From a virus, in the IMG/VR virus record IMGVR_UViG_3300022700_000278, positions 1 through 64,000 of that record: 64,000 nucleotides of DNA; one strand, written 5' to 3'. Each line of letters begins with the position of its first letter. The stretch's first letter is position 1. This document shows, one piece after another, positions 1 through 64,000 of this stretch. The notes under the pieces are model-generated. The model ran no database searches and was not told the origin of the DNA. It saw only the letters and a list, made by a program, of their open reading frames with translations. The translations under genes and the position numbers were made by a program.

Positions 1-435
1 GACTTTGGTCTTGCCGAAAACCTCGGCATTGCCGCAGACCTTGGCCTCGCCGGAGACCACGGTCTTGCCGGCGACCTTGGCATTGCCGAAGACCTCGGCG
101 TTGCCGAAGACCTTGGCATTGTCGAAGACCTCGGCGTTGCCGTAGACCTTGGCATTGCCGAAGACCTCGGTCTCGCCGCAGATCACGGCTTTGCCGGAGA
201 CCAAGGCGCCGCCGTAGATCTTAGCGCTGTCGCAGATCACGGCTCTGCCGGAGACCGTGGCTTCGCCGGCGATTTTGGCATTGCCGCAGATCTTGGCATT
301 GCCGGAGACCACGGCGTTGGGGCCGACTGTCGCGTTCGGCCCAACCCAGCCACCGAGCGAGCTGTCTTTCAGCTCCACTCGGTGGAGCGTCTCTCCCTTC
401 CAGGAGAGAGCGGGCAAGTCTTTTCGAACCTTCAT
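1..435 (-). CDS. Hexapeptide-repeat (left-handed beta-helix-like) protein, 3'-truncated by the window edge
   Basis: Not in the ORF track. ATG at 435 has AGGAGG 5 nt upstream. Translation MKVRKDLPALSWKGETLHRVELKDSSLGGWVGPNATVGPNAVVSGNAKICGNAKIAG... continues as [NE]A[KE]V[FYS]G hexads, open to position 1. Confidence 0.85.
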   Translation of the reverse strand, partial: MKVRKDLPALSWKGETLHRVELKDSSLGGWVGPNATVGPNAVVSGNAKICGNAKIAGEATVSGRAVICDSAKIYGGALVSGKAVICGETEVFGNAKVYGNAEVFDNAKVFGNAEVFGNAKVAGKTVVSGEAKVCGNAEVFGKTKV

Positions 436-642
436 CGCTTCCTCCTAGAGAGGGGGGACGAGATCATTGGCCCTCGTCCTTTGGCCAGCGCCGGTTTGGT
501 TACCGGCACGCCCCATTAAGCCCGACTTGCACGGGCATCTGAAGTTATGTCACCTTGTGTGATATATCTTCAGACGGGACGACTCCTTTTTGTTCCCCGT
601 GGAGTCAGAGGACTAGAGGTTTTGGGTAATCTTTGAGAGCCT

Positions 643-795
643 CTAGGTTTCCTTTTTAAGGCGTATCGCCCGGAAATCTCTCAAAGCGGCCCATCTACAA
701 TAGCCTAAGCTATTGCCACCGGCTGGGCTTTCTCCTATGTGGAGGTGTGGTGCGGGGCTGGGTTCCCATCCCAGCTTACCGCTAAGAACAATCAT
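643..795 (-). CDS. Small hypothetical protein (50 aa, MIVLSGKLGW...)
   Basis: AAGGAGG 8 nt before the ATG at 795; lies downstream of tRNA-like leader copy 1. Confidence 0.55.
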   Translation of the reverse strand: MIVLSGKLGWEPSPAPHLHIGESPAGGNSLGYCRWAALRDFRAIRLKKET

Positions 796-836
796 TCCTT
801 TTTCCTCCTTGGAACATGAGGGCAGAGTTGCCCTAT

Positions 837-884
837 AGGACCGCAAGGAATCGAACCTTGCTAGACGGCACCAGCCGCGGCCCT
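837..884 (-). ncRNA. tRNA-like element without anticodon arm, copy 1
   Basis: Minus strand AGGGCC-GCGGC(TGGT)GCCGT-CTA-GCAAGG(TTCGATT)CCTTGC-GGTCCT; 53-bp direct repeat of 1296-1348 with one mismatch. Confidence 0.7.
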
Positions 885-1022
885 CATATTATGTAGCCTT
901 CCCAAGAGAGAAGGCGGAAGTTCCCTTCCTCCTTATACGGGTCTAGGATTTCGCCTCGTTGCATGCACGGGTAATGCATGCGAGGTTACTTCCCGATTTC
1001 AGAGGCGATGACGGAAGAGGAA

Positions 1023-1229
1023 CTAGTCCTCCTTCGTCATCTTGTCCACCAGCTTGCCGACGTACTGGTCGAAGGCAAGCTGTTGGTCGATGACCTGCCC
1101 GGCGAGCTGGGCCGAACGCTTCCGCTCGGCCGCCAGCTCGCGCTCCAGGACCTCGATCTCGCCGACCAACTTTTCAGCCGGCCGACGCAGTCGGATCTGG
1201 TGGTACAGGTCCTCGCTGCTTCTCCGCAT
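1023..1229 (-). CDS. Small coiled-coil hypothetical protein (68 aa, MRRSSEDLYHQ...)
   Basis: AAAGGGGA upstream of the ATG at 1229; heptad-like charged sequence; follows leader copy 2. Confidence 0.65.
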   Translation of the reverse strand: MRRSSEDLYHQIRLRRPAEKLVGEIEVLERELAAERKRSAQLAGQVIDQQLAFDQYVGKLVDKMTKED

Positions 1230-1300
1230 GCGAGTCCCCTTTCTGCCCCTATGTCCTGCCTTGTCAGGAGGGGCCTTGATGGGTGCAATATTGCACCTAT

Positions 1301-1348
1301 AGGACCGCAAGGAATCGAACCTTGCTAGACGGCACCAGCCGCGGTCCT
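1301..1348 (-). ncRNA. tRNA-like element without anticodon arm, copy 2
   Basis: AGGACC/GGTCCT closing stem, small TGGT hairpin, T-arm GCAAGG-TTCGATT-CCTTGC. Confidence 0.7.
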
Positions 1349-1392
1349 TATCGAGCAGTATGTTTAATGTCCTTGCTCAGAGGACAGGGGGG

Positions 1393-1599
1393 CTAGCGCT
1401 GCTCGACCCAGCAGCGCCAACCCTTCCGGGGGCGCCCGCTATCCCTGACCACCTCACCGGTGGTCAGGTAATAGCGGTCTCCGAACGGGCAGAACTGTGC
1501 GGAGGTCTCCCCCCGCACGACTGCCCCGTCCAGCTCGCCCTTGTAGACGAGCTGGGCCTTGCGGCTGGGCCGCCTCACGAACACGGCGAAGGTTGCCAT
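1393..1599 (-). CDS. Small hypothetical protein (68 aa, MATFAVFVRR...)
   Basis: AAGGAGG 6 nt before the ATG; follows leader copy 3. Confidence 0.7.
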   Translation of the reverse strand: MATFAVFVRRPSRKAQLVYKGELDGAVVRGETSAQFCPFGDRYYLTTGEVVRDSGRPRKGWRCWVEQR

Positions 1600-1653
1600 A
1601 ACCTTCCTCCTTGGGGCATATGGCCCCGGTTGGTGGTGCGGTATTGCACCTAG

Positions 1654-1716
1654 TGCCCAGGTAGGGAATCGAACCCTACATTTTCCTCACCTAGCCTACT
1701 AGGATATCTCTGGGCA
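1654..1716 (-). ncRNA. tRNA-like element without anticodon arm, divergent copy 3
   Basis: TGCCCAG/CTGGGCA closing stem, CCTAG(TAGG)CTAGG hairpin, T-arm GTAGGG-TTCGATT-CCCTAC. Confidence 0.65.
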
Positions 1717-2160
1717 GGAGAGAGCAGTTTAGTGTCTATGCTCAGGACTGGGGGGTAGCTGTGTGTGACACACGCAGTGCTCCGGTGGGGTTCCACGCTG
1801 ACCTGGGACAGCAGTACTGTCCACTGGCACAGCGCAGTCACACGCAGCTTTTCTTTTCGGCGGGGAGACAACAACGACCACGTAGAATACAGTTACAGAC
1901 AGGGGGCTGTCTGTAGCACACAGTACCTAGTCTTTATGTGGTGCTCTAGGTACTGGCTAGCACGCTGTTCTCAGGACTTCTCCTGCAGGGTGCTAATCTT
2001 CTCATCATAGAGCAGGCCTGTTTTTTTTAGCAGGCGCTAGGCTGTGTATAGCACTGATAACTAGCACGTCCGCAGACAGAGCTATCTCTGTCTGGTCACA
2101 CATGACATGCTGTTACAGGATGAACTTCACATCCTTTCAGTGATGCATACGTGGTCAGTG

Positions 2161-2216
2161 AGCTTCAACTTCAACTTCAGCTTCAGATGTAGATGTGATG
2201 TAGATGTAACTGTAAC
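2161..2216. repeat. Short hexamer tandem repeats (CTTCAA/CTTCAG, then GATGTA)
   Basis: agcttcaacttcaacttcagcttcagatgtagatgtgatgtagatgtaactgtaac. Confidence 0.7.
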
Positions 2217-2425
2217 GTTGGAACAAATATCTCTAGCCCAGGTGTCTCTCTGCCCAGACAGCAGAGACCTGAGAGATATTCGTTATCTCACTTTTCTTTT
2301 TTCTCGCTGCGTATCCATCAGTGAGTACGGATACTGTCGGAGCGCACCAGGACTGGGTCGCACAGCGACCCCCCGGGCTCCGAACGCGAGAAGACATCCT
2401 TGCGGACATCATTACTACTAGGTCA

Positions 2426-2508
2426 TGAAAATATAATTTTTTGGTTTTATTTTTGTGAAAATATAATTTTTTGGTTTTATTTTTGTGAAAATATAATTTT
2501 TTGGTTTT
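2426..2508. repeat. AT-rich 30-bp tandem repeat, about 2.8 copies
   Basis: Unit TGAAAATATAATTTTTTGGTTTTATTTTTG at 2426 and 2456, partial at 2486. Confidence 0.95.
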
Positions 2509-2682
2509 TTATTGCAGAATATGCTCTTTTTTTTTTGGGGGGAGCGTAGTTTTATAGGGGTTTTCATAGAGATATATTTTTCTTGAACTTCTTTTTATAG
2601 GCTTTTTTTATATATTTTTTTTTGCGCGCGCTGGTTTATAGGGGGTATTTTTTCTTCTTGTGGTGTATTTTTGCTGGATTAG

Positions 2683-2711
2683 TTGACAGGAGGATAGGCG
2701 GAGGTTATATT
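2683..2711 (+). promoter_or_regulatory. Sigma70/sigmaA-type promoter
   Basis: TTGACA (2683-2688), 17-bp spacer, TATATT (2706-2711), upstream of the Hsp20 gene. Confidence 0.8.
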
Positions 2712-2772
2712 AAGAGCAAGATAACCGAGCCACGTTATATGAAGCGTGGCCCTTGATGACAAGGAGGGAGTT

Positions 2773-3189
2773 ATGTTTTTAGAGACGTTTGTTCCAAGCC
2801 GACCTGCTTCCAGTTCTTACCTTAACCTTATGGATTTTCTTTTTTATCATTGGCCCAAGGAGGATCCCAAGCCTCCTGCGGCCTGGCGCCCCAAGAAAAA
2901 TAGCCAAGGAGAAGTTGTGGGGGCGGAGATCCAGCTTGCGCTGGCTGGGTTCAAGGAGGAAGATCTATCTGTGTATGCCAGCGGGCGCCAATTGGTAGTC
3001 GAGGGAAGCAACATGGACAGAGAGGACGTAAACTTAAAGTGGAGAGCGGAGTTCTCCAAGAAGTTTTCTCTCCAGGAGCGGCTTGACATCAAGAACGCGG
3101 AAGTAGAATTTTATGATGGGCTTTTGTCTATCAGCATTCCGCTAGAGGAGTCGGCAAAGAAGGCTATTCCGTTGTTTGGAAAGAAATGA
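2773..3189 (+). CDS. hsp20: Small heat-shock protein (Hsp20/alpha-crystallin family)
   Basis: LALAGFKEEDLSV..LVVEG..FSKKFSL..AEVEFYDGLLSISIP pattern; SD AAGGAGG before the ATG at 2773 (track start 2746). Confidence 0.9.
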   Translation: MFLETFVPSRPASSSYLNLMDFLFYHWPKEDPKPPAAWRPKKNSQGEVVGAEIQLALAGFKEEDLSVYASGRQLVVEGSNMDREDVNLKWRAEFSKKFSLQERLDIKNAEVEFYDGLLSISIPLEESAKKAIPLFGKK

Positions 3190-3230
3190 TAAAATAGGAC
3201 ACAGAACGATAACAGAGAAAGGATGGTTCT

Positions 3231-3563
3231 GTGTCGATAAAGAAGAAAGCTCCTTCAAGTTCCCAGTCCTTTCTTTATGTGAACCATGCCAAGTGGATGG
3301 CCATCGTTTTGACCATGATAGGGATGGTGGCTGCTGCTCTTGTATGGGCGTCTGACGAGCATCTTTCGATAAAAGATTTTGCTGCGGAGAAGGCAATAGA
3401 AGCCAGACGCGAAGCAACGGAGCAAGCGAGAGACAGGTGTTCGACGAAGGAAAGGGTTTCTAGGATAGAAACTTGCCAAGAGATCTTGGTAAAAAAGATA
3501 GACGTGATAGAGAGCCAGGTCAATGACATTCACAAGTTATTGATCAAAGGGAAGAACAAATGA
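3231..3563 (+). CDS. Single-TM plus coiled-coil membrane protein (holin/XhlA-like architecture possible)
   Basis: Hydrophobic WMAIVLTMIGMVAAALVWA followed by a coiled-coil tail. Confidence 0.55.
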   Translation: MSIKKKAPSSSQSFLYVNHAKWMAIVLTMIGMVAAALVWASDEHLSIKDFAAEKAIEARREATEQARDRCSTKERVSRIETCQEILVKKIDVIESQVNDIHKLLIKGKNK

Positions 3564-3829
3564 CAGACGATCCGCTGTTGGTGTTACATCAGCTAAAGAA
3601 AGAGCTATCTTCTTTTATGCGCCCGCAGGTGCTGGAAAAAGCGGCAGATTTGCTGGAGGCGTTGGGAGAGGGAGGATACCTGGACAGGTATGAATATTTC
3701 ATCAAGCACAGCAGGTTCAAGGAAGACTGCAGGTACACTCAGCTTTCGAAAGAGTTGTTTTTGAAGGAAGATGCGCCGACGGCGAAGGAGCTCGTCGCGT
3801 GGCTATATAAAAACTGGGTCCAAGGCTAG
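3560..3829 (+). CDS. Hypothetical protein
   Basis: ATGA overlap with the upstream gene. Confidence 0.7.
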   Translation: MTDDPLLVLHQLKKELSSFMRPQVLEKAADLLEALGEGGYLDRYEYFIKHSRFKEDCRYTQLSKELFLKEDAPTAKELVAWLYKNWVQG

Positions 3830-3843
3830 TCTTCGAGGACAAT

Positions 3844-4602
3844 ATGGGCGGAAAAGGTTCTGGAAAAATAGAGAAGGAGGCCTTGGTAGGCCTAGACGGA
3901 AAGATTTTTCATTCCGACGGGACTATTACGAAGACAGAGATGTTCGAGTTCCTCGAAGTGGACTTGGACGATTACGGCGACATCCAGATGACCTCGGAAG
4001 AGGCACAGCGCTTCGTAAACCACGTAAAGCGAATGAAAACTGGAGTAGCTGCATTTGTTCCAAAGCTATGTCCGGGAAACAAAAAATGTCCTCTTGGAGA
4101 CAGGTGTCCGTTTACGGAGAGGTTTCCTCTTGGCCGTCCTTGTCCTCTCGAAGTAAACTATATAAAGGCGCGAACGAAGAACTATATAGAGACTCTAGAG
4201 GTAGAGCCAGATAATGCATTCGAGATGTCTCTGGTGAATACGCTCGTAGAGTGTGATTTATTTGAGTATAGAGTAAATATAGCATTGGCGGGGGACGAGG
4301 ATGCTTCGATGTCATTGCTAGAAAAAGCTATTATGCAAAACGAAAATGGAACGGAGACGGAGATGGTCCGCCCTCATTCTCTGCTTTCTGTGAAGGAAAC
4401 GCTGCATAGAAAAAGATCCAAGATCTTGGAGATGTTTGCTGTGACGAGACAGCAGGAATACAAAAAGGCAGCGGCGCTGGGAAAAGAGACAAAAACGGAT
4501 GCTTCGAATCAGATGTCCAAGATGAGAGAGCTAGCGGACAAGCTGATAAGAGTAAGCGAAGTCAACCCTGCTGGCCTGGACGACGAGCTAGAAGAGAAGT
4601 GA
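3844..4602 (+). CDS. Cys-cluster helical protein (terminase small subunit is possible, unproven)
   Basis: CPGxxxCPLxxxCPF..CPLE motif, helical C-terminus, SD GAGGA. Confidence 0.6.
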   Translation: MGGKGSGKIEKEALVGLDGKIFHSDGTITKTEMFEFLEVDLDDYGDIQMTSEEAQRFVNHVKRMKTGVAAFVPKLCPGNKKCPLGDRCPFTERFPLGRPCPLEVNYIKARTKNYIETLEVEPDNAFEMSLVNTLVECDLFEYRVNIALAGDEDASMSLLEKAIMQNENGTETEMVRPHSLLSVKETLHRKRSKILEMFAVTRQQEYKKAAALGKETKTDASNQMSKMRELADKLIRVSEVNPAGLDDELEEK

Positions 4603-4608
4603 TGTTAT

Positions 4609-7600
4609 TTGTCCTTTATGGGAAAGGCTGAAGAGCGGTTCTTTCGCTACGTAGAATCTCTAGAAAAAGAGCTAGAGAACAAGCCTGCGTTCCAGGACTA
4701 TAGGAGAGAGGTATCGGAGTACCTGGTAAGGCACTCTGATTCTATTGCGGCATACTCTCCGGAACAACTCATATCAGAAGCGTCGTCTTTCGAGGAGCTT
4801 CTTGCTCTTCGGGGGTTTCTGCGAGACAAGTTTGGAAACGAACAGGGCTGGTGGAGCTATTATCACGAGAAGAGAAGAGAGCTTGCCACGGCGCCCAGTT
4901 ACTATGGAAAAGGAAAGTTTGGAGTCCCGGTAAATCCGCAGGTTTTTCATAGACACTGGGGAAAGGGACAGCAGTCGGCGATAATACAAAGAGATCTGCT
5001 TCCTCAGCAGTTATCCTATACTCAAATAACGGGACGAGAGCCTCTGTGGCATGCAAAAGAGGGGAGGATACCGAAAGGATTTTCTCAGCCTCTTTCTTTC
5101 AAGCCGAGCCGAGCAGACAAGTATTTTTCTTTTGATATAGAAACGACGGGCCTGCTACATCAGCTAAGAAGCCCAAAAACGGGCTCTCAAAGAGGGCTTT
5201 ATTCTATAGGCTGGGTTTCGGAAGAAGGAACTGGAGAGTGGTTCCAGCGACAGCTTGCGCCAAGAGCAAAAGGAAAATGGGCGGGACAGCCTGGGACGAG
5301 ACCGTTCTACGGATATGAAGTAGAAGAGATCGTCTCCAAAGGACAGAAGGTTGCGGCTTCTCTTCCAATGGAGGTCCAGGAGGTAGCAGGAGAGAAAGAA
5401 CTTCTGGCAGGATTCTTGAAGAGCTTGAAGAAACAACCCAAGGATAGGGTGCTTCTCGGGTTCAACATAGAGAAGTTCGACATTCCATTCCTGAAGGCAA
5501 TCGCTTATCGTCATGGCCGAGAAAAAGAGCTAGAGGCTGCGTTAAAAGGAAGAAAAGTTGTTGATGTAGCAGAAGAGACGAAGGGGTTCTTGTCTCAGCA
5601 GCTCTCTGGTAAATATCTTGGCTGGCAGCGCTCTATGTTCGAAGACATGGGGCTCTCTCCAAAGGGATGGACGCTGGAGTCTATCGCGCACGCCCTGGGG
5701 TACCAAGCCAAAGAAGGGGCGGTAGCCCATACCCCAAAAACAGACGCCTCTATGGCTGCTTTTGTCCACGAAACTTTATCGGACGAGAGAAAAGCTAAAA
5801 AGATATGGAGAGCAGGCGGAGAACAAAGGTATTTGAAGTTCCTCGCAGAAAGAGGGACAACCCTTACTCCGTTGTCTGCCATAGAAGACATGACAGAGGT
5901 CCGGGCCGGAGGCGTGTATATGAAGCCCCAGGCCGCCCTGTCTCCCGAAACCTATGAGACTCCTCTTCTCTCTAGGTTGTCGGCCAAGTACGGAGCTCGA
6001 GATCCCAGCCCTCTTCCCGTCCCGGTAGCCGAGCCGGCGAGCCCTAAAACGTTTGCTGTCTCTCCTCGTGTGAAAAAGGCGGCAAGGATTGGGGCAAAGG
6101 GACTAAAGTATCTTGGCGCGACAGCTCTTCTCGGAGCAGCTCTGCCTGGCCAAGGAACTAGCAACTTCTTTGGCGCTGGAGCTTCTATTGCATCGTGGAA
6201 GCTCGTCGCGAAACAAAAGGGGAACATTGCTACGAGAGCCCTCGCCGCGGGTGTTTCGTATGCGGCAGTAAAAGGCCTGGCTCCGGGATCCTTTGACAGC
6301 ATGTCCAAGGGAGGAATGTCTGAGGCGATAAGACACTATCAGACAGACTTTGGCTCTCCCTGGCAGGGCCCCAAGGTTTCTGGTCCGCTATCTATTAGCT
6401 TGATGGCAGGGGCCGGGCTTGCTCTTGGTACTGGAGCTGCCATTCTGGCATTTTCCTCTGTTGAAGGAGAGGAGCCGCCGAAACAAGAAAAAGTCCATGG
6501 TCAATACATTGATCCGGAGATCATGGAGTTCAGAAAGAAGTGGATCAAAGCGCCGGGAAAACGAAGAGAGCTGGAGAGGATAAAGGATGAAGCTTATGAG
6601 CCGATGCAGCCCGGAGATCTGGAGGACTGGAGGCTAAAAGATAAAAGAGGAAAGCTGGCTCGGGTAGATCTGAGTGGACTCACCCCTGTGTGGGAGGACG
6701 TGGACACGCTTCTTCTGGAGCAGCCTTGGTACAAGCCGTGGAAGAGAGACATCGGTATTCGCCTAACCGGCATAGATGCCCCAGAGATCGAGCACCCAGA
6801 CGATCCTGTTCCGTGGACAAGAAGAAAGCAGTCGCAGCCCTTTGGAAAAGAAAGCGTCGAAAAGCTAAAAGAGCTTATTGGAGACGAAAAACTAGAAGTA
6901 TATGTGGCCTCTGACCCAGATCAGAGAACGTATAAAAGATATCTTGGTGCGATCTTCAGAGAAGGCTCTGAGGTTCCACTCAATGTCGAGGCTGTTCAAA
7001 GAGGACTTGCTGCGGCGTTGCCCTGGGGGGAGTCTGGGACAGACATAATTCCTCGAGAACAGCTTATCCGAGAAGAACAAGAAGCTGCTTTTGCTCGCCG
7101 AGGGATGTGGAAGGAAGAGTTCTGGCAGAGATACCTGGATCTGTCTGTTGGAGCGGGCCGAAGAGTAACTTTTACGTCATTCTCTGACCTGTCTAGGCTA
7201 GCAGCTAACTTACACCTTGCTGCGGCAGAAGAGTTAATGAGCAGGGACGATATCGAGTATCAGCCTTGGATGGGAAGGTATATCGGCGGAAAGCTAAACG
7301 TCAACTATTCCGGCAGCGCAAGTTCTGGTACGAGAAACAAAATAGACGCTCTTCACTATGGTTCTACGAATAGCATGGGTGCCTTATCTATGAAGGCGCA
7401 TTCTGACTTTGGTTCTGGTGTGGTCAAGGGAGCGTTGAAGAGGACGGGTTCCTGGTTTAAATCCATGTGGGAAAGAGTCAGGGGCATCAAGAAAAAAGGA
7501 GGAACGCTTACAGAGAAAGGGGCTATTCTAAAGGGAGAGAGGGCGTTTGCCGAGATGAAGCGCAGAGGCCTTTTCTCAAAAAAAGCTCAAGAACGGGAGC

Positions 7601-8991
7601 TGGCTTATGCTGATACCATATTGGCAAGCCAAGAAGAGCTGGCCGATACCGTAATTGACAAGCCTCCTGGAAGAGAGACCGTTGATTTAAAAAATCCAAA
7701 CTGGATGTTTCCGGAGATTCCTACTCCGAAGCATGGAGTGTTTGATCCGTATACGAGAGGAAAGCTTGCAAACCATATTTATGCGGGCCCTCTTCCAAAG
7801 ATTAGGGACGGAGTTAGCGGTGAAAACTTTTCTGTTACGCGAGAGTTCTCTTTGGCCGAGAAAGAAAACGTGTTCTTGCAGGCTGCAAAGAAGAGGGGCC
7901 TCGAGTTCTCTGAGACACCAGATTTAAGCGGAGAGTCTTTTGCGACCAAGATTCGAAGCATGCTGAACGAGGCAGAAAAACCTCCTGGAAGAGAGACGGT
8001 CGATTTGAAAAATCCGGGTTGGGTTTTTCCGGAAGTTCCCGTCCCGAAACAAGGAGAGTTTGATCAATATACGAAAAACAATCTTTCAAAACACCTTCAT
8101 GCAGCTCCTCTTCCAAAGATTAGAGATGGGGTTAGTGCCGGGGATTCTTTTGTTACGCGAGAGTTTTCTTTGGCTGAGAAAGAAGAAGTGTTCTTGCGGG
8201 CGGCAAAGAAGAAGGGCCTCGAGTTTTCTGTCATGCCCAACCTTAAAGAGGGGTCCCTTCCTGCCAGGGTTCGAGACGTTCTGGATGTGGGAAAGAAGCC
8301 TCCTGGGCGAGAGACTGTCCAGCTAAAAAATCCGGCTTGGATGTTCCCAGAGGTTCCTGCTCCGAAACACGGAGAGTTTGACCCGTATACGAAAAACAAC
8401 CTTTCAAAGCACGTCTATGCGGGCCCTCTTCCAAAGATTAGGGATGGGGTTAGCGATGAAAACTTCTCTGTTACGAGAGAGTTTTCTTTGGCCGAGAAAG
8501 AAGAGGTGTTTTTGCGGGCTGCGGAGAAAAAAGGACTCAAGTTTTCTGCGATGCCAGATCTAGGCGAGGGGTCTTTTGCAGCCAGGATCCGAGAATTGTT
8601 GACGGAGTTCAAAGGAGACTTTGAGTCTAGGTGGGAGAAGTTTAAGCATCTTGCTTCCGGTCTTTTTAGGAAAGACGAGTCTAGTGCTGTGCTTAGGGGA
8701 GGCGTGGGAAAGGCTTCGCGGACTGATTTTGATCTTGCCTGGCAAGCAGGCTCGACAGGAGTGGAAAGAGAACGGCTGGCAGAACAGGCTGGTTCTTTGG
8801 TAGACGAGAGGCTCTCGTTGCTGGAGAGACAGAAAGAAAAAGGTTTTGTTCCAAGGGGTGTCGACAGGGGAAGAGCGGCGGCGAAGCTTCGAGAGCAAGA
8901 AGAAAAGATTCCTAGTGTTGCTGTCCCCCATGTCTCGGCAAAAGAAGCGTCGAGAAGACACAAGTGGAGCGCAAACAAAGGTTTTTTATAA
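4609..8991 (+). CDS. Multidomain protein: DEDDh 3'-5' exonuclease + thermonuclease (SNase) + three 106-aa repeats
   Basis: FDIETTG / GFNIEKFD / AHTPKTD (about 5131-5745); EDVDT..IRLTGIDAPE..QPFGKES..YKRYLG..RRGMW (about 6691-7110); repeats from 7660; start may be ATG 4618. Confidence 0.85.
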   Translation: MSFMGKAEERFFRYVESLEKELENKPAFQDYRREVSEYLVRHSDSIAAYSPEQLISEASSFEELLALRGFLRDKFGNEQGWWSYYHEKRRELATAPSYYGKGKFGVPVNPQVFHRHWGKGQQSAIIQRDLLPQQLSYTQITGREPLWHAKEGRIPKGFSQPLSFKPSRADKYFSFDIETTGLLHQLRSPKTGSQRGLYSIGWVSEEGTGEWFQRQLAPRAKGKWAGQPGTRPFYGYEVEEIVSKGQKVAASLPMEVQEVAGEKELLAGFLKSLKKQPKDRVLLGFNIEKFDIPFLKAIAYRHGREKELEAALKGRKVVDVAEETKGFLSQQLSGKYLGWQRSMFEDMGLSPKGWTLESIAHALGYQAKEGAVAHTPKTDASMAAFVHETLSDERKAKKIWRAGGEQRYLKFLAERGTTLTPLSAIEDMTEVRAGGVYMKPQAALSPETYETPLLSRLSAKYGARDPSPLPVPVAEPASPKTFAVSPRVKKAARIGAKGLKYLGATALLGAALPGQGTSNFFGAGASIASWKLVAKQKGNIATRALAAGVSYAAVKGLAPGSFDSMSKGGMSEAIRHYQTDFGSPWQGPKVSGPLSISLMAGAGLALGTGAAILAFSSVEGEEPPKQEKVHGQYIDPEIMEFRKKWIKAPGKRRELERIKDEAYEPMQPGDLEDWRLKDKRGKLARVDLSGLTPVWEDVDTLLLEQPWYKPWKRDIGIRLTGIDAPEIEHPDDPVPWTRRKQSQPFGKESVEKLKELIGDEKLEVYVASDPDQRTYKRYLGAIFREGSEVPLNVEAVQRGLAAALPWGESGTDIIPREQLIREEQEAAFARRGMWKEEFWQRYLDLSVGAGRRVTFTSFSDLSRLAANLHLAAAEELMSRDDIEYQPWMGRYIGGKLNVNYSGSASSGTRNKIDALHYGSTNSMGALSMKAHSDFGSGVVKGALKRTGSWFKSMWERVRGIKKKGGTLTEKGAILKGERAFAEMKRRGLFSKKAQERELAYADTILASQEELADTVIDKPPGRETVDLKNPNWMFPEIPTPKHGVFDPYTRGKLANHIYAGPLPKIRDGVSGENFSVTREFSLAEKENVFLQAAKKRGLEFSETPDLSGESFATKIRSMLNEAEKPPGRETVDLKNPGWVFPEVPVPKQGEFDQYTKNNLSKHLHAAPLPKIRDGVSAGDSFVTREFSLAEKEEVFLRAAKKKGLEFSVMPNLKEGSLPARVRDVLDVGKKPPGRETVQLKNPAWMFPEVPAPKHGEFDPYTKNNLSKHVYAGPLPKIRDGVSDENFSVTREFSLAEKEEVFLRAAEKKGLKFSAMPDLGEGSFAARIRELLTEFKGDFESRWEKFKHLASGLFRKDESSAVLRGGVGKASRTDFDLAWQAGSTGVERERLAEQAGSLVDERLSLLERQKEKGFVPRGVDRGRAAAKLREQEEKIPSVAVPHVSAKEASRRHKWSANKGFL
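7660..8600 (+). repeat. Intragenic 318-bp tandem repeat x3
   Basis: KPPGRETV.LKNP.W.FPE begins at 7660, 7978 and 8296. Confidence 0.95.
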
Positions 8992-9044
8992 TGGTGTGTT
9001 AAAATAAGAGCAGAAACCTCTTTTGCTAGGAGGGGCGATATACA

Positions 9045-9533
9045 ATGAGTATTTTTGGAGCATTCGGTAATTTTGCGCGGTCTTCTGGCGGCAAGGCTGC
9101 TGGGATGGCGGGAAAGGCGCCTGGGTGGTTTGGCGGCTTGTCGCCTACTGCGAAGAGCTCGCTAATTGGAGCTGCTACAGGCGGCATGACCGGCGCTTTT
9201 GGAATGAACCCAATGAACCCCATGCCTGTGGTGGGCGACGTAGATGCGGGAGGGTTTTTTGGCGGAGCGCTTGCAGGCGCGGGTGCAGGGGCTTTGTACG
9301 GAAAGTTTGGTGCGGGTAGAAACCTTATGCGGAAACCGGTGTTGGCGGCAAATCGTGGCCTTCGGGGACTTTCTGCGAGATCTGGCGGAAATATGGTTGG
9401 GCGTGGCGCAGACTTTGCTAGAGGAGCCCTGCTGAAGACAAACAAGTACGGCGATGTGGTAGCGGCGGGAATGGCAGCCGGTGCTGCTGGGCTTATCGGC
9501 GGAAGCGTACTTAGCACAAACAGTTCGTATTAG
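9045..9533 (+). CDS. Gly/Ala-rich glycine-zipper protein (putative internal virion/ejection protein)
   Basis: SD AGGAGG; GxxxG repeats (GAATGGMTGA, GGALAGAGAGAL). Confidence 0.7.
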   Translation: MSIFGAFGNFARSSGGKAAGMAGKAPGWFGGLSPTAKSSLIGAATGGMTGAFGMNPMNPMPVVGDVDAGGFFGGALAGAGAGALYGKFGAGRNLMRKPVLAANRGLRGLSARSGGNMVGRGADFARGALLKTNKYGDVVAAGMAAGAAGLIGGSVLSTNSSY

Positions 9534-9544
9534 GAGTCTGTTCG

Positions 9545-10246
9545 GTGAGTCTTTTAAAGGCAGGAATCGGAGGGGCGCTGGGTGGTGCGGCGATTGGCGG
9601 CGTTGTCGGTGGCGCAGCGAAACATCCCTGGGAAGACTATTCTAGTACGGTGGCAGAAGGAGCCTTGTGGGGAGCGGGGATCGGTGGAGTTGGTACTGCG
9701 GGGATGTGGGGGCTTGGCAGGAAGGCTGTTGGGGCGGCGAAGAGAGGGGTTTCTGTAGCGGAAGAGGGGTTGAATCGAGCTGCTGGAACAGTTCCGGAAG
9801 AAGAGCTTATGACTCCTTTTGGGGCGAAGCTTATGGCAAAAGGCGGTGCGCGTGCGGCAAAAAGAGAAGCGAAAGTAATGAGAAGAGCTGCCAAAATACG
9901 AAAAAGAGCGGGGGGAAGTTGGCGAAAACAGGGTGAGCTTTCTGGTTTAAATTCTGGGCGATCTGACAAGGGGGCAATTGGAAGGGCCAAGAGAAGAGCC
10001 AAGGCATATTCTCGCTTGTGGAGGAGACGCAGGAGAGAAAAAATGACCAGCGAAATGTCCTTCCCGAGCGTCTCTGATGTACCAAGCCGGCCGCCTCTTG
10101 CTCGTGTTTTCGCCGGTGATAATGTTGCTAGCGGTGGGTATGAGGGAGCGAATCCGCTTTCTACTGGGCAGTGGGCGCGAACAAGGCTAATGGACATAAG
10201 TAGAACAGGAAATGTTGGCAGGGGATGGACTGGTCTCTATGGCTGA
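9545..10246 (+). CDS. Gly-rich N-terminus plus highly basic protein
   Basis: SD AGGAG; GGALGGAAIGGVVGG; Arg/Lys-rich middle. Confidence 0.7.
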   Translation: MSLLKAGIGGALGGAAIGGVVGGAAKHPWEDYSSTVAEGALWGAGIGGVGTAGMWGLGRKAVGAAKRGVSVAEEGLNRAAGTVPEEELMTPFGAKLMAKGGARAAKREAKVMRRAAKIRKRAGGSWRKQGELSGLNSGRSDKGAIGRAKRRAKAYSRLWRRRRREKMTSEMSFPSVSDVPSRPPLARVFAGDNVASGGYEGANPLSTGQWARTRLMDISRTGNVGRGWTGLYG

Positions 10247-11033
10247 GGTTGGGTTTTGGCAAACTGCTAGACAAGGGGTCTCCTCTTATGCGCGGGGTGT
10301 CCGCGCGTCTAATCAAGCGTTTAATCGTGTCGCGGCTACTACCTTTGCGAAGAGCTATGCACATGGTGGGTTGACCTCAAGGCTAGTTCCGGTTCAAGGG
10401 CTTCGCCTTGAATCTAGGGGGTTGTTTGGCGGCGGAGTAGGGACGTGGTCTCCTGCGTATATGCGCAATCTTCAGAAAATGCAGGCGCATGGTGGAGATA
10501 TTGGCGCAGCGGCTTCTAACCTACTAGGCAAGGCTCCTGGCAAATCGGTAACGCGCAAGAGCATGTTTCGAGCAGCTCCTGGGGCAGTAATGGGAACGGC
10601 TCTCATTGCTGGGTTGCCTGCTGTGTTAGCAGAGGGTGGTGCGGGAGAAAGGATGGCAGCGGCGGCTGGCGGTGTTGGGTCGGAGGTGGGGGCTCGAGCT
10701 GGCGGTCTCTTTGGCCTCAAGGCTGGAGCGGCGCTTGGCTCTTCTATCTTGCCAGGCATTGGTTCTGTTGTGGGTGGCGCCATAGGAGGCCTTGTTGGTC
10801 TGTTCGGAGGCGGAGCGGCAGGCTGGGGTGCTGGTCAGAGTGGTTTCGGTGTTCTGAATGCAGTGGCAGAGAGAGGAAAAAGAGCTAGAACGTCAAATTG
10901 GATCAACGATACAAGCGCCTTCACTACTCGTCGAGCAAAAACCATGCGACAAGCTTCTTTGCAAATGATGAACAGCGGGATGATGACGGCGAGAAATTCT
11001 CTTGGCCATGAGGGCGTTCAGCTACATAGGTAG
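10239..11033 (+). CDS. Gly/Ala-rich glycine-zipper protein
   Basis: GAALGSSILPGIGSVVGGAIGGLVG; ATG 10239 overlaps the end of the upstream gene (track start 10212). Confidence 0.7.
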   Translation: MAEVGFWQTARQGVSSYARGVRASNQAFNRVAATTFAKSYAHGGLTSRLVPVQGLRLESRGLFGGGVGTWSPAYMRNLQKMQAHGGDIGAAASNLLGKAPGKSVTRKSMFRAAPGAVMGTALIAGLPAVLAEGGAGERMAAAAGGVGSEVGARAGGLFGLKAGAALGSSILPGIGSVVGGAIGGLVGLFGGGAAGWGAGQSGFGVLNAVAERGKRARTSNWINDTSAFTTRRAKTMRQASLQMMNSGMMTARNSLGHEGVQLHR

Positions 11034-11039
11034 GTTTTA

Positions 11040-12992
11040 ATGAGAGGCGAGCCAGGATCAGAACGCTATGAAGGCGAAGATTTTTCAGATCTCATTGCTC
11101 TAGATCTTCCTTTTGATGTAAGAACAGCTCACCCAACTTGTTTGAAGTGTGTCAGGCGACAGCTTGACAAGTACAAGAACGAGATGGTTGGCGGTAAGTC
11201 TCTTGCTGATAAGTTTCAGATATGTTGTAAAGGAATCCCGAAAGACCCGATTCCTCTTAGCGTCAGAAAGATGTATTCTCCAGAAGAAGTTGCGGAGCTG
11301 GAAAGGATTTACGATCCAGTTAAGTGGGCTGCACATTATCTCAAGCAGCCGAACAATAAACCTTGGGTGGCAAGGGAATATCAGGCAGAAATTTTGCGGT
11401 GTACAGGAGATCGTCGGGTAATCAGAATTGCTCGACGTACAGGAAAGACAGACGTTATTGCTGTTGAAGTTTTGTGGAAGATGTTCCGACAAGGTAGTCG
11501 GCGAATTATTATTGCTGGCCCACAGAAGGTCCATGTAGATCTGATTTTCAAGCGGATCCGCGGCTTTATGTCTAGAAGTCCTATTTTGGCTAACGCGATA
11601 ACAAAAAACATTTCATCTCCCATACACGAGCTGCGGCTAAACAACGAATCTTATGTCATGGGTTTTGCCGTGGGAACAAAAGGGAATACTGAGGGGGTTT
11701 CTGTTCGAGGACAAGATGGCGACGATGTATATGTTGACGAGACGGCATACGTAGACACAGAGGCTATGCAGGGGGCGGTTTTGCCTATTTTGCAAACCAC
11801 AGACAGTACGACAATGGCCGCCTTTTCCACCCCAACCGGGTTCAAAGATGTTTATTACTCGATGTGTCTGGAGTCTGTGCGGTATAGAGAGTTTCATTAT
11901 AACTACAAAATTCTTGATCACTGGAGAAGAATCGAGGGAGAGAGATCGCAATACCCCCAGGCCAAGTGGGAACACGAAATCTTGGCGGAGTTTGGTAGTT
12001 CTGATGAGGGAGTATACAAGCCAAGCTATGTTGATCGCGCGATAGAAACATATTCTTATGCAGAGCAGCACCCAGACCCACGGTGTAGGTATATCGTTGG
12101 GGTAGACTGGAACGAGAAGCATGGAGCCGAAATAGCAGTTGTGTCGCAGAACAAGATTACTGGCATGCATAGGGTTGTTGAGGCGTATTGCGTAGAGAAG
12201 GCTGACTTTACTCAGCTTGCTGGGGTGCAGGCTGTTGTCGAGATAAACAGGAAGTGGAAGCCTGTCTATATATATATCGACGCTGGTGGAGGAAGCACAA
12301 ACTATGATCTCTTGCGCAAGCTTAGTTATGAGGCCCGTGGAAGAGGCTCGGACCCAGACACAGCTCGTATTCTGGACATTCTAAAGAAATACGACTCTGG
12401 CTCGTCGATACAAGCCAAAGATCCGGTTACCGGAGAACCACAAAAACAGCCAGCCAAGCCGTATATGATCAATGCGTCTGTGCGTGTTTTTGAAAATGGT
12501 CTTATAGAAATTTCTGCGGAAGACAAGGTTCTTGAGGCTCAGCTTCGCAACTATATCATTGAAAGGTTCTCTCCTACCGGGAATCCGGTATACGGCTTAA
12601 AAGACAAAAAGGTATTAGATCACCGTCTTGACGCTTTTAATCTAGCCATGGTAGCATTTCATATAGAGTTTGGCGAGCTTAGGCCAAAGTTGTCTTATAC
12701 TAAAATGTTAGCTGCGCCAAGCCCAATGCAAAAAGTTGTCTCTTCTCAAAGGTCCGGTGTCCAGCGGGAGGCGTACACAGAAAGAAACATTGAGCGTGTT
12801 ATAGAGAGGTCCCCCACAGGGCATGGAGGGGTGACGTTGCCTGCTGTTATTGACAGGCCGCGTGTTTCGTCTAGCAGGCCAGGTTGGGACTCTGATTTAG
12901 AAGATGTCTATGAAAGAAGATATCAGCAGAGGAAGCGTTCTTTTTCTCGCCGAAAGGATGCAAGAAGAAGGATTGGGAGGAGTAATATTTAA
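11040..12992 (+). CDS. terL: Terminase large subunit
   Basis: REYQ Q-motif, Walker A IARRTGKT, Walker B VYVDE, motif III STPTG, RNase H-like VGVDWN..YIDAG..DHRLDA. Confidence 0.95.
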   Translation: MRGEPGSERYEGEDFSDLIALDLPFDVRTAHPTCLKCVRRQLDKYKNEMVGGKSLADKFQICCKGIPKDPIPLSVRKMYSPEEVAELERIYDPVKWAAHYLKQPNNKPWVAREYQAEILRCTGDRRVIRIARRTGKTDVIAVEVLWKMFRQGSRRIIIAGPQKVHVDLIFKRIRGFMSRSPILANAITKNISSPIHELRLNNESYVMGFAVGTKGNTEGVSVRGQDGDDVYVDETAYVDTEAMQGAVLPILQTTDSTTMAAFSTPTGFKDVYYSMCLESVRYREFHYNYKILDHWRRIEGERSQYPQAKWEHEILAEFGSSDEGVYKPSYVDRAIETYSYAEQHPDPRCRYIVGVDWNEKHGAEIAVVSQNKITGMHRVVEAYCVEKADFTQLAGVQAVVEINRKWKPVYIYIDAGGGSTNYDLLRKLSYEARGRGSDPDTARILDILKKYDSGSSIQAKDPVTGEPQKQPAKPYMINASVRVFENGLIEISAEDKVLEAQLRNYIIERFSPTGNPVYGLKDKKVLDHRLDAFNLAMVAFHIEFGELRPKLSYTKMLAAPSPMQKVVSSQRSGVQREAYTERNIERVIERSPTGHGGVTLPAVIDRPRVSSSRPGWDSDLEDVYERRYQQRKRSFSRRKDARRRIGRSNI

Positions 12993-13453
12993 TGGGGCTT
13001 AAGTTGTATTATAAAGACTCGGGAAGCTTTGTTGAAATGAGTACCGGGGGAGACATGACCTCCCCTCTTTCTACGGTCCACGATGGAAAGACAGGGGAGG
13101 ACGTGTCTGTTTGCTTGTATATTCGCAACGACGACCCCCTGAAGTGGTTTTCTAATATAGAAGTTTTTCCGTTTGATAAGGCTGTGGGGCTTATTGGTGG
13201 CGGCGATGTGGGATACGATGATACGGGCTGGGGGGTAAAGCTTTCTCTTGGTTCGGTGGAGCCTTCGGCGGCCGAATGGGATGATATTGACTGGGGAGAG
13301 TCTCTGCTTCTTTCAAACATTGGAAGTAGTGGTTCGCCTGACACTACCCAGTACCATCCTTTCTGGTGTTTGCTTTCTTGCCCTCCAAATCATAAAGCGA
13401 CGACAAAAGAAAACCTTTCTTTTCGAGTCGAATACACAGAGAGCGCGGTATAA
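12992..13453 (+). CDS. Hypothetical virion-associated beta-rich protein
   Basis: TAATG coupling, SD GGAGG; resembles the ORF at 63749 (LYIR.D..WG). Confidence 0.7.
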   Translation: MGLKLYYKDSGSFVEMSTGGDMTSPLSTVHDGKTGEDVSVCLYIRNDDPLKWFSNIEVFPFDKAVGLIGGGDVGYDDTGWGVKLSLGSVEPSAAEWDDIDWGESLLLSNIGSSGSPDTTQYHPFWCLLSCPPNHKATTKENLSFRVEYTESAV

Positions 13454-13878
13454 TGAGCACAAAAAAGTCTAGACTTTTGACCGACAAAGACAGGCGGCTT
13501 CTTGCTGCTACTTCAAAGTCTACTTGGGCTCCTCCAGATCCGATAGATTTGATTGTTCCCTTTTCTAGAAAAGACGAGGTTGAGGAGGAGACAGATCTAG
13601 AGAAGAGGAGAAGAAAGTCAAGAGAGGTCCTCGAGGGATATCAACGATTAGAGGCGCGCTGCAAAGAAGCGAGAGAAGAGTTGTCTAAGAAGTGTAAGAA
13701 TGTGTCTGTAGAGATAGATCCAGAAGTTAACAGAGATATTCTTGTCGCTGCAAGGCGTATTTTCAAAAGAGATGTCAGAGAGATTACTTTTGAGATGTAT
13801 AAGCAACTGGTACACACGATGGCAGAAGTTGGAAACGATCTCGTGCCAGATTCTGCGAAGGGAAGGAGGCTTGTCTAA
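13453..13878 (+). CDS. Hypothetical protein
   Basis: TAATG translational coupling. Confidence 0.75.
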   Translation: MSTKKSRLLTDKDRRLLAATSKSTWAPPDPIDLIVPFSRKDEVEEETDLEKRRRKSREVLEGYQRLEARCKEAREELSKKCKNVSVEIDPEVNRDILVAARRIFKRDVREITFEMYKQLVHTMAEVGNDLVPDSAKGRRLV

Positions 13879-14210
13879 TGGCCCCTGCGCTTGAGTCGGT
13901 TTTAAACAAGGTAGATCCTGCTCAGATTGAAAAGTTCCAGATTGAATCTACGTATGGAAAGCTTTTCCCTCTTATGGTAAAGGATTTTAGAGAGCTTCGA
14001 GATTGCGTCTCGATCCACAGGCCACAAAACATGAAGGTTACTGGAAGTGCTGGGCCGGTGCCACTAAGCGGTTGTTTTGTTTCTGGGTATATAACTGCTT
14101 TTCCGATAAACGAAAAGTGGCATCCTAATGCGGATGCAAAGAGAGCAGAGAACAAGGCGAAGGTAAAGGCGGGAGAAGCTGGAGTTACGGCAGTAGAGGA
14201 ACTTGTCTAG
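13878..14210 (+). CDS. Hypothetical protein
   Basis: TAATG coupling, SD AGGAGG. Confidence 0.75.
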   Translation: MAPALESVLNKVDPAQIEKFQIESTYGKLFPLMVKDFRELRDCVSIHRPQNMKVTGSAGPVPLSGCFVSGYITAFPINEKWHPNADAKRAENKAKVKAGEAGVTAVEELV

Positions 14211-16309
14211 TGGGGTTTGTTGACGACAAGACCGTCAAGACTGGCGGGCCTGGCCACGAAGACGCAGCGAATGATCTTTCTTTTAGTGGGGTAACGAAGT
14301 ATGTACCCGGGAAAGATTCGCCTACTTTTCCAGGAGACGCACAAGTAGTAATACATTTTTTTGAGGTAGAGGCTTCTCAGTGGCGAGAGGAGGATTATGC
14401 CTGGGCTCCTCATTACAGAGACGTGTATGGGACGGAGAACTTTTCCCAGCGCGTCAGGGAGCAGATGAACTCATATCCCGGCATGCATAACTCGGACATG
14501 GGGCCGAAGTCTCCTTATACAGGAGATCCATATGCTGAAGATCCATGGAAGAAACATGGGGAGGATATGGGAGAGTCTCAGATGAGCTATTGGAATGCGG
14601 CCATGGACAACCCTCAGGCTTTTATGTCTGGGTTAAAGGGCAGGCAGCAAGACTTTAGCTATTCTGAGATGTTTAAGAGCAAAGATGATTTTAAGAAAAA
14701 CATGGCCGCAATGATTACTGAGTGTGTTCCGTGTTTTGATAGGCTTTTTGACGGTTCGCAGTTGTTGCCCGATGCTGACATCCTGGAAGTTCATTTGCTC
14801 AACATAAATCTTCGCCTAGATCTCATTGACAAGCTAAGAGAGCTTTTTAAAGATCCTGGCCTGAACATAGACATTTGTGAGCTTTTAAAGCTTCTTTCTC
14901 ACATGTGTCCGCAGGATCTTTTGGCAATGATAGCTCTTTTGAGTCAATATCTTGCGAAACTAAACTTAGATTTTAAGTTTAACTTAGACTTGGTGATAGA
15001 GCTTGTCGGTCCAATCCTAAGTCCGTTTCTGGATTCTTTGAGTGATTGGCTGGATAAGTGGGTGCAGATGATTCTTGCTCCTGTGATTTGCGTGGTAGAT
15101 CACATTAATATGACCATGTATTTGGCACAACAGGTTAGGTTGCCTCTTTCTGAGGCCGAGGTTAACCTCGGACACGACGTTGGGCTTGCTGGGCCAAACA
15201 TTATTGGAGAAGCGAAGGATTGGCTGTCTGACGGAGACTCTTCAAAGGCCAGTCATGGGTTCAGCGACTGGATGTGGGAGCACGGCAGGAGTCGTGGCGG
15301 ACTTCATTTTGGGATGAACCCGGAGGGACCGGATCACTACAACCCATATGCTGCTGGGGCACACCAAAGTGAGCTTTTCGACACTCCAGAGGCCGAGAAG
15401 TACAACCCCGATCCTCCTGATCTGCCAGAAGAAGAGCTTGAGTATAGTTTGGCAGCGGCAGGAGTCGGCAAATATGTTGACGAAACTGGATACGATCTTT
15501 TGTCGGAAGAAGAGCGAGAGTCTATTTTCTTGGGGCTACAAAAGAAAAGAAGGCAACAAGAAATAGACAAAATGTACGGGACCAACTCTCCTCCGAACAG
15601 ACCTCCGAAAAGCGATGGTTCCAGGTGGAGCTCGAGCGATATTCCTGTTTCCGAGAAGAAATTTGCAAGTCAAGGATTTTCCAAAGGACAAGTTCCTGCT
15701 AACAACCAGGCCCCCAAACAAGCGGACGACTATGCTTATCTGAGTGCGGATGTGGTTGTCGAGCCTATCGTTCAGATGAGAAACATTATTCAGGGAGCTA
15801 TCGCATACATACAAGACTGGTTTGATTATGTCGTACAGTTGATTTACGATCTTCTTGGAACAGATTTCGGATGGATGTATAAAAAGATGGACCAAACCAT
15901 GTTGAAATCTAGAATCATTCAGATGATTTACATGTTATTGGCCATTATAGATGCAGTCAGGAATACCGATCTTCGATGTGGCAAAAACACAAATGTCAAT
16001 GCCGAACATATTGATTATATGCTTGGCGTGGCGATGAACAAGCTGACGCCTTTTACGTTCGTAAAGCGGCCGGACGGCTCTTTTGAGATGTTGCCTCCTG
16101 GAGAAGAAAAGACGCAGAGAGATCCACAAGAGTTAATGAAAAAGGCAGAGGCTGCAATTGACGGCGAAGAAGAAAAGGTTACCGACGAGCAAAAAGCAGC
16201 GAAGTCAGGTATTATTATAAAGAACTGTTTGCGAGAGGTAAAAACAAGTGAACTAGAAAAGGTTAGGGGCTGGATTGCAGACTTTGATAGGAAAGCTACT
16301 TCTGGTTAA
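14210..16309 (+). CDS. Large hypothetical protein between TerL and portal (helical, Cys-containing)
   Basis: 699-aa ORF coupled to the upstream stop; CVPC, helical core, low-complexity insert. Confidence 0.75.
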   Translation: MGFVDDKTVKTGGPGHEDAANDLSFSGVTKYVPGKDSPTFPGDAQVVIHFFEVEASQWREEDYAWAPHYRDVYGTENFSQRVREQMNSYPGMHNSDMGPKSPYTGDPYAEDPWKKHGEDMGESQMSYWNAAMDNPQAFMSGLKGRQQDFSYSEMFKSKDDFKKNMAAMITECVPCFDRLFDGSQLLPDADILEVHLLNINLRLDLIDKLRELFKDPGLNIDICELLKLLSHMCPQDLLAMIALLSQYLAKLNLDFKFNLDLVIELVGPILSPFLDSLSDWLDKWVQMILAPVICVVDHINMTMYLAQQVRLPLSEAEVNLGHDVGLAGPNIIGEAKDWLSDGDSSKASHGFSDWMWEHGRSRGGLHFGMNPEGPDHYNPYAAGAHQSELFDTPEAEKYNPDPPDLPEEELEYSLAAAGVGKYVDETGYDLLSEEERESIFLGLQKKRRQQEIDKMYGTNSPPNRPPKSDGSRWSSSDIPVSEKKFASQGFSKGQVPANNQAPKQADDYAYLSADVVVEPIVQMRNIIQGAIAYIQDWFDYVVQLIYDLLGTDFGWMYKKMDQTMLKSRIIQMIYMLLAIIDAVRNTDLRCGKNTNVNAEHIDYMLGVAMNKLTPFTFVKRPDGSFEMLPPGEEKTQRDPQELMKKAEAAIDGEEEKVTDEQKAAKSGIIIKNCLREVKTSELEKVRGWIADFDRKATSG

Positions 16310-16317
16310 GGGGACTT

Positions 16318-18570
16318 ATGGACAAGGGCTTGAACAAGAAATCTAACGAGTCAAATGGGATGCGGAGCAATTCGTTTGTCGTCAAGTCGGTTCCCTCTCC
16401 GGTAAAGGTATACTCTCAAAATATCGGTCGGAAGAGGGCTCCTTCTCTTATGTGGGAGCCCCCAGAGTGGGACCTTGCTGAATGTAGCAGGATTGCAAAT
16501 ACCGAATCATATGTCCGGAGAGCGTTCGCAATAAAAGAGTCCCTCTTTAAGAAAGAAGGATATCGTTTTGTTGGAAAGAATCCTGTTCGGGTAAAGTATA
16601 TAAAAGAACGAATTAAACAAATGGAGCAGGCGGGGGGAACCCCTTTTAATCTGCTTATGTCCAAAACAATCAGCTCTCTTACTTGGCTGAACAATGCCTT
16701 TTGGGTTAAAAAGAGAAATTACAAAGCGTCTGGAGGAAGAAAAAGAGAGAAAGACGGAAAGGTTCTTTCTCCAACGGCTGCTTATTTCTTTCTTCCTGCG
16801 GAAACGGTTCGCTTTAAGAGAGATGAGTATGGGAAGGTAAAGAAAGTTCAGCAGAAGATTGGCAATAAAGAACCAGTTGATTTCTCTCCTGATGACGTTG
16901 TCCATTTTTATTTTGACCGGCAAGAGGGCTTCTCTGTTGGCACTCCTCGTATTGTTCCGGTAAAAGATGACATTCGAGCGTTGCGTAGGATTGAAGAAAA
17001 CCTAGAGCTTCTTGTCTACCAGCATCTTTTCCCGACTTTTCACTATCAGGTTGGCACTGAGAACGCCCCAGCCGCAACGCTGCCTGATGGGCGCGATGAA
17101 GTTGAGGTTGTCAGGGATGGCGTCGAAGCAATGCCTGCAGATGGGTGTTGGGTTACGCCAGAAAGACACACGATTAACGTGTTGGGGGCAGAGGGAGAGG
17201 CGCTAAAAGTTGATGAAATCATTGATCATTTCAAAGAGAGAATTTTTATCGGGCTAGGAGTCAGCTCTGTTGACATGGGTATTGGGGGAACCTCAAATCG
17301 TAGCACAGCGCAAACGATGTCTATGAATCTTATCAACCAGATTAAAGCGGAACAGATTGAGTTTGCTGAGTTTTTGAATGCCTATGTTGTGAACGATCTC
17401 TTAGAAGAGAGTACTTTCCGAGAAGACACTTTGGGAGCAGAAGAAAATGCGGTTTCTGTAGAGTTCAAGGAGATTGATCAGGAGAGTCGAATTGCTCTGG
17501 AAAACCACCTCTCTCAGATGTATATGCAAAACTACCATACTCATGACGAGATGCGCATTGCAGGTGGGGAGGAGCCTTGGACAGAAGAGGACTGGAAGAG
17601 TTCTTATTGGACACAAATAGACGAGCCTACCAAGATGATGCAGTCTCTTGACGAGCCGTACAGTCCTCTTTCCAAGGCGGTTGCCAGGGCGAACACCACT
17701 GCTGTGGAAGAGGGCGATAGGGCAGAGGCAGAAGCGAAGGCAGAAAAAGAAAGAAAAGAAGAGGTTGGTGCTAAAAAGGTTCAACTTAAGCCACAAGCTA
17801 CAAAAACCAGATCTAGTTCTTTGCCCAAGAACAAAAGCGGAAATAACAGAAATCAACCCGAGAACCAACATGGCAAGAGAAAAGCGCCTAAACACAACAA
17901 GGATGTTTTTGTAGACTATCCGTCCGACAATCCGGTTGTCTTGGCTACGTCCATGGGGACGTTGTTTGGGCGGACGCCTCCGGTTCAGCAAACATACGAA
18001 GATGTGAAAGGGTCGGTTATAAGAAAGATCAAATTAGACGGATGGGAGAAAGAGGCGATCGGTGCTGTTTTGGGGATGGCGTTTGAGGAGGCCAAGGACA
18101 AGCTGGTCTCTAGAGCAAGAAGAGCCTATCGTTTTGGGATAGAAGACGCTGGTGCTGACATTACAGAAGTCTTGCCGAGTCGAAGAGACGGGGAGATTGC
18201 TAGGCATGCGACTAGGTATTGTGACAGATTAAGAGACGAGCTGATTAAACATTTCGAGGACAATCTTGTTCCTGGAAAGTATTTAAACAATGAAAATGCG
18301 ACACTGGCAAGGTTGGTTTTTGATGCGTTGGCATCTCGTTCTAAAATGATTGATGAGAGTGAGCCAATGAGGGCGTATAATGCTGGGCTTGCTGATTCAT
18401 ATAGAAGAAAAGGAGCCGAAGTAATCGTCCCGTTTACAACGAGCGTGCAACCTTGCGAAACTTGTAAACAATCCTCTTTGCGGTGGACGAAGGCAGATGG
18501 TATACTTTATGAAGAATTGCCTCCGCTTCACCCTGGGTGCTCGTGCATGGTTGAAGTTGATGCGAGTTAA
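16318..18570 (+). CDS. Portal protein with C-terminal MuF/SPP1-gp7-like domain
   Basis: Position between TerL and protease; FSPDDVVHF..GFSVGTPRI portal-like segment; C-terminal PCETC..LPPLHPGCSC. Confidence 0.85.
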   Translation: MDKGLNKKSNESNGMRSNSFVVKSVPSPVKVYSQNIGRKRAPSLMWEPPEWDLAECSRIANTESYVRRAFAIKESLFKKEGYRFVGKNPVRVKYIKERIKQMEQAGGTPFNLLMSKTISSLTWLNNAFWVKKRNYKASGGRKREKDGKVLSPTAAYFFLPAETVRFKRDEYGKVKKVQQKIGNKEPVDFSPDDVVHFYFDRQEGFSVGTPRIVPVKDDIRALRRIEENLELLVYQHLFPTFHYQVGTENAPAATLPDGRDEVEVVRDGVEAMPADGCWVTPERHTINVLGAEGEALKVDEIIDHFKERIFIGLGVSSVDMGIGGTSNRSTAQTMSMNLINQIKAEQIEFAEFLNAYVVNDLLEESTFREDTLGAEENAVSVEFKEIDQESRIALENHLSQMYMQNYHTHDEMRIAGGEEPWTEEDWKSSYWTQIDEPTKMMQSLDEPYSPLSKAVARANTTAVEEGDRAEAEAKAEKERKEEVGAKKVQLKPQATKTRSSSLPKNKSGNNRNQPENQHGKRKAPKHNKDVFVDYPSDNPVVLATSMGTLFGRTPPVQQTYEDVKGSVIRKIKLDGWEKEAIGAVLGMAFEEAKDKLVSRARRAYRFGIEDAGADITEVLPSRRDGEIARHATRYCDRLRDELIKHFEDNLVPGKYLNNENATLARLVFDALASRSKMIDESEPMRAYNAGLADSYRRKGAEVIVPFTTSVQPCETCKQSSLRWTKADGILYEELPPLHPGCSCMVEVDAS

Positions 18571-18588
18571 TTTGGAGGCCTTAGTAAA

Positions 18589-20622
18589 ATGCCGAAGATT
18601 GAATTTAGAGATTCTTTCAAGCTTGTTCTTCCAGAAGAAGAGCAGCTAAAAGAGTTCAAGGACTTTTCTGGTGACTCTGGGCCGAAGAAAAAGCTCAGGG
18701 TTGCTATAGATGCTACGCATGCTGGAATTACAAACCTTAATTCTCGGTTTTATATTCCGTCTTTTATGGAAGACGGGGTCGACAGGCTTTCTAAGGGGAA
18801 GCCTCGTCCTATACTAAAACATCACAAGGGTGATCAGGATCCAGTTGGCAAGTTAGTGGGAGCAGAATATGTTCATACTGTCCCAAATGAGCTGGCTGAT
18901 GTCGCGCCTGAGGTGGCTTCTCTAGTTGACCAGACGGCTTCTTTAAAGAAGAAGGTCCGTTCGGCAAGAAAGTTTATTAAGAGAGGAGTTGCGGCTGCAG
19001 AGGATTGGAAGGGGCTTGGCTATGCAAGGCTTTACGCCGACATTTCAGACGACAAGGCCGTAGATCAGTTAGAAAAAGGTTTGTTTGATTCTGTGTCTGT
19101 TGGGTTCACTTCCGATCATGCCTTCTGCAGTATTTGTGGGGCAGATTGGCTTGATGACGAAGATGGGTTCTGCGAGCATTTCCCGCCAGGTGGGGTTTAT
19201 GAAAACGAAGATGGGGAAAAAGAAAAACAATATATAATTCCTGGCAAGATGGACATTAAAGAATGTAGTCTTGTTAACTTCGACGCAGATCCACTTACAA
19301 ACATTTCTATTGAGGGCTATGACTTCGGAGACGTTGACGATAAGGAGATCTCTCAGGATTGTCTTTTCGATAGTAAATCAACGTGGAGCGTGCAGGATTC
19401 TAAGGAGGAGTCGAGCATGAAGCTCACTGTTAACGGAGAAAAAATTGAGCTTACTGATCGAGCGGCAGAGGTTTTCAAACTGTTAAAGAAAAAGTTTGAG
19501 TCTGACGCAGACAGTTATGTTTTAGAAGCCACAAAGAAGATTTTGTCGGATACAGAAGATGTTTCTGATGAAAAAGCGGCTGAGTCTTACGAGAACAGTC
19601 GCGCAGAAGATCAGAAGGTGGGAGCCTATGCTTCTGTAGAAGAAGAGATTGACAAGATGGTGTCAGACGGAGAGCTGACCGAGGAAGAAGCGAAGGATGC
19701 AAAGCTTTCTTCCAAGGAGAGAAAAGGACTGCCAGAGAGCGTGTTCTGTGGTCCCGATCGTTCGTTTCCTGTGAACGACAAGGCTCATTGCACAGCAGCA
19801 AGAAGACTTATTGGTCGATACAAGGGGCCGGGAGATAAGAGCAAAATCAAAGCTTGTATTGAGCGAAAGTGCAAGGCGCTTGGGGTTGACGACAGCGACA
19901 CGGACACCAGAAGCTCTGCGCCATGTCCTGCCGAGAAGCAGGAGGGAAAGAGCAACGATGATCTTCTGGCTGACTTTTACGCAACAGAGGCAGAGGTAAT
20001 CCGACGCGGCTTAAAGCCGGAGAGGCCCTGTAGTCAATGTGCAGACAACATGAAAAAGGCTGACGAAGCGTTGTCGGAGATTGGCGGCGTTAGGGAAAAG
20101 CTTGAGGATGCGGAAAAGACACTGGGTGTGCTGCGTGACGAATTGCGTCTTTGCAGTGCAGACATGCGCTCTGCTGTTAACGAAAGCATTGATGTTCGGC
20201 AAGAGTTGGATCTTATGAAGAAGGACTATGCTAGTTTGCTGGCGGTTTTGAACAAGGACAAAGACTCTTTAGAACAGGCAAAGGCTTTCTTTGACGAAGT
20301 AGAAGACTTTGAGAAGGAATACAAAAAGCTTACTGATTCTTTTGACTTGGATGGCTTTGTGGTAAACTTTTCAAGTGGGATGGATCACAAACCAGAGGGA
20401 ATGGTGAAAACTCCGCTTGTTAGTGGCGACCTCGACAACAGTCAAAAGCCTTCTGGGCTGTCAAAGCCAGCCCAGGCTGCTATCCAGACAATTAAGGACT
20501 TTGTGAGTGATGGAAACAAAGACCGCGCGCTGGCTCTCTTTAACAAGATGCGTGTTTTCGGGGTCTTTGCAGACGACGTGAAATTTGAGGATTTAATCGA
20601 CAGCACCAATGCTGACGAATAA
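18589..20622 (+). CDS. Prohead protease/scaffold fusion
   Basis: ATHAG..NLNSRFY, PILKHH..DPVGK, FDSVSVGF..CSICG..CEH, ECSLVN.DAD; acidic coiled-coil C-terminal half. Confidence 0.85.
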   Translation: MPKIEFRDSFKLVLPEEEQLKEFKDFSGDSGPKKKLRVAIDATHAGITNLNSRFYIPSFMEDGVDRLSKGKPRPILKHHKGDQDPVGKLVGAEYVHTVPNELADVAPEVASLVDQTASLKKKVRSARKFIKRGVAAAEDWKGLGYARLYADISDDKAVDQLEKGLFDSVSVGFTSDHAFCSICGADWLDDEDGFCEHFPPGGVYENEDGEKEKQYIIPGKMDIKECSLVNFDADPLTNISIEGYDFGDVDDKEISQDCLFDSKSTWSVQDSKEESSMKLTVNGEKIELTDRAAEVFKLLKKKFESDADSYVLEATKKILSDTEDVSDEKAAESYENSRAEDQKVGAYASVEEEIDKMVSDGELTEEEAKDAKLSSKERKGLPESVFCGPDRSFPVNDKAHCTAARRLIGRYKGPGDKSKIKACIERKCKALGVDDSDTDTRSSAPCPAEKQEGKSNDDLLADFYATEAEVIRRGLKPERPCSQCADNMKKADEALSEIGGVREKLEDAEKTLGVLRDELRLCSADMRSAVNESIDVRQELDLMKKDYASLLAVLNKDKDSLEQAKAFFDEVEDFEKEYKKLTDSFDLDGFVVNFSSGMDHKPEGMVKTPLVSGDLDNSQKPSGLSKPAQAAIQTIKDFVSDGNKDRALALFNKMRVFGVFADDVKFEDLIDSTNADE

Positions 20623-20647
20623 GAAAGATTACTAGGAGGTTAGGACT

Positions 20648-22078
20648 ATGGCAATTGATCGAGGATACACTGCCACTCATAAGTTCTATGATGAGATGGG
20701 GCGAATCACTCCCAACTGGGAATGGTCGGAGTCTCATCGTCCGCATTTTGAGGGGCAAGTGGCGCAGTGGCTTCCTGTCGTTCGGTATGAGAGGGAGCTT
20801 AATAGTTGGTTCGTGGTTAGTGCTGGTAAGCCAGTGGCTTATGACCGTGCCGGACATTTAGTTCTTGCTGGTTACCGCAAGGCTTTCGCCCAAGGCGAGT
20901 CCGACGTGCTTACGTATACTTCTGACGATTACGAGGCAGGTACAATTGACCTGACTACGGGAGAAGCGTACGACACGAACGGCACCACCAACTATGACAC
21001 TTCTGACATTACAACCGCCCTTCGTGCTCGTGGTCTGATTCGGGAGTCCGAGTATGCCATGGACTTCATTTCGAAGCCAATCGGGTTTGCGTCTTACAAC
21101 TATTACCAGGCAGCGGGGAGCGATGTTCGCAACCCAACCACGTACACGTACCACAACTTCAAGCCACAAGAGCTTGTTGCTATCACGTGTGACTACACGG
21201 CGATTGTGCCGCTGCTTCCTGCAAAGGTAGCTAGCGAGACCATGAACACAGACAATACCGGCGGTGCGGTTGGCGACCTGACTTCAAACGGTCTCGGTAC
21301 CGGGGGCTGGTACAATGCTGAGCAGATTAACAACTTCACTCGGTATTCAAACAGCGTTTCTGCTTCGGATGATCTTGTGTGTTACGTCATGGAGTATTAC
21401 CCCATCGCACACAACACGAGCGACACACCTATTTCGGTGACAACGGTTGGAGCAGGGGCTCTCACCACAGAGAAGAGCAAGCTTTCGGACGTTACTTCGG
21501 CAGGAGATTACTACATCGACTACGATGCTGGTGTTCTTTTCCTATATGAGGATGGCGGAGACGGCATCCCAACTGGATGGTCAGTGGCCGATACTATCTC
21601 ATACTACCACTATGAGAGCGGGGTGTCTGCAGGAGCGAGCAGAGTGTCTTCTTACTTCTGCGCGACTGGGGACGTTAAGCTTGGCGACTTTGTCACCTAT
21701 AACGCAGACAGCAACCTCATCCCGGCAGAGCTAGATATTGCTGACGCCGAGGGATACAACGCTGGTGGTAGTGCGTACAGTGCCGATCCAGAATATGACA
21801 GTGGAAACGATGCTGTGGTTTCTCTGCAGCTAGAGCAGGCTGTCATGAATTATCAAAACGGAATCGTTGGGCAGGTTATTGGCGAGGTTACCTATCCTCG
21901 CGATGCCCTGGAAAGGGTTCGCACTGCTTTTGAGAGCGGGACGTCGCCTAACATCCACACTGGTATGACCAATGCAATTATGAAGGCTCCTGGGAGTGCT
22001 ACTGGTGGTCGCTCTGACCAACTGACTTATGCTAATGCTGGAGAAAAACTCCTTATCGTGAACTTAATTCACCGATAA
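20648..22078 (+). CDS. Head structural/decoration protein
   Basis: Between protease and MCP; SD GGAGG; Thr/Ser/Gly/Asp-rich beta composition. Confidence 0.7.
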   Translation: MAIDRGYTATHKFYDEMGRITPNWEWSESHRPHFEGQVAQWLPVVRYERELNSWFVVSAGKPVAYDRAGHLVLAGYRKAFAQGESDVLTYTSDDYEAGTIDLTTGEAYDTNGTTNYDTSDITTALRARGLIRESEYAMDFISKPIGFASYNYYQAAGSDVRNPTTYTYHNFKPQELVAITCDYTAIVPLLPAKVASETMNTDNTGGAVGDLTSNGLGTGGWYNAEQINNFTRYSNSVSASDDLVCYVMEYYPIAHNTSDTPISVTTVGAGALTTEKSKLSDVTSAGDYYIDYDAGVLFLYEDGGDGIPTGWSVADTISYYHYESGVSAGASRVSSYFCATGDVKLGDFVTYNADSNLIPAELDIADAEGYNAGGSAYSADPEYDSGNDAVVSLQLEQAVMNYQNGIVGQVIGEVTYPRDALERVRTAFESGTSPNIHTGMTNAIMKAPGSATGGRSDQLTYANAGEKLLIVNLIHR

Positions 22079-22099
22079 GCCTTGAGGAGGGTTAAGAAT

Positions 22100-23353
22100 A
22101 TGACTATGATGGAAGAGCGGCTAAGCAAGGCATTCGGCGAGGATCCAAAAAACCACAAGCTGTATGCCGACGCTTGGATGAACAACGGATGGAGTGATAC
22201 TCTGGGTGGACGCCTAGAGTTCAAAGACTTCATGGCGACTTCGAATGCTCAATATTGGCTGCCGAAGACCGTAGAGGAAATTGTTCGCGAACCCGTAGAG
22301 CCTCTTACAATTATTCCAAAGATCATGGATAGAGTAGAGGCTCGGAATGGGGCGAGAATTACGTTCCCGGCCGTTGGTAGCCTGGTAGCTTACGACCTTG
22401 CTGAGGGTCAGGCATACCCCGAGCAGCAGCTAAACATCTCTCCCGGGACCATGACGGTAAACATCGGGAAAACCGGTCTTGCTTTCAAGATCTCAGAGGA
22501 GATGCGTAGAAACAGTCAGTTTGACGTGATCAACATGCATCTGCGGCAGGCACGTCAGGCGCTGGATCGTCACAAAGAGGTTAAGGGGATGAACATGATT
22601 TCGGGCATGGGGACTACCCTGTTCGACAACAAGACTCCCGCAACCGCTGTTTATGGCGTATGCACTGGCCGAGACATTACCGGTAGTGGAAACGGTTCTT
22701 GTACGATGGAGGATCTTGTCAAGGCATATTCCTTCATCATGATGCAGGGTTTCCGTCCCGACACGATTCTTGTTAATCCAATGACGTGGTCGATGTGGAT
22801 GGCGGATCCTTTAATGCAGGCTATCGTCAAGAACACTGGTCGTGGCAACTGGTTCCAGCCCACGAACATGCCACAGTCTAGTAGGCCGTGGGACAATGCC
22901 AGCCAGGGTGGCCTAGGCAAGTCTTCTGGTCGCCAGTACACCCCTGGTAACAATGCGGCAAGTGCAAGCGCTTCTTCTGGCTCGGACATCGACCAGACAC
23001 TTACAAGCGCGCCGCAGATTCCTGGGTATTTCCCAGAGCCGCTTAACGTCATTGTGTCGCCATTCGTGCCTTATGATTATGACAATGACCTGGCGGACAT
23101 CATGCTTTTTGACTCGAAGAACCTTGGTGCTCTTCTTGTTGAAGAAGATGTTATGATGGACGAGTGGGAAGACAAGTCGGTAGACTTAACCAAGATTAAG
23201 CTTCGTGAGCGGTATGACTTCGGCATCTATCACGATGGTCTTGGTATCGGCGTGCTGCGGAACGTGCCAACTGAGCCAAACCGCATTGCCATGCCGGTTG
23301 AGCCTACGGTTACTGGTCTGAGCGAGATTTCGAGCACCAGTTCGGTACTGTAA
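22100..23353 (+). CDS. Major capsid protein (HK97-like)
   Basis: LAEGQAYPE, KTGLAFKISEEM..SQFDVI, PDTILVNP, IKLRERY; SD GAGGAGG; followed by a terminator. Confidence 0.9.
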   Translation: MTMMEERLSKAFGEDPKNHKLYADAWMNNGWSDTLGGRLEFKDFMATSNAQYWLPKTVEEIVREPVEPLTIIPKIMDRVEARNGARITFPAVGSLVAYDLAEGQAYPEQQLNISPGTMTVNIGKTGLAFKISEEMRRNSQFDVINMHLRQARQALDRHKEVKGMNMISGMGTTLFDNKTPATAVYGVCTGRDITGSGNGSCTMEDLVKAYSFIMMQGFRPDTILVNPMTWSMWMADPLMQAIVKNTGRGNWFQPTNMPQSSRPWDNASQGGLGKSSGRQYTPGNNAASASASSGSDIDQTLTSAPQIPGYFPEPLNVIVSPFVPYDYDNDLADIMLFDSKNLGALLVEEDVMMDEWEDKSVDLTKIKLRERYDFGIYHDGLGIGVLRNVPTEPNRIAMPVEPTVTGLSEISSTSSVL

Positions 23354-23380
23354 GGCTGGGCTGCTGATTGATTAGCGGAT

Positions 23381-23422
23381 AAGAAAGGGGCGGGGCCCTA
23401 GTCGCCCTGCCCCTTTCTTTTT
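23381..23422 (+). terminator. Rho-independent terminator after MCP
   Basis: AAGAAAGGGGCGGGGC-loop-GCCCTGCCCCTTTCTT followed by a T-run. Confidence 0.85.
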
Positions 23423-23450
23423 GTTTGGTTTCTATAGAAGGGAACATGCA

Positions 23451-24074
23451 ATGCGTGTTGTGAAGATCAGGCTGGTTAAATCGAATAGCTTTTGGTTTTT
23501 AAACAACCTGCAGCTTGGGCCAGAAAATTCAGTTAGTGAGCCAATAGATCTGGATTCTGTTGACAGCACCGTAATGGCCAAAATAAAGTCGGCGGAAGAA
23601 ACCTTTGGTTTAATTCGTCTTGTGCCCCAGCCAGAGGGGGTAAAGCCAACGTTTGTGATAGAAAAATCTAAACCAGCGAGTTATGTATTCCCTCGACATC
23701 GGCCAATCAAGAAGATCATAAAAGACAAAGCGTCTGTTGCGTCGAAAGAAATTTTAACTCGACAAGAAGAGAACAAAGAAGACGTTCCAGAGGTACAGAG
23801 TGTTACTGTTGAGAGTGTTCCAGATGTCGAGGAGTTGCCTGGTCAAGAGGAACCCGAAATACAGAAGGTTGAGCCGTTAGAAGAAGACTTTGAAGAGGCC
23901 GAGCTTATTTTGAAGCAGAATGGCAACACGGTAAAGAGAATTGTTAAAAACCTACACAGGCCGGAAGAAGAAACTCGGCGTCTTTTGCTGGCGTGTTTAG
24001 AGGTAGAGAAGAAGAACAAAAAGCGAAAAGGCACTGTTGCTGCTTTAGAAGAAGCCTATCTCGAGGTGAGCTAA
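23451..24074 (+). CDS. Hypothetical head-associated protein
   Basis: Follows MCP; C-terminal EKKNKKRKGTVAALE; ATG 23451 (track start 23421). Confidence 0.7.
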   Translation: MRVVKIRLVKSNSFWFLNNLQLGPENSVSEPIDLDSVDSTVMAKIKSAEETFGLIRLVPQPEGVKPTFVIEKSKPASYVFPRHRPIKKIIKDKASVASKEILTRQEENKEDVPEVQSVTVESVPDVEELPGQEEPEIQKVEPLEEDFEEAELILKQNGNTVKRIVKNLHRPEEETRRLLLACLEVEKKNKKRKGTVAALEEAYLEVS

Positions 24075-25832
24075 TTGGCGACCGTTCCTAGTGTTGTTAG
24101 CGTATATCCCGCCCCTGGTGCTCGGGGGGTTATTCTCAAAGACCAAGTCAAGGTTCTGTTTGATCAGGAGATGGACGAGACCAGTATCAATGCTGGTTCG
24201 TTTGTTCTTACCGGGCCGGATGAGGATTTTGTTTTTGGGCCAGACTATAATCCGTTAGACAGGCCTGGGATAGAGGACGAGGGAATTTTAAACTCTCCTT
24301 ATTATCCTGGGTTTGTTAAGGGAGAAATTACTTTCCAAAGAATAGATTTGTACGGATCTGAAACAGATGCTGTTGACTATGACGGAGAAGGCAATAAATA
24401 CAGAACGCTTGCTATATTTACACCAGATCAGCCTTTAGCTCCCGGAGTAGAATATACAGCTATTTTAGCTGGCGACGAAAACACCAGCGACGATTACGAC
24501 ACAGGAGCGAGAACCAGGACCGTATTTGACACGCAAGAGGTGAGCGTGTCCGGGTCTGGTTCTGTGAGCTTTGGTGGCGGATATGCCGGAGACAATGAGG
24601 AAACATACTTTTTAGAGATTACGTCTGGTGGGTCGACTGGTGGTGCAGAATATATTTGGTGGAAAGAGTCTGCTCCGCTAGATACTTTCCCCGGGCTTAC
24701 CACTACAGGGCGAAGAGAGATTGAGGAAGGGCTTTGGGTAGAGTGTGCTGCGGACGGAAACTTTTCCGTCGGAGATCAGTTTAAAGTAGTTTGTCTTCCT
24801 TCTTATGTCCTGGAAGACAACTATAGGTGGTCATTTACAACGGGCAGTGGTTCTATACAAACGCCTCCGTCTTCATATTCTACTTCTGGAATAGTAGACG
24901 TTGGGGGCAGTACCGCGGCTGGGGCTTCTGGTGCTGCTTTCTCTGTATCAAGCATAACGCCATCAAGCCGCTCTTACGAAGTAAGCACCGACCTGTCTTC
25001 GATAGTGATAGAGCTTTCTGAGACACCAGATTCGGCCACGATTTCTGACAGTGATTTTTCTATATATTCCATGCCTGTAAATGGAGACCCGTATCTAGAT
25101 GCTCAAGGAGACATCTCTTTTTCTGTTTCCGTTAGTGGCAGCACCGTGACTTTAGAGTTAGATCCAGATCAGTTACAGGCAAATGAGCTTATCCAGATAG
25201 AAGTTAGTGGGATACAAGACGCGGACGACGGAACGGAGTTGACTGAGTTTTCTTCTTTCTTCACCACAACATATAGTCCTATGTATACCAGCATCAGGTT
25301 GATTCGTCTCGATCTGGGTCCGATTATCTCTTCTGTGCCAAACGAAACGGTTATGCTTGCAGCTTTTGAGGGGAGTCTCTTTGTTGATGCGGTGTCGTTT
25401 AAATCTCCGGCCGGGAATCCAGAATTCTTGGCGATGGCGAAAAAGCGATTAGCTACCTGTATGGCAGAACTCATTCTTCTTAGGGGGGCGGTCGGTCTTA
25501 GCCTTGGTCAGAACATGAGCAAAACTTTGGCCGATTTAAAGGTTTCTCGAGGAGGCGGAGACATAGATGCAACCAGGAAGCTTGATGACCTAGAAGAATG
25601 TATTGCCAGGTGGCGAGTCCCGGTGGAGACCGGAGGAGAGGTTTCTTCCGACGGCAGTCTCCTTCCTATGTATGCCGTGAAAGGCTCCAAAGCCGAGGAT
25701 GCTGTTGGAGTGGGAAGAGAGTGGGAGCCCACTTCTGGTATTGGTGTCGACAGCACGCCTGCTGCCAATGCGTTTAGGCGTTCTACAAGTCGCCGTTGGA
25801 TCAGGACGTACAAGAAGCGGAGAAACAGATGA
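24075..25832 (+). CDS. Ig-like-domain protein with probable C-terminal head-tail adaptor domain
   Basis: PSVVSVYPAPGA..VLFDQEMD..FTPDQPLAPGVEYT..WSFTT (Big_5-like), a second Ig-like repeat, then YTSIRLIRLDLG..SKTLADLKVS. Confidence 0.7.
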   Translation: MATVPSVVSVYPAPGARGVILKDQVKVLFDQEMDETSINAGSFVLTGPDEDFVFGPDYNPLDRPGIEDEGILNSPYYPGFVKGEITFQRIDLYGSETDAVDYDGEGNKYRTLAIFTPDQPLAPGVEYTAILAGDENTSDDYDTGARTRTVFDTQEVSVSGSGSVSFGGGYAGDNEETYFLEITSGGSTGGAEYIWWKESAPLDTFPGLTTTGRREIEEGLWVECAADGNFSVGDQFKVVCLPSYVLEDNYRWSFTTGSGSIQTPPSSYSTSGIVDVGGSTAAGASGAAFSVSSITPSSRSYEVSTDLSSIVIELSETPDSATISDSDFSIYSMPVNGDPYLDAQGDISFSVSVSGSTVTLELDPDQLQANELIQIEVSGIQDADDGTELTEFSSFFTTTYSPMYTSIRLIRLDLGPIISSVPNETVMLAAFEGSLFVDAVSFKSPAGNPEFLAMAKKRLATCMAELILLRGAVGLSLGQNMSKTLADLKVSRGGGDIDATRKLDDLEECIARWRVPVETGGEVSSDGSLLPMYAVKGSKAEDAVGVGREWEPTSGIGVDSTPAANAFRRSTSRRWIRTYKKRRNR

Positions 25833-26431
25833 CGCTGGATCCTTGGCACACATTATACCTAGACTCCAGTAGCAATCGGGGCACGGTGTCTTCTCCGTGG
25901 TCCTCTGACTCTTCTGGCGGAATAGAGTTGGATCTTCGCAAAGAGATGAAAGAGTTTTTGCATGGATCTGCAGGCGAAATTGCCAAGGGCAGAACCGGTC
26001 TTCTAAGAAGAATCAGAACAGACTCTGGCGGAGAAAAAGTTAAATGTCCTTGCAGGGATACAGTAACCGACGAGCCAGATCGAGACTATTACTGCCGTCA
26101 ATGTAACGGGACGGGATATCTTTGGGATGAGCGCGAATTAGTGTATTATAAAGATGATGGTTCTTTGGAATTAGAAGAAGAAGTATTGTTCTATGTGGAG
26201 TATTTTGTAGAGCCGGCTAAAGAAGACTATGTTGTTGAGTTAACAAGAGATATTGACGGCAGCATAGTTTCTAACAAAGAAAGAAGGCTTTACAAAATAA
26301 CAGAGGCCGAACCCTTTCGTTCAGATAACGGAAGGGTAGAGTATTGGCGTTGCAGAACCAAATATATGAGGGAATGGTCAGTCTGGTATGGTGTCCCGAG
26401 TAGACAACACGAACCTACCACCGAATCTTGA
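25829..26431 (+). CDS. Head-closure/neck protein with Zn-finger
   Basis: CPC..YCRQCNGTGY; C-terminal RSDNGRVEYW; neck position. Confidence 0.6.
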   Translation: MTLDPWHTLYLDSSSNRGTVSSPWSSDSSGGIELDLRKEMKEFLHGSAGEIAKGRTGLLRRIRTDSGGEKVKCPCRDTVTDEPDRDYYCRQCNGTGYLWDERELVYYKDDGSLELEEEVLFYVEYFVEPAKEDYVVELTRDIDGSIVSNKERRLYKITEAEPFRSDNGRVEYWRCRTKYMREWSVWYGVPSRQHEPTTES

Positions 26432-27083
26432 GGAAGCGGATTCGCTTCAACTTGTTAAGTGGTATCAGACTCGGTTTATAAAAGAAAACCGAGTAACGTC
26501 TAAGTTTCCGAAGGGAAGGGACGTTAATGAGTTTTTTCCTTTGGTTCACAAGGCCCTATTGTCTAGAGAGAGAACAGACAACATAAAAGAGGGAAAAGAA
26601 CTTCTGTTCGTAGAGGAGGATCCCCCCGAGGACCTGGATACGGAGGCAATTACTTTTAGGATTCAGTCTAGGTCTCCTGGACAGTTTTCGCAGGGGCCTG
26701 CTGGCGCGGGGACGCACAAAGAAGTTCGGCACCACATCAGGAACGTTGAAGAGCACCCAGAGCATGCAACGGAGAAGCTAATTACACTTGGAAAGTTTTA
26801 TGACAACCAAATTAGATTCAATGTGTATGCCAGGACAAACAAGCGGGCGAGAGAGCGCTTGCTGTGGTTTACATCAACAATGGATTCGTATCTCTGGTAC
26901 TTTGCTTTGAATGGATTTAGGGTCATAGAAAATGGCACTGGAGACAGGGAGAGGCCAGAAATAGGAGGACTGACTGTCGTTAGATATCCGGTTTCATATT
27001 ATGTGAGATCAGAAGATGTTCGACATTTAGGGACTCAGGAAATAAAGAGAATATTACTTACTTTAGACGTAGACTCAGAGTAA
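26388..27083 (+). CDS. Tail terminator/completion-like protein
   Basis: Immediately upstream of the sheath; FNVYARTNKRA. Confidence 0.55.
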   Translation: MVSRVDNTNLPPNLEEADSLQLVKWYQTRFIKENRVTSKFPKGRDVNEFFPLVHKALLSRERTDNIKEGKELLFVEEDPPEDLDTEAITFRIQSRSPGQFSQGPAGAGTHKEVRHHIRNVEEHPEHATEKLITLGKFYDNQIRFNVYARTNKRARERLLWFTSTMDSYLWYFALNGFRVIENGTGDRERPEIGGLTVVRYPVSYYVRSEDVRHLGTQEIKRILLTLDVDSE

Positions 27084-27106
27084 GTATGATTAGGAGGTAG
27101 CTGATA

Positions 27107-29011
27107 ATGTCTAATACCATCCCTACTTTTGATAACTTACCAGGGACCTTTCTGGTAAAGAACGATGGCGGGCTGGCCCCTGAGGCTGGAAGCCCTGCTC
27201 CTCGTGCTTTGGTTATTGGGACTGCCGCGAAAGGTCAAAGCAACCCATATGTGGTTCGTACTACCGGCCTTGCGAAGGGCGAGTTTGGGACCAATGGAAC
27301 GTTGCTGAGAGGAATGTACGAGGCAAAGAGTTCTGGGGCCGAGGAAATCGTACTGTATCGCATTGGAGCAACGGCTGCTGTTCTAGAAGGTGTTGGTGGC
27401 GACGCCACGTCTGGCACAGGATATACCATTACAACTATCTTAAAAGACGATTCTGCTGGTGAAACATATTCGGTTTATTACGACGATGCTTCGGATCGCC
27501 TGATTGTTACGAACGAAGACGACGAGCTTGTTGTCTATGACAACGACGACACAGATCCAATTGACCGGTTCGAGGTTGTTGTCAGTGGTTACCGCGACAA
27601 TGCTGGTGGCGGCGGTACAGACATCGGCACAGCAAGTTCTCCTGTAGCAATGGAAGATGTTGTTGCCGCAGGTACAAGTTATACGGCAGGCACAGATGGT
27701 ACCAATCTGTCTCGCATGGAGCTTTACGAGGCGCTCTACAACGCCTATAAGCTTTTGATTGAGTATGATTTCAATGTTGTGATTCCCATGGACGTCTATG
27801 CAGACGACTACAACTGTGTTGATCAGGGGAACAACGAACAAACACCCGAAACAGACAATGGCGCAAACAGTTATCCAACCGCGGGAGACTTTTCTCCCGG
27901 AAGCTCTGTTGATGCTTTGGGTAAGTGCTATGTAGAGGAATATGAGGGTCGCTATTACTTCTGGTGGAACTTTAGCGGCTCTGGTGCTACTGCAGACATT
28001 TGGCCTGCAGGCGTGGGAACCGCCTCTGGCACTACAAAGATTGATGGAACCGCGCTTGCTGCCAGCGATTTCCACGAAGTTAACTTTGCATACCAGCTCG
28101 CCTACTTCTTGTTTGATTATTCAACAAACAACGTAGACGCAACTGGCGTGATTGGCACACGGCCATTTAGTGATTATTCCTTAGAGGGCATCTCGACCTG
28201 GATTGGTACCGAGCCGACCTATACGCTGAACACTTCCACGGGGAATTATTATGTTGATTCTGCGTCTGATAATGGCGACGGTCTTCTGGGGTTCAAGTTC
28301 ATGGCTGGTCGCGATGATTATCGTAGCGGTGCTTACGGAGGTGGGTTCATTGCTACATCTACTGGCTGGCTAGACAGCGGCGACGAACTTGTTGACGACA
28401 ATGACTACCCTGTAGATCTGGGCAAATATATCAGCGTGATTGTCGACTGGCCAATTTTGACAAATAGCTATGGTCGTCTAACCGGTGTAGGAAATTATAT
28501 CGCGTCTTACGCCGCTAGTTATGGTGGCTTTTATCTGTCGCTGCCGCCAAACAGTGCGCCCACGAACAAAAGAGTGACTGGTTCGTCTCTGTACTACAAG
28601 GTCGGCGTGCGAAAGATGGACAAGCTTGCCGGGCGTGGTTACGTCGTGCTTCGTGAGAAGCCGCAGGGCCTGGTGGTTGCCGATGCGCCTACGGCTTCCC
28701 TGCCAGCCTCTGACTATAAGCGTCTGTCAACGGTTCGCATTGTAGAGGCGCTTTCTAATGCAATCAGAAATGTTCTCGAACCGTATATTGGAGAGGCAAC
28801 AGACGATGCAGTATTAGCTTCCATGAAAAACGCCGTGGATCAGGAGCTGTTGAAGGCGAAGAAGAGCAAGTACCTGAAACGGTATGATTCGTCACAAATT
28901 ATCCAAACTCCTGACATGGCCATCATTGGTGACGTAGACGTTGGTCTCGTGGTTGTCCCAGCGTTTGAGACACGTCAGATCAACGTGACGATTTCTCTTG
29001 CGAAAGAGTAA
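27107..29011 (+). CDS. Contractile tail sheath protein
   Basis: LPGTF N-terminus, LVIGTAAKG, SAPTNK, LSTVRIV..YIGE, VPAFETRQINVTISL C-terminus. Confidence 0.92.
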   Translation: MSNTIPTFDNLPGTFLVKNDGGLAPEAGSPAPRALVIGTAAKGQSNPYVVRTTGLAKGEFGTNGTLLRGMYEAKSSGAEEIVLYRIGATAAVLEGVGGDATSGTGYTITTILKDDSAGETYSVYYDDASDRLIVTNEDDELVVYDNDDTDPIDRFEVVVSGYRDNAGGGGTDIGTASSPVAMEDVVAAGTSYTAGTDGTNLSRMELYEALYNAYKLLIEYDFNVVIPMDVYADDYNCVDQGNNEQTPETDNGANSYPTAGDFSPGSSVDALGKCYVEEYEGRYYFWWNFSGSGATADIWPAGVGTASGTTKIDGTALAASDFHEVNFAYQLAYFLFDYSTNNVDATGVIGTRPFSDYSLEGISTWIGTEPTYTLNTSTGNYYVDSASDNGDGLLGFKFMAGRDDYRSGAYGGGFIATSTGWLDSGDELVDDNDYPVDLGKYISVIVDWPILTNSYGRLTGVGNYIASYAASYGGFYLSLPPNSAPTNKRVTGSSLYYKVGVRKMDKLAGRGYVVLREKPQGLVVADAPTASLPASDYKRLSTVRIVEALSNAIRNVLEPYIGEATDDAVLASMKNAVDQELLKAKKSKYLKRYDSSQIIQTPDMAIIGDVDVGLVVVPAFETRQINVTISLAKE

Positions 29012-29032
29012 CTGAGGAGGGAAGAACAAATC

Positions 29033-29698
29033 ATGCCAAATACGCCTATGCAAAGCGAATACACCAGGGGCTATAATAGCTTTAGTGGTGTAGACATTAA
29101 GGCGGTGTTCGGATCTAAGAGCATTGGTACCTTGCAGGGAATCAGCTATTCTGTGTCTAGGGAGAAGGCCCCTATCTACACCATGGGTAGTGCCGACATG
29201 CGAGGAGTGGCCAGAGGCAAGCGTGGCATCGCGGGTAGCCTGGTCTTCATTCAGTTTGATACTGAGCCACTAATCGATGAGCTTGGTGGGATGCTCTTTA
29301 TGTCTGACATTGACGACCTTAGGCCCGAGTATCAAATGCAGGGGGAGACAAACGTTACGGCTGCGACACAGGCCGTCTCTGCTCCCGGCAGTCAGAATGC
29401 TCCGGGAGTGCCGGCTGCAAACCAGGAGAGCGACCTGACAACGATCTCGTCTGATCAGGAACCAGCTTATCCTTGGTATGCGGATCAGATTCTGCCGTTT
29501 GATGTTCATCTCGCTGCTGCGAACGAATATGGTGCGGTTGCGTCTATGCAGATTCTTGGTCTCGAGCTTTTAAACTCTGGCTACGGAGTTAGTATTGACG
29601 ACATCATGTCTGAGCATAGCTACACCTACATTGCGCATGGCATGTTGCCATGGCGCTTTGAGAACGACAGAAACAGCGAGCTAGGGTTCCAGGGATAA
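29033..29698 (+). CDS. Tail tube protein
   Basis: Directly after the sheath; SFSGVDI..LQGISYSVSREKAPIYTMG..RGKRGIAGSLVF. Confidence 0.8.
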   Translation: MPNTPMQSEYTRGYNSFSGVDIKAVFGSKSIGTLQGISYSVSREKAPIYTMGSADMRGVARGKRGIAGSLVFIQFDTEPLIDELGGMLFMSDIDDLRPEYQMQGETNVTAATQAVSAPGSQNAPGVPAANQESDLTTISSDQEPAYPWYADQILPFDVHLAAANEYGAVASMQILGLELLNSGYGVSIDDIMSEHSYTYIAHGMLPWRFENDRNSELGFQG

Positions 29699-29743
29699 TT
29701 TCTGGTGCTTTAGGTTCGTGAGACTCTCCTCAAAGGAAAAAAC

Positions 29744-30703
29744 ATGCCGATAGGAACTGCCACTGGAGCGACCCAGTCTTCTGGCGGGAAAATTGCTACC
29801 GGGGGACAAGGAAGAAACGTCGTTGGGAAAAATACCTTTGAACAGGCATTCGGCTCTGCGTTTTCTAGTGGCAGTTTCAGCGGCGTAGACATTAAGGTAT
29901 ATCTTAATTATCCGATAAACGAAGCAACGGCAGCGACTCAAATTACTACTTTGAAAGAGCAGCAGCAAGAGATAGAGGAACAACTAGATGCGCTTGCTGC
30001 CGCAGACTGGATGGACCCGAACTCTCCTTATTACAAGGGGTCTTCTGTGGTAATTGCGAAGACTAATACTTTGCAAAACGCCAGAGAAGCTCTTCTTCGC
30101 AAGATATCTTTTTTTGAAAAGTGGCAGGGACGAGCAAACATAATGTCTGCCAGCATGGCAATAGCAGACATGCAGACCCTGTCTTGGTCTATATATAGAG
30201 AAAAGAATCCTTTTAGAGCGCTAGGATCTGTGTATCCTAGGAGCTATGTTCGTGGTCCTCGCACAATAGCGGGGACCATGATTTTTACCTTGTTTGACAA
30301 AAGTGCTTTGCACGATCTGTTAGTTCTGGGCCTAAACCCATATAGCACAGGCACCAAGGCAGACAGGGACTATTATAAAGACACCACAGCTTTGCTAGAT
30401 CAGCTTCCTCCTCTTGATTTTACTATTATTGGCGATAACGAATATGGCAAGAGGATGTATATGAATCTGTGGGGAGTGGATTTCATGAATGACGGAGGAA
30501 CGTTCTCCATAGAAGATCTTTATACAGAAACAGTGGTACAATATGTAGCGAGGGATATAGATTTGCCCAGACCAGGAGAAAGCAGAGAGATAGATACGTT
30601 GACAAATTTGCTTACCGGACAGCCAAAGACAGCCTCTGAGCTTTACAGAAACTCTCTTACTGCAGAAGAGAGAGCAGCAAAAAGACGGAACCCGTATATT
30701 TAG
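29744..30703 (+). CDS. Tail-tube paralogue (tube initiator/baseplate, gp48/gp54-like role inferred)
   Basis: SFSGVDI..MQTLSWSIYREKNP..GPRTIAGTMIF; coiled-coil insertion. Confidence 0.7.
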   Translation: MPIGTATGATQSSGGKIATGGQGRNVVGKNTFEQAFGSAFSSGSFSGVDIKVYLNYPINEATAATQITTLKEQQQEIEEQLDALAAADWMDPNSPYYKGSSVVIAKTNTLQNAREALLRKISFFEKWQGRANIMSASMAIADMQTLSWSIYREKNPFRALGSVYPRSYVRGPRTIAGTMIFTLFDKSALHDLLVLGLNPYSTGTKADRDYYKDTTALLDQLPPLDFTIIGDNEYGKRMYMNLWGVDFMNDGGTFSIEDLYTETVVQYVARDIDLPRPGESREIDTLTNLLTGQPKTASELYRNSLTAEERAAKRRNPYI

Positions 30704-30717
30704 TTGGGACAAGGACG

Positions 30718-31566
30718 ATGCCTGAGTTTCCATATACTCCTAGAGAATCTATGGATCCACATAGCGGTCTGGTTACCTATGAGACAGACTACTATTCTGG
30801 CAGTCAGGTTCAGGTCATGATCGGAGACGTGTTGGTTGACAATGCGGTAAGTGTGTCTTTTCAGTCTATGCAGAGTCGGTCTCCCATCCACGGATATGCT
30901 TCTCCATACTTTGACTTTGTTGCCGAAGGGCCGATTCTGGTAAGAGGATCTCTTGTTGTGGGGTTTAAAGAATCTGGGCAGTTGTTAATGTCTTTGCAGC
31001 GATTCCACAACACACAGGGCAATAGCGTTCGGTATGTCGAAGACGAATATGGTCGAAGAGTACCTGCAAAGACTGCCGGCAAGTTGTTGAGTGCTGCTGG
31101 ACACGGAGATTTGGGCAACAAGGGAAGAGTTGCGTATCGAAATATTGAACAAATAAGACAGGCAGCGGTTGACAGCGGAAACAGACTGGCATATTCTGAT
31201 TTAGTGACGTCTCTTCATGCCTTGACAGATACTGAGTTTGAAGATGCAGCAGAGGTTTTTGAAGATGTATTGTGGACCGGAGCTAGCAGAAGCACAGGTA
31301 CAAGAGACTCTATGTATTCTAGGAACTTATCGGAGGACCCAGCAGACAAAATTTCGCGCAACCAGGCCCTTGGTCGCCGTAGAGCAGACCAATACCCGCC
31401 CTGTGATATTTGGGTTACGTACGGAGACATGAGAGCACCCGATGGGATAAACCATACTGTGGTAAAGTTGCTTGATGTCTATTTCGAGGGGCAATCGCAA
31501 ACAATTACTTCAAACGGAGAACCCGTGTATGAGGAACTTCCATTCTTGGCGCGGAATCGCGTCTGA
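30718..31566 (+). CDS. Second tail-tube paralogue
   Basis: YYSGSQV..VSFQSMQSRSPIHGY..GPILVRGSLVV. Confidence 0.65.
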   Translation: MPEFPYTPRESMDPHSGLVTYETDYYSGSQVQVMIGDVLVDNAVSVSFQSMQSRSPIHGYASPYFDFVAEGPILVRGSLVVGFKESGQLLMSLQRFHNTQGNSVRYVEDEYGRRVPAKTAGKLLSAAGHGDLGNKGRVAYRNIEQIRQAAVDSGNRLAYSDLVTSLHALTDTEFEDAAEVFEDVLWTGASRSTGTRDSMYSRNLSEDPADKISRNQALGRRRADQYPPCDIWVTYGDMRAPDGINHTVVKLLDVYFEGQSQTITSNGEPVYEELPFLARNRV

Positions 31567-31619
31567 TATTTTAATTGGCTATATGGCCACAAACGGTTTT
31601 GAAAAGAAAGGAGATCTCA

Positions 31620-32321
31620 ATGCCTGACTTTAGCAAGCCAGCAGAGAAGATTAACCCACAAGATCCAGAGGCTCTCAAAAAGGCGGGATTTGGCAATCCT
31701 GAAGCTAAGTTCAACCCAGAGGCTGAGATGGCAGAAGTTGCTGCAGACGCAGCCATAGTAGAAGCAGTCAACCAAGCACACGAGGTTTCTGAAAAGCCAG
31801 TTTCTTCTCCCAACAAGAAAAAGGCGAGGAAAAAGAATTTAAAGACAAAGAAAGCTCCTGTGCAAGATCCCCCTGAAAAGCATGAAGACGAAGAGCCAAA
31901 AGACGAAGTAGAAGAAAATGAGGAGGGGCTTTCGGACGATCCTGCAGAGCGCCTGAAGCAGGTTGGCAAAATGATTCAGGAAGAGTATGGCGGCAATGCT
32001 CCTGGTCCGGAGCAGCTATTCCAGTGGAAGCAACAGAGCGGTGACATTTTTGTTCTTCCTCTTGGAGAGAGAACTTTTGTTTACAGGTATCTCAAGCGGG
32101 CGGAATGGAATAAGATTCAGGCTGATGAGTCTATGCAAAGAATGACGGAGTTGCAGCTAGACGATTATCTGTTTGACCGCTGTGTGTTGTGGCCAAGACT
32201 ATCTGTGCAAGAGAAGGCTTTCCTGCCGGCTGGGTTGATCGGTGCAGTTTGTGAGCAGATTAGAATTAATAGTGTTTTTGTGCCTCCAGAGCGACTGGCT
32301 CAGTTCACCATTAAGCTATAG
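31620..32321 (+). CDS. Tail assembly chaperone (putative)
   Basis: Position before the tape-measure-like gene; WKQQSGDIF..FVYRYLKRAEW..CVLWP..PAG; SD AAGGAG (track start 31575). Confidence 0.65.
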   Translation: MPDFSKPAEKINPQDPEALKKAGFGNPEAKFNPEAEMAEVAADAAIVEAVNQAHEVSEKPVSSPNKKKARKKNLKTKKAPVQDPPEKHEDEEPKDEVEENEEGLSDDPAERLKQVGKMIQEEYGGNAPGPEQLFQWKQQSGDIFVLPLGERTFVYRYLKRAEWNKIQADESMQRMTELQLDDYLFDRCVLWPRLSVQEKAFLPAGLIGAVCEQIRINSVFVPPERLAQFTIKL

Positions 32322-32327
32322 TCTTCG

Positions 32328-33053
32328 ATGAACCTTGCGTATCTCCAGAAACAGGGAGGAAACGGCCATCTGTTTGTGGCTGAAATCCCTGGGTGGGGAG
32401 ACGTCCCCTTCAAGCTGCCTTCGGTAAGAAGGGCCCAAGAATATTCTGCTGCTCTTGCTTTGGTTGATAAAACCAGGTCTTCTGGTTCTATCATACTGGA
32501 GCAAATTTTTAGAGAGTGTGTGGTAGACGAAGATCTTGCTTTTCATCGGCAAGATATCCCGGCAGGGATTGTAGATAGCGTGGCGAAAGAAATTCTTTTA
32601 CTGTCTGGTGTGTCTGAAGAAATCGTAGAGTACACACAGGGGCTGTTTCAAACTTATCGAACGCAGGCACAGACAATGTTGCCCACAATGAAAAGGGTTA
32701 TTTGTTCTGTGTTTGGTGGGTATACCTTAGAAACAGTAGGCGAATTAGACTATCAAACGGTTTGTGAAAACTTCATACAAGCAGAAACGGCTCTTATTGA
32801 TGGCGGGGTAATAGAGGGGCCTTTCTCTTTCGGCGACCAACAGGGTCAGGAGTTGGACTTTACCAAGGAGGGGGCAGCACAGCAGGCTGCTCTTGATGGC
32901 CGAGATCCTTCTGTCGCCACGAGCCCAGAGAAGCAGCGTATTTTCCGTGAAGCCAAAAAGAATACTGTCTTGGACAAACGAATACAACAGATAAAAGAAC
33001 AAAAGCTTCGCGAAGCAAGGGAAAAGAGCGCAAAAAAATACAGAAGGGGCTGA
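32328..33053 (+). CDS. Second tail chaperone, paralogue of the upstream gene
   Basis: Shared F..CV...PAG.V..V...I...S pattern. Confidence 0.6.
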   Translation: MNLAYLQKQGGNGHLFVAEIPGWGDVPFKLPSVRRAQEYSAALALVDKTRSSGSIILEQIFRECVVDEDLAFHRQDIPAGIVDSVAKEILLLSGVSEEIVEYTQGLFQTYRTQAQTMLPTMKRVICSVFGGYTLETVGELDYQTVCENFIQAETALIDGGVIEGPFSFGDQQGQELDFTKEGAAQQAALDGRDPSVATSPEKQRIFREAKKNTVLDKRIQQIKEQKLREAREKSAKKYRRG

Positions 33054-33059
33054 TGCTTT

Positions 33060-36000
33060 TTGCCCCTAAAGAACGACAACTCGTTTCTACTGTCTGGCTC
33101 ACAGCCACAAGACCCAACTGAATCTTCTGGAGCATTCGGGGTAGCTGGAGCAAGTCTTGCTGGCATTGGCCTTTCTGGTATGGTGCCGATTGGCCAAAAG
33201 AGGCTGTGGGACTATTATTTAAGCGGCATTAAGGCCGTAGAGACGGGGTTCCCTGGCGCTGTCTTAAGAACCTTTCGGGTATCAGAAACTCTTTCTCCTC
33301 TGGAGACATGGTCTAAGTTTGACCTGTCTCAAAAAATTATAGAAAGTAGGAGTCTGTACGGCCAGTATCTACGCCGGATGCTGGGCGAACAGACGTTGTC
33401 TGCCACGATCTCTCGGGGCACGGGAGTTTTTGGCGAGGTCGTAGACAAACAAGGAAAGACAATTGGTCTTGCCGCTAGCGTTGCGTCTGGCACGCAACGA
33501 GGCGAGACGATAGCTGACTATTACGCCAGGCTTGCCGGCGTTCCTGTTGACGAAGGCCTTTCTATTAGAGAAGGTGCGCTGAGATCAAGGTGGCAAGCAG
33601 AGGGTGCTGGCGTTCCCTATAAGAAGTGGGTAGACAAGCTTTCGTTCTCTGAGCGACAGCCTTCTATTCCTTTAATTGCTCCGTTTAGGAAAGAAGTCGA
33701 GTTTCTAGGAAAGAAGATTAGTCTTGGATCGTCTGCACAGCGAGCAGTTGCCAGAGCAGAAATCTTTCAGCGGTTTGTTCGGGCTAAAACAGCCACGACA
33801 GTAGGCCGACTCAATACGCTATTGCGCAAGCCTTTCGAGATGCCTGGCATCGGGAAGGCTTTGAAAAAAATACCGCTCATTAGTGGTATTGGGATGACAC
33901 CAGGCCCGGCTTCTTCAATGGTAGGAGGCTATGTCCGAAGGGGGATAGTTGCTGGCGGCGTCATGACCGCCTTGTCGTATTATGACTATCTCAGAAGCCA
34001 GGGAGGTCCTTCCTCTTTTGTCGCCGGTCCTGCTCTTGGCGGTGTTCTTGGCGGACTGTTGTCAAAAAAACATGGACGGCCAATTTCGGTAAAAGGAGCA
34101 ACTATTGGAGCGGCTGTCGGACTGGCGACGGCAATTTCTCCGCGTTTCCAAGAAGGTTTGTTCCATGGTGCTCTTTCACTTGTCGCAGATCTAAACCTTG
34201 CCAGGGCTGAAGTTTCCCAGAAACTTGGGTTGCAAAAAGCCGTTAGCCGCCAAGAAGAAATAACTCCTGGTCTATTGTCGGTTAAAACAGCAGCCGGATT
34301 TGCCGGTGTTGGTGCTCTTGGTGCCGGAATGGCTGGCTATGGAAAGCTTTTGGGCGTTGCAGCCAAAGAAAAGATGGCAACCAAAAGGCCATTTGAAGAG
34401 ATCTTTTCCCGTCTTAGAAGCGAATGGTATGGCGAAGGAGAAGAAATAGGTCGAGCAGGGGACTGGATTCAGCAAAAGATTGGTCGCCGACTAAAAGGTG
34501 TTCCGCTTGTTGGGAAGCGCCTCTCTAAAATAAAAAGCCCGATGGCGATGGGGGCCGTCGGGGGTGCTGCTCTCTGGTTAGTTGCCTCCACAGGCCTTCC
34601 TCTGTTGTCTGGAAACATAGGAGCTGCAATACCGGGAGCTAACCTGTTGGCGACAAAGGAAACTCCAGAAGAGTTGAGGCAGATATATTCTGGCGAGAAG
34701 GAGATTCCTGTAAGAAAAGGAAGGTTTTGGGAGATGGGTCGTTCCACCCCATACGAAGGTGGGCGTATCCAGTATTACAGAAAGCATGCTTTAGAGCGCC
34801 TTAGAGCTAGGGCATACCAGAAGGGTGTGTGGGGCGACGAAGAAGAAAAATGGGCCCACTCTCCCTTGCTGCATCCTTTCAAGGCTGTTTTTGGAAGTGA
34901 CGAGTGGAAGTATCACTATGAGATAAAACACCAATATGATCGGCCTGCTCCTTATTCTGGGACATACGGAGAGGATGTGCCCTTCATAGGTCCTCTAGTT
35001 GCTGCTACGGTAGGAAAACTATTGAAGCCGCGAAAGTATGTTCGTCCAGAAGAATGGATGGGAGAAAACGGGTACAGACATATACCTGGAGAAGAAGAGC
35101 CTGCGTATGAGCTTGGGGGTCTTCCACCAGGGGCCCCGGTTGCTCCCGAGGAAACTTCTCAGTTGCTTAATGAATTAATGTATAGGCGGCGAGAAGCGGT
35201 CGGTCTTGTTGGTTTTGCCGAGGGTGCTATTCAGGAAGCTATAACTGGGCGAGAAGAATACTTCCCCAACCTGACTACCATGGCCACGATGGGAGAAGAA
35301 ACTTCTTCTGAATATTGGTTGTGGGAGCACCTGAACCTGGGTGGTGCGCTTGCAACCTCTGAGGTTGTTAGGCGGTTTGTTCCTCATGAAAGAAGATATT
35401 TAGAAAAATACAATCCTTTGGCACGACAGGCTCCTTCTTGGATGCCAGAAGATTACTTCATAGACTTAAAGCGGGGCAATCCATTTGAAGAAATACCAGA
35501 AGCAGAGCTTCGTTTTCCTGGGGCGGGATATGCATCTTTGCATCCAGAAGTAGAGGGGTTGTCTCCCGAAGAATATCCGCTGGCTCATCGTCTTAAAATT
35601 CTTGGTGACGTCGCCTATTGGAGTCCCGAATATAGAAGCTTGGCGAAGGTTGCTCGCAAGGGACTGGGAGGTATGTCTCCAGAGCACCAAAGAATGGTTG
35701 ACCAAACAATAGAGCAGGTAAAAGAGAAAAAGCGGAGAAGAACATTCGACGAGTATCGTTTTCGCGACGAAGAGCTATCGGAAATGATGCTCACGATAAG
35801 GGGTGTCTTGTCTCCAAGAGAAGTGGTCACAAAAGAGCTTGGTCCTATGAAAGTATCGTTGCGTGGAGTTGGGGCAACTAGAGGGAATATGGACGAAGCA
35901 TTGGCTGCTGCAGAAGAAGCTCTTCTTGGCAAGAAAGTTTCTGTCATGACGCCTTCTTTGGAAGGTCGGCGCTATGATATCGTCTCGTCCGGTCCAAGAA

Positions 36001-37256
36001 TGAAGGGCGTCGCCATGTTAGACGACATCCCGTATGGCAGGTGGATGGCCGAGCAGGGATACACAGAAGAAAAGCCACTAGAGGGTGAGTTTGAGCAGCT
36101 CCAATATGATACGACGGCTAGAGTAGCCGGAGGGATTTGGGAGAACTTATCCCGTGCCATAGAGACTCCTTTTGAGGCTCTTACTCCGTTTTCCCCCGCA
36201 GCCAAGCTTATTAGAAAAAGATCTGCAATAGAAGAGTATGCCAAAACAGAAGCTATAAGCACCGAAGCTTCTTTCTGGAACAAGCCCTTGGAAAATTTTA
36301 TTTTCCCTGCCATGGAAGAGATGGAATATGCTCTTGGTGACGAAGAGATTCCTCAGCCAGTTCAAGAGAAAAGAAGAGCTGAAGAATACTTCGACATGTT
36401 GCAGTGGGAAAAGCAAAGAAGGCTTGCTGCGACAGCAGAAACGCCAGGAGATAAAGGCCGGGCATTAGCGCTGCAACGCAATACCATGTTTGGGGCCGAC
36501 CCATTTGGAAGTCCAGTTGGTGTTATGAGGTCGTTGCCCAGGACTTCAAGAGACTTCTTTCAGGCATTTTCAGAAGCAGAGACGCTTCGAGATAGGCAAA
36601 AAATTATGTCTCTTGTGTCAGAACAAGAAAGACGTGTTTATCTTGCTCAGTGGATGCGACAGCAACAGGTTGCTTTAGAGGCAAAGAAAATGGCCAGGTT
36701 GATGACCCGTCAGGACGCGATGAACCTTAATCGTATTTTGATGGCGCGTCGTTCCGAAGGATATGGATACACCTCCTCTGATCTGGAAGAGTGGGAGGCG
36801 GAAAGAAGCAGAGGTATTGCTTTCGACGATTGGCTTAGAGACAAGAAGGCCAAAGAATATTGGGACACACACTCCTTGCCTGGGGCCGATTGGATCGGCT
36901 GGCACCCCTCGGTCGACTTAGAAGATACACAAGCCCGATATCTTGAGCAGGAGGGGTTTGATCATCATGACTTTGACATCTGGGGAGATAAGATGCGCTC
37001 TCTTGCTAGAAAACCATATATAGATCAGGCCGCAGTCTCTTCTCTGAATCCCTTTGCCAATTCGCCTAGGGATTCTGTTGCTCAGGCCGCGCTGACCAAA
37101 TACAACATGAAGGCTCTGCAAAGTTCTTTGGGTGCTGATAATTCTAGGATAGAAATATCGAATATTGAAACGCCAGGAGTAAGCAGATACAATATAGATA
37201 TAAAAGATGAAAGATCTAGTTTGATAGAGGATCTAATGAAGGAGCTTGGTCTGTAG
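33060..37256 (+). CDS. Tape-measure-like protein with hydrophobic segments and a degenerate SNase-like domain
   Basis: First large gene after the chaperones; several Gly/Ala hydrophobic helices. Confidence 0.6.
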   Translation: MPLKNDNSFLLSGSQPQDPTESSGAFGVAGASLAGIGLSGMVPIGQKRLWDYYLSGIKAVETGFPGAVLRTFRVSETLSPLETWSKFDLSQKIIESRSLYGQYLRRMLGEQTLSATISRGTGVFGEVVDKQGKTIGLAASVASGTQRGETIADYYARLAGVPVDEGLSIREGALRSRWQAEGAGVPYKKWVDKLSFSERQPSIPLIAPFRKEVEFLGKKISLGSSAQRAVARAEIFQRFVRAKTATTVGRLNTLLRKPFEMPGIGKALKKIPLISGIGMTPGPASSMVGGYVRRGIVAGGVMTALSYYDYLRSQGGPSSFVAGPALGGVLGGLLSKKHGRPISVKGATIGAAVGLATAISPRFQEGLFHGALSLVADLNLARAEVSQKLGLQKAVSRQEEITPGLLSVKTAAGFAGVGALGAGMAGYGKLLGVAAKEKMATKRPFEEIFSRLRSEWYGEGEEIGRAGDWIQQKIGRRLKGVPLVGKRLSKIKSPMAMGAVGGAALWLVASTGLPLLSGNIGAAIPGANLLATKETPEELRQIYSGEKEIPVRKGRFWEMGRSTPYEGGRIQYYRKHALERLRARAYQKGVWGDEEEKWAHSPLLHPFKAVFGSDEWKYHYEIKHQYDRPAPYSGTYGEDVPFIGPLVAATVGKLLKPRKYVRPEEWMGENGYRHIPGEEEPAYELGGLPPGAPVAPEETSQLLNELMYRRREAVGLVGFAEGAIQEAITGREEYFPNLTTMATMGEETSSEYWLWEHLNLGGALATSEVVRRFVPHERRYLEKYNPLARQAPSWMPEDYFIDLKRGNPFEEIPEAELRFPGAGYASLHPEVEGLSPEEYPLAHRLKILGDVAYWSPEYRSLAKVARKGLGGMSPEHQRMVDQTIEQVKEKKRRRTFDEYRFRDEELSEMMLTIRGVLSPREVVTKELGPMKVSLRGVGATRGNMDEALAAAEEALLGKKVSVMTPSLEGRRYDIVSSGPRMKGVAMLDDIPYGRWMAEQGYTEEKPLEGEFEQLQYDTTARVAGGIWENLSRAIETPFEALTPFSPAAKLIRKRSAIEEYAKTEAISTEASFWNKPLENFIFPAMEEMEYALGDEEIPQPVQEKRRAEEYFDMLQWEKQRRLAATAETPGDKGRALALQRNTMFGADPFGSPVGVMRSLPRTSRDFFQAFSEAETLRDRQKIMSLVSEQERRVYLAQWMRQQQVALEAKKMARLMTRQDAMNLNRILMARRSEGYGYTSSDLEEWEAERSRGIAFDDWLRDKKAKEYWDTHSLPGADWIGWHPSVDLEDTQARYLEQEGFDHHDFDIWGDKMRSLARKPYIDQAAVSSLNPFANSPRDSVAQAALTKYNMKALQSSLGADNSRIEISNIETPGVSRYNIDIKDERSSLIEDLMKELGL

Positions 37257-40200
37257 TGCCTGATTATCGAGAAGAACGTTCTCCGCTGTGGGGATTAGCA
37301 GCAACGGGTGCTTTTGCTGGTGGGACTGCATATGGTTTGCAGGGTCGTTGGCAAGAGCTTTTTCGAGCGACTCAGTCGGCGAATACGAGACAATATTCGG
37401 CGGCCGAGCAAGCTGTCGGAGGCATGGCTCGTTTTGCAGAATCAGCCAACGCCACGGGCTTAGGTTTGTTAAGAGACTTCGCTGGGACAGAAGTAGCTGC
37501 AGCAGATGCGCCTGCGTTTAAAAGAGATGTCGCTATAAGCGCCTACGAGGCCATTCTGAAGGGCAAAGGACAGACTGGTCATGAGGAGGCCTATTCTGTT
37601 TTTCAAGAGGTTGTGGGGGCATCTGATGCGACACAGGCTGCTTCTGTTGCCCAAAGAGAACTAGACCGGTTGGGTGGGGATGTTGGTCTTTTCTCGAAAA
37701 GAGTAGAACAGTTTTTCCCCGGCGGGGCCTATGAGGGACTCGCCAAAGACATGGGAGAATTCTCTGGGATGGTTCTCTCTGATCCCAAGACAGAGATCCC
37801 GTTTACGGCGCTATCTACACAGAGTCGCTCCGTAGCAGAAGAGACACAGGCTCGCTTGGGGAGAATTTTTAAGGATAGGTCGGTTGCCTGGTCTCCAAGC
37901 TATCACAAGGTTGGGGAGCAAGAAATCTTAAGTGCGACCATTAGCACGCCAGGTCGCCCCACTCACTTAAACATTCCTCTTAGATCCGATGTGGGAGAGA
38001 CATATGCTGGTCCCGGGTTTAGAAACAAATATATAACCAGAGGAGCTTGGGAGATAACCCCACAGGGGGTTCGGCAAAAAAGCATTTCTCAGCTTTATCT
38101 GGATACGCTAGAGACAGAAGCCTCTATGGCAGAAAGTTCTGTCGGGCTTGCTCGAGCTGTTGAAAGAGCCAAGACTACGGTTCAAGAAAAAACAATGGTC
38201 TGGAGTCCGTCCGAAGAGATGCTTACAACAGGGGACCGGTTGCGTCAAAGAATCACAGCGTCCCAGAGAGCATATGTCGGCAAAGACATTTCACCTGCGA
38301 CAATTCGAGCAGGCATAGAGGCAGGGGGGTTGCCGCTTGGATCTCCTGCTCAAGTTGCCAAGGGAGTGTTGACGGACGTGGACTGGCAGAAAGAGTTGCT
38401 TGGTCCGCTGGGAGAGTTGATGCCCGCTCACAGAAGACCCTTGCAGTTTATTCGGGAGGGATGGCAGCTTTCTGATATAGCAAGAACAGAGCAAGGGGGG
38501 ACTTATGCTCGTGAGGGTGCCCTGGGAGAGCTGGCTTCCAGGTTTTCTCCTGCGGTAGCACCTGGGTTCGAGGAAGCAACAAGGGGGCATGTGGCGCCTG
38601 CGGCATCAACGTTTTATTTGAAGCCTGGTGCTACGGACTACTCGAAACAGTTAGCAGAAGAAATGGGAATCATGTCTCGAGAGGCTGCTGCTTTGCAAAA
38701 GTGGGAGAGGGTCTCTTCTCAAAAGCTACGGGTCGCCGAAGGAATGCCTTTGACAAACGAAATCAAGCAGCATATGGAGAAAGAAACCTTAGAGCTGGGG
38801 AAGCCCTATCTTTTTGACCAGCCAGTTCCTCTTGAGCCTGGCCAGGGCCTTGGCATCGGAGACAAGGGGCAAATAGCAAAAATTCGCCGCAAACGAGGGG
38901 TACAGCAGTTTCTTATGGGATATGAGGTATTGGATGCCGGAAGAATAAAGGCCAATATCAAAGAGGTCGTCCACATGAGAGATGGCGATGTGCAAAAATT
39001 CTTCTCTGCTGGATCCGACATTAAGCACACCATCAAGAGAGCGGATCCACAGGAGTTTTTGAGAACGCTGGGAGTAAGCACAGCCCCCGTCGATGTTGTG
39101 GTGCCCGGAGAGAGATTGACAAAAACCCCATATGCGTTGTTTTCTCAGCAGATAAGTGGAATGCAAGAATTTGCCGCCAAAAGAATAGATGCTGTGAGGG
39201 CGAAGGGAATCATCTCGGACATTTCTGGACTAGAAGAGTACGTGAAAGATCCTCTTCGTTCCCTTGGCTTAACAGAGGATTTCCTTGGCAGCAAGAAGAT
39301 TCAAAAGACGGGACAGCTTTCCAGTGCGATTCAAAACAGAATTGTTTTAGGTGCCGAGCGCCTTGGTCTAATGAGAAGCAAGATTGCTCCAGAAATTTTT
39401 GGGATGATGGATCCGGCAGACGTCGACCGAATGATAGATGTGGCAGAGGACCTCTCTGAAGAAGTTGTTTCTGTTGAGACCAAAGAAAAGCTTATGCGGG
39501 CAATAGGTGCTTCCAAGGGCGTCCGTGGTTCTTCTCATATGTTTCTTGGAGATCTCATAGCAGAGGGCGGAACAGGGAACATGGCCAAGTGGGAGCCTTC
39601 TTTGTTCCATTGGTTGACGAAAGGTGGCCCCCCTGGTCTTGGTGCCAAATGGGCAACTGACATAGAGAGAAGGCTTGTTGGCCAGGAGGGTGCCGAAGAT
39701 ACAGTAAGAGAAATGACTAGGATGCAAAAAAGCCTCTTGGGAGAGGGGAGCTTTGTAGAAAGAGTTAAGGCTGGTTTCTTAGACGAGGAAGACTTTTTGT
39801 CTTTGGGAAAAGACGACCTGGTGAAGGCTCAGGGAAGATGGGTCAATCTTGGACAGAGCGTTGACGAGTTTGGCGGCAAAAGAATTTTTATTCCTGGGCA
39901 CGAGGCTGCCCCGCAACTGGGGTCTCTCAAAACAGATACGGGAGAGCTTGTCCGGTCTGAATTTGAAAATGCTTTGTTTGACTTGCAGTCCTCTTTAAAA
40001 GATCAGTCGGAGAACGCAGAAAGAAAGATATTAGAATCTGCAAGAAACTTGAGAGCAATTGGACACGCACAGTGGAGTGGCGCTGTTACAATGAGAGAGC
40101 GTGCATATGGTACCAGAATGCTCGCTGCTCAACGTTTGCAGATGATAGACGAGGCCGAGGATCTTGCTGATAACGTGGCAAAGTATACTCACAAAATAAG

Positions 40201-41737
40201 CTCTCGTACTGCGACAGACATGTTTGAAGAAATGCAGGCAGCAGCACCAGACGAAACAACCAGAGCCTTTCTTTCTGCTCAACAAGAGGCTTTTGAACAG
40301 GGAGAAAGAATTCCAGGGCTTGTCGGAAGATATCCTGCTGTGGGTCCTTATAGCGTTCAGCCAACATTCTTTCAAAAGGCCGACGACGCGTTAGACGAAG
40401 CAGTGTACTCTCCAGACATCGACGACGAAATCACAATTGCTGGCGAAGGAATTCGCGGAACAAGCAAAAAAGTCAGCGTTGGCCAAGGGGTCGGACAGAG
40501 ACTAGACTATGACCTTGACCGACAAATTATTTCTTTTCTGTCTGATCAAGAAACTTCTTCAAAGACGTCGCGTTATTTGTCGGGACAGCTTGCAGGAGAT
40601 TACGAAGAATTTCTTGGAAGGCACTATGGCCTACAGCAATTGTTTGAAGAAAACAAGCCAGCAGGTGTTGATGTTGCAAGAGGCATACAGGAAAGGCTTG
40701 ATAGTGGAGCAAAACACTATATTGGGCAAATGGGAATTGGCAAAACAAATGTTGCGTTAGAAAAATTTCGTCGGGCCTCTGCTTTGAGAGGCGCTGACTT
40801 CCAGGCAAAATACGAACCCCTGCTTTGGCATATGGAGGAAACGGCTACTATTATGGCAAAGCATGGTGGCGCTCACGCTGCAGAAGAGCTCTATTCTAAA
40901 TATGGACGAGCAACTGCAGCAATAGAGAGAGGAAGAGTAGATGAAGGCGCAAGGCTTCTGCAAGAAACCATCGAAGCGCTGGGCGGAAAGGAATCTGCTA
41001 GGCTAAGTGTGTCCTTTGCCAGAACGGGCAGAGAGGTTGCGTATGATTACGATCCTTCTTCGATGGCACAGGATCTGTCTAGTGCATACGCAGAAACACA
41101 CGATGAAATTCGGCCTGCCATGGACATTAGTCGACAAAGCAAACGGGCTGCCGTAAACCTTTCGGAAGAAGAGATTAAAAAACAAATCAGCTTGTTAGAA
41201 AGTCGAGTGCAGGTTGATGCAGCACAAGTGATTCGAGCACAAAGAACAATGGGATCAGCTAGCATAGGGGCGAGAACACAGAGAGCTGCGACTGTCGCAA
41301 GGAGTCGGTATAGGGCAATAGGCAATGTGTTAAAGAAGGGTAAGGGGCCAATGGCCTTGGGTGCTGCTGCGGCGGCTGGTATATTATTAGCATCACCACC
41401 TGTGTCTGGCACCATACCTGCCAATCCAAACATAGAGGGTGCTGCTGGTGGGAGAAATATTAATCCAGAAGATTCTATCCCACCGTCTGGGCCGGGCATG
41501 AGGCCTCCAAGGTCTGGAATGAGAGCCTCTCCAAAAGCTTACCTCCAGAAAGAAGGGTCTACGATGGCGAACATGAGAGCAACTTCTTCTGATTTTGGAG
41601 CGGAAAGGGTTTCGGAGACTCTAAGGCAAATGAGAGAATTGGAGTCAACAAGGATGCGCTCTAGAATAAAAATATCTGACAATCGAGAATCTCTAGATTC
41701 GAGAATGTTGGCAGACAAAATTTACCGGAGTATGTAA
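37256..41737 (+). CDS. Candidate single-chain two-barrel (double-psi) DNA-dependent RNA polymerase, probably virion-associated
   Basis: EEMGIMS (468), GDVQK..DIK (K581/K590), PVDVVVP (613), GRYP..SVQ (R1025), DYDLD (1084-1088). Confidence 0.7.
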   Translation: MPDYREERSPLWGLAATGAFAGGTAYGLQGRWQELFRATQSANTRQYSAAEQAVGGMARFAESANATGLGLLRDFAGTEVAAADAPAFKRDVAISAYEAILKGKGQTGHEEAYSVFQEVVGASDATQAASVAQRELDRLGGDVGLFSKRVEQFFPGGAYEGLAKDMGEFSGMVLSDPKTEIPFTALSTQSRSVAEETQARLGRIFKDRSVAWSPSYHKVGEQEILSATISTPGRPTHLNIPLRSDVGETYAGPGFRNKYITRGAWEITPQGVRQKSISQLYLDTLETEASMAESSVGLARAVERAKTTVQEKTMVWSPSEEMLTTGDRLRQRITASQRAYVGKDISPATIRAGIEAGGLPLGSPAQVAKGVLTDVDWQKELLGPLGELMPAHRRPLQFIREGWQLSDIARTEQGGTYAREGALGELASRFSPAVAPGFEEATRGHVAPAASTFYLKPGATDYSKQLAEEMGIMSREAAALQKWERVSSQKLRVAEGMPLTNEIKQHMEKETLELGKPYLFDQPVPLEPGQGLGIGDKGQIAKIRRKRGVQQFLMGYEVLDAGRIKANIKEVVHMRDGDVQKFFSAGSDIKHTIKRADPQEFLRTLGVSTAPVDVVVPGERLTKTPYALFSQQISGMQEFAAKRIDAVRAKGIISDISGLEEYVKDPLRSLGLTEDFLGSKKIQKTGQLSSAIQNRIVLGAERLGLMRSKIAPEIFGMMDPADVDRMIDVAEDLSEEVVSVETKEKLMRAIGASKGVRGSSHMFLGDLIAEGGTGNMAKWEPSLFHWLTKGGPPGLGAKWATDIERRLVGQEGAEDTVREMTRMQKSLLGEGSFVERVKAGFLDEEDFLSLGKDDLVKAQGRWVNLGQSVDEFGGKRIFIPGHEAAPQLGSLKTDTGELVRSEFENALFDLQSSLKDQSENAERKILESARNLRAIGHAQWSGAVTMRERAYGTRMLAAQRLQMIDEAEDLADNVAKYTHKISSRTATDMFEEMQAAAPDETTRAFLSAQQEAFEQGERIPGLVGRYPAVGPYSVQPTFFQKADDALDEAVYSPDIDDEITIAGEGIRGTSKKVSVGQGVGQRLDYDLDRQIISFLSDQETSSKTSRYLSGQLAGDYEEFLGRHYGLQQLFEENKPAGVDVARGIQERLDSGAKHYIGQMGIGKTNVALEKFRRASALRGADFQAKYEPLLWHMEETATIMAKHGGAHAAEELYSKYGRATAAIERGRVDEGARLLQETIEALGGKESARLSVSFARTGREVAYDYDPSSMAQDLSSAYAETHDEIRPAMDISRQSKRAAVNLSEEEIKKQISLLESRVQVDAAQVIRAQRTMGSASIGARTQRAATVARSRYRAIGNVLKKGKGPMALGAAAAAGILLASPPVSGTIPANPNIEGAAGGRNINPEDSIPPSGPGMRPPRSGMRASPKAYLQKEGSTMANMRATSSDFGAERVSETLRQMRELESTRMRSRIKISDNRESLDSRMLADKIYRSM

Positions 41738-42342
41738 TGCCTACAAAACAGCAAACACAATCTGGCGAAGGAAGTCAGAAAAAGCAAGTGAAGAAAACGC
41801 AAGAAAGCGTTGTTGTTGCTAGACAAAAGGATGTTAGAGAAGAGTTCTCTGACTTGCCGGCAGATGTTTTGGTTATAAATGATATTTTGTTTAGAGATGT
41901 TCCGATGACGGCTATTTCTATAGAGAACGAAGCAGACATAGCGGTGACAGAGACTCTTAGGACAGAGGCTCCTCATATTCAACCAAAAGGCCGAGACTCC
42001 GCAGTGGTTTCATTGCAGTTGATGTTTAGAGAGGGGCATGAGCAAACAGTAACATTGCGTAGGCTGATGGCAGAGCTACAACATAGTCCGTTTGTGTTTT
42101 TAGAAAACAATAAAGTGCGACAAACTCTTTTTGCTTCGCGCGCAGGCAAGACAGGCCCTGTTTTAGAAACGATGGCTTTTGTTGTGCATTTCGGCTCTCT
42201 TTCTATTAGCCAACAACTACCAGGCACGATTGTGTTGGATCTTCAGTTGTCCGAGTTTAACTACAAGCCATTTTCTGAGCATTTTTGGTATAGCAGTACA
42301 ATAGCGGGCATCCCTACAGAGATGCGAGGAGCGAGATCTTAA
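41737..42342 (+). CDS. Hypothetical tail/baseplate protein (tube-like fold possible)
   Basis: TAATG coupling; beta-rich; precedes the hub gene. Confidence 0.65.
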   Translation: MPTKQQTQSGEGSQKKQVKKTQESVVVARQKDVREEFSDLPADVLVINDILFRDVPMTAISIENEADIAVTETLRTEAPHIQPKGRDSAVVSLQLMFREGHEQTVTLRRLMAELQHSPFVFLENNKVRQTLFASRAGKTGPVLETMAFVVHFGSLSISQQLPGTIVLDLQLSEFNYKPFSEHFWYSSTIAGIPTEMRGARS

Positions 42343-42343
42343 T

Positions 42344-45300
42344 ATGCCCCGTCGAAACATTTCCGTTTGGTCTGATTATTCTCGAGAGAAGTTTTTAACA
42401 GACACTTCTGCTGCAGAGGCGTCTCTGTCTTCTAAGAGTAAGTATGGAGCAGAAGATACTCCTACGGTTTTCCCTGCTAACTCTGGTGCGTGGATGTATT
42501 ATGCCAACCACCTAGAAGGGAAGATGCCAGTACTTTCTGAGCGAAACACAGAGTATGTTGAGTTTGAATATAGAGAGTATGACATAAAGATTCCTCCAGA
42601 AGAAGCAAGAGCAGACTTGTCTTCTCTTGAAAAGTTCTTTGGGAAAACACCATCGTGGTGGGGAGACAAGACAAAGGATCCTCTCGCACAAGAGGTTCCT
42701 AACATCCCAAGCGGAACAAGTGCTCAGAAATATGCCAGCGATGTTTTGCAGCAAGGTGGCGGCAAGATGGCCGCTCGTTTTACTGCAAACAATGGCGCTA
42801 GCTATGTGATGGGACCAAGAGATCGCTTGTGGTTGGCGCGGATATTGTATGGGGAGCTTCGGATTCACAACAACAAGACCTTTAGCCATCTTGGCGGAGA
42901 TGCTTCCGATAGCGAAGTCGTTATGCATGCTTGGATGGTAATGAATCTTTTGATGACGAAATACCATGGCGGATCTTTGCGAAAAGCTGCGAAGGCATAT
43001 TCCGAAGCGCTACAAGGCAAGACTGGCAACTTAAAAGACTATGCCCAATATGGTTCTTGGCAGAAAGCAAAGAAGACATACGAAAACAACTATGGAAAGA
43101 ACACAAATAAGTTCAAGAAGGCTAAAAGAAGATTTTTCCAGGCCAGAAATCAATATATGGCAAATGTCGCCATTTGGCCAGGAGCAGAAGAGTTTTATTC
43201 TACGGGCGCCCACGTCAGTCCGACCGGAAAGCCTATCTTGATTCCAACCAAGTTGGCTGATTTTGTTAATAGGTTTGCGGCCGGGGAAATTCCAAAACCA
43301 AGCGGAATTCCTGGCAAAATATTTGATATTTCCGCAAACAGAAATAGTATTGCTTGGGGTTCGGGCAAAACCTATGGCATCAAAGTAGAAGGAGTGAAGT
43401 GGCAAAATGGCACTTCTGCTCCAGGATTCCCCTACACCGACCTTTCTCCTCCTGGGTTTGCTTTTAGAAAAGAAGCCAAGGGTTTTTGGGGTGGCGTAGC
43501 TTTCCGGCCCAACAAACATTCTGGAAAGGGTACGTCAAACAACCTGTATGTGCGCCGCAGGTCTGTTTCGGAAGATCTTTTGCGGAGTATTTCTGCAGAC
43601 AAGATTGACACGGGGATATACGCAGACGGTGTGCCCGTTGAAGAGGGTGGTATTGAGCGCCAGGCGTTGTTTGGTCAGTCTATGAGCGACCTGGCTGGCT
43701 ATCAGGGTCAGTCTGTAGATAGTTCTTTGCTGCAAGAAACGGAGAGACAAGAGAATAGCGATCAACAAAAGACAACAGAGTTGCCCAGAGAAGAATCAGA
43801 GGGGACCCTTATAAAACAGGCTCAAGATGCAAACAAGAAGCAACAAAATAGAGCTGACTGGATAAACGATCTTGCCAGGAACGGGTGGAGATACGAAGGC
43901 ATCACAGACAACAGAGAAACTTTCAAAAATATATTTTCGCAAGCCAAAAGAATTCGCATCGGCGGAAGAGATAGCGGTGCAGTCTCAATGCAGAATGTTG
44001 TTCCCGTTGCAGCAAGCGTTCAGTTTGGACATAGGCTTGCTGAGCAAAAATTACTGGGGCAGAAAACGTCTACATTCCAGTTTTTAGGCGCCGGAAACAA
44101 GTCTGGAATTATTGTTTTGTCTGCTGCTGGAGAAGCCGGCAGGCGAGCGCTTCAAGCCGTCAAGAGAATGTATGCCACTCTTAGCTATAACGCTAGACAG
44201 ATGGGCGATTTCAGAGAGGCATCTGCTGCGAAAATTAATATTGTTGCTCCAGATGGAGCCAAGAACAACATCTTTGCTTTGTTGGATATAAACAAAATCA
44301 GTATTTCTAATGTAACAGACGAGGCGACTGTACAAGACGGCGTAGACATATATAAAATGACCATAGAGTTTTTGTCTCGTGACTTCATAGAGCCCACGTT
44401 TAAACCCAAGACCGTTTTTTCGGAAGAGTTAAAACGTCAAATTGTTTCTCGTATGCTGAAGGATCTCCAGGTTCAGGAGGTAAGTTCGTTCGACAAGGTG
44501 GCTTCTGAATCTCCTGTTTCTACCACACTAGCAAACGTTGCATTTTCTCTCAGAAAAAACTTTGAGATTGGGCTGGAGTTTATATCCAACATTCCTGCCT
44601 CTCTTGCAAGTTCTTCCGTAGCAGACGAAAACAGAAGACGCTATGATCGAATGTCCAAATACGCAGATAACATCGACTTGTTCTTAAGAGCAAGCTTGCA
44701 ACATGTAATTTTCCCGTCCAAAGATATTGCTTATGTGCCGGGATACAGCAATGCAGCTCCTCTCGTAGCTGGGGTTTACGCCCCCAGTAGCTGGGGAGGA
44801 TCGGTAGGCGGAGCCGTGTCTGGTTTTGCTGAAGGTGCCCTTTCAGGACAGAGGAAAGACATTGCGTACATGTTTAAGGCGAGAGAGTCGTCTGGGAAGC
44901 CCCAGTGGTATGTTGACCTGCTGGCCAGGTTAGCTGCTGACATAAAGGGTATTTCTTCTAGGTTCCCCTTGTTAAACACCCCCGTCGGGGTTCGGCCAAT
45001 AGAAACTATTTCGATCAGGAATGCTCTTGATCAGAAATGGGAAGGAGAGAAGACCTGGGGGGATCGCTTACGAATATTTGGCAATCAGCTAGGAGGGGTG
45101 GGGCAAAAGCTGGTTTCTCTTGTTGGTGGAGAGGGGGTTTCTGTTGAAGGAGAGAGGGTGAGGGGGTTTTATGTTGCAGACTCTCCTGACGAAGCTTCCA
45201 GGATTGGTGCACAGCAGTTTGCTTCGCTGACAGCAATTTTCAATCAAGTTGCTGTGCAGGCCCTACAAAGAGCAAATGACGGAGAGGGCTTCGCAAATGT

Positions 45301-48300
45301 TTTTGGAAAAGAAGTTGCCGATCAGGTACTTGAGTTGTCTGTTGCTGAATATGGCTCTTGTTATCCTGATCTAGACTTGCCGAACATAGCAAACACCAAA
45401 ATAAAAACAATGCCAAGCTTTTTCATGTACGAGGACGCTCTTGAAAGTCCTGGTTTGGCGCAAATCAACAATGATGCCGGCGTGCTAGATCAGCTTGTGT
45501 CTAGACACCTAGAAAATTCTGCGAAAAGCGTTTCGAGGTTTATTGGAAAGGGAGGCGCCAGCAAATTATTTGCAACTAAAAACGCAGACTATTTGCAACA
45601 GGCAAGAAAACAATATGATGAAATAGATAAAAAGGAAAAAGCATATAACGGAGAGCATGGTGCTTTTGCGGCTGATGGCAATGGGGCAGAAAATCCAGTA
45701 TCTGAATCTGCGAAAGTAAAAGATGCGATAGGATACAGGAGCGACAAGTATGCTGGCAATCCGACTGGTCCTGGCGAGACAACGAAACAACAACTTGCTA
45801 AGGTGTTCGGGAAAGAAGCGTCGAACGCTCTTTTGCGATTGCTGAAAGACGACAAGGCAACTTCGGTAAAAGATGCTTTCTTTACGGCAGTGGTGTCGTC
45901 TTCTTACTTAAACAAATTTGTGGATGGGCAAATAACTGGAATCGACCCGGACTTTGAAGACGAAAATGAGCTTTTTGCTAGGGCAAGAGATTTCTATTTT
46001 GCCGATGCGGAAGGCAAGCTTCCAGACAAGATATATGTAGGACCAGATGGCACACAGGCTAAAATGGATGCCGCTTGGGATGGAGATATGGGTGGCGGTT
46101 CTCCTCTGGGTGGCGACGCCAAGTCTGATCAAACCTCGCCTCAAGGGGGCTTGCCTTCTGCTTCTGCCCCAGATGGTGCTGCAGTAGGCGGAGTAAACTT
46201 TGGGGAACAACAGTCTTCTAGCGAATGGGAGGAAGATTATTTTGAGCCTTCTGCAGTAGAGCCGCCGCAAACAATTGATTATGAAGCAGCGGAAAACATT
46301 GCTGAATACAACAATCTTTTGTCGAAAATCCAAGCGACACAAGGAGCAGAGGCTCTTGGAAGATCGGTAGCAAGCGGCATTCGAGATCGTTTTAAGAGAG
46401 ACTTTAGTCTTGTCCGGGCCTTCCCCACCTTCAAGATTTTTTTTATTGACGAAGATAGCGACGAAGAGATTGGAGAGTTTCATGCTTTTGATGACTTCTA
46501 CAGCTATTCTGCCGTACAAGAAATTCGAATAACTCGGTCTAGGAAAATTGCGGCCGATCTGGCTGTGTTACGAATAACAGATGTCGCACACAAACTGACC
46601 AGGGGCAGGTTCTCTGATGTAGACTTGTCAACAGGTGACGTCAAAAACGAAGACTCGCTGGGATGGTGGGCAGAGACACAAAAAGAAAATCCATTTAACA
46701 ACAGGATTCTTCGAGAGGGGGTAAAGGTGCAGATCCGTTTAGGATATGCGCCAGAACCAGATCAGCTTGAAACTGTTTTCTTGGGGCAAATCACAGAGGT
46801 TGCTCCTTCGGAGGGAGGAAAAATACTTGAGATCGTCTGCCAAGGGTATGGGGCAGAGTTAGAGGCTGCGTCCATGAACGCCGCAGACAACGACGTAGTG
46901 TATTACTCTCCCCAGCACGCTCTTTGTGCCGCAATTCTACAGCCCTTTATTAAAAACTTTGGCCATTGGAGTTTTAATCAATTTTACAACCCTGCACAAA
47001 TCAGAAGAAAGTATCATGATTTTTGGGGATCTAATCTAGGAACAATCGATCAGCTTTTTGCGGCCTATCAGAGAACGCAAAGAGAGATGTTTTTCCACAT
47101 CCTTCGTTTGGTGAACTTCAGAAACGATCCACAGGATGATAATATTTTTGCTCCACCTCCATTTTTATACGAAGGCAGTGATCTGACGACTAGAATCTGG
47201 AACAACGCCAACGCTTATCACCCCTTTATGAATACTCCGTGGGAGGTTTTTAAAGAACACGAGCTTCGGTTCCCAGGGTATGCTGCGCTGCCGCTTCCTT
47301 ATGGACACGAGCCCAGAATGACTATGTTTTTTGGGATGCGCGGTCAACGATATTGGTCGAGCCCATGTTCTAAAGCACAGGCGTTCATAGCCAAGTATTG
47401 GACAGATTTGGTTCAGGCAGCGGGGGTGGGAAAGGATGGAGCTGAAAAATTAGCTTCAGATCCAAGAGCTAGGGCTGGGTTGCAGTATTTGAAACAAGCG
47501 AATCCGGGTCTATACAATGCGATAGCAAAAGAATTGTTTGGCCAGTCCAACTCAATTGGTCGATATATCGGAGAGGTGTCTGGTCGCTATCGTCCATTTA
47601 GGAACCACCACATATTTACTTCTGATCGCCACATCATAAAGAATGGCATTCGCACCAACGCAAGCAAAACGTTTAATGCAGTCCAGCTCTTTTATGCCGA
47701 TGACGAAGATCAATTAGACGTAGAAGAAATAGAAGAAGTTATAGAGTCGATGAAAGAAACATCGGAAGGAAAGGGCGGCGTGTATACCGCCAGACTAAGT
47801 GATAACATTCCAGACTGGCAGGTTCGAACATATGAAGACTCCTTTCCGTCTTGTGTGTCTTCTTATATGGCAAAACGATATGCTCACGGGCTGTTTTTAG
47901 AAGGCGTCAAACAAAGCTATGGAGGAGAGCTTGTCGTTACTGGTGAAGAGACCATAAAGCCATATGACGTGGTAATGATACAAGATCACATATCAGACAT
48001 GTATGGTCCTGTCGAGGTAGAGTCTGTCACGCATATATTCAACCAAGACACTGGGTTCGTGTCTGTCATTAACCCAAACATGCTTGTAGACTCAAATGAC
48101 ATGTGGTCAAAGGGCATAACAAGTGCGGTAACCCAGTCGCTTTCTCTTACAATGCTTGCGGCTCGTCAAAATGAAACTTCTAGCCAGCACAGGGCAGACG
48201 TTACCTCTACTGGGCTCTCTTTTGATAGCTTTTTGGCTAAGCTTGGGGCGTTTCATTTTGTTCATTGGGCCCAGACGGCAAGTCCTGTTATTTGTACTCC

Positions 48301-48511
48301 GCTTACGCATGGCGGCAAGCCGATGACAAGCATGTATACCGGAGAGAAATATTCGGCAATGTTCTCTGACATATGGGGAGAATGGCACCAGTGGTGGGAA
48401 GACTTCAACACGGGACTGGAAAAGGGAGCAATGTCTGAAGAATTCTTTAAGGCTGGCGACAGCTTGTTCCTTGATATAATGGACTTTTTCGGTCATGATG
48501 TAGGAATTTAA
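42344..48511 (+). CDS. Baseplate hub protein with N-terminal SleB-like cell-wall hydrolase motif
   Basis: LWLARILYGE..HAWMVMN; hub-like VQIRLGY..VFLGQITEV..EIVCQGYG and GELVVTG..IKPYD..EVESVTHIF. Confidence 0.7.
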   Translation: MPRRNISVWSDYSREKFLTDTSAAEASLSSKSKYGAEDTPTVFPANSGAWMYYANHLEGKMPVLSERNTEYVEFEYREYDIKIPPEEARADLSSLEKFFGKTPSWWGDKTKDPLAQEVPNIPSGTSAQKYASDVLQQGGGKMAARFTANNGASYVMGPRDRLWLARILYGELRIHNNKTFSHLGGDASDSEVVMHAWMVMNLLMTKYHGGSLRKAAKAYSEALQGKTGNLKDYAQYGSWQKAKKTYENNYGKNTNKFKKAKRRFFQARNQYMANVAIWPGAEEFYSTGAHVSPTGKPILIPTKLADFVNRFAAGEIPKPSGIPGKIFDISANRNSIAWGSGKTYGIKVEGVKWQNGTSAPGFPYTDLSPPGFAFRKEAKGFWGGVAFRPNKHSGKGTSNNLYVRRRSVSEDLLRSISADKIDTGIYADGVPVEEGGIERQALFGQSMSDLAGYQGQSVDSSLLQETERQENSDQQKTTELPREESEGTLIKQAQDANKKQQNRADWINDLARNGWRYEGITDNRETFKNIFSQAKRIRIGGRDSGAVSMQNVVPVAASVQFGHRLAEQKLLGQKTSTFQFLGAGNKSGIIVLSAAGEAGRRALQAVKRMYATLSYNARQMGDFREASAAKINIVAPDGAKNNIFALLDINKISISNVTDEATVQDGVDIYKMTIEFLSRDFIEPTFKPKTVFSEELKRQIVSRMLKDLQVQEVSSFDKVASESPVSTTLANVAFSLRKNFEIGLEFISNIPASLASSSVADENRRRYDRMSKYADNIDLFLRASLQHVIFPSKDIAYVPGYSNAAPLVAGVYAPSSWGGSVGGAVSGFAEGALSGQRKDIAYMFKARESSGKPQWYVDLLARLAADIKGISSRFPLLNTPVGVRPIETISIRNALDQKWEGEKTWGDRLRIFGNQLGGVGQKLVSLVGGEGVSVEGERVRGFYVADSPDEASRIGAQQFASLTAIFNQVAVQALQRANDGEGFANVFGKEVADQVLELSVAEYGSCYPDLDLPNIANTKIKTMPSFFMYEDALESPGLAQINNDAGVLDQLVSRHLENSAKSVSRFIGKGGASKLFATKNADYLQQARKQYDEIDKKEKAYNGEHGAFAADGNGAENPVSESAKVKDAIGYRSDKYAGNPTGPGETTKQQLAKVFGKEASNALLRLLKDDKATSVKDAFFTAVVSSSYLNKFVDGQITGIDPDFEDENELFARARDFYFADAEGKLPDKIYVGPDGTQAKMDAAWDGDMGGGSPLGGDAKSDQTSPQGGLPSASAPDGAAVGGVNFGEQQSSSEWEEDYFEPSAVEPPQTIDYEAAENIAEYNNLLSKIQATQGAEALGRSVASGIRDRFKRDFSLVRAFPTFKIFFIDEDSDEEIGEFHAFDDFYSYSAVQEIRITRSRKIAADLAVLRITDVAHKLTRGRFSDVDLSTGDVKNEDSLGWWAETQKENPFNNRILREGVKVQIRLGYAPEPDQLETVFLGQITEVAPSEGGKILEIVCQGYGAELEAASMNAADNDVVYYSPQHALCAAILQPFIKNFGHWSFNQFYNPAQIRRKYHDFWGSNLGTIDQLFAAYQRTQREMFFHILRLVNFRNDPQDDNIFAPPPFLYEGSDLTTRIWNNANAYHPFMNTPWEVFKEHELRFPGYAALPLPYGHEPRMTMFFGMRGQRYWSSPCSKAQAFIAKYWTDLVQAAGVGKDGAEKLASDPRARAGLQYLKQANPGLYNAIAKELFGQSNSIGRYIGEVSGRYRPFRNHHIFTSDRHIIKNGIRTNASKTFNAVQLFYADDEDQLDVEEIEEVIESMKETSEGKGGVYTARLSDNIPDWQVRTYEDSFPSCVSSYMAKRYAHGLFLEGVKQSYGGELVVTGEETIKPYDVVMIQDHISDMYGPVEVESVTHIFNQDTGFVSVINPNMLVDSNDMWSKGITSAVTQSLSLTMLAARQNETSSQHRADVTSTGLSFDSFLAKLGAFHFVHWAQTASPVICTPLTHGGKPMTSMYTGEKYSAMFSDIWGEWHQWWEDFNTGLEKGAMSEEFFKAGDSLFLDIMDFFGHDVGI

Positions 48512-48512
48512 A

Positions 48513-48968
48513 ATGACTATACTAAAGGGAACAATTCGCGGACCGTCTAAAACCCAGTTTGGGAAGAGTCATGAAGAAACGCGAAGTCAGACGAACAAAA
48601 ACTCTACAGACAAACATACTGCTAAGGGAAGAAAACACAAAGCAATCTTGTCTAGGGTTTTGTCGAGAGACATGGAGGGAGAAAAAATATTATTTCCTTA
48701 CGCACAAGTAAAGCTTTTGGTCAGACGGGGCAAGCGTTATAGTATTGTAGAGTGGCCGTATTGGCTTAGAATTACAAACCCTCCAGACGAGATTGATGCT
48801 ATCCACGGCGGGCTACAGAATGTCAGCGAGACACATCCTCTCGTAACAGTAGAGTTTACCGGAAAGTCTCAAAAGAAAGGTACAGTCATACTAGGTTCTT
48901 TGAGTGCCGACGTAGACGATTATGGCGGCGGGGAAATAAAAGAATACGATGGTCTTATGATAGTCTGA
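48513..48968 (+). CDS. Hypothetical baseplate protein (spike-associated possible)
   Basis: Between hub and gp25-like gene. Confidence 0.6.
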   Translation: MTILKGTIRGPSKTQFGKSHEETRSQTNKNSTDKHTAKGRKHKAILSRVLSRDMEGEKILFPYAQVKLLVRRGKRYSIVEWPYWLRITNPPDEIDAIHGGLQNVSETHPLVTVEFTGKSQKKGTVILGSLSADVDDYGGGEIKEYDGLMIV

Positions 48969-49002
48969 GAAATGCTATAATATTCAAGAGAAAGGGTTTT
49001 TT

Positions 49003-49371
49003 ATGGCAGGAGCAAAATATAAATATCTCATGGCGAATAAAGACGCCTCTGCTGGTGTTCTGGTAGCCCAAAACAAGGCACGACTAAAGGGCAACAAGAC
49101 CAACCACGTAACGGCTGACGAAACTGCCGTGCATCTTTGTGGTACGGTTGCGCTGCATGCACAGAAGGTTAAATACGCCTCTATGTTTGCTTTGCAAAAG
49201 CCGATGAAGGCCATCATCCCTTCTTGTTTGGGAACGCCCGTTCCAATGGCAGAGATTGACATGCCAGAGGCGTTTCTAGAACATATTGCTGCTGGTGCTG
49301 CGGAGATGGCGGCGCTAACTGGGTTGATGGCAACTGCTGCGGCCGGCGGAAGTATTCCAGCGGGCGTTTAA
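49003..49371 (+). CDS. Hypothetical baseplate protein
   Basis: SD AAAGGG; position. Confidence 0.6.
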   Translation: MAGAKYKYLMANKDASAGVLVAQNKARLKGNKTNHVTADETAVHLCGTVALHAQKVKYASMFALQKPMKAIIPSCLGTPVPMAEIDMPEAFLEHIAAGAAEMAALTGLMATAAAGGSIPAGV

Positions 49372-49374
49372 ATA

Positions 49375-49812
49375 ATGCCAAGAAATTACGACAAGGTTGA
49401 TTTCTATTGGACCTTTGACGGAGATGTTATTGTCGGGCCAAGTGGCGACCTGCATGATACGGCCGACGATCCCCTTCGCTCCCTTGTACAGGAGATTAAA
49501 ACCCGATTGATGAGCGATCAGCAAGATTGGTTGATTTTTCCCCGGGTGGGAGCCGGACTTTCTGCTTTGGTTGGACAGCCAAACAACAAAGAAACTGCAG
49601 AAGAGGGAAAGGCAAAAATAATTTCAGCACTTTCGAGAGATGGCCTGGTTAGTCCCGGTGACATTACGGTTAAATATCTTCCGGTTTCTAGAGAAGCCAT
49701 TATGTATAGGTTGGTGATTGCTGTTGCGGGTACGGCGGGGAACCGCAACACACAATATGTAAAGATCAACCTGCTATATAGTTATACTGATAACAATATA
49801 CACTTCGCCTAG
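49375..49812 (+). CDS. gp25/gpW-like baseplate wedge protein
   Basis: SLVQEIKTRLMS..W..FPRVGAGLSALVGQP..IISAL. Confidence 0.8.
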   Translation: MPRNYDKVDFYWTFDGDVIVGPSGDLHDTADDPLRSLVQEIKTRLMSDQQDWLIFPRVGAGLSALVGQPNNKETAEEGKAKIISALSRDGLVSPGDITVKYLPVSREAIMYRLVIAVAGTAGNRNTQYVKINLLYSYTDNNIHFA

Positions 49813-49814
49813 GA

Positions 49815-51098
49815 GTGAGTCGTATGCCGTTTTTCCCAAAAGACTATGAGAAAATGGTTTCTTCTGGCCTGCAACGTTTGCAAGCCAACACCGTTGTTTC
49901 TCAGATGTCTCCAGGGGCTAAAGCCAGGTTCTTGCTAGAGTCTGTTTTGACAGAGCAAGCTAGCCTGCACAGCCAATTTGACACAAACCTGATGCAGGCC
50001 TTTGTCAGGTGGGCGGAGGGCCGCTTCTTAGACTTCGTTGGCGATGTGATGCATGTGCCGAGATGGCTTCCCAGCACAGCCTCTGCAGATACCAGTCACG
50101 AAAACTTCATGTTTTATTTAGAGAGCGGAACATTCGGTGATGTTAACAATGGGATGGATTTTGTAATTCCTTCTGGGACCGTTGTCTCTACTGCTGATTT
50201 TGACGTAGAGCTAACACAGGCCCCAGGAGAGTCCGACTATACCGCCACCTCTAGAACCATTGATAAGATTTCTTACGCAACACAGGGCGATGTGGTTTGT
50301 TCCGCGAATCGCTCACATGTGTATGCTTCTATTAAGGCACAGATAGAAGGAAGAAGCGCTGATGTTCCCAGGAATGCTTTGTTAAAACATGACTTTTCTG
50401 GGTACTCCATGAGTGGTCGCGGGTTGTTAAAATGCAGAAACAAATACTCGATCACGAACGGCAGAGATAGAGAAAGTGATGAGTCCTATCGCTATCGTCT
50501 GATGAATTCTTTCAAGGCGAAAGAACGGGCAAACAGGATGGCCGTTCGGCTGGCTGCGCTAAGTGTTCCTGGAGTGGCTGATACGGTTGAGGTTAATTAC
50601 GAGCAAGGACCAGGTACGTTCTCTTTGTATGTAGAAAGTGTTGGCGCAGCTACAAGCCAGGGCCTCATCAACAGCGTTGCTTCTGCAGTGGAGCCTGTTT
50701 GCTCTCTTGGGGTTAGGCCGTTTGTCCTGGCCCCATTGCCACTGGGACTTTCTTTTGTTGTCGCCTTGAGATGGAGAGACAGAACCACGGAAACACAAAA
50801 AATATTAATACAAGCAAACATTCGAGAGATGATAGAGGGGTTCTTAAATAGTCTCAGCATTGGAGACAATGTGGATCTTGAGGCTCTTGCTTCTGCGGTT
50901 GCAACGACAAGTGAAGAGATAGCGGGACTAGGTTATTTGCGGACTGGCAAGTTTGAGGAAGTCTATGTTCACCGAAGCACCCCGGACGGAGAAGGAGTAA
51001 AGAAAACTTTGTTTGAGGGAGATGTGGTAGACTCTCTTTATAACGAACGCCCCTTGTTGGAAACTTCCACAAGGCATAGAGGAATCCAGTTTTTGTAG
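49815..51098 (+). CDS. Baseplate J-like protein
   Basis: AEGRFLDFVG, IPSGTVVST, NGRDRESDESYRYRL, ALSVPGVAD; start may be ATG 49824. Confidence 0.9.
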   Translation: MSRMPFFPKDYEKMVSSGLQRLQANTVVSQMSPGAKARFLLESVLTEQASLHSQFDTNLMQAFVRWAEGRFLDFVGDVMHVPRWLPSTASADTSHENFMFYLESGTFGDVNNGMDFVIPSGTVVSTADFDVELTQAPGESDYTATSRTIDKISYATQGDVVCSANRSHVYASIKAQIEGRSADVPRNALLKHDFSGYSMSGRGLLKCRNKYSITNGRDRESDESYRYRLMNSFKAKERANRMAVRLAALSVPGVADTVEVNYEQGPGTFSLYVESVGAATSQGLINSVASAVEPVCSLGVRPFVLAPLPLGLSFVVALRWRDRTTETQKILIQANIREMIEGFLNSLSIGDNVDLEALASAVATTSEEIAGLGYLRTGKFEEVYVHRSTPDGEGVKKTLFEGDVVDSLYNERPLLETSTRHRGIQFL

Positions 51099-51113
51099 AG
51101 AAAGGAGACTATA

Positions 51114-51392
51114 GTGTCAGAGTCAAAGGTTAAGCCAGTAGAAAAGAGAGCACAGCGTGTCACCAGTGAAGAGATGTGGCAAATTCGTGCACTAGAGGCA
51201 CAGGGGGGCCGCCTGCAAGCCGAGATGCAACTCAAGCAGGAAAGGCTAGAAAACATCTCCAAAGAAACCCAGCTTCTTCTTTTACAGCTTAGAGAGAAGT
51301 ATGGGGTGTTTACTAGTATTGAACCAGACGGAAGGATTGTTTTTCCTGAGAAGCAGGAATCCGATTCAGCAGAAGACGACAAGGAGAAGTAA
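51114..51392 (+). CDS. Small coiled-coil protein
   Basis: SD AAGGAG; heptad pattern ending LREKYG. Confidence 0.7.
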   Translation: MSESKVKPVEKRAQRVTSEEMWQIRALEAQGGRLQAEMQLKQERLENISKETQLLLLQLREKYGVFTSIEPDGRIVFPEKQESDSAEDDKEK

Positions 51393-51398
51393 CAAACA

Positions 51399-53033
51399 GT
51401 GACCTCGGTTGCAGGGCAATATAGGAGATCTTGGATCACACAGCGGATCCTTAATAGGGCTCCCGAATGGACACGGGCAAGACGCAGCCCTGTGTCTGTG
51501 GCACAGCAGATATGCAATGTTCCTGCTCTTGAGATTGAAGAAACAAGTAAAAAGTTAGAAGAGGAAAGAGATAACTTTTTCCTATCTACTTGCGATCCCA
51601 CGCTGCTAGACCATGTCTACAAGATAGACCTCCCCGGTAGGTTTGAGTTTAACCAAGAGGAAGATCAAAATCGATGGTCTGTCTATTATTCTCCAAGTGT
51701 TTGGGGGGAGATAGACGGATCCTATGTTTCCATTTCTCAGGCCAATCGGAATAATGTTGAGTCTTTATTTTATGGCGTAGTGCCTACAAGGGTGGGGTAT
51801 GGAGAGCAGTCTGAAGTATGGGAAGAGGTTTTGCCTCCGACGAAAGTTTCTGGGGTCTCTTCTGCTTCTCCAGCAACCATGGTTCTCGAAGGACCTTTAT
51901 ATGTCACCTTGAAAAACAATACGGTTTGGAGCGAGGAATATAACGACATTGTTTATTTTACCAAAGTCCGTTTAAAAGGTACTGGTCTCCTCAGAGAAGA
52001 CATTGAGGAAATCATTCCTCTGAGACTCAACGGAACTTACCAAACGAGAAACCACTGGAAGACACTTGATGAATTTGAGATTTTGCACGCCAGTGAAGAT
52101 GCAACGGTCTCTGTTTCTGTTTTTCCTTTTAGAGAAGCTCCTGTTGCAAACGATCGAGAGATAGCGGTTGGCTCTGATGGGGTAGAGCGCACTCGGTTTT
52201 ATTCTCTTTACTCATATTCCTGGGGATCAACTCTTATTGCAAAAAGATATCTTGTTGATACTGAAGAGCAAGTTAGACTAGGCCTAAACTTAAAGACAAT
52301 TGATTACGAGATGGAATTGCATGATGGAGAACTTGGAAATGTTTCGGCCAGTGCATTTGTGTTTAAGCCCCACTCCGACTGGGTGTATGTTGTAGACGAC
52401 ACTTATTTGTACGTATATGACTATCGGCTGCCGTCACCGAGCACAGAGTACCTGGGAGAAAGCTCTGGCGATAGCAGAATGGCGATTAGGCTTGACAATG
52501 ATAAATATTTCTATACGAGAGAAGATGAGGTATCGTTTTCGTCTCGTGTTTTAGAATATACGTCAATACCGTTTGCTACCAGGTGGACATTGGTTTGGAA
52601 TGACGGAACAGAGTATAGAATTGGACTAGATGGCTCTTTGTGGAGCACCTCTTCTCAAGAAGGCTGGATATATAACGACAATTGGGATAGTGGAAAATGG
52701 GAAGATCAAAAAATTACCTTGTCTTCGGTTGGTCTTCCTGGCACATACGTTATAAAATTAGAAGCAAAGTATGAAGAAAACGATGAGGTCGTTACACGAA
52801 CCACCAAAGAAGCTTTTTCTGTTCCATCCATTGATCCAGAGGCGAAGCTAATGCTTCCCGTAGAACTAAAAGGAGCAAGAGATCTTGGTATAGATGGACA
52901 GGGACGGCTTTGGTTTTATAACGGTACCAGTGTTTTGCTAGCTGATTTGTATTACGACTATTTTATTGTTGATTTCCAAGAAAAGAGAGTTTGGATGAGA
53001 GAGCAATATCCGTCAGTTAGGGTTCGTCCATAA
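51399..53033 (+). CDS. Baseplate/tail structural protein
   Basis: ILNRAPEW N-terminus resembling wedge gpI-like proteins; position. Confidence 0.6.
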   Translation: MTSVAGQYRRSWITQRILNRAPEWTRARRSPVSVAQQICNVPALEIEETSKKLEEERDNFFLSTCDPTLLDHVYKIDLPGRFEFNQEEDQNRWSVYYSPSVWGEIDGSYVSISQANRNNVESLFYGVVPTRVGYGEQSEVWEEVLPPTKVSGVSSASPATMVLEGPLYVTLKNNTVWSEEYNDIVYFTKVRLKGTGLLREDIEEIIPLRLNGTYQTRNHWKTLDEFEILHASEDATVSVSVFPFREAPVANDREIAVGSDGVERTRFYSLYSYSWGSTLIAKRYLVDTEEQVRLGLNLKTIDYEMELHDGELGNVSASAFVFKPHSDWVYVVDDTYLYVYDYRLPSPSTEYLGESSGDSRMAIRLDNDKYFYTREDEVSFSSRVLEYTSIPFATRWTLVWNDGTEYRIGLDGSLWSTSSQEGWIYNDNWDSGKWEDQKITLSSVGLPGTYVIKLEAKYEENDEVVTRTTKEAFSVPSIDPEAKLMLPVELKGARDLGIDGQGRLWFYNGTSVLLADLYYDYFIVDFQEKRVWMREQYPSVRVRP

Positions 53034-53986
53034 TGCCGTATGGGACGAAAAGTGTTGGTTTTGCTGTTAATGTCAGCAGCGTCTCTGAATATAGAGGCAA
53101 ACCCCAGCGCCATTCTCTTGTCAATAGATTTGACGAACACGGGGACCTGTATTCTTTAGACAGGCTTCCCGGAGAGACCAACACAGCATTTAAGAAGAGG
53201 ATAATGGACCTAACCCTACATCCGGGTGGTCCTAATTATGAAGGACTGTTAAATAACCTTGCTCGAGAACTGGGGTGTCCGAGAGAGCCTGCGTTAACAA
53301 TTGATCTCAAAAGAGATGCCAGTTCAGGTTCTGTTCTTGCCCCAAACCCACGAGTCGACATATTGGCAGACCGGGTTGTCTTGTATTATGACTGGAAAGA
53401 CTATGACAGCTTTTCTGTAGATCGAGAAATTGATTTTTACGACCTTGGTTCTAGCGGGTATTTTTTAAGTGGGCTTATTAACGAGATTAATAAATCCTCT
53501 TACTTTGTCGCTGTTGCAGATCGGGATGTCCGCTTGAGTCTTCATAGCACAAACATAGTTCGAGGCTCTTCTTTTGGTCGCGTCGTTGACGATGTTATCA
53601 AGGCTGATGGCCTGACCATCCTTAGCGCACAAAACATTGTTGAGGGATCAATGTGGTTCTCCGAAAAAGATATTTTTGTGACAGAGGTCCAAAAAGAACC
53701 AAGCACAGACGGAGAATACAGGATAGATTATGCAAATGGCCTGCTGTATACATACTCTCTTCCAAGTGGCAGAGGGTCCTGCGGCTATTATTATGCTGGT
53801 TTTCCAATGGAAGTGGATGCTTCTCTTATTCATGTGTATTCTTTACATGATGATAACTATGTGAAAAAACTTTTTAGGCAAGAAGCTCTTCCTTCTGGCG
53901 ATGAGCAAAACGCTCTTCCCAATACAGAAGGAGCAGAGGTTTTTCACCAACTGTTCAAAGAGACAGAAGTTCTGTGGGGAGAATAA
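53033..53986 (+). CDS. Baseplate wedge-like protein
   Basis: FDEHGDLYSLDRLPGETNTAFKKRI motif. Confidence 0.65.
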   Translation: MPYGTKSVGFAVNVSSVSEYRGKPQRHSLVNRFDEHGDLYSLDRLPGETNTAFKKRIMDLTLHPGGPNYEGLLNNLARELGCPREPALTIDLKRDASSGSVLAPNPRVDILADRVVLYYDWKDYDSFSVDREIDFYDLGSSGYFLSGLINEINKSSYFVAVADRDVRLSLHSTNIVRGSSFGRVVDDVIKADGLTILSAQNIVEGSMWFSEKDIFVTEVQKEPSTDGEYRIDYANGLLYTYSLPSGRGSCGYYYAGFPMEVDASLIHVYSLHDDNYVKKLFRQEALPSGDEQNALPNTEGAEVFHQLFKETEVLWGE

Positions 53987-53989
53987 TTC

Positions 53990-56254
53990 GTGGCTGGATT
54001 AGATAGACCAACTCTGTATTTCGATACCATGCAGTACGTTTACGAACGTGCTAGCGCAAAACCATATGTTGGACACGAGCACCCTACAGACTTACCAGAT
54101 GGTTTTAGTTTCGATGCGAAGAGATGGTGTAGCCCATTTGATCTCAGGCTGCCGTCTTTGCCAAGACTTCTTGACCCGTCGACACAGGGTATAAAGCCGG
54201 AAACTTATTTTAAGTGTGGTGTCGGCAATGAAAAAATAGACTTAATTGTTGATGATATAGAAGAGCACTATCTAGGCCATGAGCGCTTATGGGTTCCAAA
54301 GGTGCGAGACGGGTATTATTACCGGTACAAAACAGATTATTTTTATTATGGCGATAATAGTGTTATCCAGTATTTAGACCCGGCTGACAACAAAGAAGGA
54401 AGGAACTATTTAGAGCTTGCAAAAGAAGAGGCACCTGGAAAACCATTGCTTGCTGCTTCTTTTTCTAGAGACCCAGAGTCCAGGGCCATCACATATGACG
54501 TTAGGGTCAACCATGTTGGGGTCTTTACTGGCAAGTATGAGAATGGAGAAGAAGTCTCGACGTACACTCCTACGACCGAAAAAGTGATATGGTCTGGAGT
54601 AGATACGACAAAGAAAGAATTTGTTGTGGATCGACACGTCGAGGGAGTGACGGCGCTCAAATTCAACAGAAACTACATAGAACATGTTGGAGTTTCGCCA
54701 GGCAGCTTTTCTGATCTCGGCGCATGCGATGTGCTTGGGCAATCTACTGGCGGAGCAGACCAGTTGTTTTACTTGTCGCTCTTCCCTGTCTTGCCTGACA
54801 CTTTCCATTTGTATGTCGTCGACGCAAACAGCGAAGAATGGGAAGAATGGACCAGGGTTGAAACATACCACGAACTCTTATCTTTGATGAACATTGGTCT
54901 TGTACAGCCGTATCTTTACAGTGGAAAATTTTACTTCCTAGACAGAGACTTGGGAATTGTTGTTTTTGGCGATGCTTCCACTGGCATACCGGAAGAAGGC
55001 AAGTGGATTGTAGCAGAATATGACAAAACTCTTCGTATCGAATATGAAGAGGCAGATTTATCAACAAGTGTCACGGCGTGGAAGGCAGACGTTAACCCTG
55101 TCTCTCAGGCCGTGAACGAAGGGTTTGTTTGTATAACTCACGAACCACTTGAAGCAGCAAAGATTTCTCTTGATATCGACAAGGAAGAGCTTTCTTCTGG
55201 GAGTTCGGTGTATGGACCAATACAGGTTGGAAATGACTGGGCTCGTCTGATAGCGAAAGTTTCGACTTTTAGGGATGTTCCCGTACCGAACAAAGAAGTA
55301 ACTTTCCATGCAACTCCGTTGGTTGGAGCGCTTGGGGGAAGCAGCACGGGCAAATCTTTTGGTGCCACAAATTCCGAAGGACTCGCGTACACACACTACC
55401 AACCCCCTCTAGACGCAGACTCGATAGGACACTACGCCTTGTCTAGTGACGCAGTACAGGGAGACTGGTTGAGGCTTGACGAAGAGAATACTGGGCTTAC
55501 GGAAGCAGACGAGGTGTATCTTTATCAGGTGCTAAAAGACGATCCTCTGCTTGGTATGCACAGCTCGTATGTATCGGGTTTTCTGCCTGATCCGCCAGAG
55601 TGGGCAGACCCAGTTTTGAGCCCCGTGCTTTATGAGCAGTGGGTAGAAAATCAGAAGATAGAACTTGGCCTTGAAGATTGGATTATTAACACGGCGACCC
55701 ATAAACCAAACGGCAGAAAAGTTGTTGTGTATCAGTGGGACAGCAGTGCAACGAACCCAATAGACGGCACGAGCGGTGCGTTCTCTCCTGTGCGGCCACT
55801 AGAGGTTAGCAGCGACGGTAGCATGCTGCGGTTCCCCTCTGGATCGCTTTATTCTAGTAACCCTTATGACACCTGTACTTCAAACCCAATGGGCTATGAT
55901 ATTGGTGGCTATTGGGTTGTCGGGTCTTTTTATGTGGACTTTTGGGCAACATGCTGGAGTGCGTATTATAATAGGACGATAGAAAGCAATCGCATTAGGG
56001 CTAAAATTACTTTGCCCCAGTATCTTCTGGGCGAACATGTTAACAACCAGCTTCATAAGTTGCCGTTTGGGTGGAAGCTTTTTAGAAGCACAGAACAGAA
56101 CCACGCGGCTGGGTTGGATGGAGCTACTTTTTTAACTATCAACCCACAAGCTGGACCGTATGAAATATTGACCTGGTACAACGAAGGCTCAACAGGCGAA
56201 TGGGCACAAGCAATAATGTCTGTTGCTTCGTTTAAGGTTACAGTTAACGGCTAG
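53990..56254 (+). CDS. Baseplate-associated protein with Ig-like segment
   Basis: LGQSTGGADQLFYL..VVFGDASTGIP; PVPNKEVTF..TNSEGLA. Confidence 0.65.
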   Translation: MAGLDRPTLYFDTMQYVYERASAKPYVGHEHPTDLPDGFSFDAKRWCSPFDLRLPSLPRLLDPSTQGIKPETYFKCGVGNEKIDLIVDDIEEHYLGHERLWVPKVRDGYYYRYKTDYFYYGDNSVIQYLDPADNKEGRNYLELAKEEAPGKPLLAASFSRDPESRAITYDVRVNHVGVFTGKYENGEEVSTYTPTTEKVIWSGVDTTKKEFVVDRHVEGVTALKFNRNYIEHVGVSPGSFSDLGACDVLGQSTGGADQLFYLSLFPVLPDTFHLYVVDANSEEWEEWTRVETYHELLSLMNIGLVQPYLYSGKFYFLDRDLGIVVFGDASTGIPEEGKWIVAEYDKTLRIEYEEADLSTSVTAWKADVNPVSQAVNEGFVCITHEPLEAAKISLDIDKEELSSGSSVYGPIQVGNDWARLIAKVSTFRDVPVPNKEVTFHATPLVGALGGSSTGKSFGATNSEGLAYTHYQPPLDADSIGHYALSSDAVQGDWLRLDEENTGLTEADEVYLYQVLKDDPLLGMHSSYVSGFLPDPPEWADPVLSPVLYEQWVENQKIELGLEDWIINTATHKPNGRKVVVYQWDSSATNPIDGTSGAFSPVRPLEVSSDGSMLRFPSGSLYSSNPYDTCTSNPMGYDIGGYWVVGSFYVDFWATCWSAYYNRTIESNRIRAKITLPQYLLGEHVNNQLHKLPFGWKLFRSTEQNHAAGLDGATFLTINPQAGPYEILTWYNEGSTGEWAQAIMSVASFKVTVNG

Positions 56255-56266
56255 GAGTGAGGACCT

Positions 56267-59200
56267 GTGACCATTTCAAGTTATGATAGAATGGTTGATG
56301 TTTTTCCAACCGTCTTCGATTTCAAGGTTGGAGAACAACCAAGCAGCAGAAAACTTACCAAGTGGGTAAAGCTAACTGACAATGCTTTCCGTCTTGTTAC
56401 GCAAGCAGTGGGAGACCCGTGGGACTATCAGACTCATGAGGGACAGCTTAGTCCTCAAAAGTTAGGACAAGCAACTATTGCTAGGCTAATTGGGCCGTCT
56501 GATTATGTTGGGCCGCTTGGCGAAACAATCAACTCAGACACCACTTCAGTGGAAGTTTCTTTGTCTGTTGACGGGGCAAGCTCTTGGTATCTAGGGTTTC
56601 CTTTGGTCAAAAAAGCAGGAACGGTCACGCCACAGGTGTTGCCCTCTTGTTTAGAAAGCCTAACGGCATCTGATCTTAGTTTTTCTGGCACTGGCTATTC
56701 AGATTACTTCGTTACGCTCTATTCTGACCCCAGAGACATGAGCCAAAAGGGCGACTATTGTGTTGATTTTGCTAGAGGCGTTATTCAGACATATCTGCCT
56801 ATCGATCCTGGTGATGGCAGCGGGTCGTTAACTGTAACGATAAGCAACCTAAGTTTTGTTGGGGCCGGAGCGCCGTGGGCAACGCACAACGTCATTCCCA
56901 TCTGGGAAGATGGCGGAAATGCTGGAGTAACAATTGTAGAAGCTGCGCTGGGACCAGGGAATTATGAAATTACCCTGCCAGGCAGAGATGCCTCTGGGTA
57001 TTCTAATGATTACCCAAGAGTGGGAGCCGCAGAAGACTCCCCGTCTAACACGATGACCGGTGCGGGATATCCTGAAAGCGATCCTCTTACTGGCGACCGC
57101 CGCCAAGCAACTCTTGCTGTTCGACCAACAGGGAACGTTTCTTATCGATTGCCTTATTCTTTAGAGGCGAACTATTCTAGCGGGGACGTTCTTCCAGGAG
57201 GCACGGTAAAGCTTTGGTGCAACAGCACAAATAGCTTTGTCGCGCTAACTGAGTTTGAGTATGTTAGCCCAACAACCCTAAAGCTAACTTGCCCAACGCT
57301 GTCAGACGTAGATGCGACCGGGAACGAAAACAACTATCGACTTGTTGTGGTTGGGACAAGCTTAGCAGAACAAGTAAGTTATCTTGCTGGCGTAGTGAGA
57401 GAAGGCCAGGGACAAGGGGTCTCTGTTGGTGGCCCCGCCACCTTCCCTAGCATGAGTTTTAGTCCTCCAATGTCGCACGACAGGCTTAGAGATCGCTATG
57501 GCTTTTCGCTAGCAATGGAAGAGAGCGGGGATTTTTCTTCGTGGGCTAGTTCGCACGACAACTGGCAAAGAAGGTTTGCGTTTACAGAGTCTGCTTATCC
57601 GACTAACCCACACCCACAATATTTGCATAGAGCAGGGTATTTGTCTGACGACGAGACAGCAAATACTAGCAACGCCATGCGAGGATGGCTGTGCTTCGCT
57701 GGATACAAGACAGAAACCAGTGGCCACAGCTATGAAAGCTCCAAGTCTAACCCAGGGTTCAACTCTCCCATTGACGAGTGGACTTACGGTGTTGCTTGGG
57801 GTGCTGGAGAATTTGAGAATTCTAGCGGAGATCATCCCAGAGCGTTTTTCGACGGGGGAAAAGAAAAAGAATGGAGCGGTTCTGGTCCGGCGACTAGGTT
57901 GGGATTTGGTCTTTATGGTTCTGATGGCGGGCTTGGGTTTGCAGAATCTTCTTACTATTCAAACTATGGAGCATTGGTTTATGAGGGATTCAGGGGCCAG
58001 CCGTTCTATGTCAGGGGAAGAAAGGGTGCAAGCAGTTCGCTAGATACAAGTGTTCATGGCGGAGCCATCGCCATGGACCTAGGCGATCAGAACGAGATGA
58101 ACTATCTTAAGCTTGTCGGAGGCAGTCGTCCCTCGACAGGAAGTTATGCCGGAGATCCCGCCAACGATCCTGCATGGATAGATGCTTCTTCTTCTGTGTT
58201 TAACACACCGCTGGCAATTACTCCTGGGCTAAGCAAAAGAATCTCTGCAGAACAGACCAGAGAACTTAGGTTTAGAGGCGTCTCTTATAATGAGCTTGTT
58301 CAGAATGCTGAAGATGGTATCGGCTCTCTTTCTACCTACCCCTCTTCTGGAGTACAAAAAACAGCTAATGTAGTATTGCTGGATGCAACGCTTAATTACA
58401 TGGTGTTAGAGGGGAATGTTGCTGGCGACATTCGTATGAATGACACCACGATAACCCTTAGTGGCACTACCAGTGACGGAGACTATCAGATTTCAGATCT
58501 TGCTGATTATGACGCAGTCAACGACCATACGTACCTGACCGTTACTGGTAGCATAAGCAGCAACCAACCTGCTCCTGGTGGAACAGCTACTTGGACTACA
58601 TACGAGTTTAATCGATACTTCAGATCTCCTGGCATTATTGGAGGAGACTTCCTCAACGTATATGGCAATGCAGTCTTTTTCTCTGAAGAAGGAGATGGCA
58701 AAAAGACTTCCTTTACCGACAGAGGAAAGGAATGGCTTACAGATGGCACTACAACGCCTTCTGGCCTGTTTTACGTTCCCGCCGGGACGCTTGGTTCTGC
58801 TTGTGTTTTTGTTGGGTATGAAGGCAGCGGCACTGGCAGCTATGACGGAGCAAAGACGCAAGCTTATTTTGGACACACGAGGGGTTCTTGGGCAAACTCT
58901 ACGCTTGGTGTTAAGCGAGGGCTACAATTTGAGGGCCACGACGACTCCGGCTTGCATGTCGCATATAATACTACCGGCGGGACAACGTACCCTGCTTCTA
59001 ATACAGCAGAGCAGGGGCTATCCTGTATCGTGTACAAGGTGCACGGAGAAAGTTTTTCTGCGGGCGACAACACCATCACCGTTGCAGATTCTTCTTATTT
59101 GCCAAAATGTATTCGTTCCCCAGAAAGCGGATCGGTTTCAGATAACTTTAAGAAAAGAGTTGTGGGGGTGGAAACCTTGGCAAGACAGTCTAGCGGGGAT

Positions 59201-59479
59201 GTGTTTTATCCGTTGTCTTCTGGTTCGCACTTGATTGGAGGACAAAACTATGTTTTTCAGGGGCTCTATTATTATTTAGACGGCAGCAACAACTTGTCTT
59301 TGCATACCATTTTATATGAGTGGGACTTTCTGCATGGAGAGCCAGATCTGTATGCCACTTTTTCTGAGTCGCTAGAGCTTGTTGTAAAAGTTTGGTATCT
59401 TACTAATCGCCCAAGCATTACAGATCTTCCTTATGAGTCAGCGATGAATCCACTAGACGTTGAAATAAACCCCCTCTAA
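56267..59479 (+). CDS. Tail fibre/receptor-binding-like protein
   Basis: FKVGEQPSSRKL N-terminus, NPHPQYL motif, Gly/Ser/Thr-rich. Confidence 0.65.
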   Translation: MTISSYDRMVDVFPTVFDFKVGEQPSSRKLTKWVKLTDNAFRLVTQAVGDPWDYQTHEGQLSPQKLGQATIARLIGPSDYVGPLGETINSDTTSVEVSLSVDGASSWYLGFPLVKKAGTVTPQVLPSCLESLTASDLSFSGTGYSDYFVTLYSDPRDMSQKGDYCVDFARGVIQTYLPIDPGDGSGSLTVTISNLSFVGAGAPWATHNVIPIWEDGGNAGVTIVEAALGPGNYEITLPGRDASGYSNDYPRVGAAEDSPSNTMTGAGYPESDPLTGDRRQATLAVRPTGNVSYRLPYSLEANYSSGDVLPGGTVKLWCNSTNSFVALTEFEYVSPTTLKLTCPTLSDVDATGNENNYRLVVVGTSLAEQVSYLAGVVREGQGQGVSVGGPATFPSMSFSPPMSHDRLRDRYGFSLAMEESGDFSSWASSHDNWQRRFAFTESAYPTNPHPQYLHRAGYLSDDETANTSNAMRGWLCFAGYKTETSGHSYESSKSNPGFNSPIDEWTYGVAWGAGEFENSSGDHPRAFFDGGKEKEWSGSGPATRLGFGLYGSDGGLGFAESSYYSNYGALVYEGFRGQPFYVRGRKGASSSLDTSVHGGAIAMDLGDQNEMNYLKLVGGSRPSTGSYAGDPANDPAWIDASSSVFNTPLAITPGLSKRISAEQTRELRFRGVSYNELVQNAEDGIGSLSTYPSSGVQKTANVVLLDATLNYMVLEGNVAGDIRMNDTTITLSGTTSDGDYQISDLADYDAVNDHTYLTVTGSISSNQPAPGGTATWTTYEFNRYFRSPGIIGGDFLNVYGNAVFFSEEGDGKKTSFTDRGKEWLTDGTTTPSGLFYVPAGTLGSACVFVGYEGSGTGSYDGAKTQAYFGHTRGSWANSTLGVKRGLQFEGHDDSGLHVAYNTTGGTTYPASNTAEQGLSCIVYKVHGESFSAGDNTITVADSSYLPKCIRSPESGSVSDNFKKRVVGVETLARQSSGDVFYPLSSGSHLIGGQNYVFQGLYYYLDGSNNLSLHTILYEWDFLHGEPDLYATFSESLELVVKVWYLTNRPSITDLPYESAMNPLDVEINPL

Positions 59480-59497
59480 GGAATGACGAATTAACCA

Positions 59498-62116
59498 ATG
59501 CCTGCTAGCAGCAAATCACTGGCTTTTTCTGTTACGGTAACTAACGTATCGAATAAGTCTTTTCAGGCGGATGTCCGTGCTAATGTGAAAAAGCGCATTT
59601 CGGATATTCTTTATCTTGCCTCTCCGCCAGACGATTCTGTTCGCCTAGAATACGTTGGATCGAAAGAGGCAACTTCTTCTACTGCGCTTTTTATTGGCGA
59701 CAGAAGCGACAGGTTGTATCAGAATGTTGATATTGAAGAGGGGAGAGAGCTGATAGTAGAGGGGAGCTCTACTGGCGTCCAGCATAAAAAATTGCTGGTA
59801 ACACAAAAGTTTAAGGAGCGCGCAGGTCAAGCACGGCCGTTATACTATAAGCATGTGTTGCCGGCACAAATTGATCTGGACTCTGTCGCTTTGTTTGACA
59901 AAGATCTAGAAGAGATTGGCAAAGAAAAGTTTAGGGTAGAATTAATACAAGAATATGACGAGGCAACAGGGCAGCCTGCAACGCCGCCAAGCTACTCGTC
60001 TGTATATGTGTTTAACAGTTTAGGAAGTTGGTTTGATGAAAACACAGGAGAGCATGAGGTTTTCTATATTCAGTATATGGACTCAGACAATGTAGTGAAA
60101 ACCGAACTCCTTAGCAACGAGCCAGCTTATACCGAAGCAACTATTGATGATATCTGGTATGTAACAAATGAGCTGAAGCCTTGGTGCTATGCATATATCT
60201 TGGATTCGTCATACACGCTGACTTTGCCAGGCAATGTAGATGCAAAGCATATGGCAATCAAATATCTAGCTCGGTCTAAGATAGAGGTTCACCAGCCTAC
60301 TTTACACGATGACACTTCCCCTTGGTTTCCCAGGGTTTCGAACGGGTCTTTTCGTGATTCTTATGGTGGCTGGTCGTATTATTATGAAGTCTCTGAATTC
60401 AGCAGCCAAGCTTTTAATCCATATGAACCATATAGAATGACAGATCGTGGGTTGGGAACAAAAATATCTAGTAATATACTGAAGCTGCCTCACGAAAACT
60501 TGTACCTAGATGGCTTTGCAAGGGATCTCTCTATTGTTATAGAAAACAACGGTGTTGTTGTAAAAGCTTTAACAAGAGATGCCTCTTTGGTGGGAGACAA
60601 CTATACTACCTTTGATGGCAGCTATGTAAAAGACGAAGATGGAGACTATATAAAGTGGTCTTCGGATGAAATTCTTAGTGTTGATGAGCTTGGCGGGTTC
60701 GTAAAATTAAGTTTTGCGCTAAAAGACTATTGGGATTGCTGGTGTGCTTACACATATGAGGAAAATCTATATGAAGTCTCCAGTCTAAATATGAATCCTA
60801 TTTATGACAGTGAAGCACACAAACAGACTAGAGCGTTATATCTTGTTCCAAAATCTGCTCCCAATGGAAATACGGCGCAAACAAGAGCGGTTCAATATAT
60901 TAAAGTTTCCCCCGGGGGTATTATTCAAAAAGCCAGCCAAGACGGTTCCGGCAACAACAATGATATTTCTGGTGATGCTCAGCTTGGTGATGCCGACGGA
61001 CACTCTATCACAAACATAGTCGGTTTGCATTATAGTTGGAGGGCAGAAACAGATATTCAAGCAAGCTTTCAGTGCGCTCCTGGCTCCGCTGTGTCTGTGG
61101 CGGGCACGGATCGGTTTCCTCGAAGCGGCTGGGTTCGTTTCTTAGACAACAATGACCATTGGGTATATGCTAAATATTCAACAAAGACAAGTAACACACT
61201 TGTTTTTTCAAGTGATTCTGGAGAAACCCCAGACTCTACTCCAACTGTAACTTTTGGGGCTCCATCTTCGGCAAAGCTTCAGGTTGTTAATTTCTTAGAT
61301 CAATATACGACAAGCTCACATTATTCTTTTTCTAGTGAGCTTGTTCATTCCGGGCTTTCTTCTGGGCTTCCAAATTGTTATTCTAGGTTTTTGTTGTTGG
61401 CGGATCTGTCCATTAATCCTCCGCTGGGCATTGGGGATCTTGCAAAGATAGACGTAAGAGAAGAAGGTGGCGGAATCCTTCCTGACAAATACGAGGAAGC
61501 GAAGCTTCTAAACCCAGAGGCTCAGTGGTACCAAGATTTCTTGCGATATGATGGCCAGCCAACTCCGGGCAATGCTGCAGCAGTAATAAAATTGCCGTCA
61601 AAACTTCTCGAGGTATTTTCAAAAGATCAGATAGAAGAAATTGTTGACAACAACATTCCTTACGGAATCAAGCCGCTCATTCGGTATTATGGATACAAAC
61701 CAGAAATTCTATCTATATCAACCACCCCAGATGGACTCCTGGTTTGTTGGGAGCCAATGGGGCCGGACTTTACTTATACCGTATGGTGTTCTTCTAAGCC
61801 AGACGGACCATGGACAAAGCATAACGAAACCCGTCTAACAGATAATTCGCTTGGAAGGTCTTATGTAAAAAATTGCTATCTTGTTGATGGTTTGTCTTCT
61901 GGCGAGGTATACTATGTGAAGGTCACATGTCTTGATAGGTATGGTATGTGGCAGTGTAGCTATGACGGCTACGACTCTGTAGAAGGCGGAGAAGACAGGA
62001 TAGATGATGCTCCGGATCCCCCGTTCGGAAATTCAGTTTCTTTTAAGGTCAGTGTCGATGTTGTGTCTTATGGGTTCGGAGAGGGAGCATTCGGTGAAGA
62101 TGAATTTGGAGGCTAG
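59498..62116 (+). CDS. Large virion structural protein with C-terminal FN3-like domain
   Basis: LVCWEP..YTVW..GPWTKHN..YLVDGLSSGEVYYVKVT. Confidence 0.65.
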   Translation: MPASSKSLAFSVTVTNVSNKSFQADVRANVKKRISDILYLASPPDDSVRLEYVGSKEATSSTALFIGDRSDRLYQNVDIEEGRELIVEGSSTGVQHKKLLVTQKFKERAGQARPLYYKHVLPAQIDLDSVALFDKDLEEIGKEKFRVELIQEYDEATGQPATPPSYSSVYVFNSLGSWFDENTGEHEVFYIQYMDSDNVVKTELLSNEPAYTEATIDDIWYVTNELKPWCYAYILDSSYTLTLPGNVDAKHMAIKYLARSKIEVHQPTLHDDTSPWFPRVSNGSFRDSYGGWSYYYEVSEFSSQAFNPYEPYRMTDRGLGTKISSNILKLPHENLYLDGFARDLSIVIENNGVVVKALTRDASLVGDNYTTFDGSYVKDEDGDYIKWSSDEILSVDELGGFVKLSFALKDYWDCWCAYTYEENLYEVSSLNMNPIYDSEAHKQTRALYLVPKSAPNGNTAQTRAVQYIKVSPGGIIQKASQDGSGNNNDISGDAQLGDADGHSITNIVGLHYSWRAETDIQASFQCAPGSAVSVAGTDRFPRSGWVRFLDNNDHWVYAKYSTKTSNTLVFSSDSGETPDSTPTVTFGAPSSAKLQVVNFLDQYTTSSHYSFSSELVHSGLSSGLPNCYSRFLLLADLSINPPLGIGDLAKIDVREEGGGILPDKYEEAKLLNPEAQWYQDFLRYDGQPTPGNAAAVIKLPSKLLEVFSKDQIEEIVDNNIPYGIKPLIRYYGYKPEILSISTTPDGLLVCWEPMGPDFTYTVWCSSKPDGPWTKHNETRLTDNSLGRSYVKNCYLVDGLSSGEVYYVKVTCLDRYGMWQCSYDGYDSVEGGEDRIDDAPDPPFGNSVSFKVSVDVVSYGFGEGAFGEDEFGG

Positions 62117-62118
62117 GG

Positions 62119-63018
62119 ATGCCAAACACTCCTAATAGAAGCTGGCCGTATCCAGCAAAGGGCGAAAAACCTTATTTCGCTTCGTTTCAGTCTTTTGCAA
62201 ACGCTATTGATTCGGACGTGCAATCTAATGTAGATGACGTCTCGACCAATACTGGCAATATCAGTAGTCTCCAGACTAGTCTGTCTGGGGTGCAAAGTTT
62301 CATGCCTACTGGAGCACAGAGCTTTGGTGGTGGAGGCGGTCCGTATAGCATAACTACGGGCATGAGCGGGTATTCTATAACCTCTCCTACTAGCGGAGAT
62401 GTTCTGGAGCTTCCTGCTCCTAGTAGTGGTTTGAGTTATTTTATTAGTTGTGCTGGCGCAGGTAGCGACTATGTTGTGTTAGACGCGAGTACAAACGGTG
62501 GGACAATATTTGGGCCGTTCCAAACTTATTCTGGGGGAGGAGCAACTTGGAATAAGATGCGTATATTTGGAATGCCAAATTGGGTTTTTGTCTATGCGGC
62601 TGAGATTTTAGGATCTTGGAACTGGGTGGTCTGGGGCGGAACTGCCAAGATAATGAACGACGATGACACCGAAGAGTGGATGAATCTTTCATTCTATCCA
62701 GAAGAGGCTCTATTAGATCAAGCCTACAGCATTAGTGCAAGTATGACTGGTGCTAGTCGGTATAACTACAAATGGTATAACGTTGTTTTTGTAGATTGTA
62801 GCGGAGGAGCAATAGATGTTGAGATCTCTAGCAACCTAATCGGTATAGATGGCTGGACTTGTACTTTTGTAGACAGTTCAGGAGATGCGGGAGCAAACAA
62901 TATTACTCTTAGCACAGAGGGAGATGAAAAAATTATTGGTCAAGATGAATTTGTCTTGTCTGCTGATTATAACAGCGTCACTCTTGTTGCTAATGGCAAC
63001 AATTTGTTTGTTAAGTAA
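62119..63018 (+). CDS. Short tail fibre-like protein
   Basis: N-terminal TPN..WPYP plus coiled coil; C-terminal VDCSGGAI..DSSGDAGANNIT..YNSVTLV fibre repeat. Confidence 0.7.
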   Translation: MPNTPNRSWPYPAKGEKPYFASFQSFANAIDSDVQSNVDDVSTNTGNISSLQTSLSGVQSFMPTGAQSFGGGGGPYSITTGMSGYSITSPTSGDVLELPAPSSGLSYFISCAGAGSDYVVLDASTNGGTIFGPFQTYSGGGATWNKMRIFGMPNWVFVYAAEILGSWNWVVWGGTAKIMNDDDTEEWMNLSFYPEEALLDQAYSISASMTGASRYNYKWYNVVFVDCSGGAIDVEISSNLIGIDGWTCTFVDSSGDAGANNITLSTEGDEKIIGQDEFVLSADYNSVTLVANGNNLFVK

Positions 63019-63021
63019 AAC

Positions 63022-63588
63022 ATGCAGGTAGACAAGACAGTACACCCAGCCCTAATCCCTTTGATGGCCGTCTCTAGTATAGTTGGCCTTGTTCTGGTTG
63101 TTCTTGGCATCTTGTATTTAGAGAAGATCGGCTTGTTAGTTGCGGTGTTGGTTGGATCGGTATTCGTGGCTGGGGGGCAAGTTGCTTTTTGGGCAAATTT
63201 TCTTTACAACAAGAATATTTGGGAAAAGTATGTTGTTCGATTTGGGAATGTGTATTGGTTTGATTTTTGTCGCGCACCGAAAGTAAAAAATTTTATTTTT
63301 GAGCTACGATATTTAGAGCGCGAAGTGCAACACTTGCTAGGAAAGTATGGAGAAAGAAAAATTTCCGAACCGCTTTGTTGCTTTGTTATGAATCCGGGAG
63401 AGGTTTTTTGGAAAAACAAACACGCAATGGGGCTGCAACTAAACAACTGGATCAAGATAGAGTGGCGAGGAAGAAGCATTTCTTATAAGCTAGCAAGGCA
63501 TGAAATGATGCACTATTTTCTTTCTAAAGCAATGCCCACTTCTTCTGAGCAAGAGCAACATGAGATTATGAAAAAATGTATCAACTAG
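63022..63588 (+). CDS. Two-TM membrane protein with HExxH zincin motif
   Basis: Two hydrophobic helices at the N-terminus; LARHEMMHYF. Confidence 0.7.
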   Translation: MQVDKTVHPALIPLMAVSSIVGLVLVVLGILYLEKIGLLVAVLVGSVFVAGGQVAFWANFLYNKNIWEKYVVRFGNVYWFDFCRAPKVKNFIFELRYLEREVQHLLGKYGERKISEPLCCFVMNPGEVFWKNKHAMGLQLNNWIKIEWRGRSISYKLARHEMMHYFLSKAMPTSSEQEQHEIMKKCIN

Positions 63589-63749
63589 ATCGAGAAAATA
63601 TTTATCACAGGACTGCCCCGGGACATTCTGGGCTTGGCTTGGTATCTCCTGGGACAGAAGACTCTGAAGTGTGGGGCGCAAGAACAGAACCAGATGTTAA
63701 GTATATTGTGTTGCCCGAGACAAACAGCTATTACACAGAGGGAGACTAA
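63576..63749 (+). CDS. Small hypothetical protein (57 aa, MYQLDRENIY...)
   Basis: Below the track length cutoff; fills the gap and couples (TAATG) to the next ORF. Confidence 0.5.
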   Translation: MYQLDRENIYHRTAPGHSGLGLVSPGTEDSEVWGARTEPDVKYIVLPETNSYYTEGD

Positions 63750-64000
63750 TGACTGTTAGCATAACTATTTCTGGAGAATCTGCCGGCAATCCTATTGACG
63801 AGGTAACCGATTCTGGCAGTCTTGATCCCGGCACTGCTGCTGATGCAGTAAGCTTGTATATCCGCCATGATGCTGCAGTGTGGCAAATTACAGACTGTGC
63901 CTTTTATCTGGTTAGATATGTTGGCTCAGAGTCCGGAACACCAGACCAAGATTTTTCCGATATTATAGGGTGGGGAGACGCCACGATTGCGCTTAATCCT
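63749..64000 (+). CDS. Hypothetical virion protein, truncated by the window edge
   Basis: SD GGAG; MTVSITISGESAGNPIDEV..SLYIRHD..IIGWGD, open to the end. Confidence 0.7.
   Translation, partial: MTVSITISGESAGNPIDEVTDSGSLDPGTAADAVSLYIRHDAAVWQITDCAFYLVRYVGSESGTPDQDFSDIIGWGDATIALNP

What the first reader, a model, noticed from the sequence alone, without database searches (positions are those of the whole stretch)
37256..41737. Cryptic single-chain two-barrel RNA polymerase embedded in the tail module behind the tape measure
Seen: the 1493-aa ORF has, in order, LAEEMGIMSRE (aa 466-476), MRDGDVQKFFSAGSDIKHTI (K581, K590), TAPVDVVVPG (D613), GLVGRYPAVGPYSVQP (R1025), GQRLDYDLDRQIISF (D1084/D1086/D1088; nt 40505-40519) and later IGKTN. 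Established: cellular RNAP beta has FEDSILVSE, GDKMAGRHGNKGVI and GTPVDIVLNP; beta-prime has LLNRAPTLHRLGIQ and the Mg-binding NADFDGD. Single-chain two-barrel phage RNAPs exist (SPbeta YonO; crAss-like phi14:2 virion RNAP gp66, whose motif is the Gly-less DFDID). Inference: this is a highly diverged beta+beta-prime chain with all three catalytic Asp retained. Its location between the tape-measure-like gene and the hub, and its Gly/Ala hydrophobic ends, suggest it is packaged and injected to transcribe early genes. An automated annotation would probably call it a tape measure or hypothetical protein.
Basis: partly seen in the sequence, partly recalled or inferred. Interest (0 to 1): 0.95.

Follow-up and report, generated by a model that had tools for sequence, protein, structure and literature searches.

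The report
Hidden RNA polymerase in myovirus tail module
A 1493-residue gene among the contractile-tail genes of an uncultured large phage very probably encodes a highly diverged one-chain relative of the cell's RNA polymerase with tape-measure-like ends. The phage probably carries it in the particle to start its own transcription, which so far has been shown only for a few unrelated phages.

Summary
No sequence library recognises the protein (Pfam, PHROGs, PDB sequences, 50,697 phage records). An exhaustive HMMER search found 102 cluster representatives, mostly collinear proteins of about 1450-1550 aa.

Across 50 diverse members (17-32% identical apart from three close relatives):
- R1025, P1027, D1084, D1086 and D1088 are invariant.
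- K581 and K590 are kept in 49/50, mostly with the cellular K-x7-K spacing.

AlphaFold2, run without templates, gave confident models (pLDDT 82, pTM 0.80):
- Residues 309-776 match RNAP beta/Rpb2 subunits (Z 12-14, 300-350 residues).
- Residues 941-1340, compared with 48,161 PDB chains, match RNAP largest subunits, QDE-1 and RDR2 first (Z 7.7-9.3). P74-26 gp62 (Z 7.1) and P23-45 gp96 (Z 5.8) come lower, among generic double-psi barrels.

The two-barrel reading is therefore supported. Virion delivery is inferred, not shown. The gene sits in the tape-measure slot of the 0305phi8-36/ME3 lineage. It has hydrophobic ends and a C-terminal motif shared with the upstream virion-protein homologue and, weakly, with 0305phi8-36 gp146, a virion protein by mass spectrometry.

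It is a new variant of a known kind; the closest precedent is P23-45 gp96. This scan has noted the same kind of gene in at least 16 other genomes.

The parts
37256..41737 (+). Whole gene, 1493 aa (P0001): single-chain two-barrel RNA polymerase homologue with tape-measure-like termini
   Evidence: ORF and translation. Family of 102 representatives. AF2 models and fold searches.
37283..37339 (+). N-terminal Gly/Ala hydrophobic segment (aa 10-28)
   Evidence: Read from the sequence. Conserved in the close homologues. ME3_36 has a similar N-terminus.
38180..39583 (+). Beta/Rpb2-like module (aa 309-776), including the first barrel
   Evidence: VIA-align: model residues 16-483 against Rpb2, beta, ASFV and vaccinia second-largest subunits, Z 12-14, 300-350 aligned, rmsd 4.2-4.8. 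Foldseek top hits are all RNAPs.
38996..39025 (+). Lysine pair K581...K590 (family consensus KxF[GS]xxxK)
   Evidence: 49/50 each. Column 586 is a gap in 46/50, so most members have K-x7-K, the spacing I recall for beta K1065/K1073 and Rpb2 K979/K987.
40109..40543 (+). Beta-prime/Rpb1-like double-psi beta-barrel (aa 952-1096)
   Evidence: C-half model residues 12-156 match RNAP largest subunits first, then generic DPBB domains such as CDC48-N and designed DPBBs. Foldseek hits are beta-prime/Rpb1 chains.
40328..40336 (+). Invariant R-x-P (R1025, P1027), counterpart of the beta-prime NRAPTLH motif
   Evidence: 50/50 conserved; family consensus RHPxxGPxSxQP. The equivalence to beta-prime rests on motif order and spacing, not on a residue-level superposition.
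40505..40519 (+). DYDLD: candidate Mg-binding Asp triad D1084/D1086/D1088
   Evidence: 50/50 conserved. Variants in the family include the canonical DFDGD and DYDGD. In the model it lies in the loop before the last barrel strand.
40682..40789 (+). Long helix aa 1143-1178, a candidate bridge helix (contains IGKTN)
   Evidence: DSSP helix 850-885 of model 1 and 210-238 of model 2. G1162 is kept in 40/50 and N/S1165 in 49/50. The assignment is inference.
40793..40927 (+). Helical hairpin aa 1180-1224 with invariant E1194 and K1202, and H1203 (44/50) at its tip: candidate trigger-loop equivalent
   Evidence: Helices 887-909 and 913-931 of model 1. Conservation. The likeness of the KHG tip to the trigger-loop FHIGG comes from memory and is inference.
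41345..41401 (+). C-terminal Gly/Ala hydrophobic, membrane-like segment (aa 1364-1382)
   Evidence: Read from the sequence. G1369 is kept in 47/50. It resembles a segment of the upstream protein (BLASTP E 0.01) and aligns with the C-terminal module of 0305phi8-36 gp146.
41672..41725 (+). C-terminal motif [IV]-x-D-[DN]-R-x-x-L...L-x-[DN], about 20 aa from the end: candidate tail-docking signal
   Evidence: D1475 and R1477 are 49/50. The motif is present across the family and at the C-terminus of the upstream protein; these are the only two real ORFs in the genome that carry it. It matches ISDDRSTF of gp146.
33060..37256 (+). Upstream partner (P0006, 1398 aa): multi-Gly-zipper protein, homologue of ME3_35 (annotated as related to the 0305phi8-36 virion protein in the gp145 position)
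   Evidence: BLASTP against ME3_35, E 2e-46. Against the neighbour of the distant member P0088, E 7e-83. The pairing with the RNAP-like gene is conserved.
42344..48511 (+). Downstream giant baseplate hub (2055 aa); the 201-aa gene 41737-42342 lies between it and the RNAP-like gene
   Evidence: PHROG hits phrog_20474, phrog_8809 and phrog_196, the last labelled baseplate hub. Same position as the ME3_37 and gp147 hubs.

Best explanation
The gene encodes a single-chain two-barrel (double-psi beta-barrel) nucleotide polymerase, most likely a DNA-dependent RNA polymerase.

Shown by computation:
- A beta/Rpb2-like module (aa ~309-776) carries the conserved Lys pair.
- A beta-prime/Rpb1-like barrel (aa ~952-1096) carries the invariant R-x-P and DxDxD.

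Inferred:
- The enzyme core is flanked by a Gly/Ala hydrophobic N-terminus and a tape-measure-like C-terminal module: a membrane-like segment, a Pro/Gly linker and a conserved docking motif.
- The gene lies in the tape-measure slot of a contractile-tail operon.
- So the protein is probably built into the virion, in the tail or baseplate interior, together with the upstream Gly-zipper protein.
- It would be expelled on sheath contraction, anchor at the cell envelope and transcribe the first phage genes as the DNA enters. This is the model proposed for Thermus phage P23-45 gp96.
For: Family: 102 representatives at 50% clustering, 60 of them at E<=1e-10, mostly 1420-1570 aa and collinear.

Conservation over 50 diverse members: R1025, P1027, D1084, D1086, D1088, E1194 and K1202 are 50/50; K581 and K590 are 49/50, with K-x7-K in most members. 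DxDxD is present in nearly all members that span the region, including DFDGD and DYDGD.

Structure:
- AF2 without templates: pLDDT 82.0 and pTM 0.80 for aa 294-1493; pLDDT 82.5 and pTM 0.81 for aa 941-1340.
- Foldseek against the PDB: 116 hits at E<=1e-3, and the listed top ~50 are all RNAP large subunits.
- VIA-align for the beta-like half: Z 12-14 over 300-350 residues.
- Unbiased search of 48,161 chains with the C-half: the top 10 are RNAP largest subunits, QDE-1 and RDR2. P74-26 gp62 (Z 7.1) and P23-45 gp96 (Z 5.8) come lower, among generic DPBBs.

Context:
- The gene order is sheath, three tube paralogues, two small genes, P0006, this gene, a 201-aa gene, hub, baseplate.
- The same order occurs in a close relative and in a distant one with about 19% identity.
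- It also occurs in cultured phages ME3 and 0305phi8-36. There the slot is gp146, annotated 'hypothetical tape measure protein; identified as virion protein by mass spectrometry'.
- The C-terminal module aligns with the gp146 C-terminus (hhalign E 2e-4). The motif is shared with P0006.
- One-base overlaps suggest translational coupling with both neighbours.

Precedent: P23-45 gp96, PMC10770324.
Against: - No biochemical, proteomic or transcript data exist for this protein or any family member.
- The fold evidence rests on predicted models. Z for the beta-prime-like half is moderate (7.7-9.3).
- I could not measure whether the Lys pair and the Asp triad face one another.
- Sequence profiles do not link the family significantly to any known RNAP.
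- The Asn of NADFDGD that helps select rNTPs has no conserved counterpart, so the substrate is not settled.
- A folded ~130-kDa core cannot sit inside a tail tube, so the route of packaging is unexplained.
- 0305phi8-36 gp146, the only virion-verified slot-mate, has no DxDxD.
- Sigma-70-like promoters flank the divergent region at 2430-2711, so the host polymerase may suffice for some early genes.
- The record is only 61% complete.
Confidence: 0.7

Rival explanations
1. It is an active two-barrel polymerase in the virion, but its main job is not gene expression. It could act as a membrane-anchored motor that pulls the long genome into the cell by transcribing it. It could also act as a primase or DNA polymerase, as archaeal PolD is also a two-barrel enzyme.
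For: The hydrophobic ends and the tape-measure slot place it at the DNA entry site. There is no conserved counterpart of the rNTP-selecting Asn. Sigma-70-like promoters suggest the host RNAP can start early transcription. The P23-45 authors themselves propose that transcription is coupled to DNA translocation.
Against: The best structural matches are transcribing RNAPs, QDE-1 and RDR2; PolD is not in the lists shown. The genome already encodes a PolIII alpha subunit and a primase-helicase. Pulling DNA and expressing genes are not mutually exclusive.
Confidence: 0.15
2. It is a structural tape-measure or ejection protein that has kept a polymerase-derived fold but is catalytically dead.
For: It lies in the slot of the gene annotated as tape measure in 0305phi8-36, and that protein lacks DxDxD. 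Its length (1493 aa) is similar to the upstream giant (1398 aa). No activity data exist.
Against: Dead enzymes lose their catalytic residues. Here the Asp triad, R-x-P, the Lys pair, E1194 and K1202 are invariant or nearly so in sequences only 17-25% identical. The model is globular alpha/beta, not an extended helical rod.
Confidence: 0.08
3. It is a non-virion RNA polymerase that is made late and merely happens to be encoded inside the tail operon. It would be used for late or next-round transcription without being packaged.
For: Gene position alone does not prove packaging. Folded RNAPs do not fit in tail tubes.
Against: The gene overlaps both tail-operon neighbours by one base, which suggests translational coupling. 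The position is conserved across very distant relatives. It has hydrophobic termini and a C-terminal motif shared with the homologue of a virion protein, and that motif aligns with virion protein gp146.
Confidence: 0.07

Closest known systems
Thermus phage P23-45 gp96 (also P74-26, G20c, TSP4): virion two-barrel RNAP fused to the tape measure protein (Chaban et al. 2024, PMC10770324)
   Same: Both are single-chain two-barrel polymerases with DxDxD, encoded in the tail tape-measure position and joined to membrane-like segments. Both are undetectable by ordinary sequence searches. The C-half model aligns to gp96 610-1077, which includes its DFDGD at 779-783 (Z 5.8, 202 residues).
   Different: The host virus is contractile-tailed, not a siphovirus. 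The protein has 1493 aa rather than 5002, and no metallopeptidase or long tape-measure body was found. There is no significant sequence or profile similarity. Structurally it is nearer to cellular, NCLDV and jumbo-phage subunits than to gp96. A separate Gly-zipper giant is encoded upstream.
Cellular and large-virus multisubunit RNAP beta/Rpb2 and beta-prime/Rpb1 (including vaccinia, ASFV, phiKZ and AR9 nvRNAP)
   Same: These are the best structural matches for both halves. They share K-x7-K, R-x-P followed about 55 residues later by DxDxD, and long helices after the second barrel.
   Different: Both halves are in one chain of about 1050 residues. Pfam RNAP domains are not detected. Many lineage-specific domains of the cellular enzymes appear to be absent; this was not examined in detail.
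crAss-like phage phi14:2 gp66 virion RNAP, and QDE-1/RDR eukaryotic RNAi polymerases
   Same: They are single-chain two-barrel enzymes. gp66 is virion-packaged and has a Gly-less DFDxD. QDE-1 (Z 8.0) and RDR2 (Z 7.7) are among the top ten matches of the C-half. crAss giant proteins appear weakly in BFVD (E ~1e-3).
   Different: There is no sequence similarity, and the PF05183 RdRP model does not hit. gp66 itself is not among the listed PDB matches. The crAss-like virus type and the gene neighbourhood differ.
Acinetobacter phage vB_AbaM_ME3 gene ME3_36 (1603 aa, 'hypothetical protein') and Bacillus phage 0305phi8-36 gp146 ('hypothetical tape measure protein')
   Same: They occupy the same slot between the gp145-like virion protein and the hub. 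ME3_36 has KFFSVGSK at 632 and DHDQD at 1217. It gives a weak profile match to the beta-like barrel (hhalign prob 62%, E 7e-5). A predicted ME3 protein structure is a top BFVD match (E 2.9e-10); I did not verify that this BFVD entry is ME3_36. The gp146 C-terminus matches the family's C-terminal module.
   Different: Neither is annotated or described as a polymerase. gp146 lacks DxDxD. A six-frame profile search of ME3 and of Microcystis phage LMM01 found nothing.

Membership tests
Two-barrel (double-psi beta-barrel) RNA polymerase superfamily | A beta-prime-like DPBB carrying a DxDxD metal-binding loop | tested here: met
   D1084/D1086/D1088 are 50/50 conserved. C-half model residues 12-156 match RNAP largest-subunit barrels and generic DPBBs. 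This rests on a predicted structure.
Two-barrel (double-psi beta-barrel) RNA polymerase superfamily | A beta-like DPBB supplying two basic residues | tested here: met
   K581 and K590 are 49/50, with K-x7-K in most members. The region lies inside the stretch that aligns to Rpb2/beta at Z 12-14.
Two-barrel (double-psi beta-barrel) RNA polymerase superfamily | The two barrels face each other to form one active site | not testable with these tools
A pTM of 0.80 for the 1200-residue model only says that the domain arrangement is predicted with confidence.
Two-barrel (double-psi beta-barrel) RNA polymerase superfamily | Bridge helix and trigger-loop elements after the second barrel | tested here: inconclusive
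   A 36-residue helix at 1143-1178 and a helical hairpin at 1180-1224, with invariant E1194 and K1202 and with H1203 at the tip. Alignments to Rpb1, QDE-1 and others extend through this part, but no residue-level mapping was obtained.
Two-barrel (double-psi beta-barrel) RNA polymerase superfamily | Template-dependent RNA synthesis | not testable with these tools
   Needs biochemistry.
P23-45 gp96-type tape-measure-fused virion RNAP | The polymerase and the tape-measure body (membrane and metallopeptidase domains) are in one polypeptide of the TMP gene | tested here: inconclusive
   The gene is in the TMP slot by synteny. It has hydrophobic segments and a C-terminal module like gp146. No peptidase or long helical body was found.
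P23-45 gp96-type tape-measure-fused virion RNAP | Specific sequence or structural kinship with gp96 and gp64 | tested here: inconclusive
   hhalign against the gp64 and gp96 single sequences is not significant. VIA Z is 5.8 for gp96 and 7.1 for P74-26 gp62, below the cellular subunits.
P23-45 gp96-type tape-measure-fused virion RNAP | Presence in virions | not testable with these tools
   Only indirect evidence: the slot-mate gp146 of 0305phi8-36 is annotated as a virion protein by mass spectrometry.
YonO / eukaryotic RdRP family (Pfam PF05183) | A match to the RdRP profile | tested here: not met
   No Pfam hit at E<=0.1 for P0001. PF05183 finds nothing in the 115-kb record.
Canonical tail tape measure protein | A mostly extended, helical, length-determining body | tested here: not met
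   Residues 294-1360 are predicted as a compact alpha/beta multidomain fold with pTM 0.80. There are no TMP Pfam or PHROG hits. Only the termini are TMP-like.

The most novel reading that the evidence does not exclude
In a whole, widespread lineage of large contractile-tailed phages (relatives of 0305phi8-36 and ME3), the tape-measure slot has been taken over by a membrane-anchored RNA polymerase. It would travel through the tail in a non-native state and refold at the inner membrane beside the Gly-zipper partner. It would then both start phage transcription and help draw the genome of about 190 kb into the cell. That would make these myoviruses independent of host RNAP from the first second of infection.
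Probability: 0.3. Interest if true: 0.85.

Novelty: new variant of a known kind. Interest (0 to 1): 0.7.

Why it matters
Virion-delivered two-barrel RNA polymerases are known from only a few systems: phiKZ-like jumbo phages, crAss-like gp66 and Thermus P23-45 gp96.

This gene stands for a large, wholly unannotated family. It has 102 clusters at 50% identity, on contigs of up to 165 kb, and sits in the tail operon of contractile-tailed phages. If the enzyme is active and injected, then:
- Host-independent early transcription is far commoner among large myoviruses than annotation suggests.
- The link between tape-measure genes and polymerases is not a Thermus oddity.
- Very diverged, minimal RNAPs become available for studying how the two-barrel active site evolved.

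A cultured relative, Acinetobacter phage ME3 (gene ME3_36), makes the idea directly testable.

Tried and rejected
Searches that found nothing or nothing significant:
- Pfam and PHROGs on P0001 and both giant neighbours: no hits for P0001.
- Profiles A1 and A3 against PDB sequences: only spurious hits.
- tblastn of P0001 and of P0059 against 50,697 phage records: no match.
- hhalign of the family profile against P23-45 gp64 and gp96: not significant, although the top local hit placed DxDxD on the gp96 DFDGD.
- Six-frame profile search of ME3 and LMM01: nothing.
- ESM Atlas: only scores below 0.8, uninformative.
- Search for a second paralogue or an RdRP-like gene in the 115-kb record: none. The record is 61% complete, so this says little.

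Absences from result lists, which show nothing:
- phi14:2 gp66 and PolD did not appear in the lists returned.

Tools that failed or were limited:
- The search for related loci could not use the diverse alignment and found no locus for P0016.
- The first AF2 submission was too large.

Ideas rejected:
- That DxDxD alone is informative. It occurs in seven large ORFs of this record.
- That D613 is a conserved active-site residue.

Full report
**Observation**

The ORF at 37256-41737 (+) is intact and 1493 aa long. It starts at a GTG preceded by GAAGGAG. It overlaps its upstream and downstream neighbours by one base each (TAGTG, TAATG), which suggests translational coupling.

A DxDxD by itself means little. 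Seven ORFs of 300 aa or more in this 115-kb record contain one. The test therefore had to be conservation and fold.

**Setting**

The window is part of a 114,882-bp IMG/VR virus record that CheckV estimates as 61% complete. All genes near the ORF run on the + strand in a classical late operon:
- terminase and capsid;
- tail sheath 27107-29011 (phrog_16991, E 4e-67) and three tube-like paralogues;
- two small genes;
- a 1398-aa giant (P0006), then the 1493-aa target, then a 201-aa gene;
- a 2055-aa hub;
- gp25-like and J-like baseplate genes.

Elsewhere the record encodes PolIII alpha, a primase-helicase and a ribonucleotide reductase. It has no recognised RNAP.

**Sequence searches**

Pfam, PHROGs, PDB sequences and 50,697 phage genomes give nothing for the target. 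The word-indexed protein search found only four close relatives. In those relatives almost everything is conserved, so they cannot discriminate between residues.

The exhaustive HMMER search over 1.84 billion representatives found 102 proteins at E<=1e-3, 60 of them at E<=1e-10. Most are 1420-1570 aa and collinear with the query. The ten members I looked up come only from metagenome assemblies, on contigs of up to 165 kb. None has a functional name; the only label is 'hypothetical protein'.

**Conservation**

I aligned 50 diverse full-length members. Apart from three close relatives they are 17-32% identical to the query, and mean column identity is 21%.
- Invariant columns: G533, G538, P880, R1025, P1027, D1084, D1086, D1088, E1194 and K1202.
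- Kept in 49/50: K581, K590, Q631, G716, G952, M989, D1475 and R1477.
- Nearly every member that spans the region has exactly one DxDxD at the homologous place, and a few carry a second one elsewhere. Variants include the canonical DFDGD and DYDGD.
- In 46/50 sequences the lysines are seven residues apart. From memory, that is the spacing in bacterial beta (K1065/K1073) and Rpb2 (K979/K987).
- The consensus around R1025 is RHPxxGPxSxQP. It lies about 55 residues before the Asp triad, which is the order of the beta-prime motifs NRAPTLH and NADFDGD.

**Fold**

AlphaFold2, run without templates on the family alignment, gave confident models.
- For aa 294-1493: pLDDT 82.0 and pTM 0.80. Only the C-terminal ~130 residues are disordered.
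- The model is not a helical rod. It has two beta-rich cores, at aa 449-595 and 1019-1094, and long helices after the second one.

Foldseek against the PDB returned 116 hits at E<=1e-3. All of the listed top ~50 are large subunits of multisubunit RNAPs, of both beta/Rpb2 and beta-prime type. VIA-align placed model residues 16-483 (aa 309-776) on Rpb2, beta, ASFV and vaccinia second-largest subunits. Z was 12-14, with 300-350 residues aligned at 4.2-4.8 Å.

One domain filled that list, so I folded aa 941-1340 alone (pLDDT 82.5, pTM 0.81). I compared this model with all 48,161 representative PDB chains without a Foldseek prefilter.
- The first ten matches are RNAP largest subunits plus QDE-1 and RDR2:
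  - Sulfolobus Rpo1, Z 9.3, rmsd 1.9 Å over 107 residues;
  - Pol I, Z 9.3;
  - Pol II, Z 9.0;
  - Pol IV, Z 8.9;
  - vaccinia, Z 8.8;
  - QDE-1, Z 8.0;
  - RDR2, Z 7.7.
- Lower down come P74-26 gp62 (Z 7.1) and P23-45 gp96 (Z 5.8), mixed with generic double-psi barrels such as CDC48-N and designed DPBBs.
- Foldseek on the same model lists only beta-prime/Rpb1-type chains.

The Asp triad lies in the loop before the last barrel strand. After the barrel come a 36-residue helix (aa 1143-1178) and a helical hairpin (aa 1180-1224) whose tip carries the invariant K1202 and H1203. I read these as bridge-helix and trigger-loop equivalents, but that is inference. I could not measure the distance from the Lys pair to the Asp triad, because coordinates are not exposed.

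**Delivery**

Three lines of evidence point to a virion, tail-associated protein.

1. *The slot.* The nearest cultured relatives by sheath are Acinetobacter phage ME3 and Bacillus phage 0305phi8-36.
   - Both have the same order: sheath, tube paralogues, chaperones, a virion structural giant (ME3_35 / gp145), a second giant (ME3_36 / gp146), then the hub.
   - P0006 is a clear homologue of ME3_35 (E 2e-46).
   - gp146 is annotated 'hypothetical tape measure protein; identified as virion protein by mass spectrometry'.
   - Hardies et al. assigned gp146 as tape measure mainly from tail length. They noted that only its last 60 residues align with relatives (PMC2147016).
2. *The ends.*
   - The target has a Gly/Ala hydrophobic N-terminus.
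   - It has a membrane-like segment at aa 1364-1382.
   - It has a C-terminal motif, [IV]xD[DN]RxxL...L, about 20 residues from the end. The motif is kept across the whole family (D1475 and R1477 in 49/50).
   - The motif recurs at the C-terminus of P0006. These are the only two real ORFs in the record that carry it.
   - The family's C-terminal module aligns with the gp146 C-terminus, including ISDDRSTF (hhalign prob 45%, E 2e-4). This match is weak.
3. *The pairing.* P0006-like and RNAP-like genes are adjacent in a close relative and in a distant one with about 19% identity.

ME3_36 itself has KFFSVGSK at 632 and DHDQD at 1217. It gives a weak profile match to the beta-like barrel (prob 62%, E 7e-5). 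In BFVD an ME3 protein structure is one of the three best matches to my model (E 2.9e-10). An entry named 'minor tail protein' of an uncultured siphovirus is another. I did not verify that the ME3 entry in BFVD is ME3_36.

**Against delivery, or unresolved**

- A folded core of this size cannot sit in a tube lumen.
- gp146 has no DxDxD.
- Sigma-70-like promoters on both strands at 2430-2711 suggest that the host polymerase can start some transcription.
- No conserved counterpart of the rNTP-selecting Asn was seen.

**Comparison with what is known**

The closest precedent is P23-45 gp96. It is a two-barrel RNAP fused to the tape measure, shown to be active and to transcribe pre-early genes, possibly while the DNA enters (PMC10770324).

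The present family differs in several ways:
- the virus type is contractile-tailed;
- the protein is smaller and lacks a peptidase and a long TMP body;
- it has no detectable sequence kinship to gp96;
- structurally it is nearer to cellular-type subunits.

I found no paper describing it. Iyer et al. list only an RdRP-like (YonO-like) enzyme in 0305phi8-36, under accession ABS83659.1. Hardies et al. describe such a gene as orf99 in the non-structural arm. I could not check the 23-family alignment set of Chaban et al., so prior inclusion under another name cannot be excluded.

Earlier notes of this scan report the same kind of gene in at least 16 other genomes. One of them named ME3 as a cultured look-alike, which I confirmed independently.

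**Verdict**

- Homology to two-barrel RNAPs: about 0.9.
- An active RNA polymerase: about 0.75.
- Packaged and injected for early transcription: about 0.55.
- Class: new variant of a known kind.

Noticed in passing
window 33060-37256 (+): This 1398-aa protein has at least six Gly/Ala-rich hydrophobic segments in its first ~550 aa and a conserved C-terminal half. It is homologous to ME3_35, which the ME3 record describes as related to the 0305phi8-36 virion protein in the gp145 position. It is always encoded just upstream of the RNAP-like gene and shares that gene's C-terminal D-x-R-x-S-L motif. Its function is unknown; a membrane pore or partner for the polymerase is possible.
   Followed up: partly
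window 2420-2720: A divergent AT-rich intergenic region holds three tandem 30-nt repeats (2426-2532), each carrying a sigma-70-like promoter that points left (TTCACA-18-TATATT). An 11/12 match (TTGACA-17-TATATT) points right at 2683-2711. TTTATAGG-type repeats lie at 2550-2648.
   Followed up: partly
window 832-887 and 1296-1351: A 56-nt element is repeated at 96% identity and contains a tRNA T-arm-like GGAATCGAACC. I did not examine it.
   Followed up: no
window 1-355: At least 12 tandem copies of an 18-nt unit (six codons) lie at the very start of the window, inside an open-ended reading frame.
   Followed up: no
window 4609-8991 (+): A 1460-aa protein combines a PolB-type exonuclease domain (aa 174-296) with a staphylococcal-nuclease domain (aa 717-835). 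It lies upstream of the terminase.
   Followed up: no
window 29033-31566 (+): Three consecutive paralogues all hit phrog_9206, which is labelled 'major head protein'. They sit where ME3 and 0305phi8-36 have the tail tube and tube paralogues, so the PHROG label is probably misleading here.
   Followed up: partly
L012 28143-32954 (Acinetobacter phage vB_AbaM_ME3, gene ME3_36): This cultured-phage 'hypothetical protein' of 1603 aa sits in the same slot. It has KFFSVGSK at 632, REP at 1174 and DHDQD at 1217, so it is a candidate unrecognised polymerase in an isolate that can be tested at the bench.
   Followed up: partly
L013 32157-39770 (Bacillus phage 0305phi8-36 gp146): The annotated tape measure of this phage shares only the C-terminal ~140-residue module (a hydrophobic segment plus ISDDRSTF) with the RNAP-like family, and it has no DxDxD. 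The slot therefore seems to keep its ends while its body is exchanged.
   Followed up: partly
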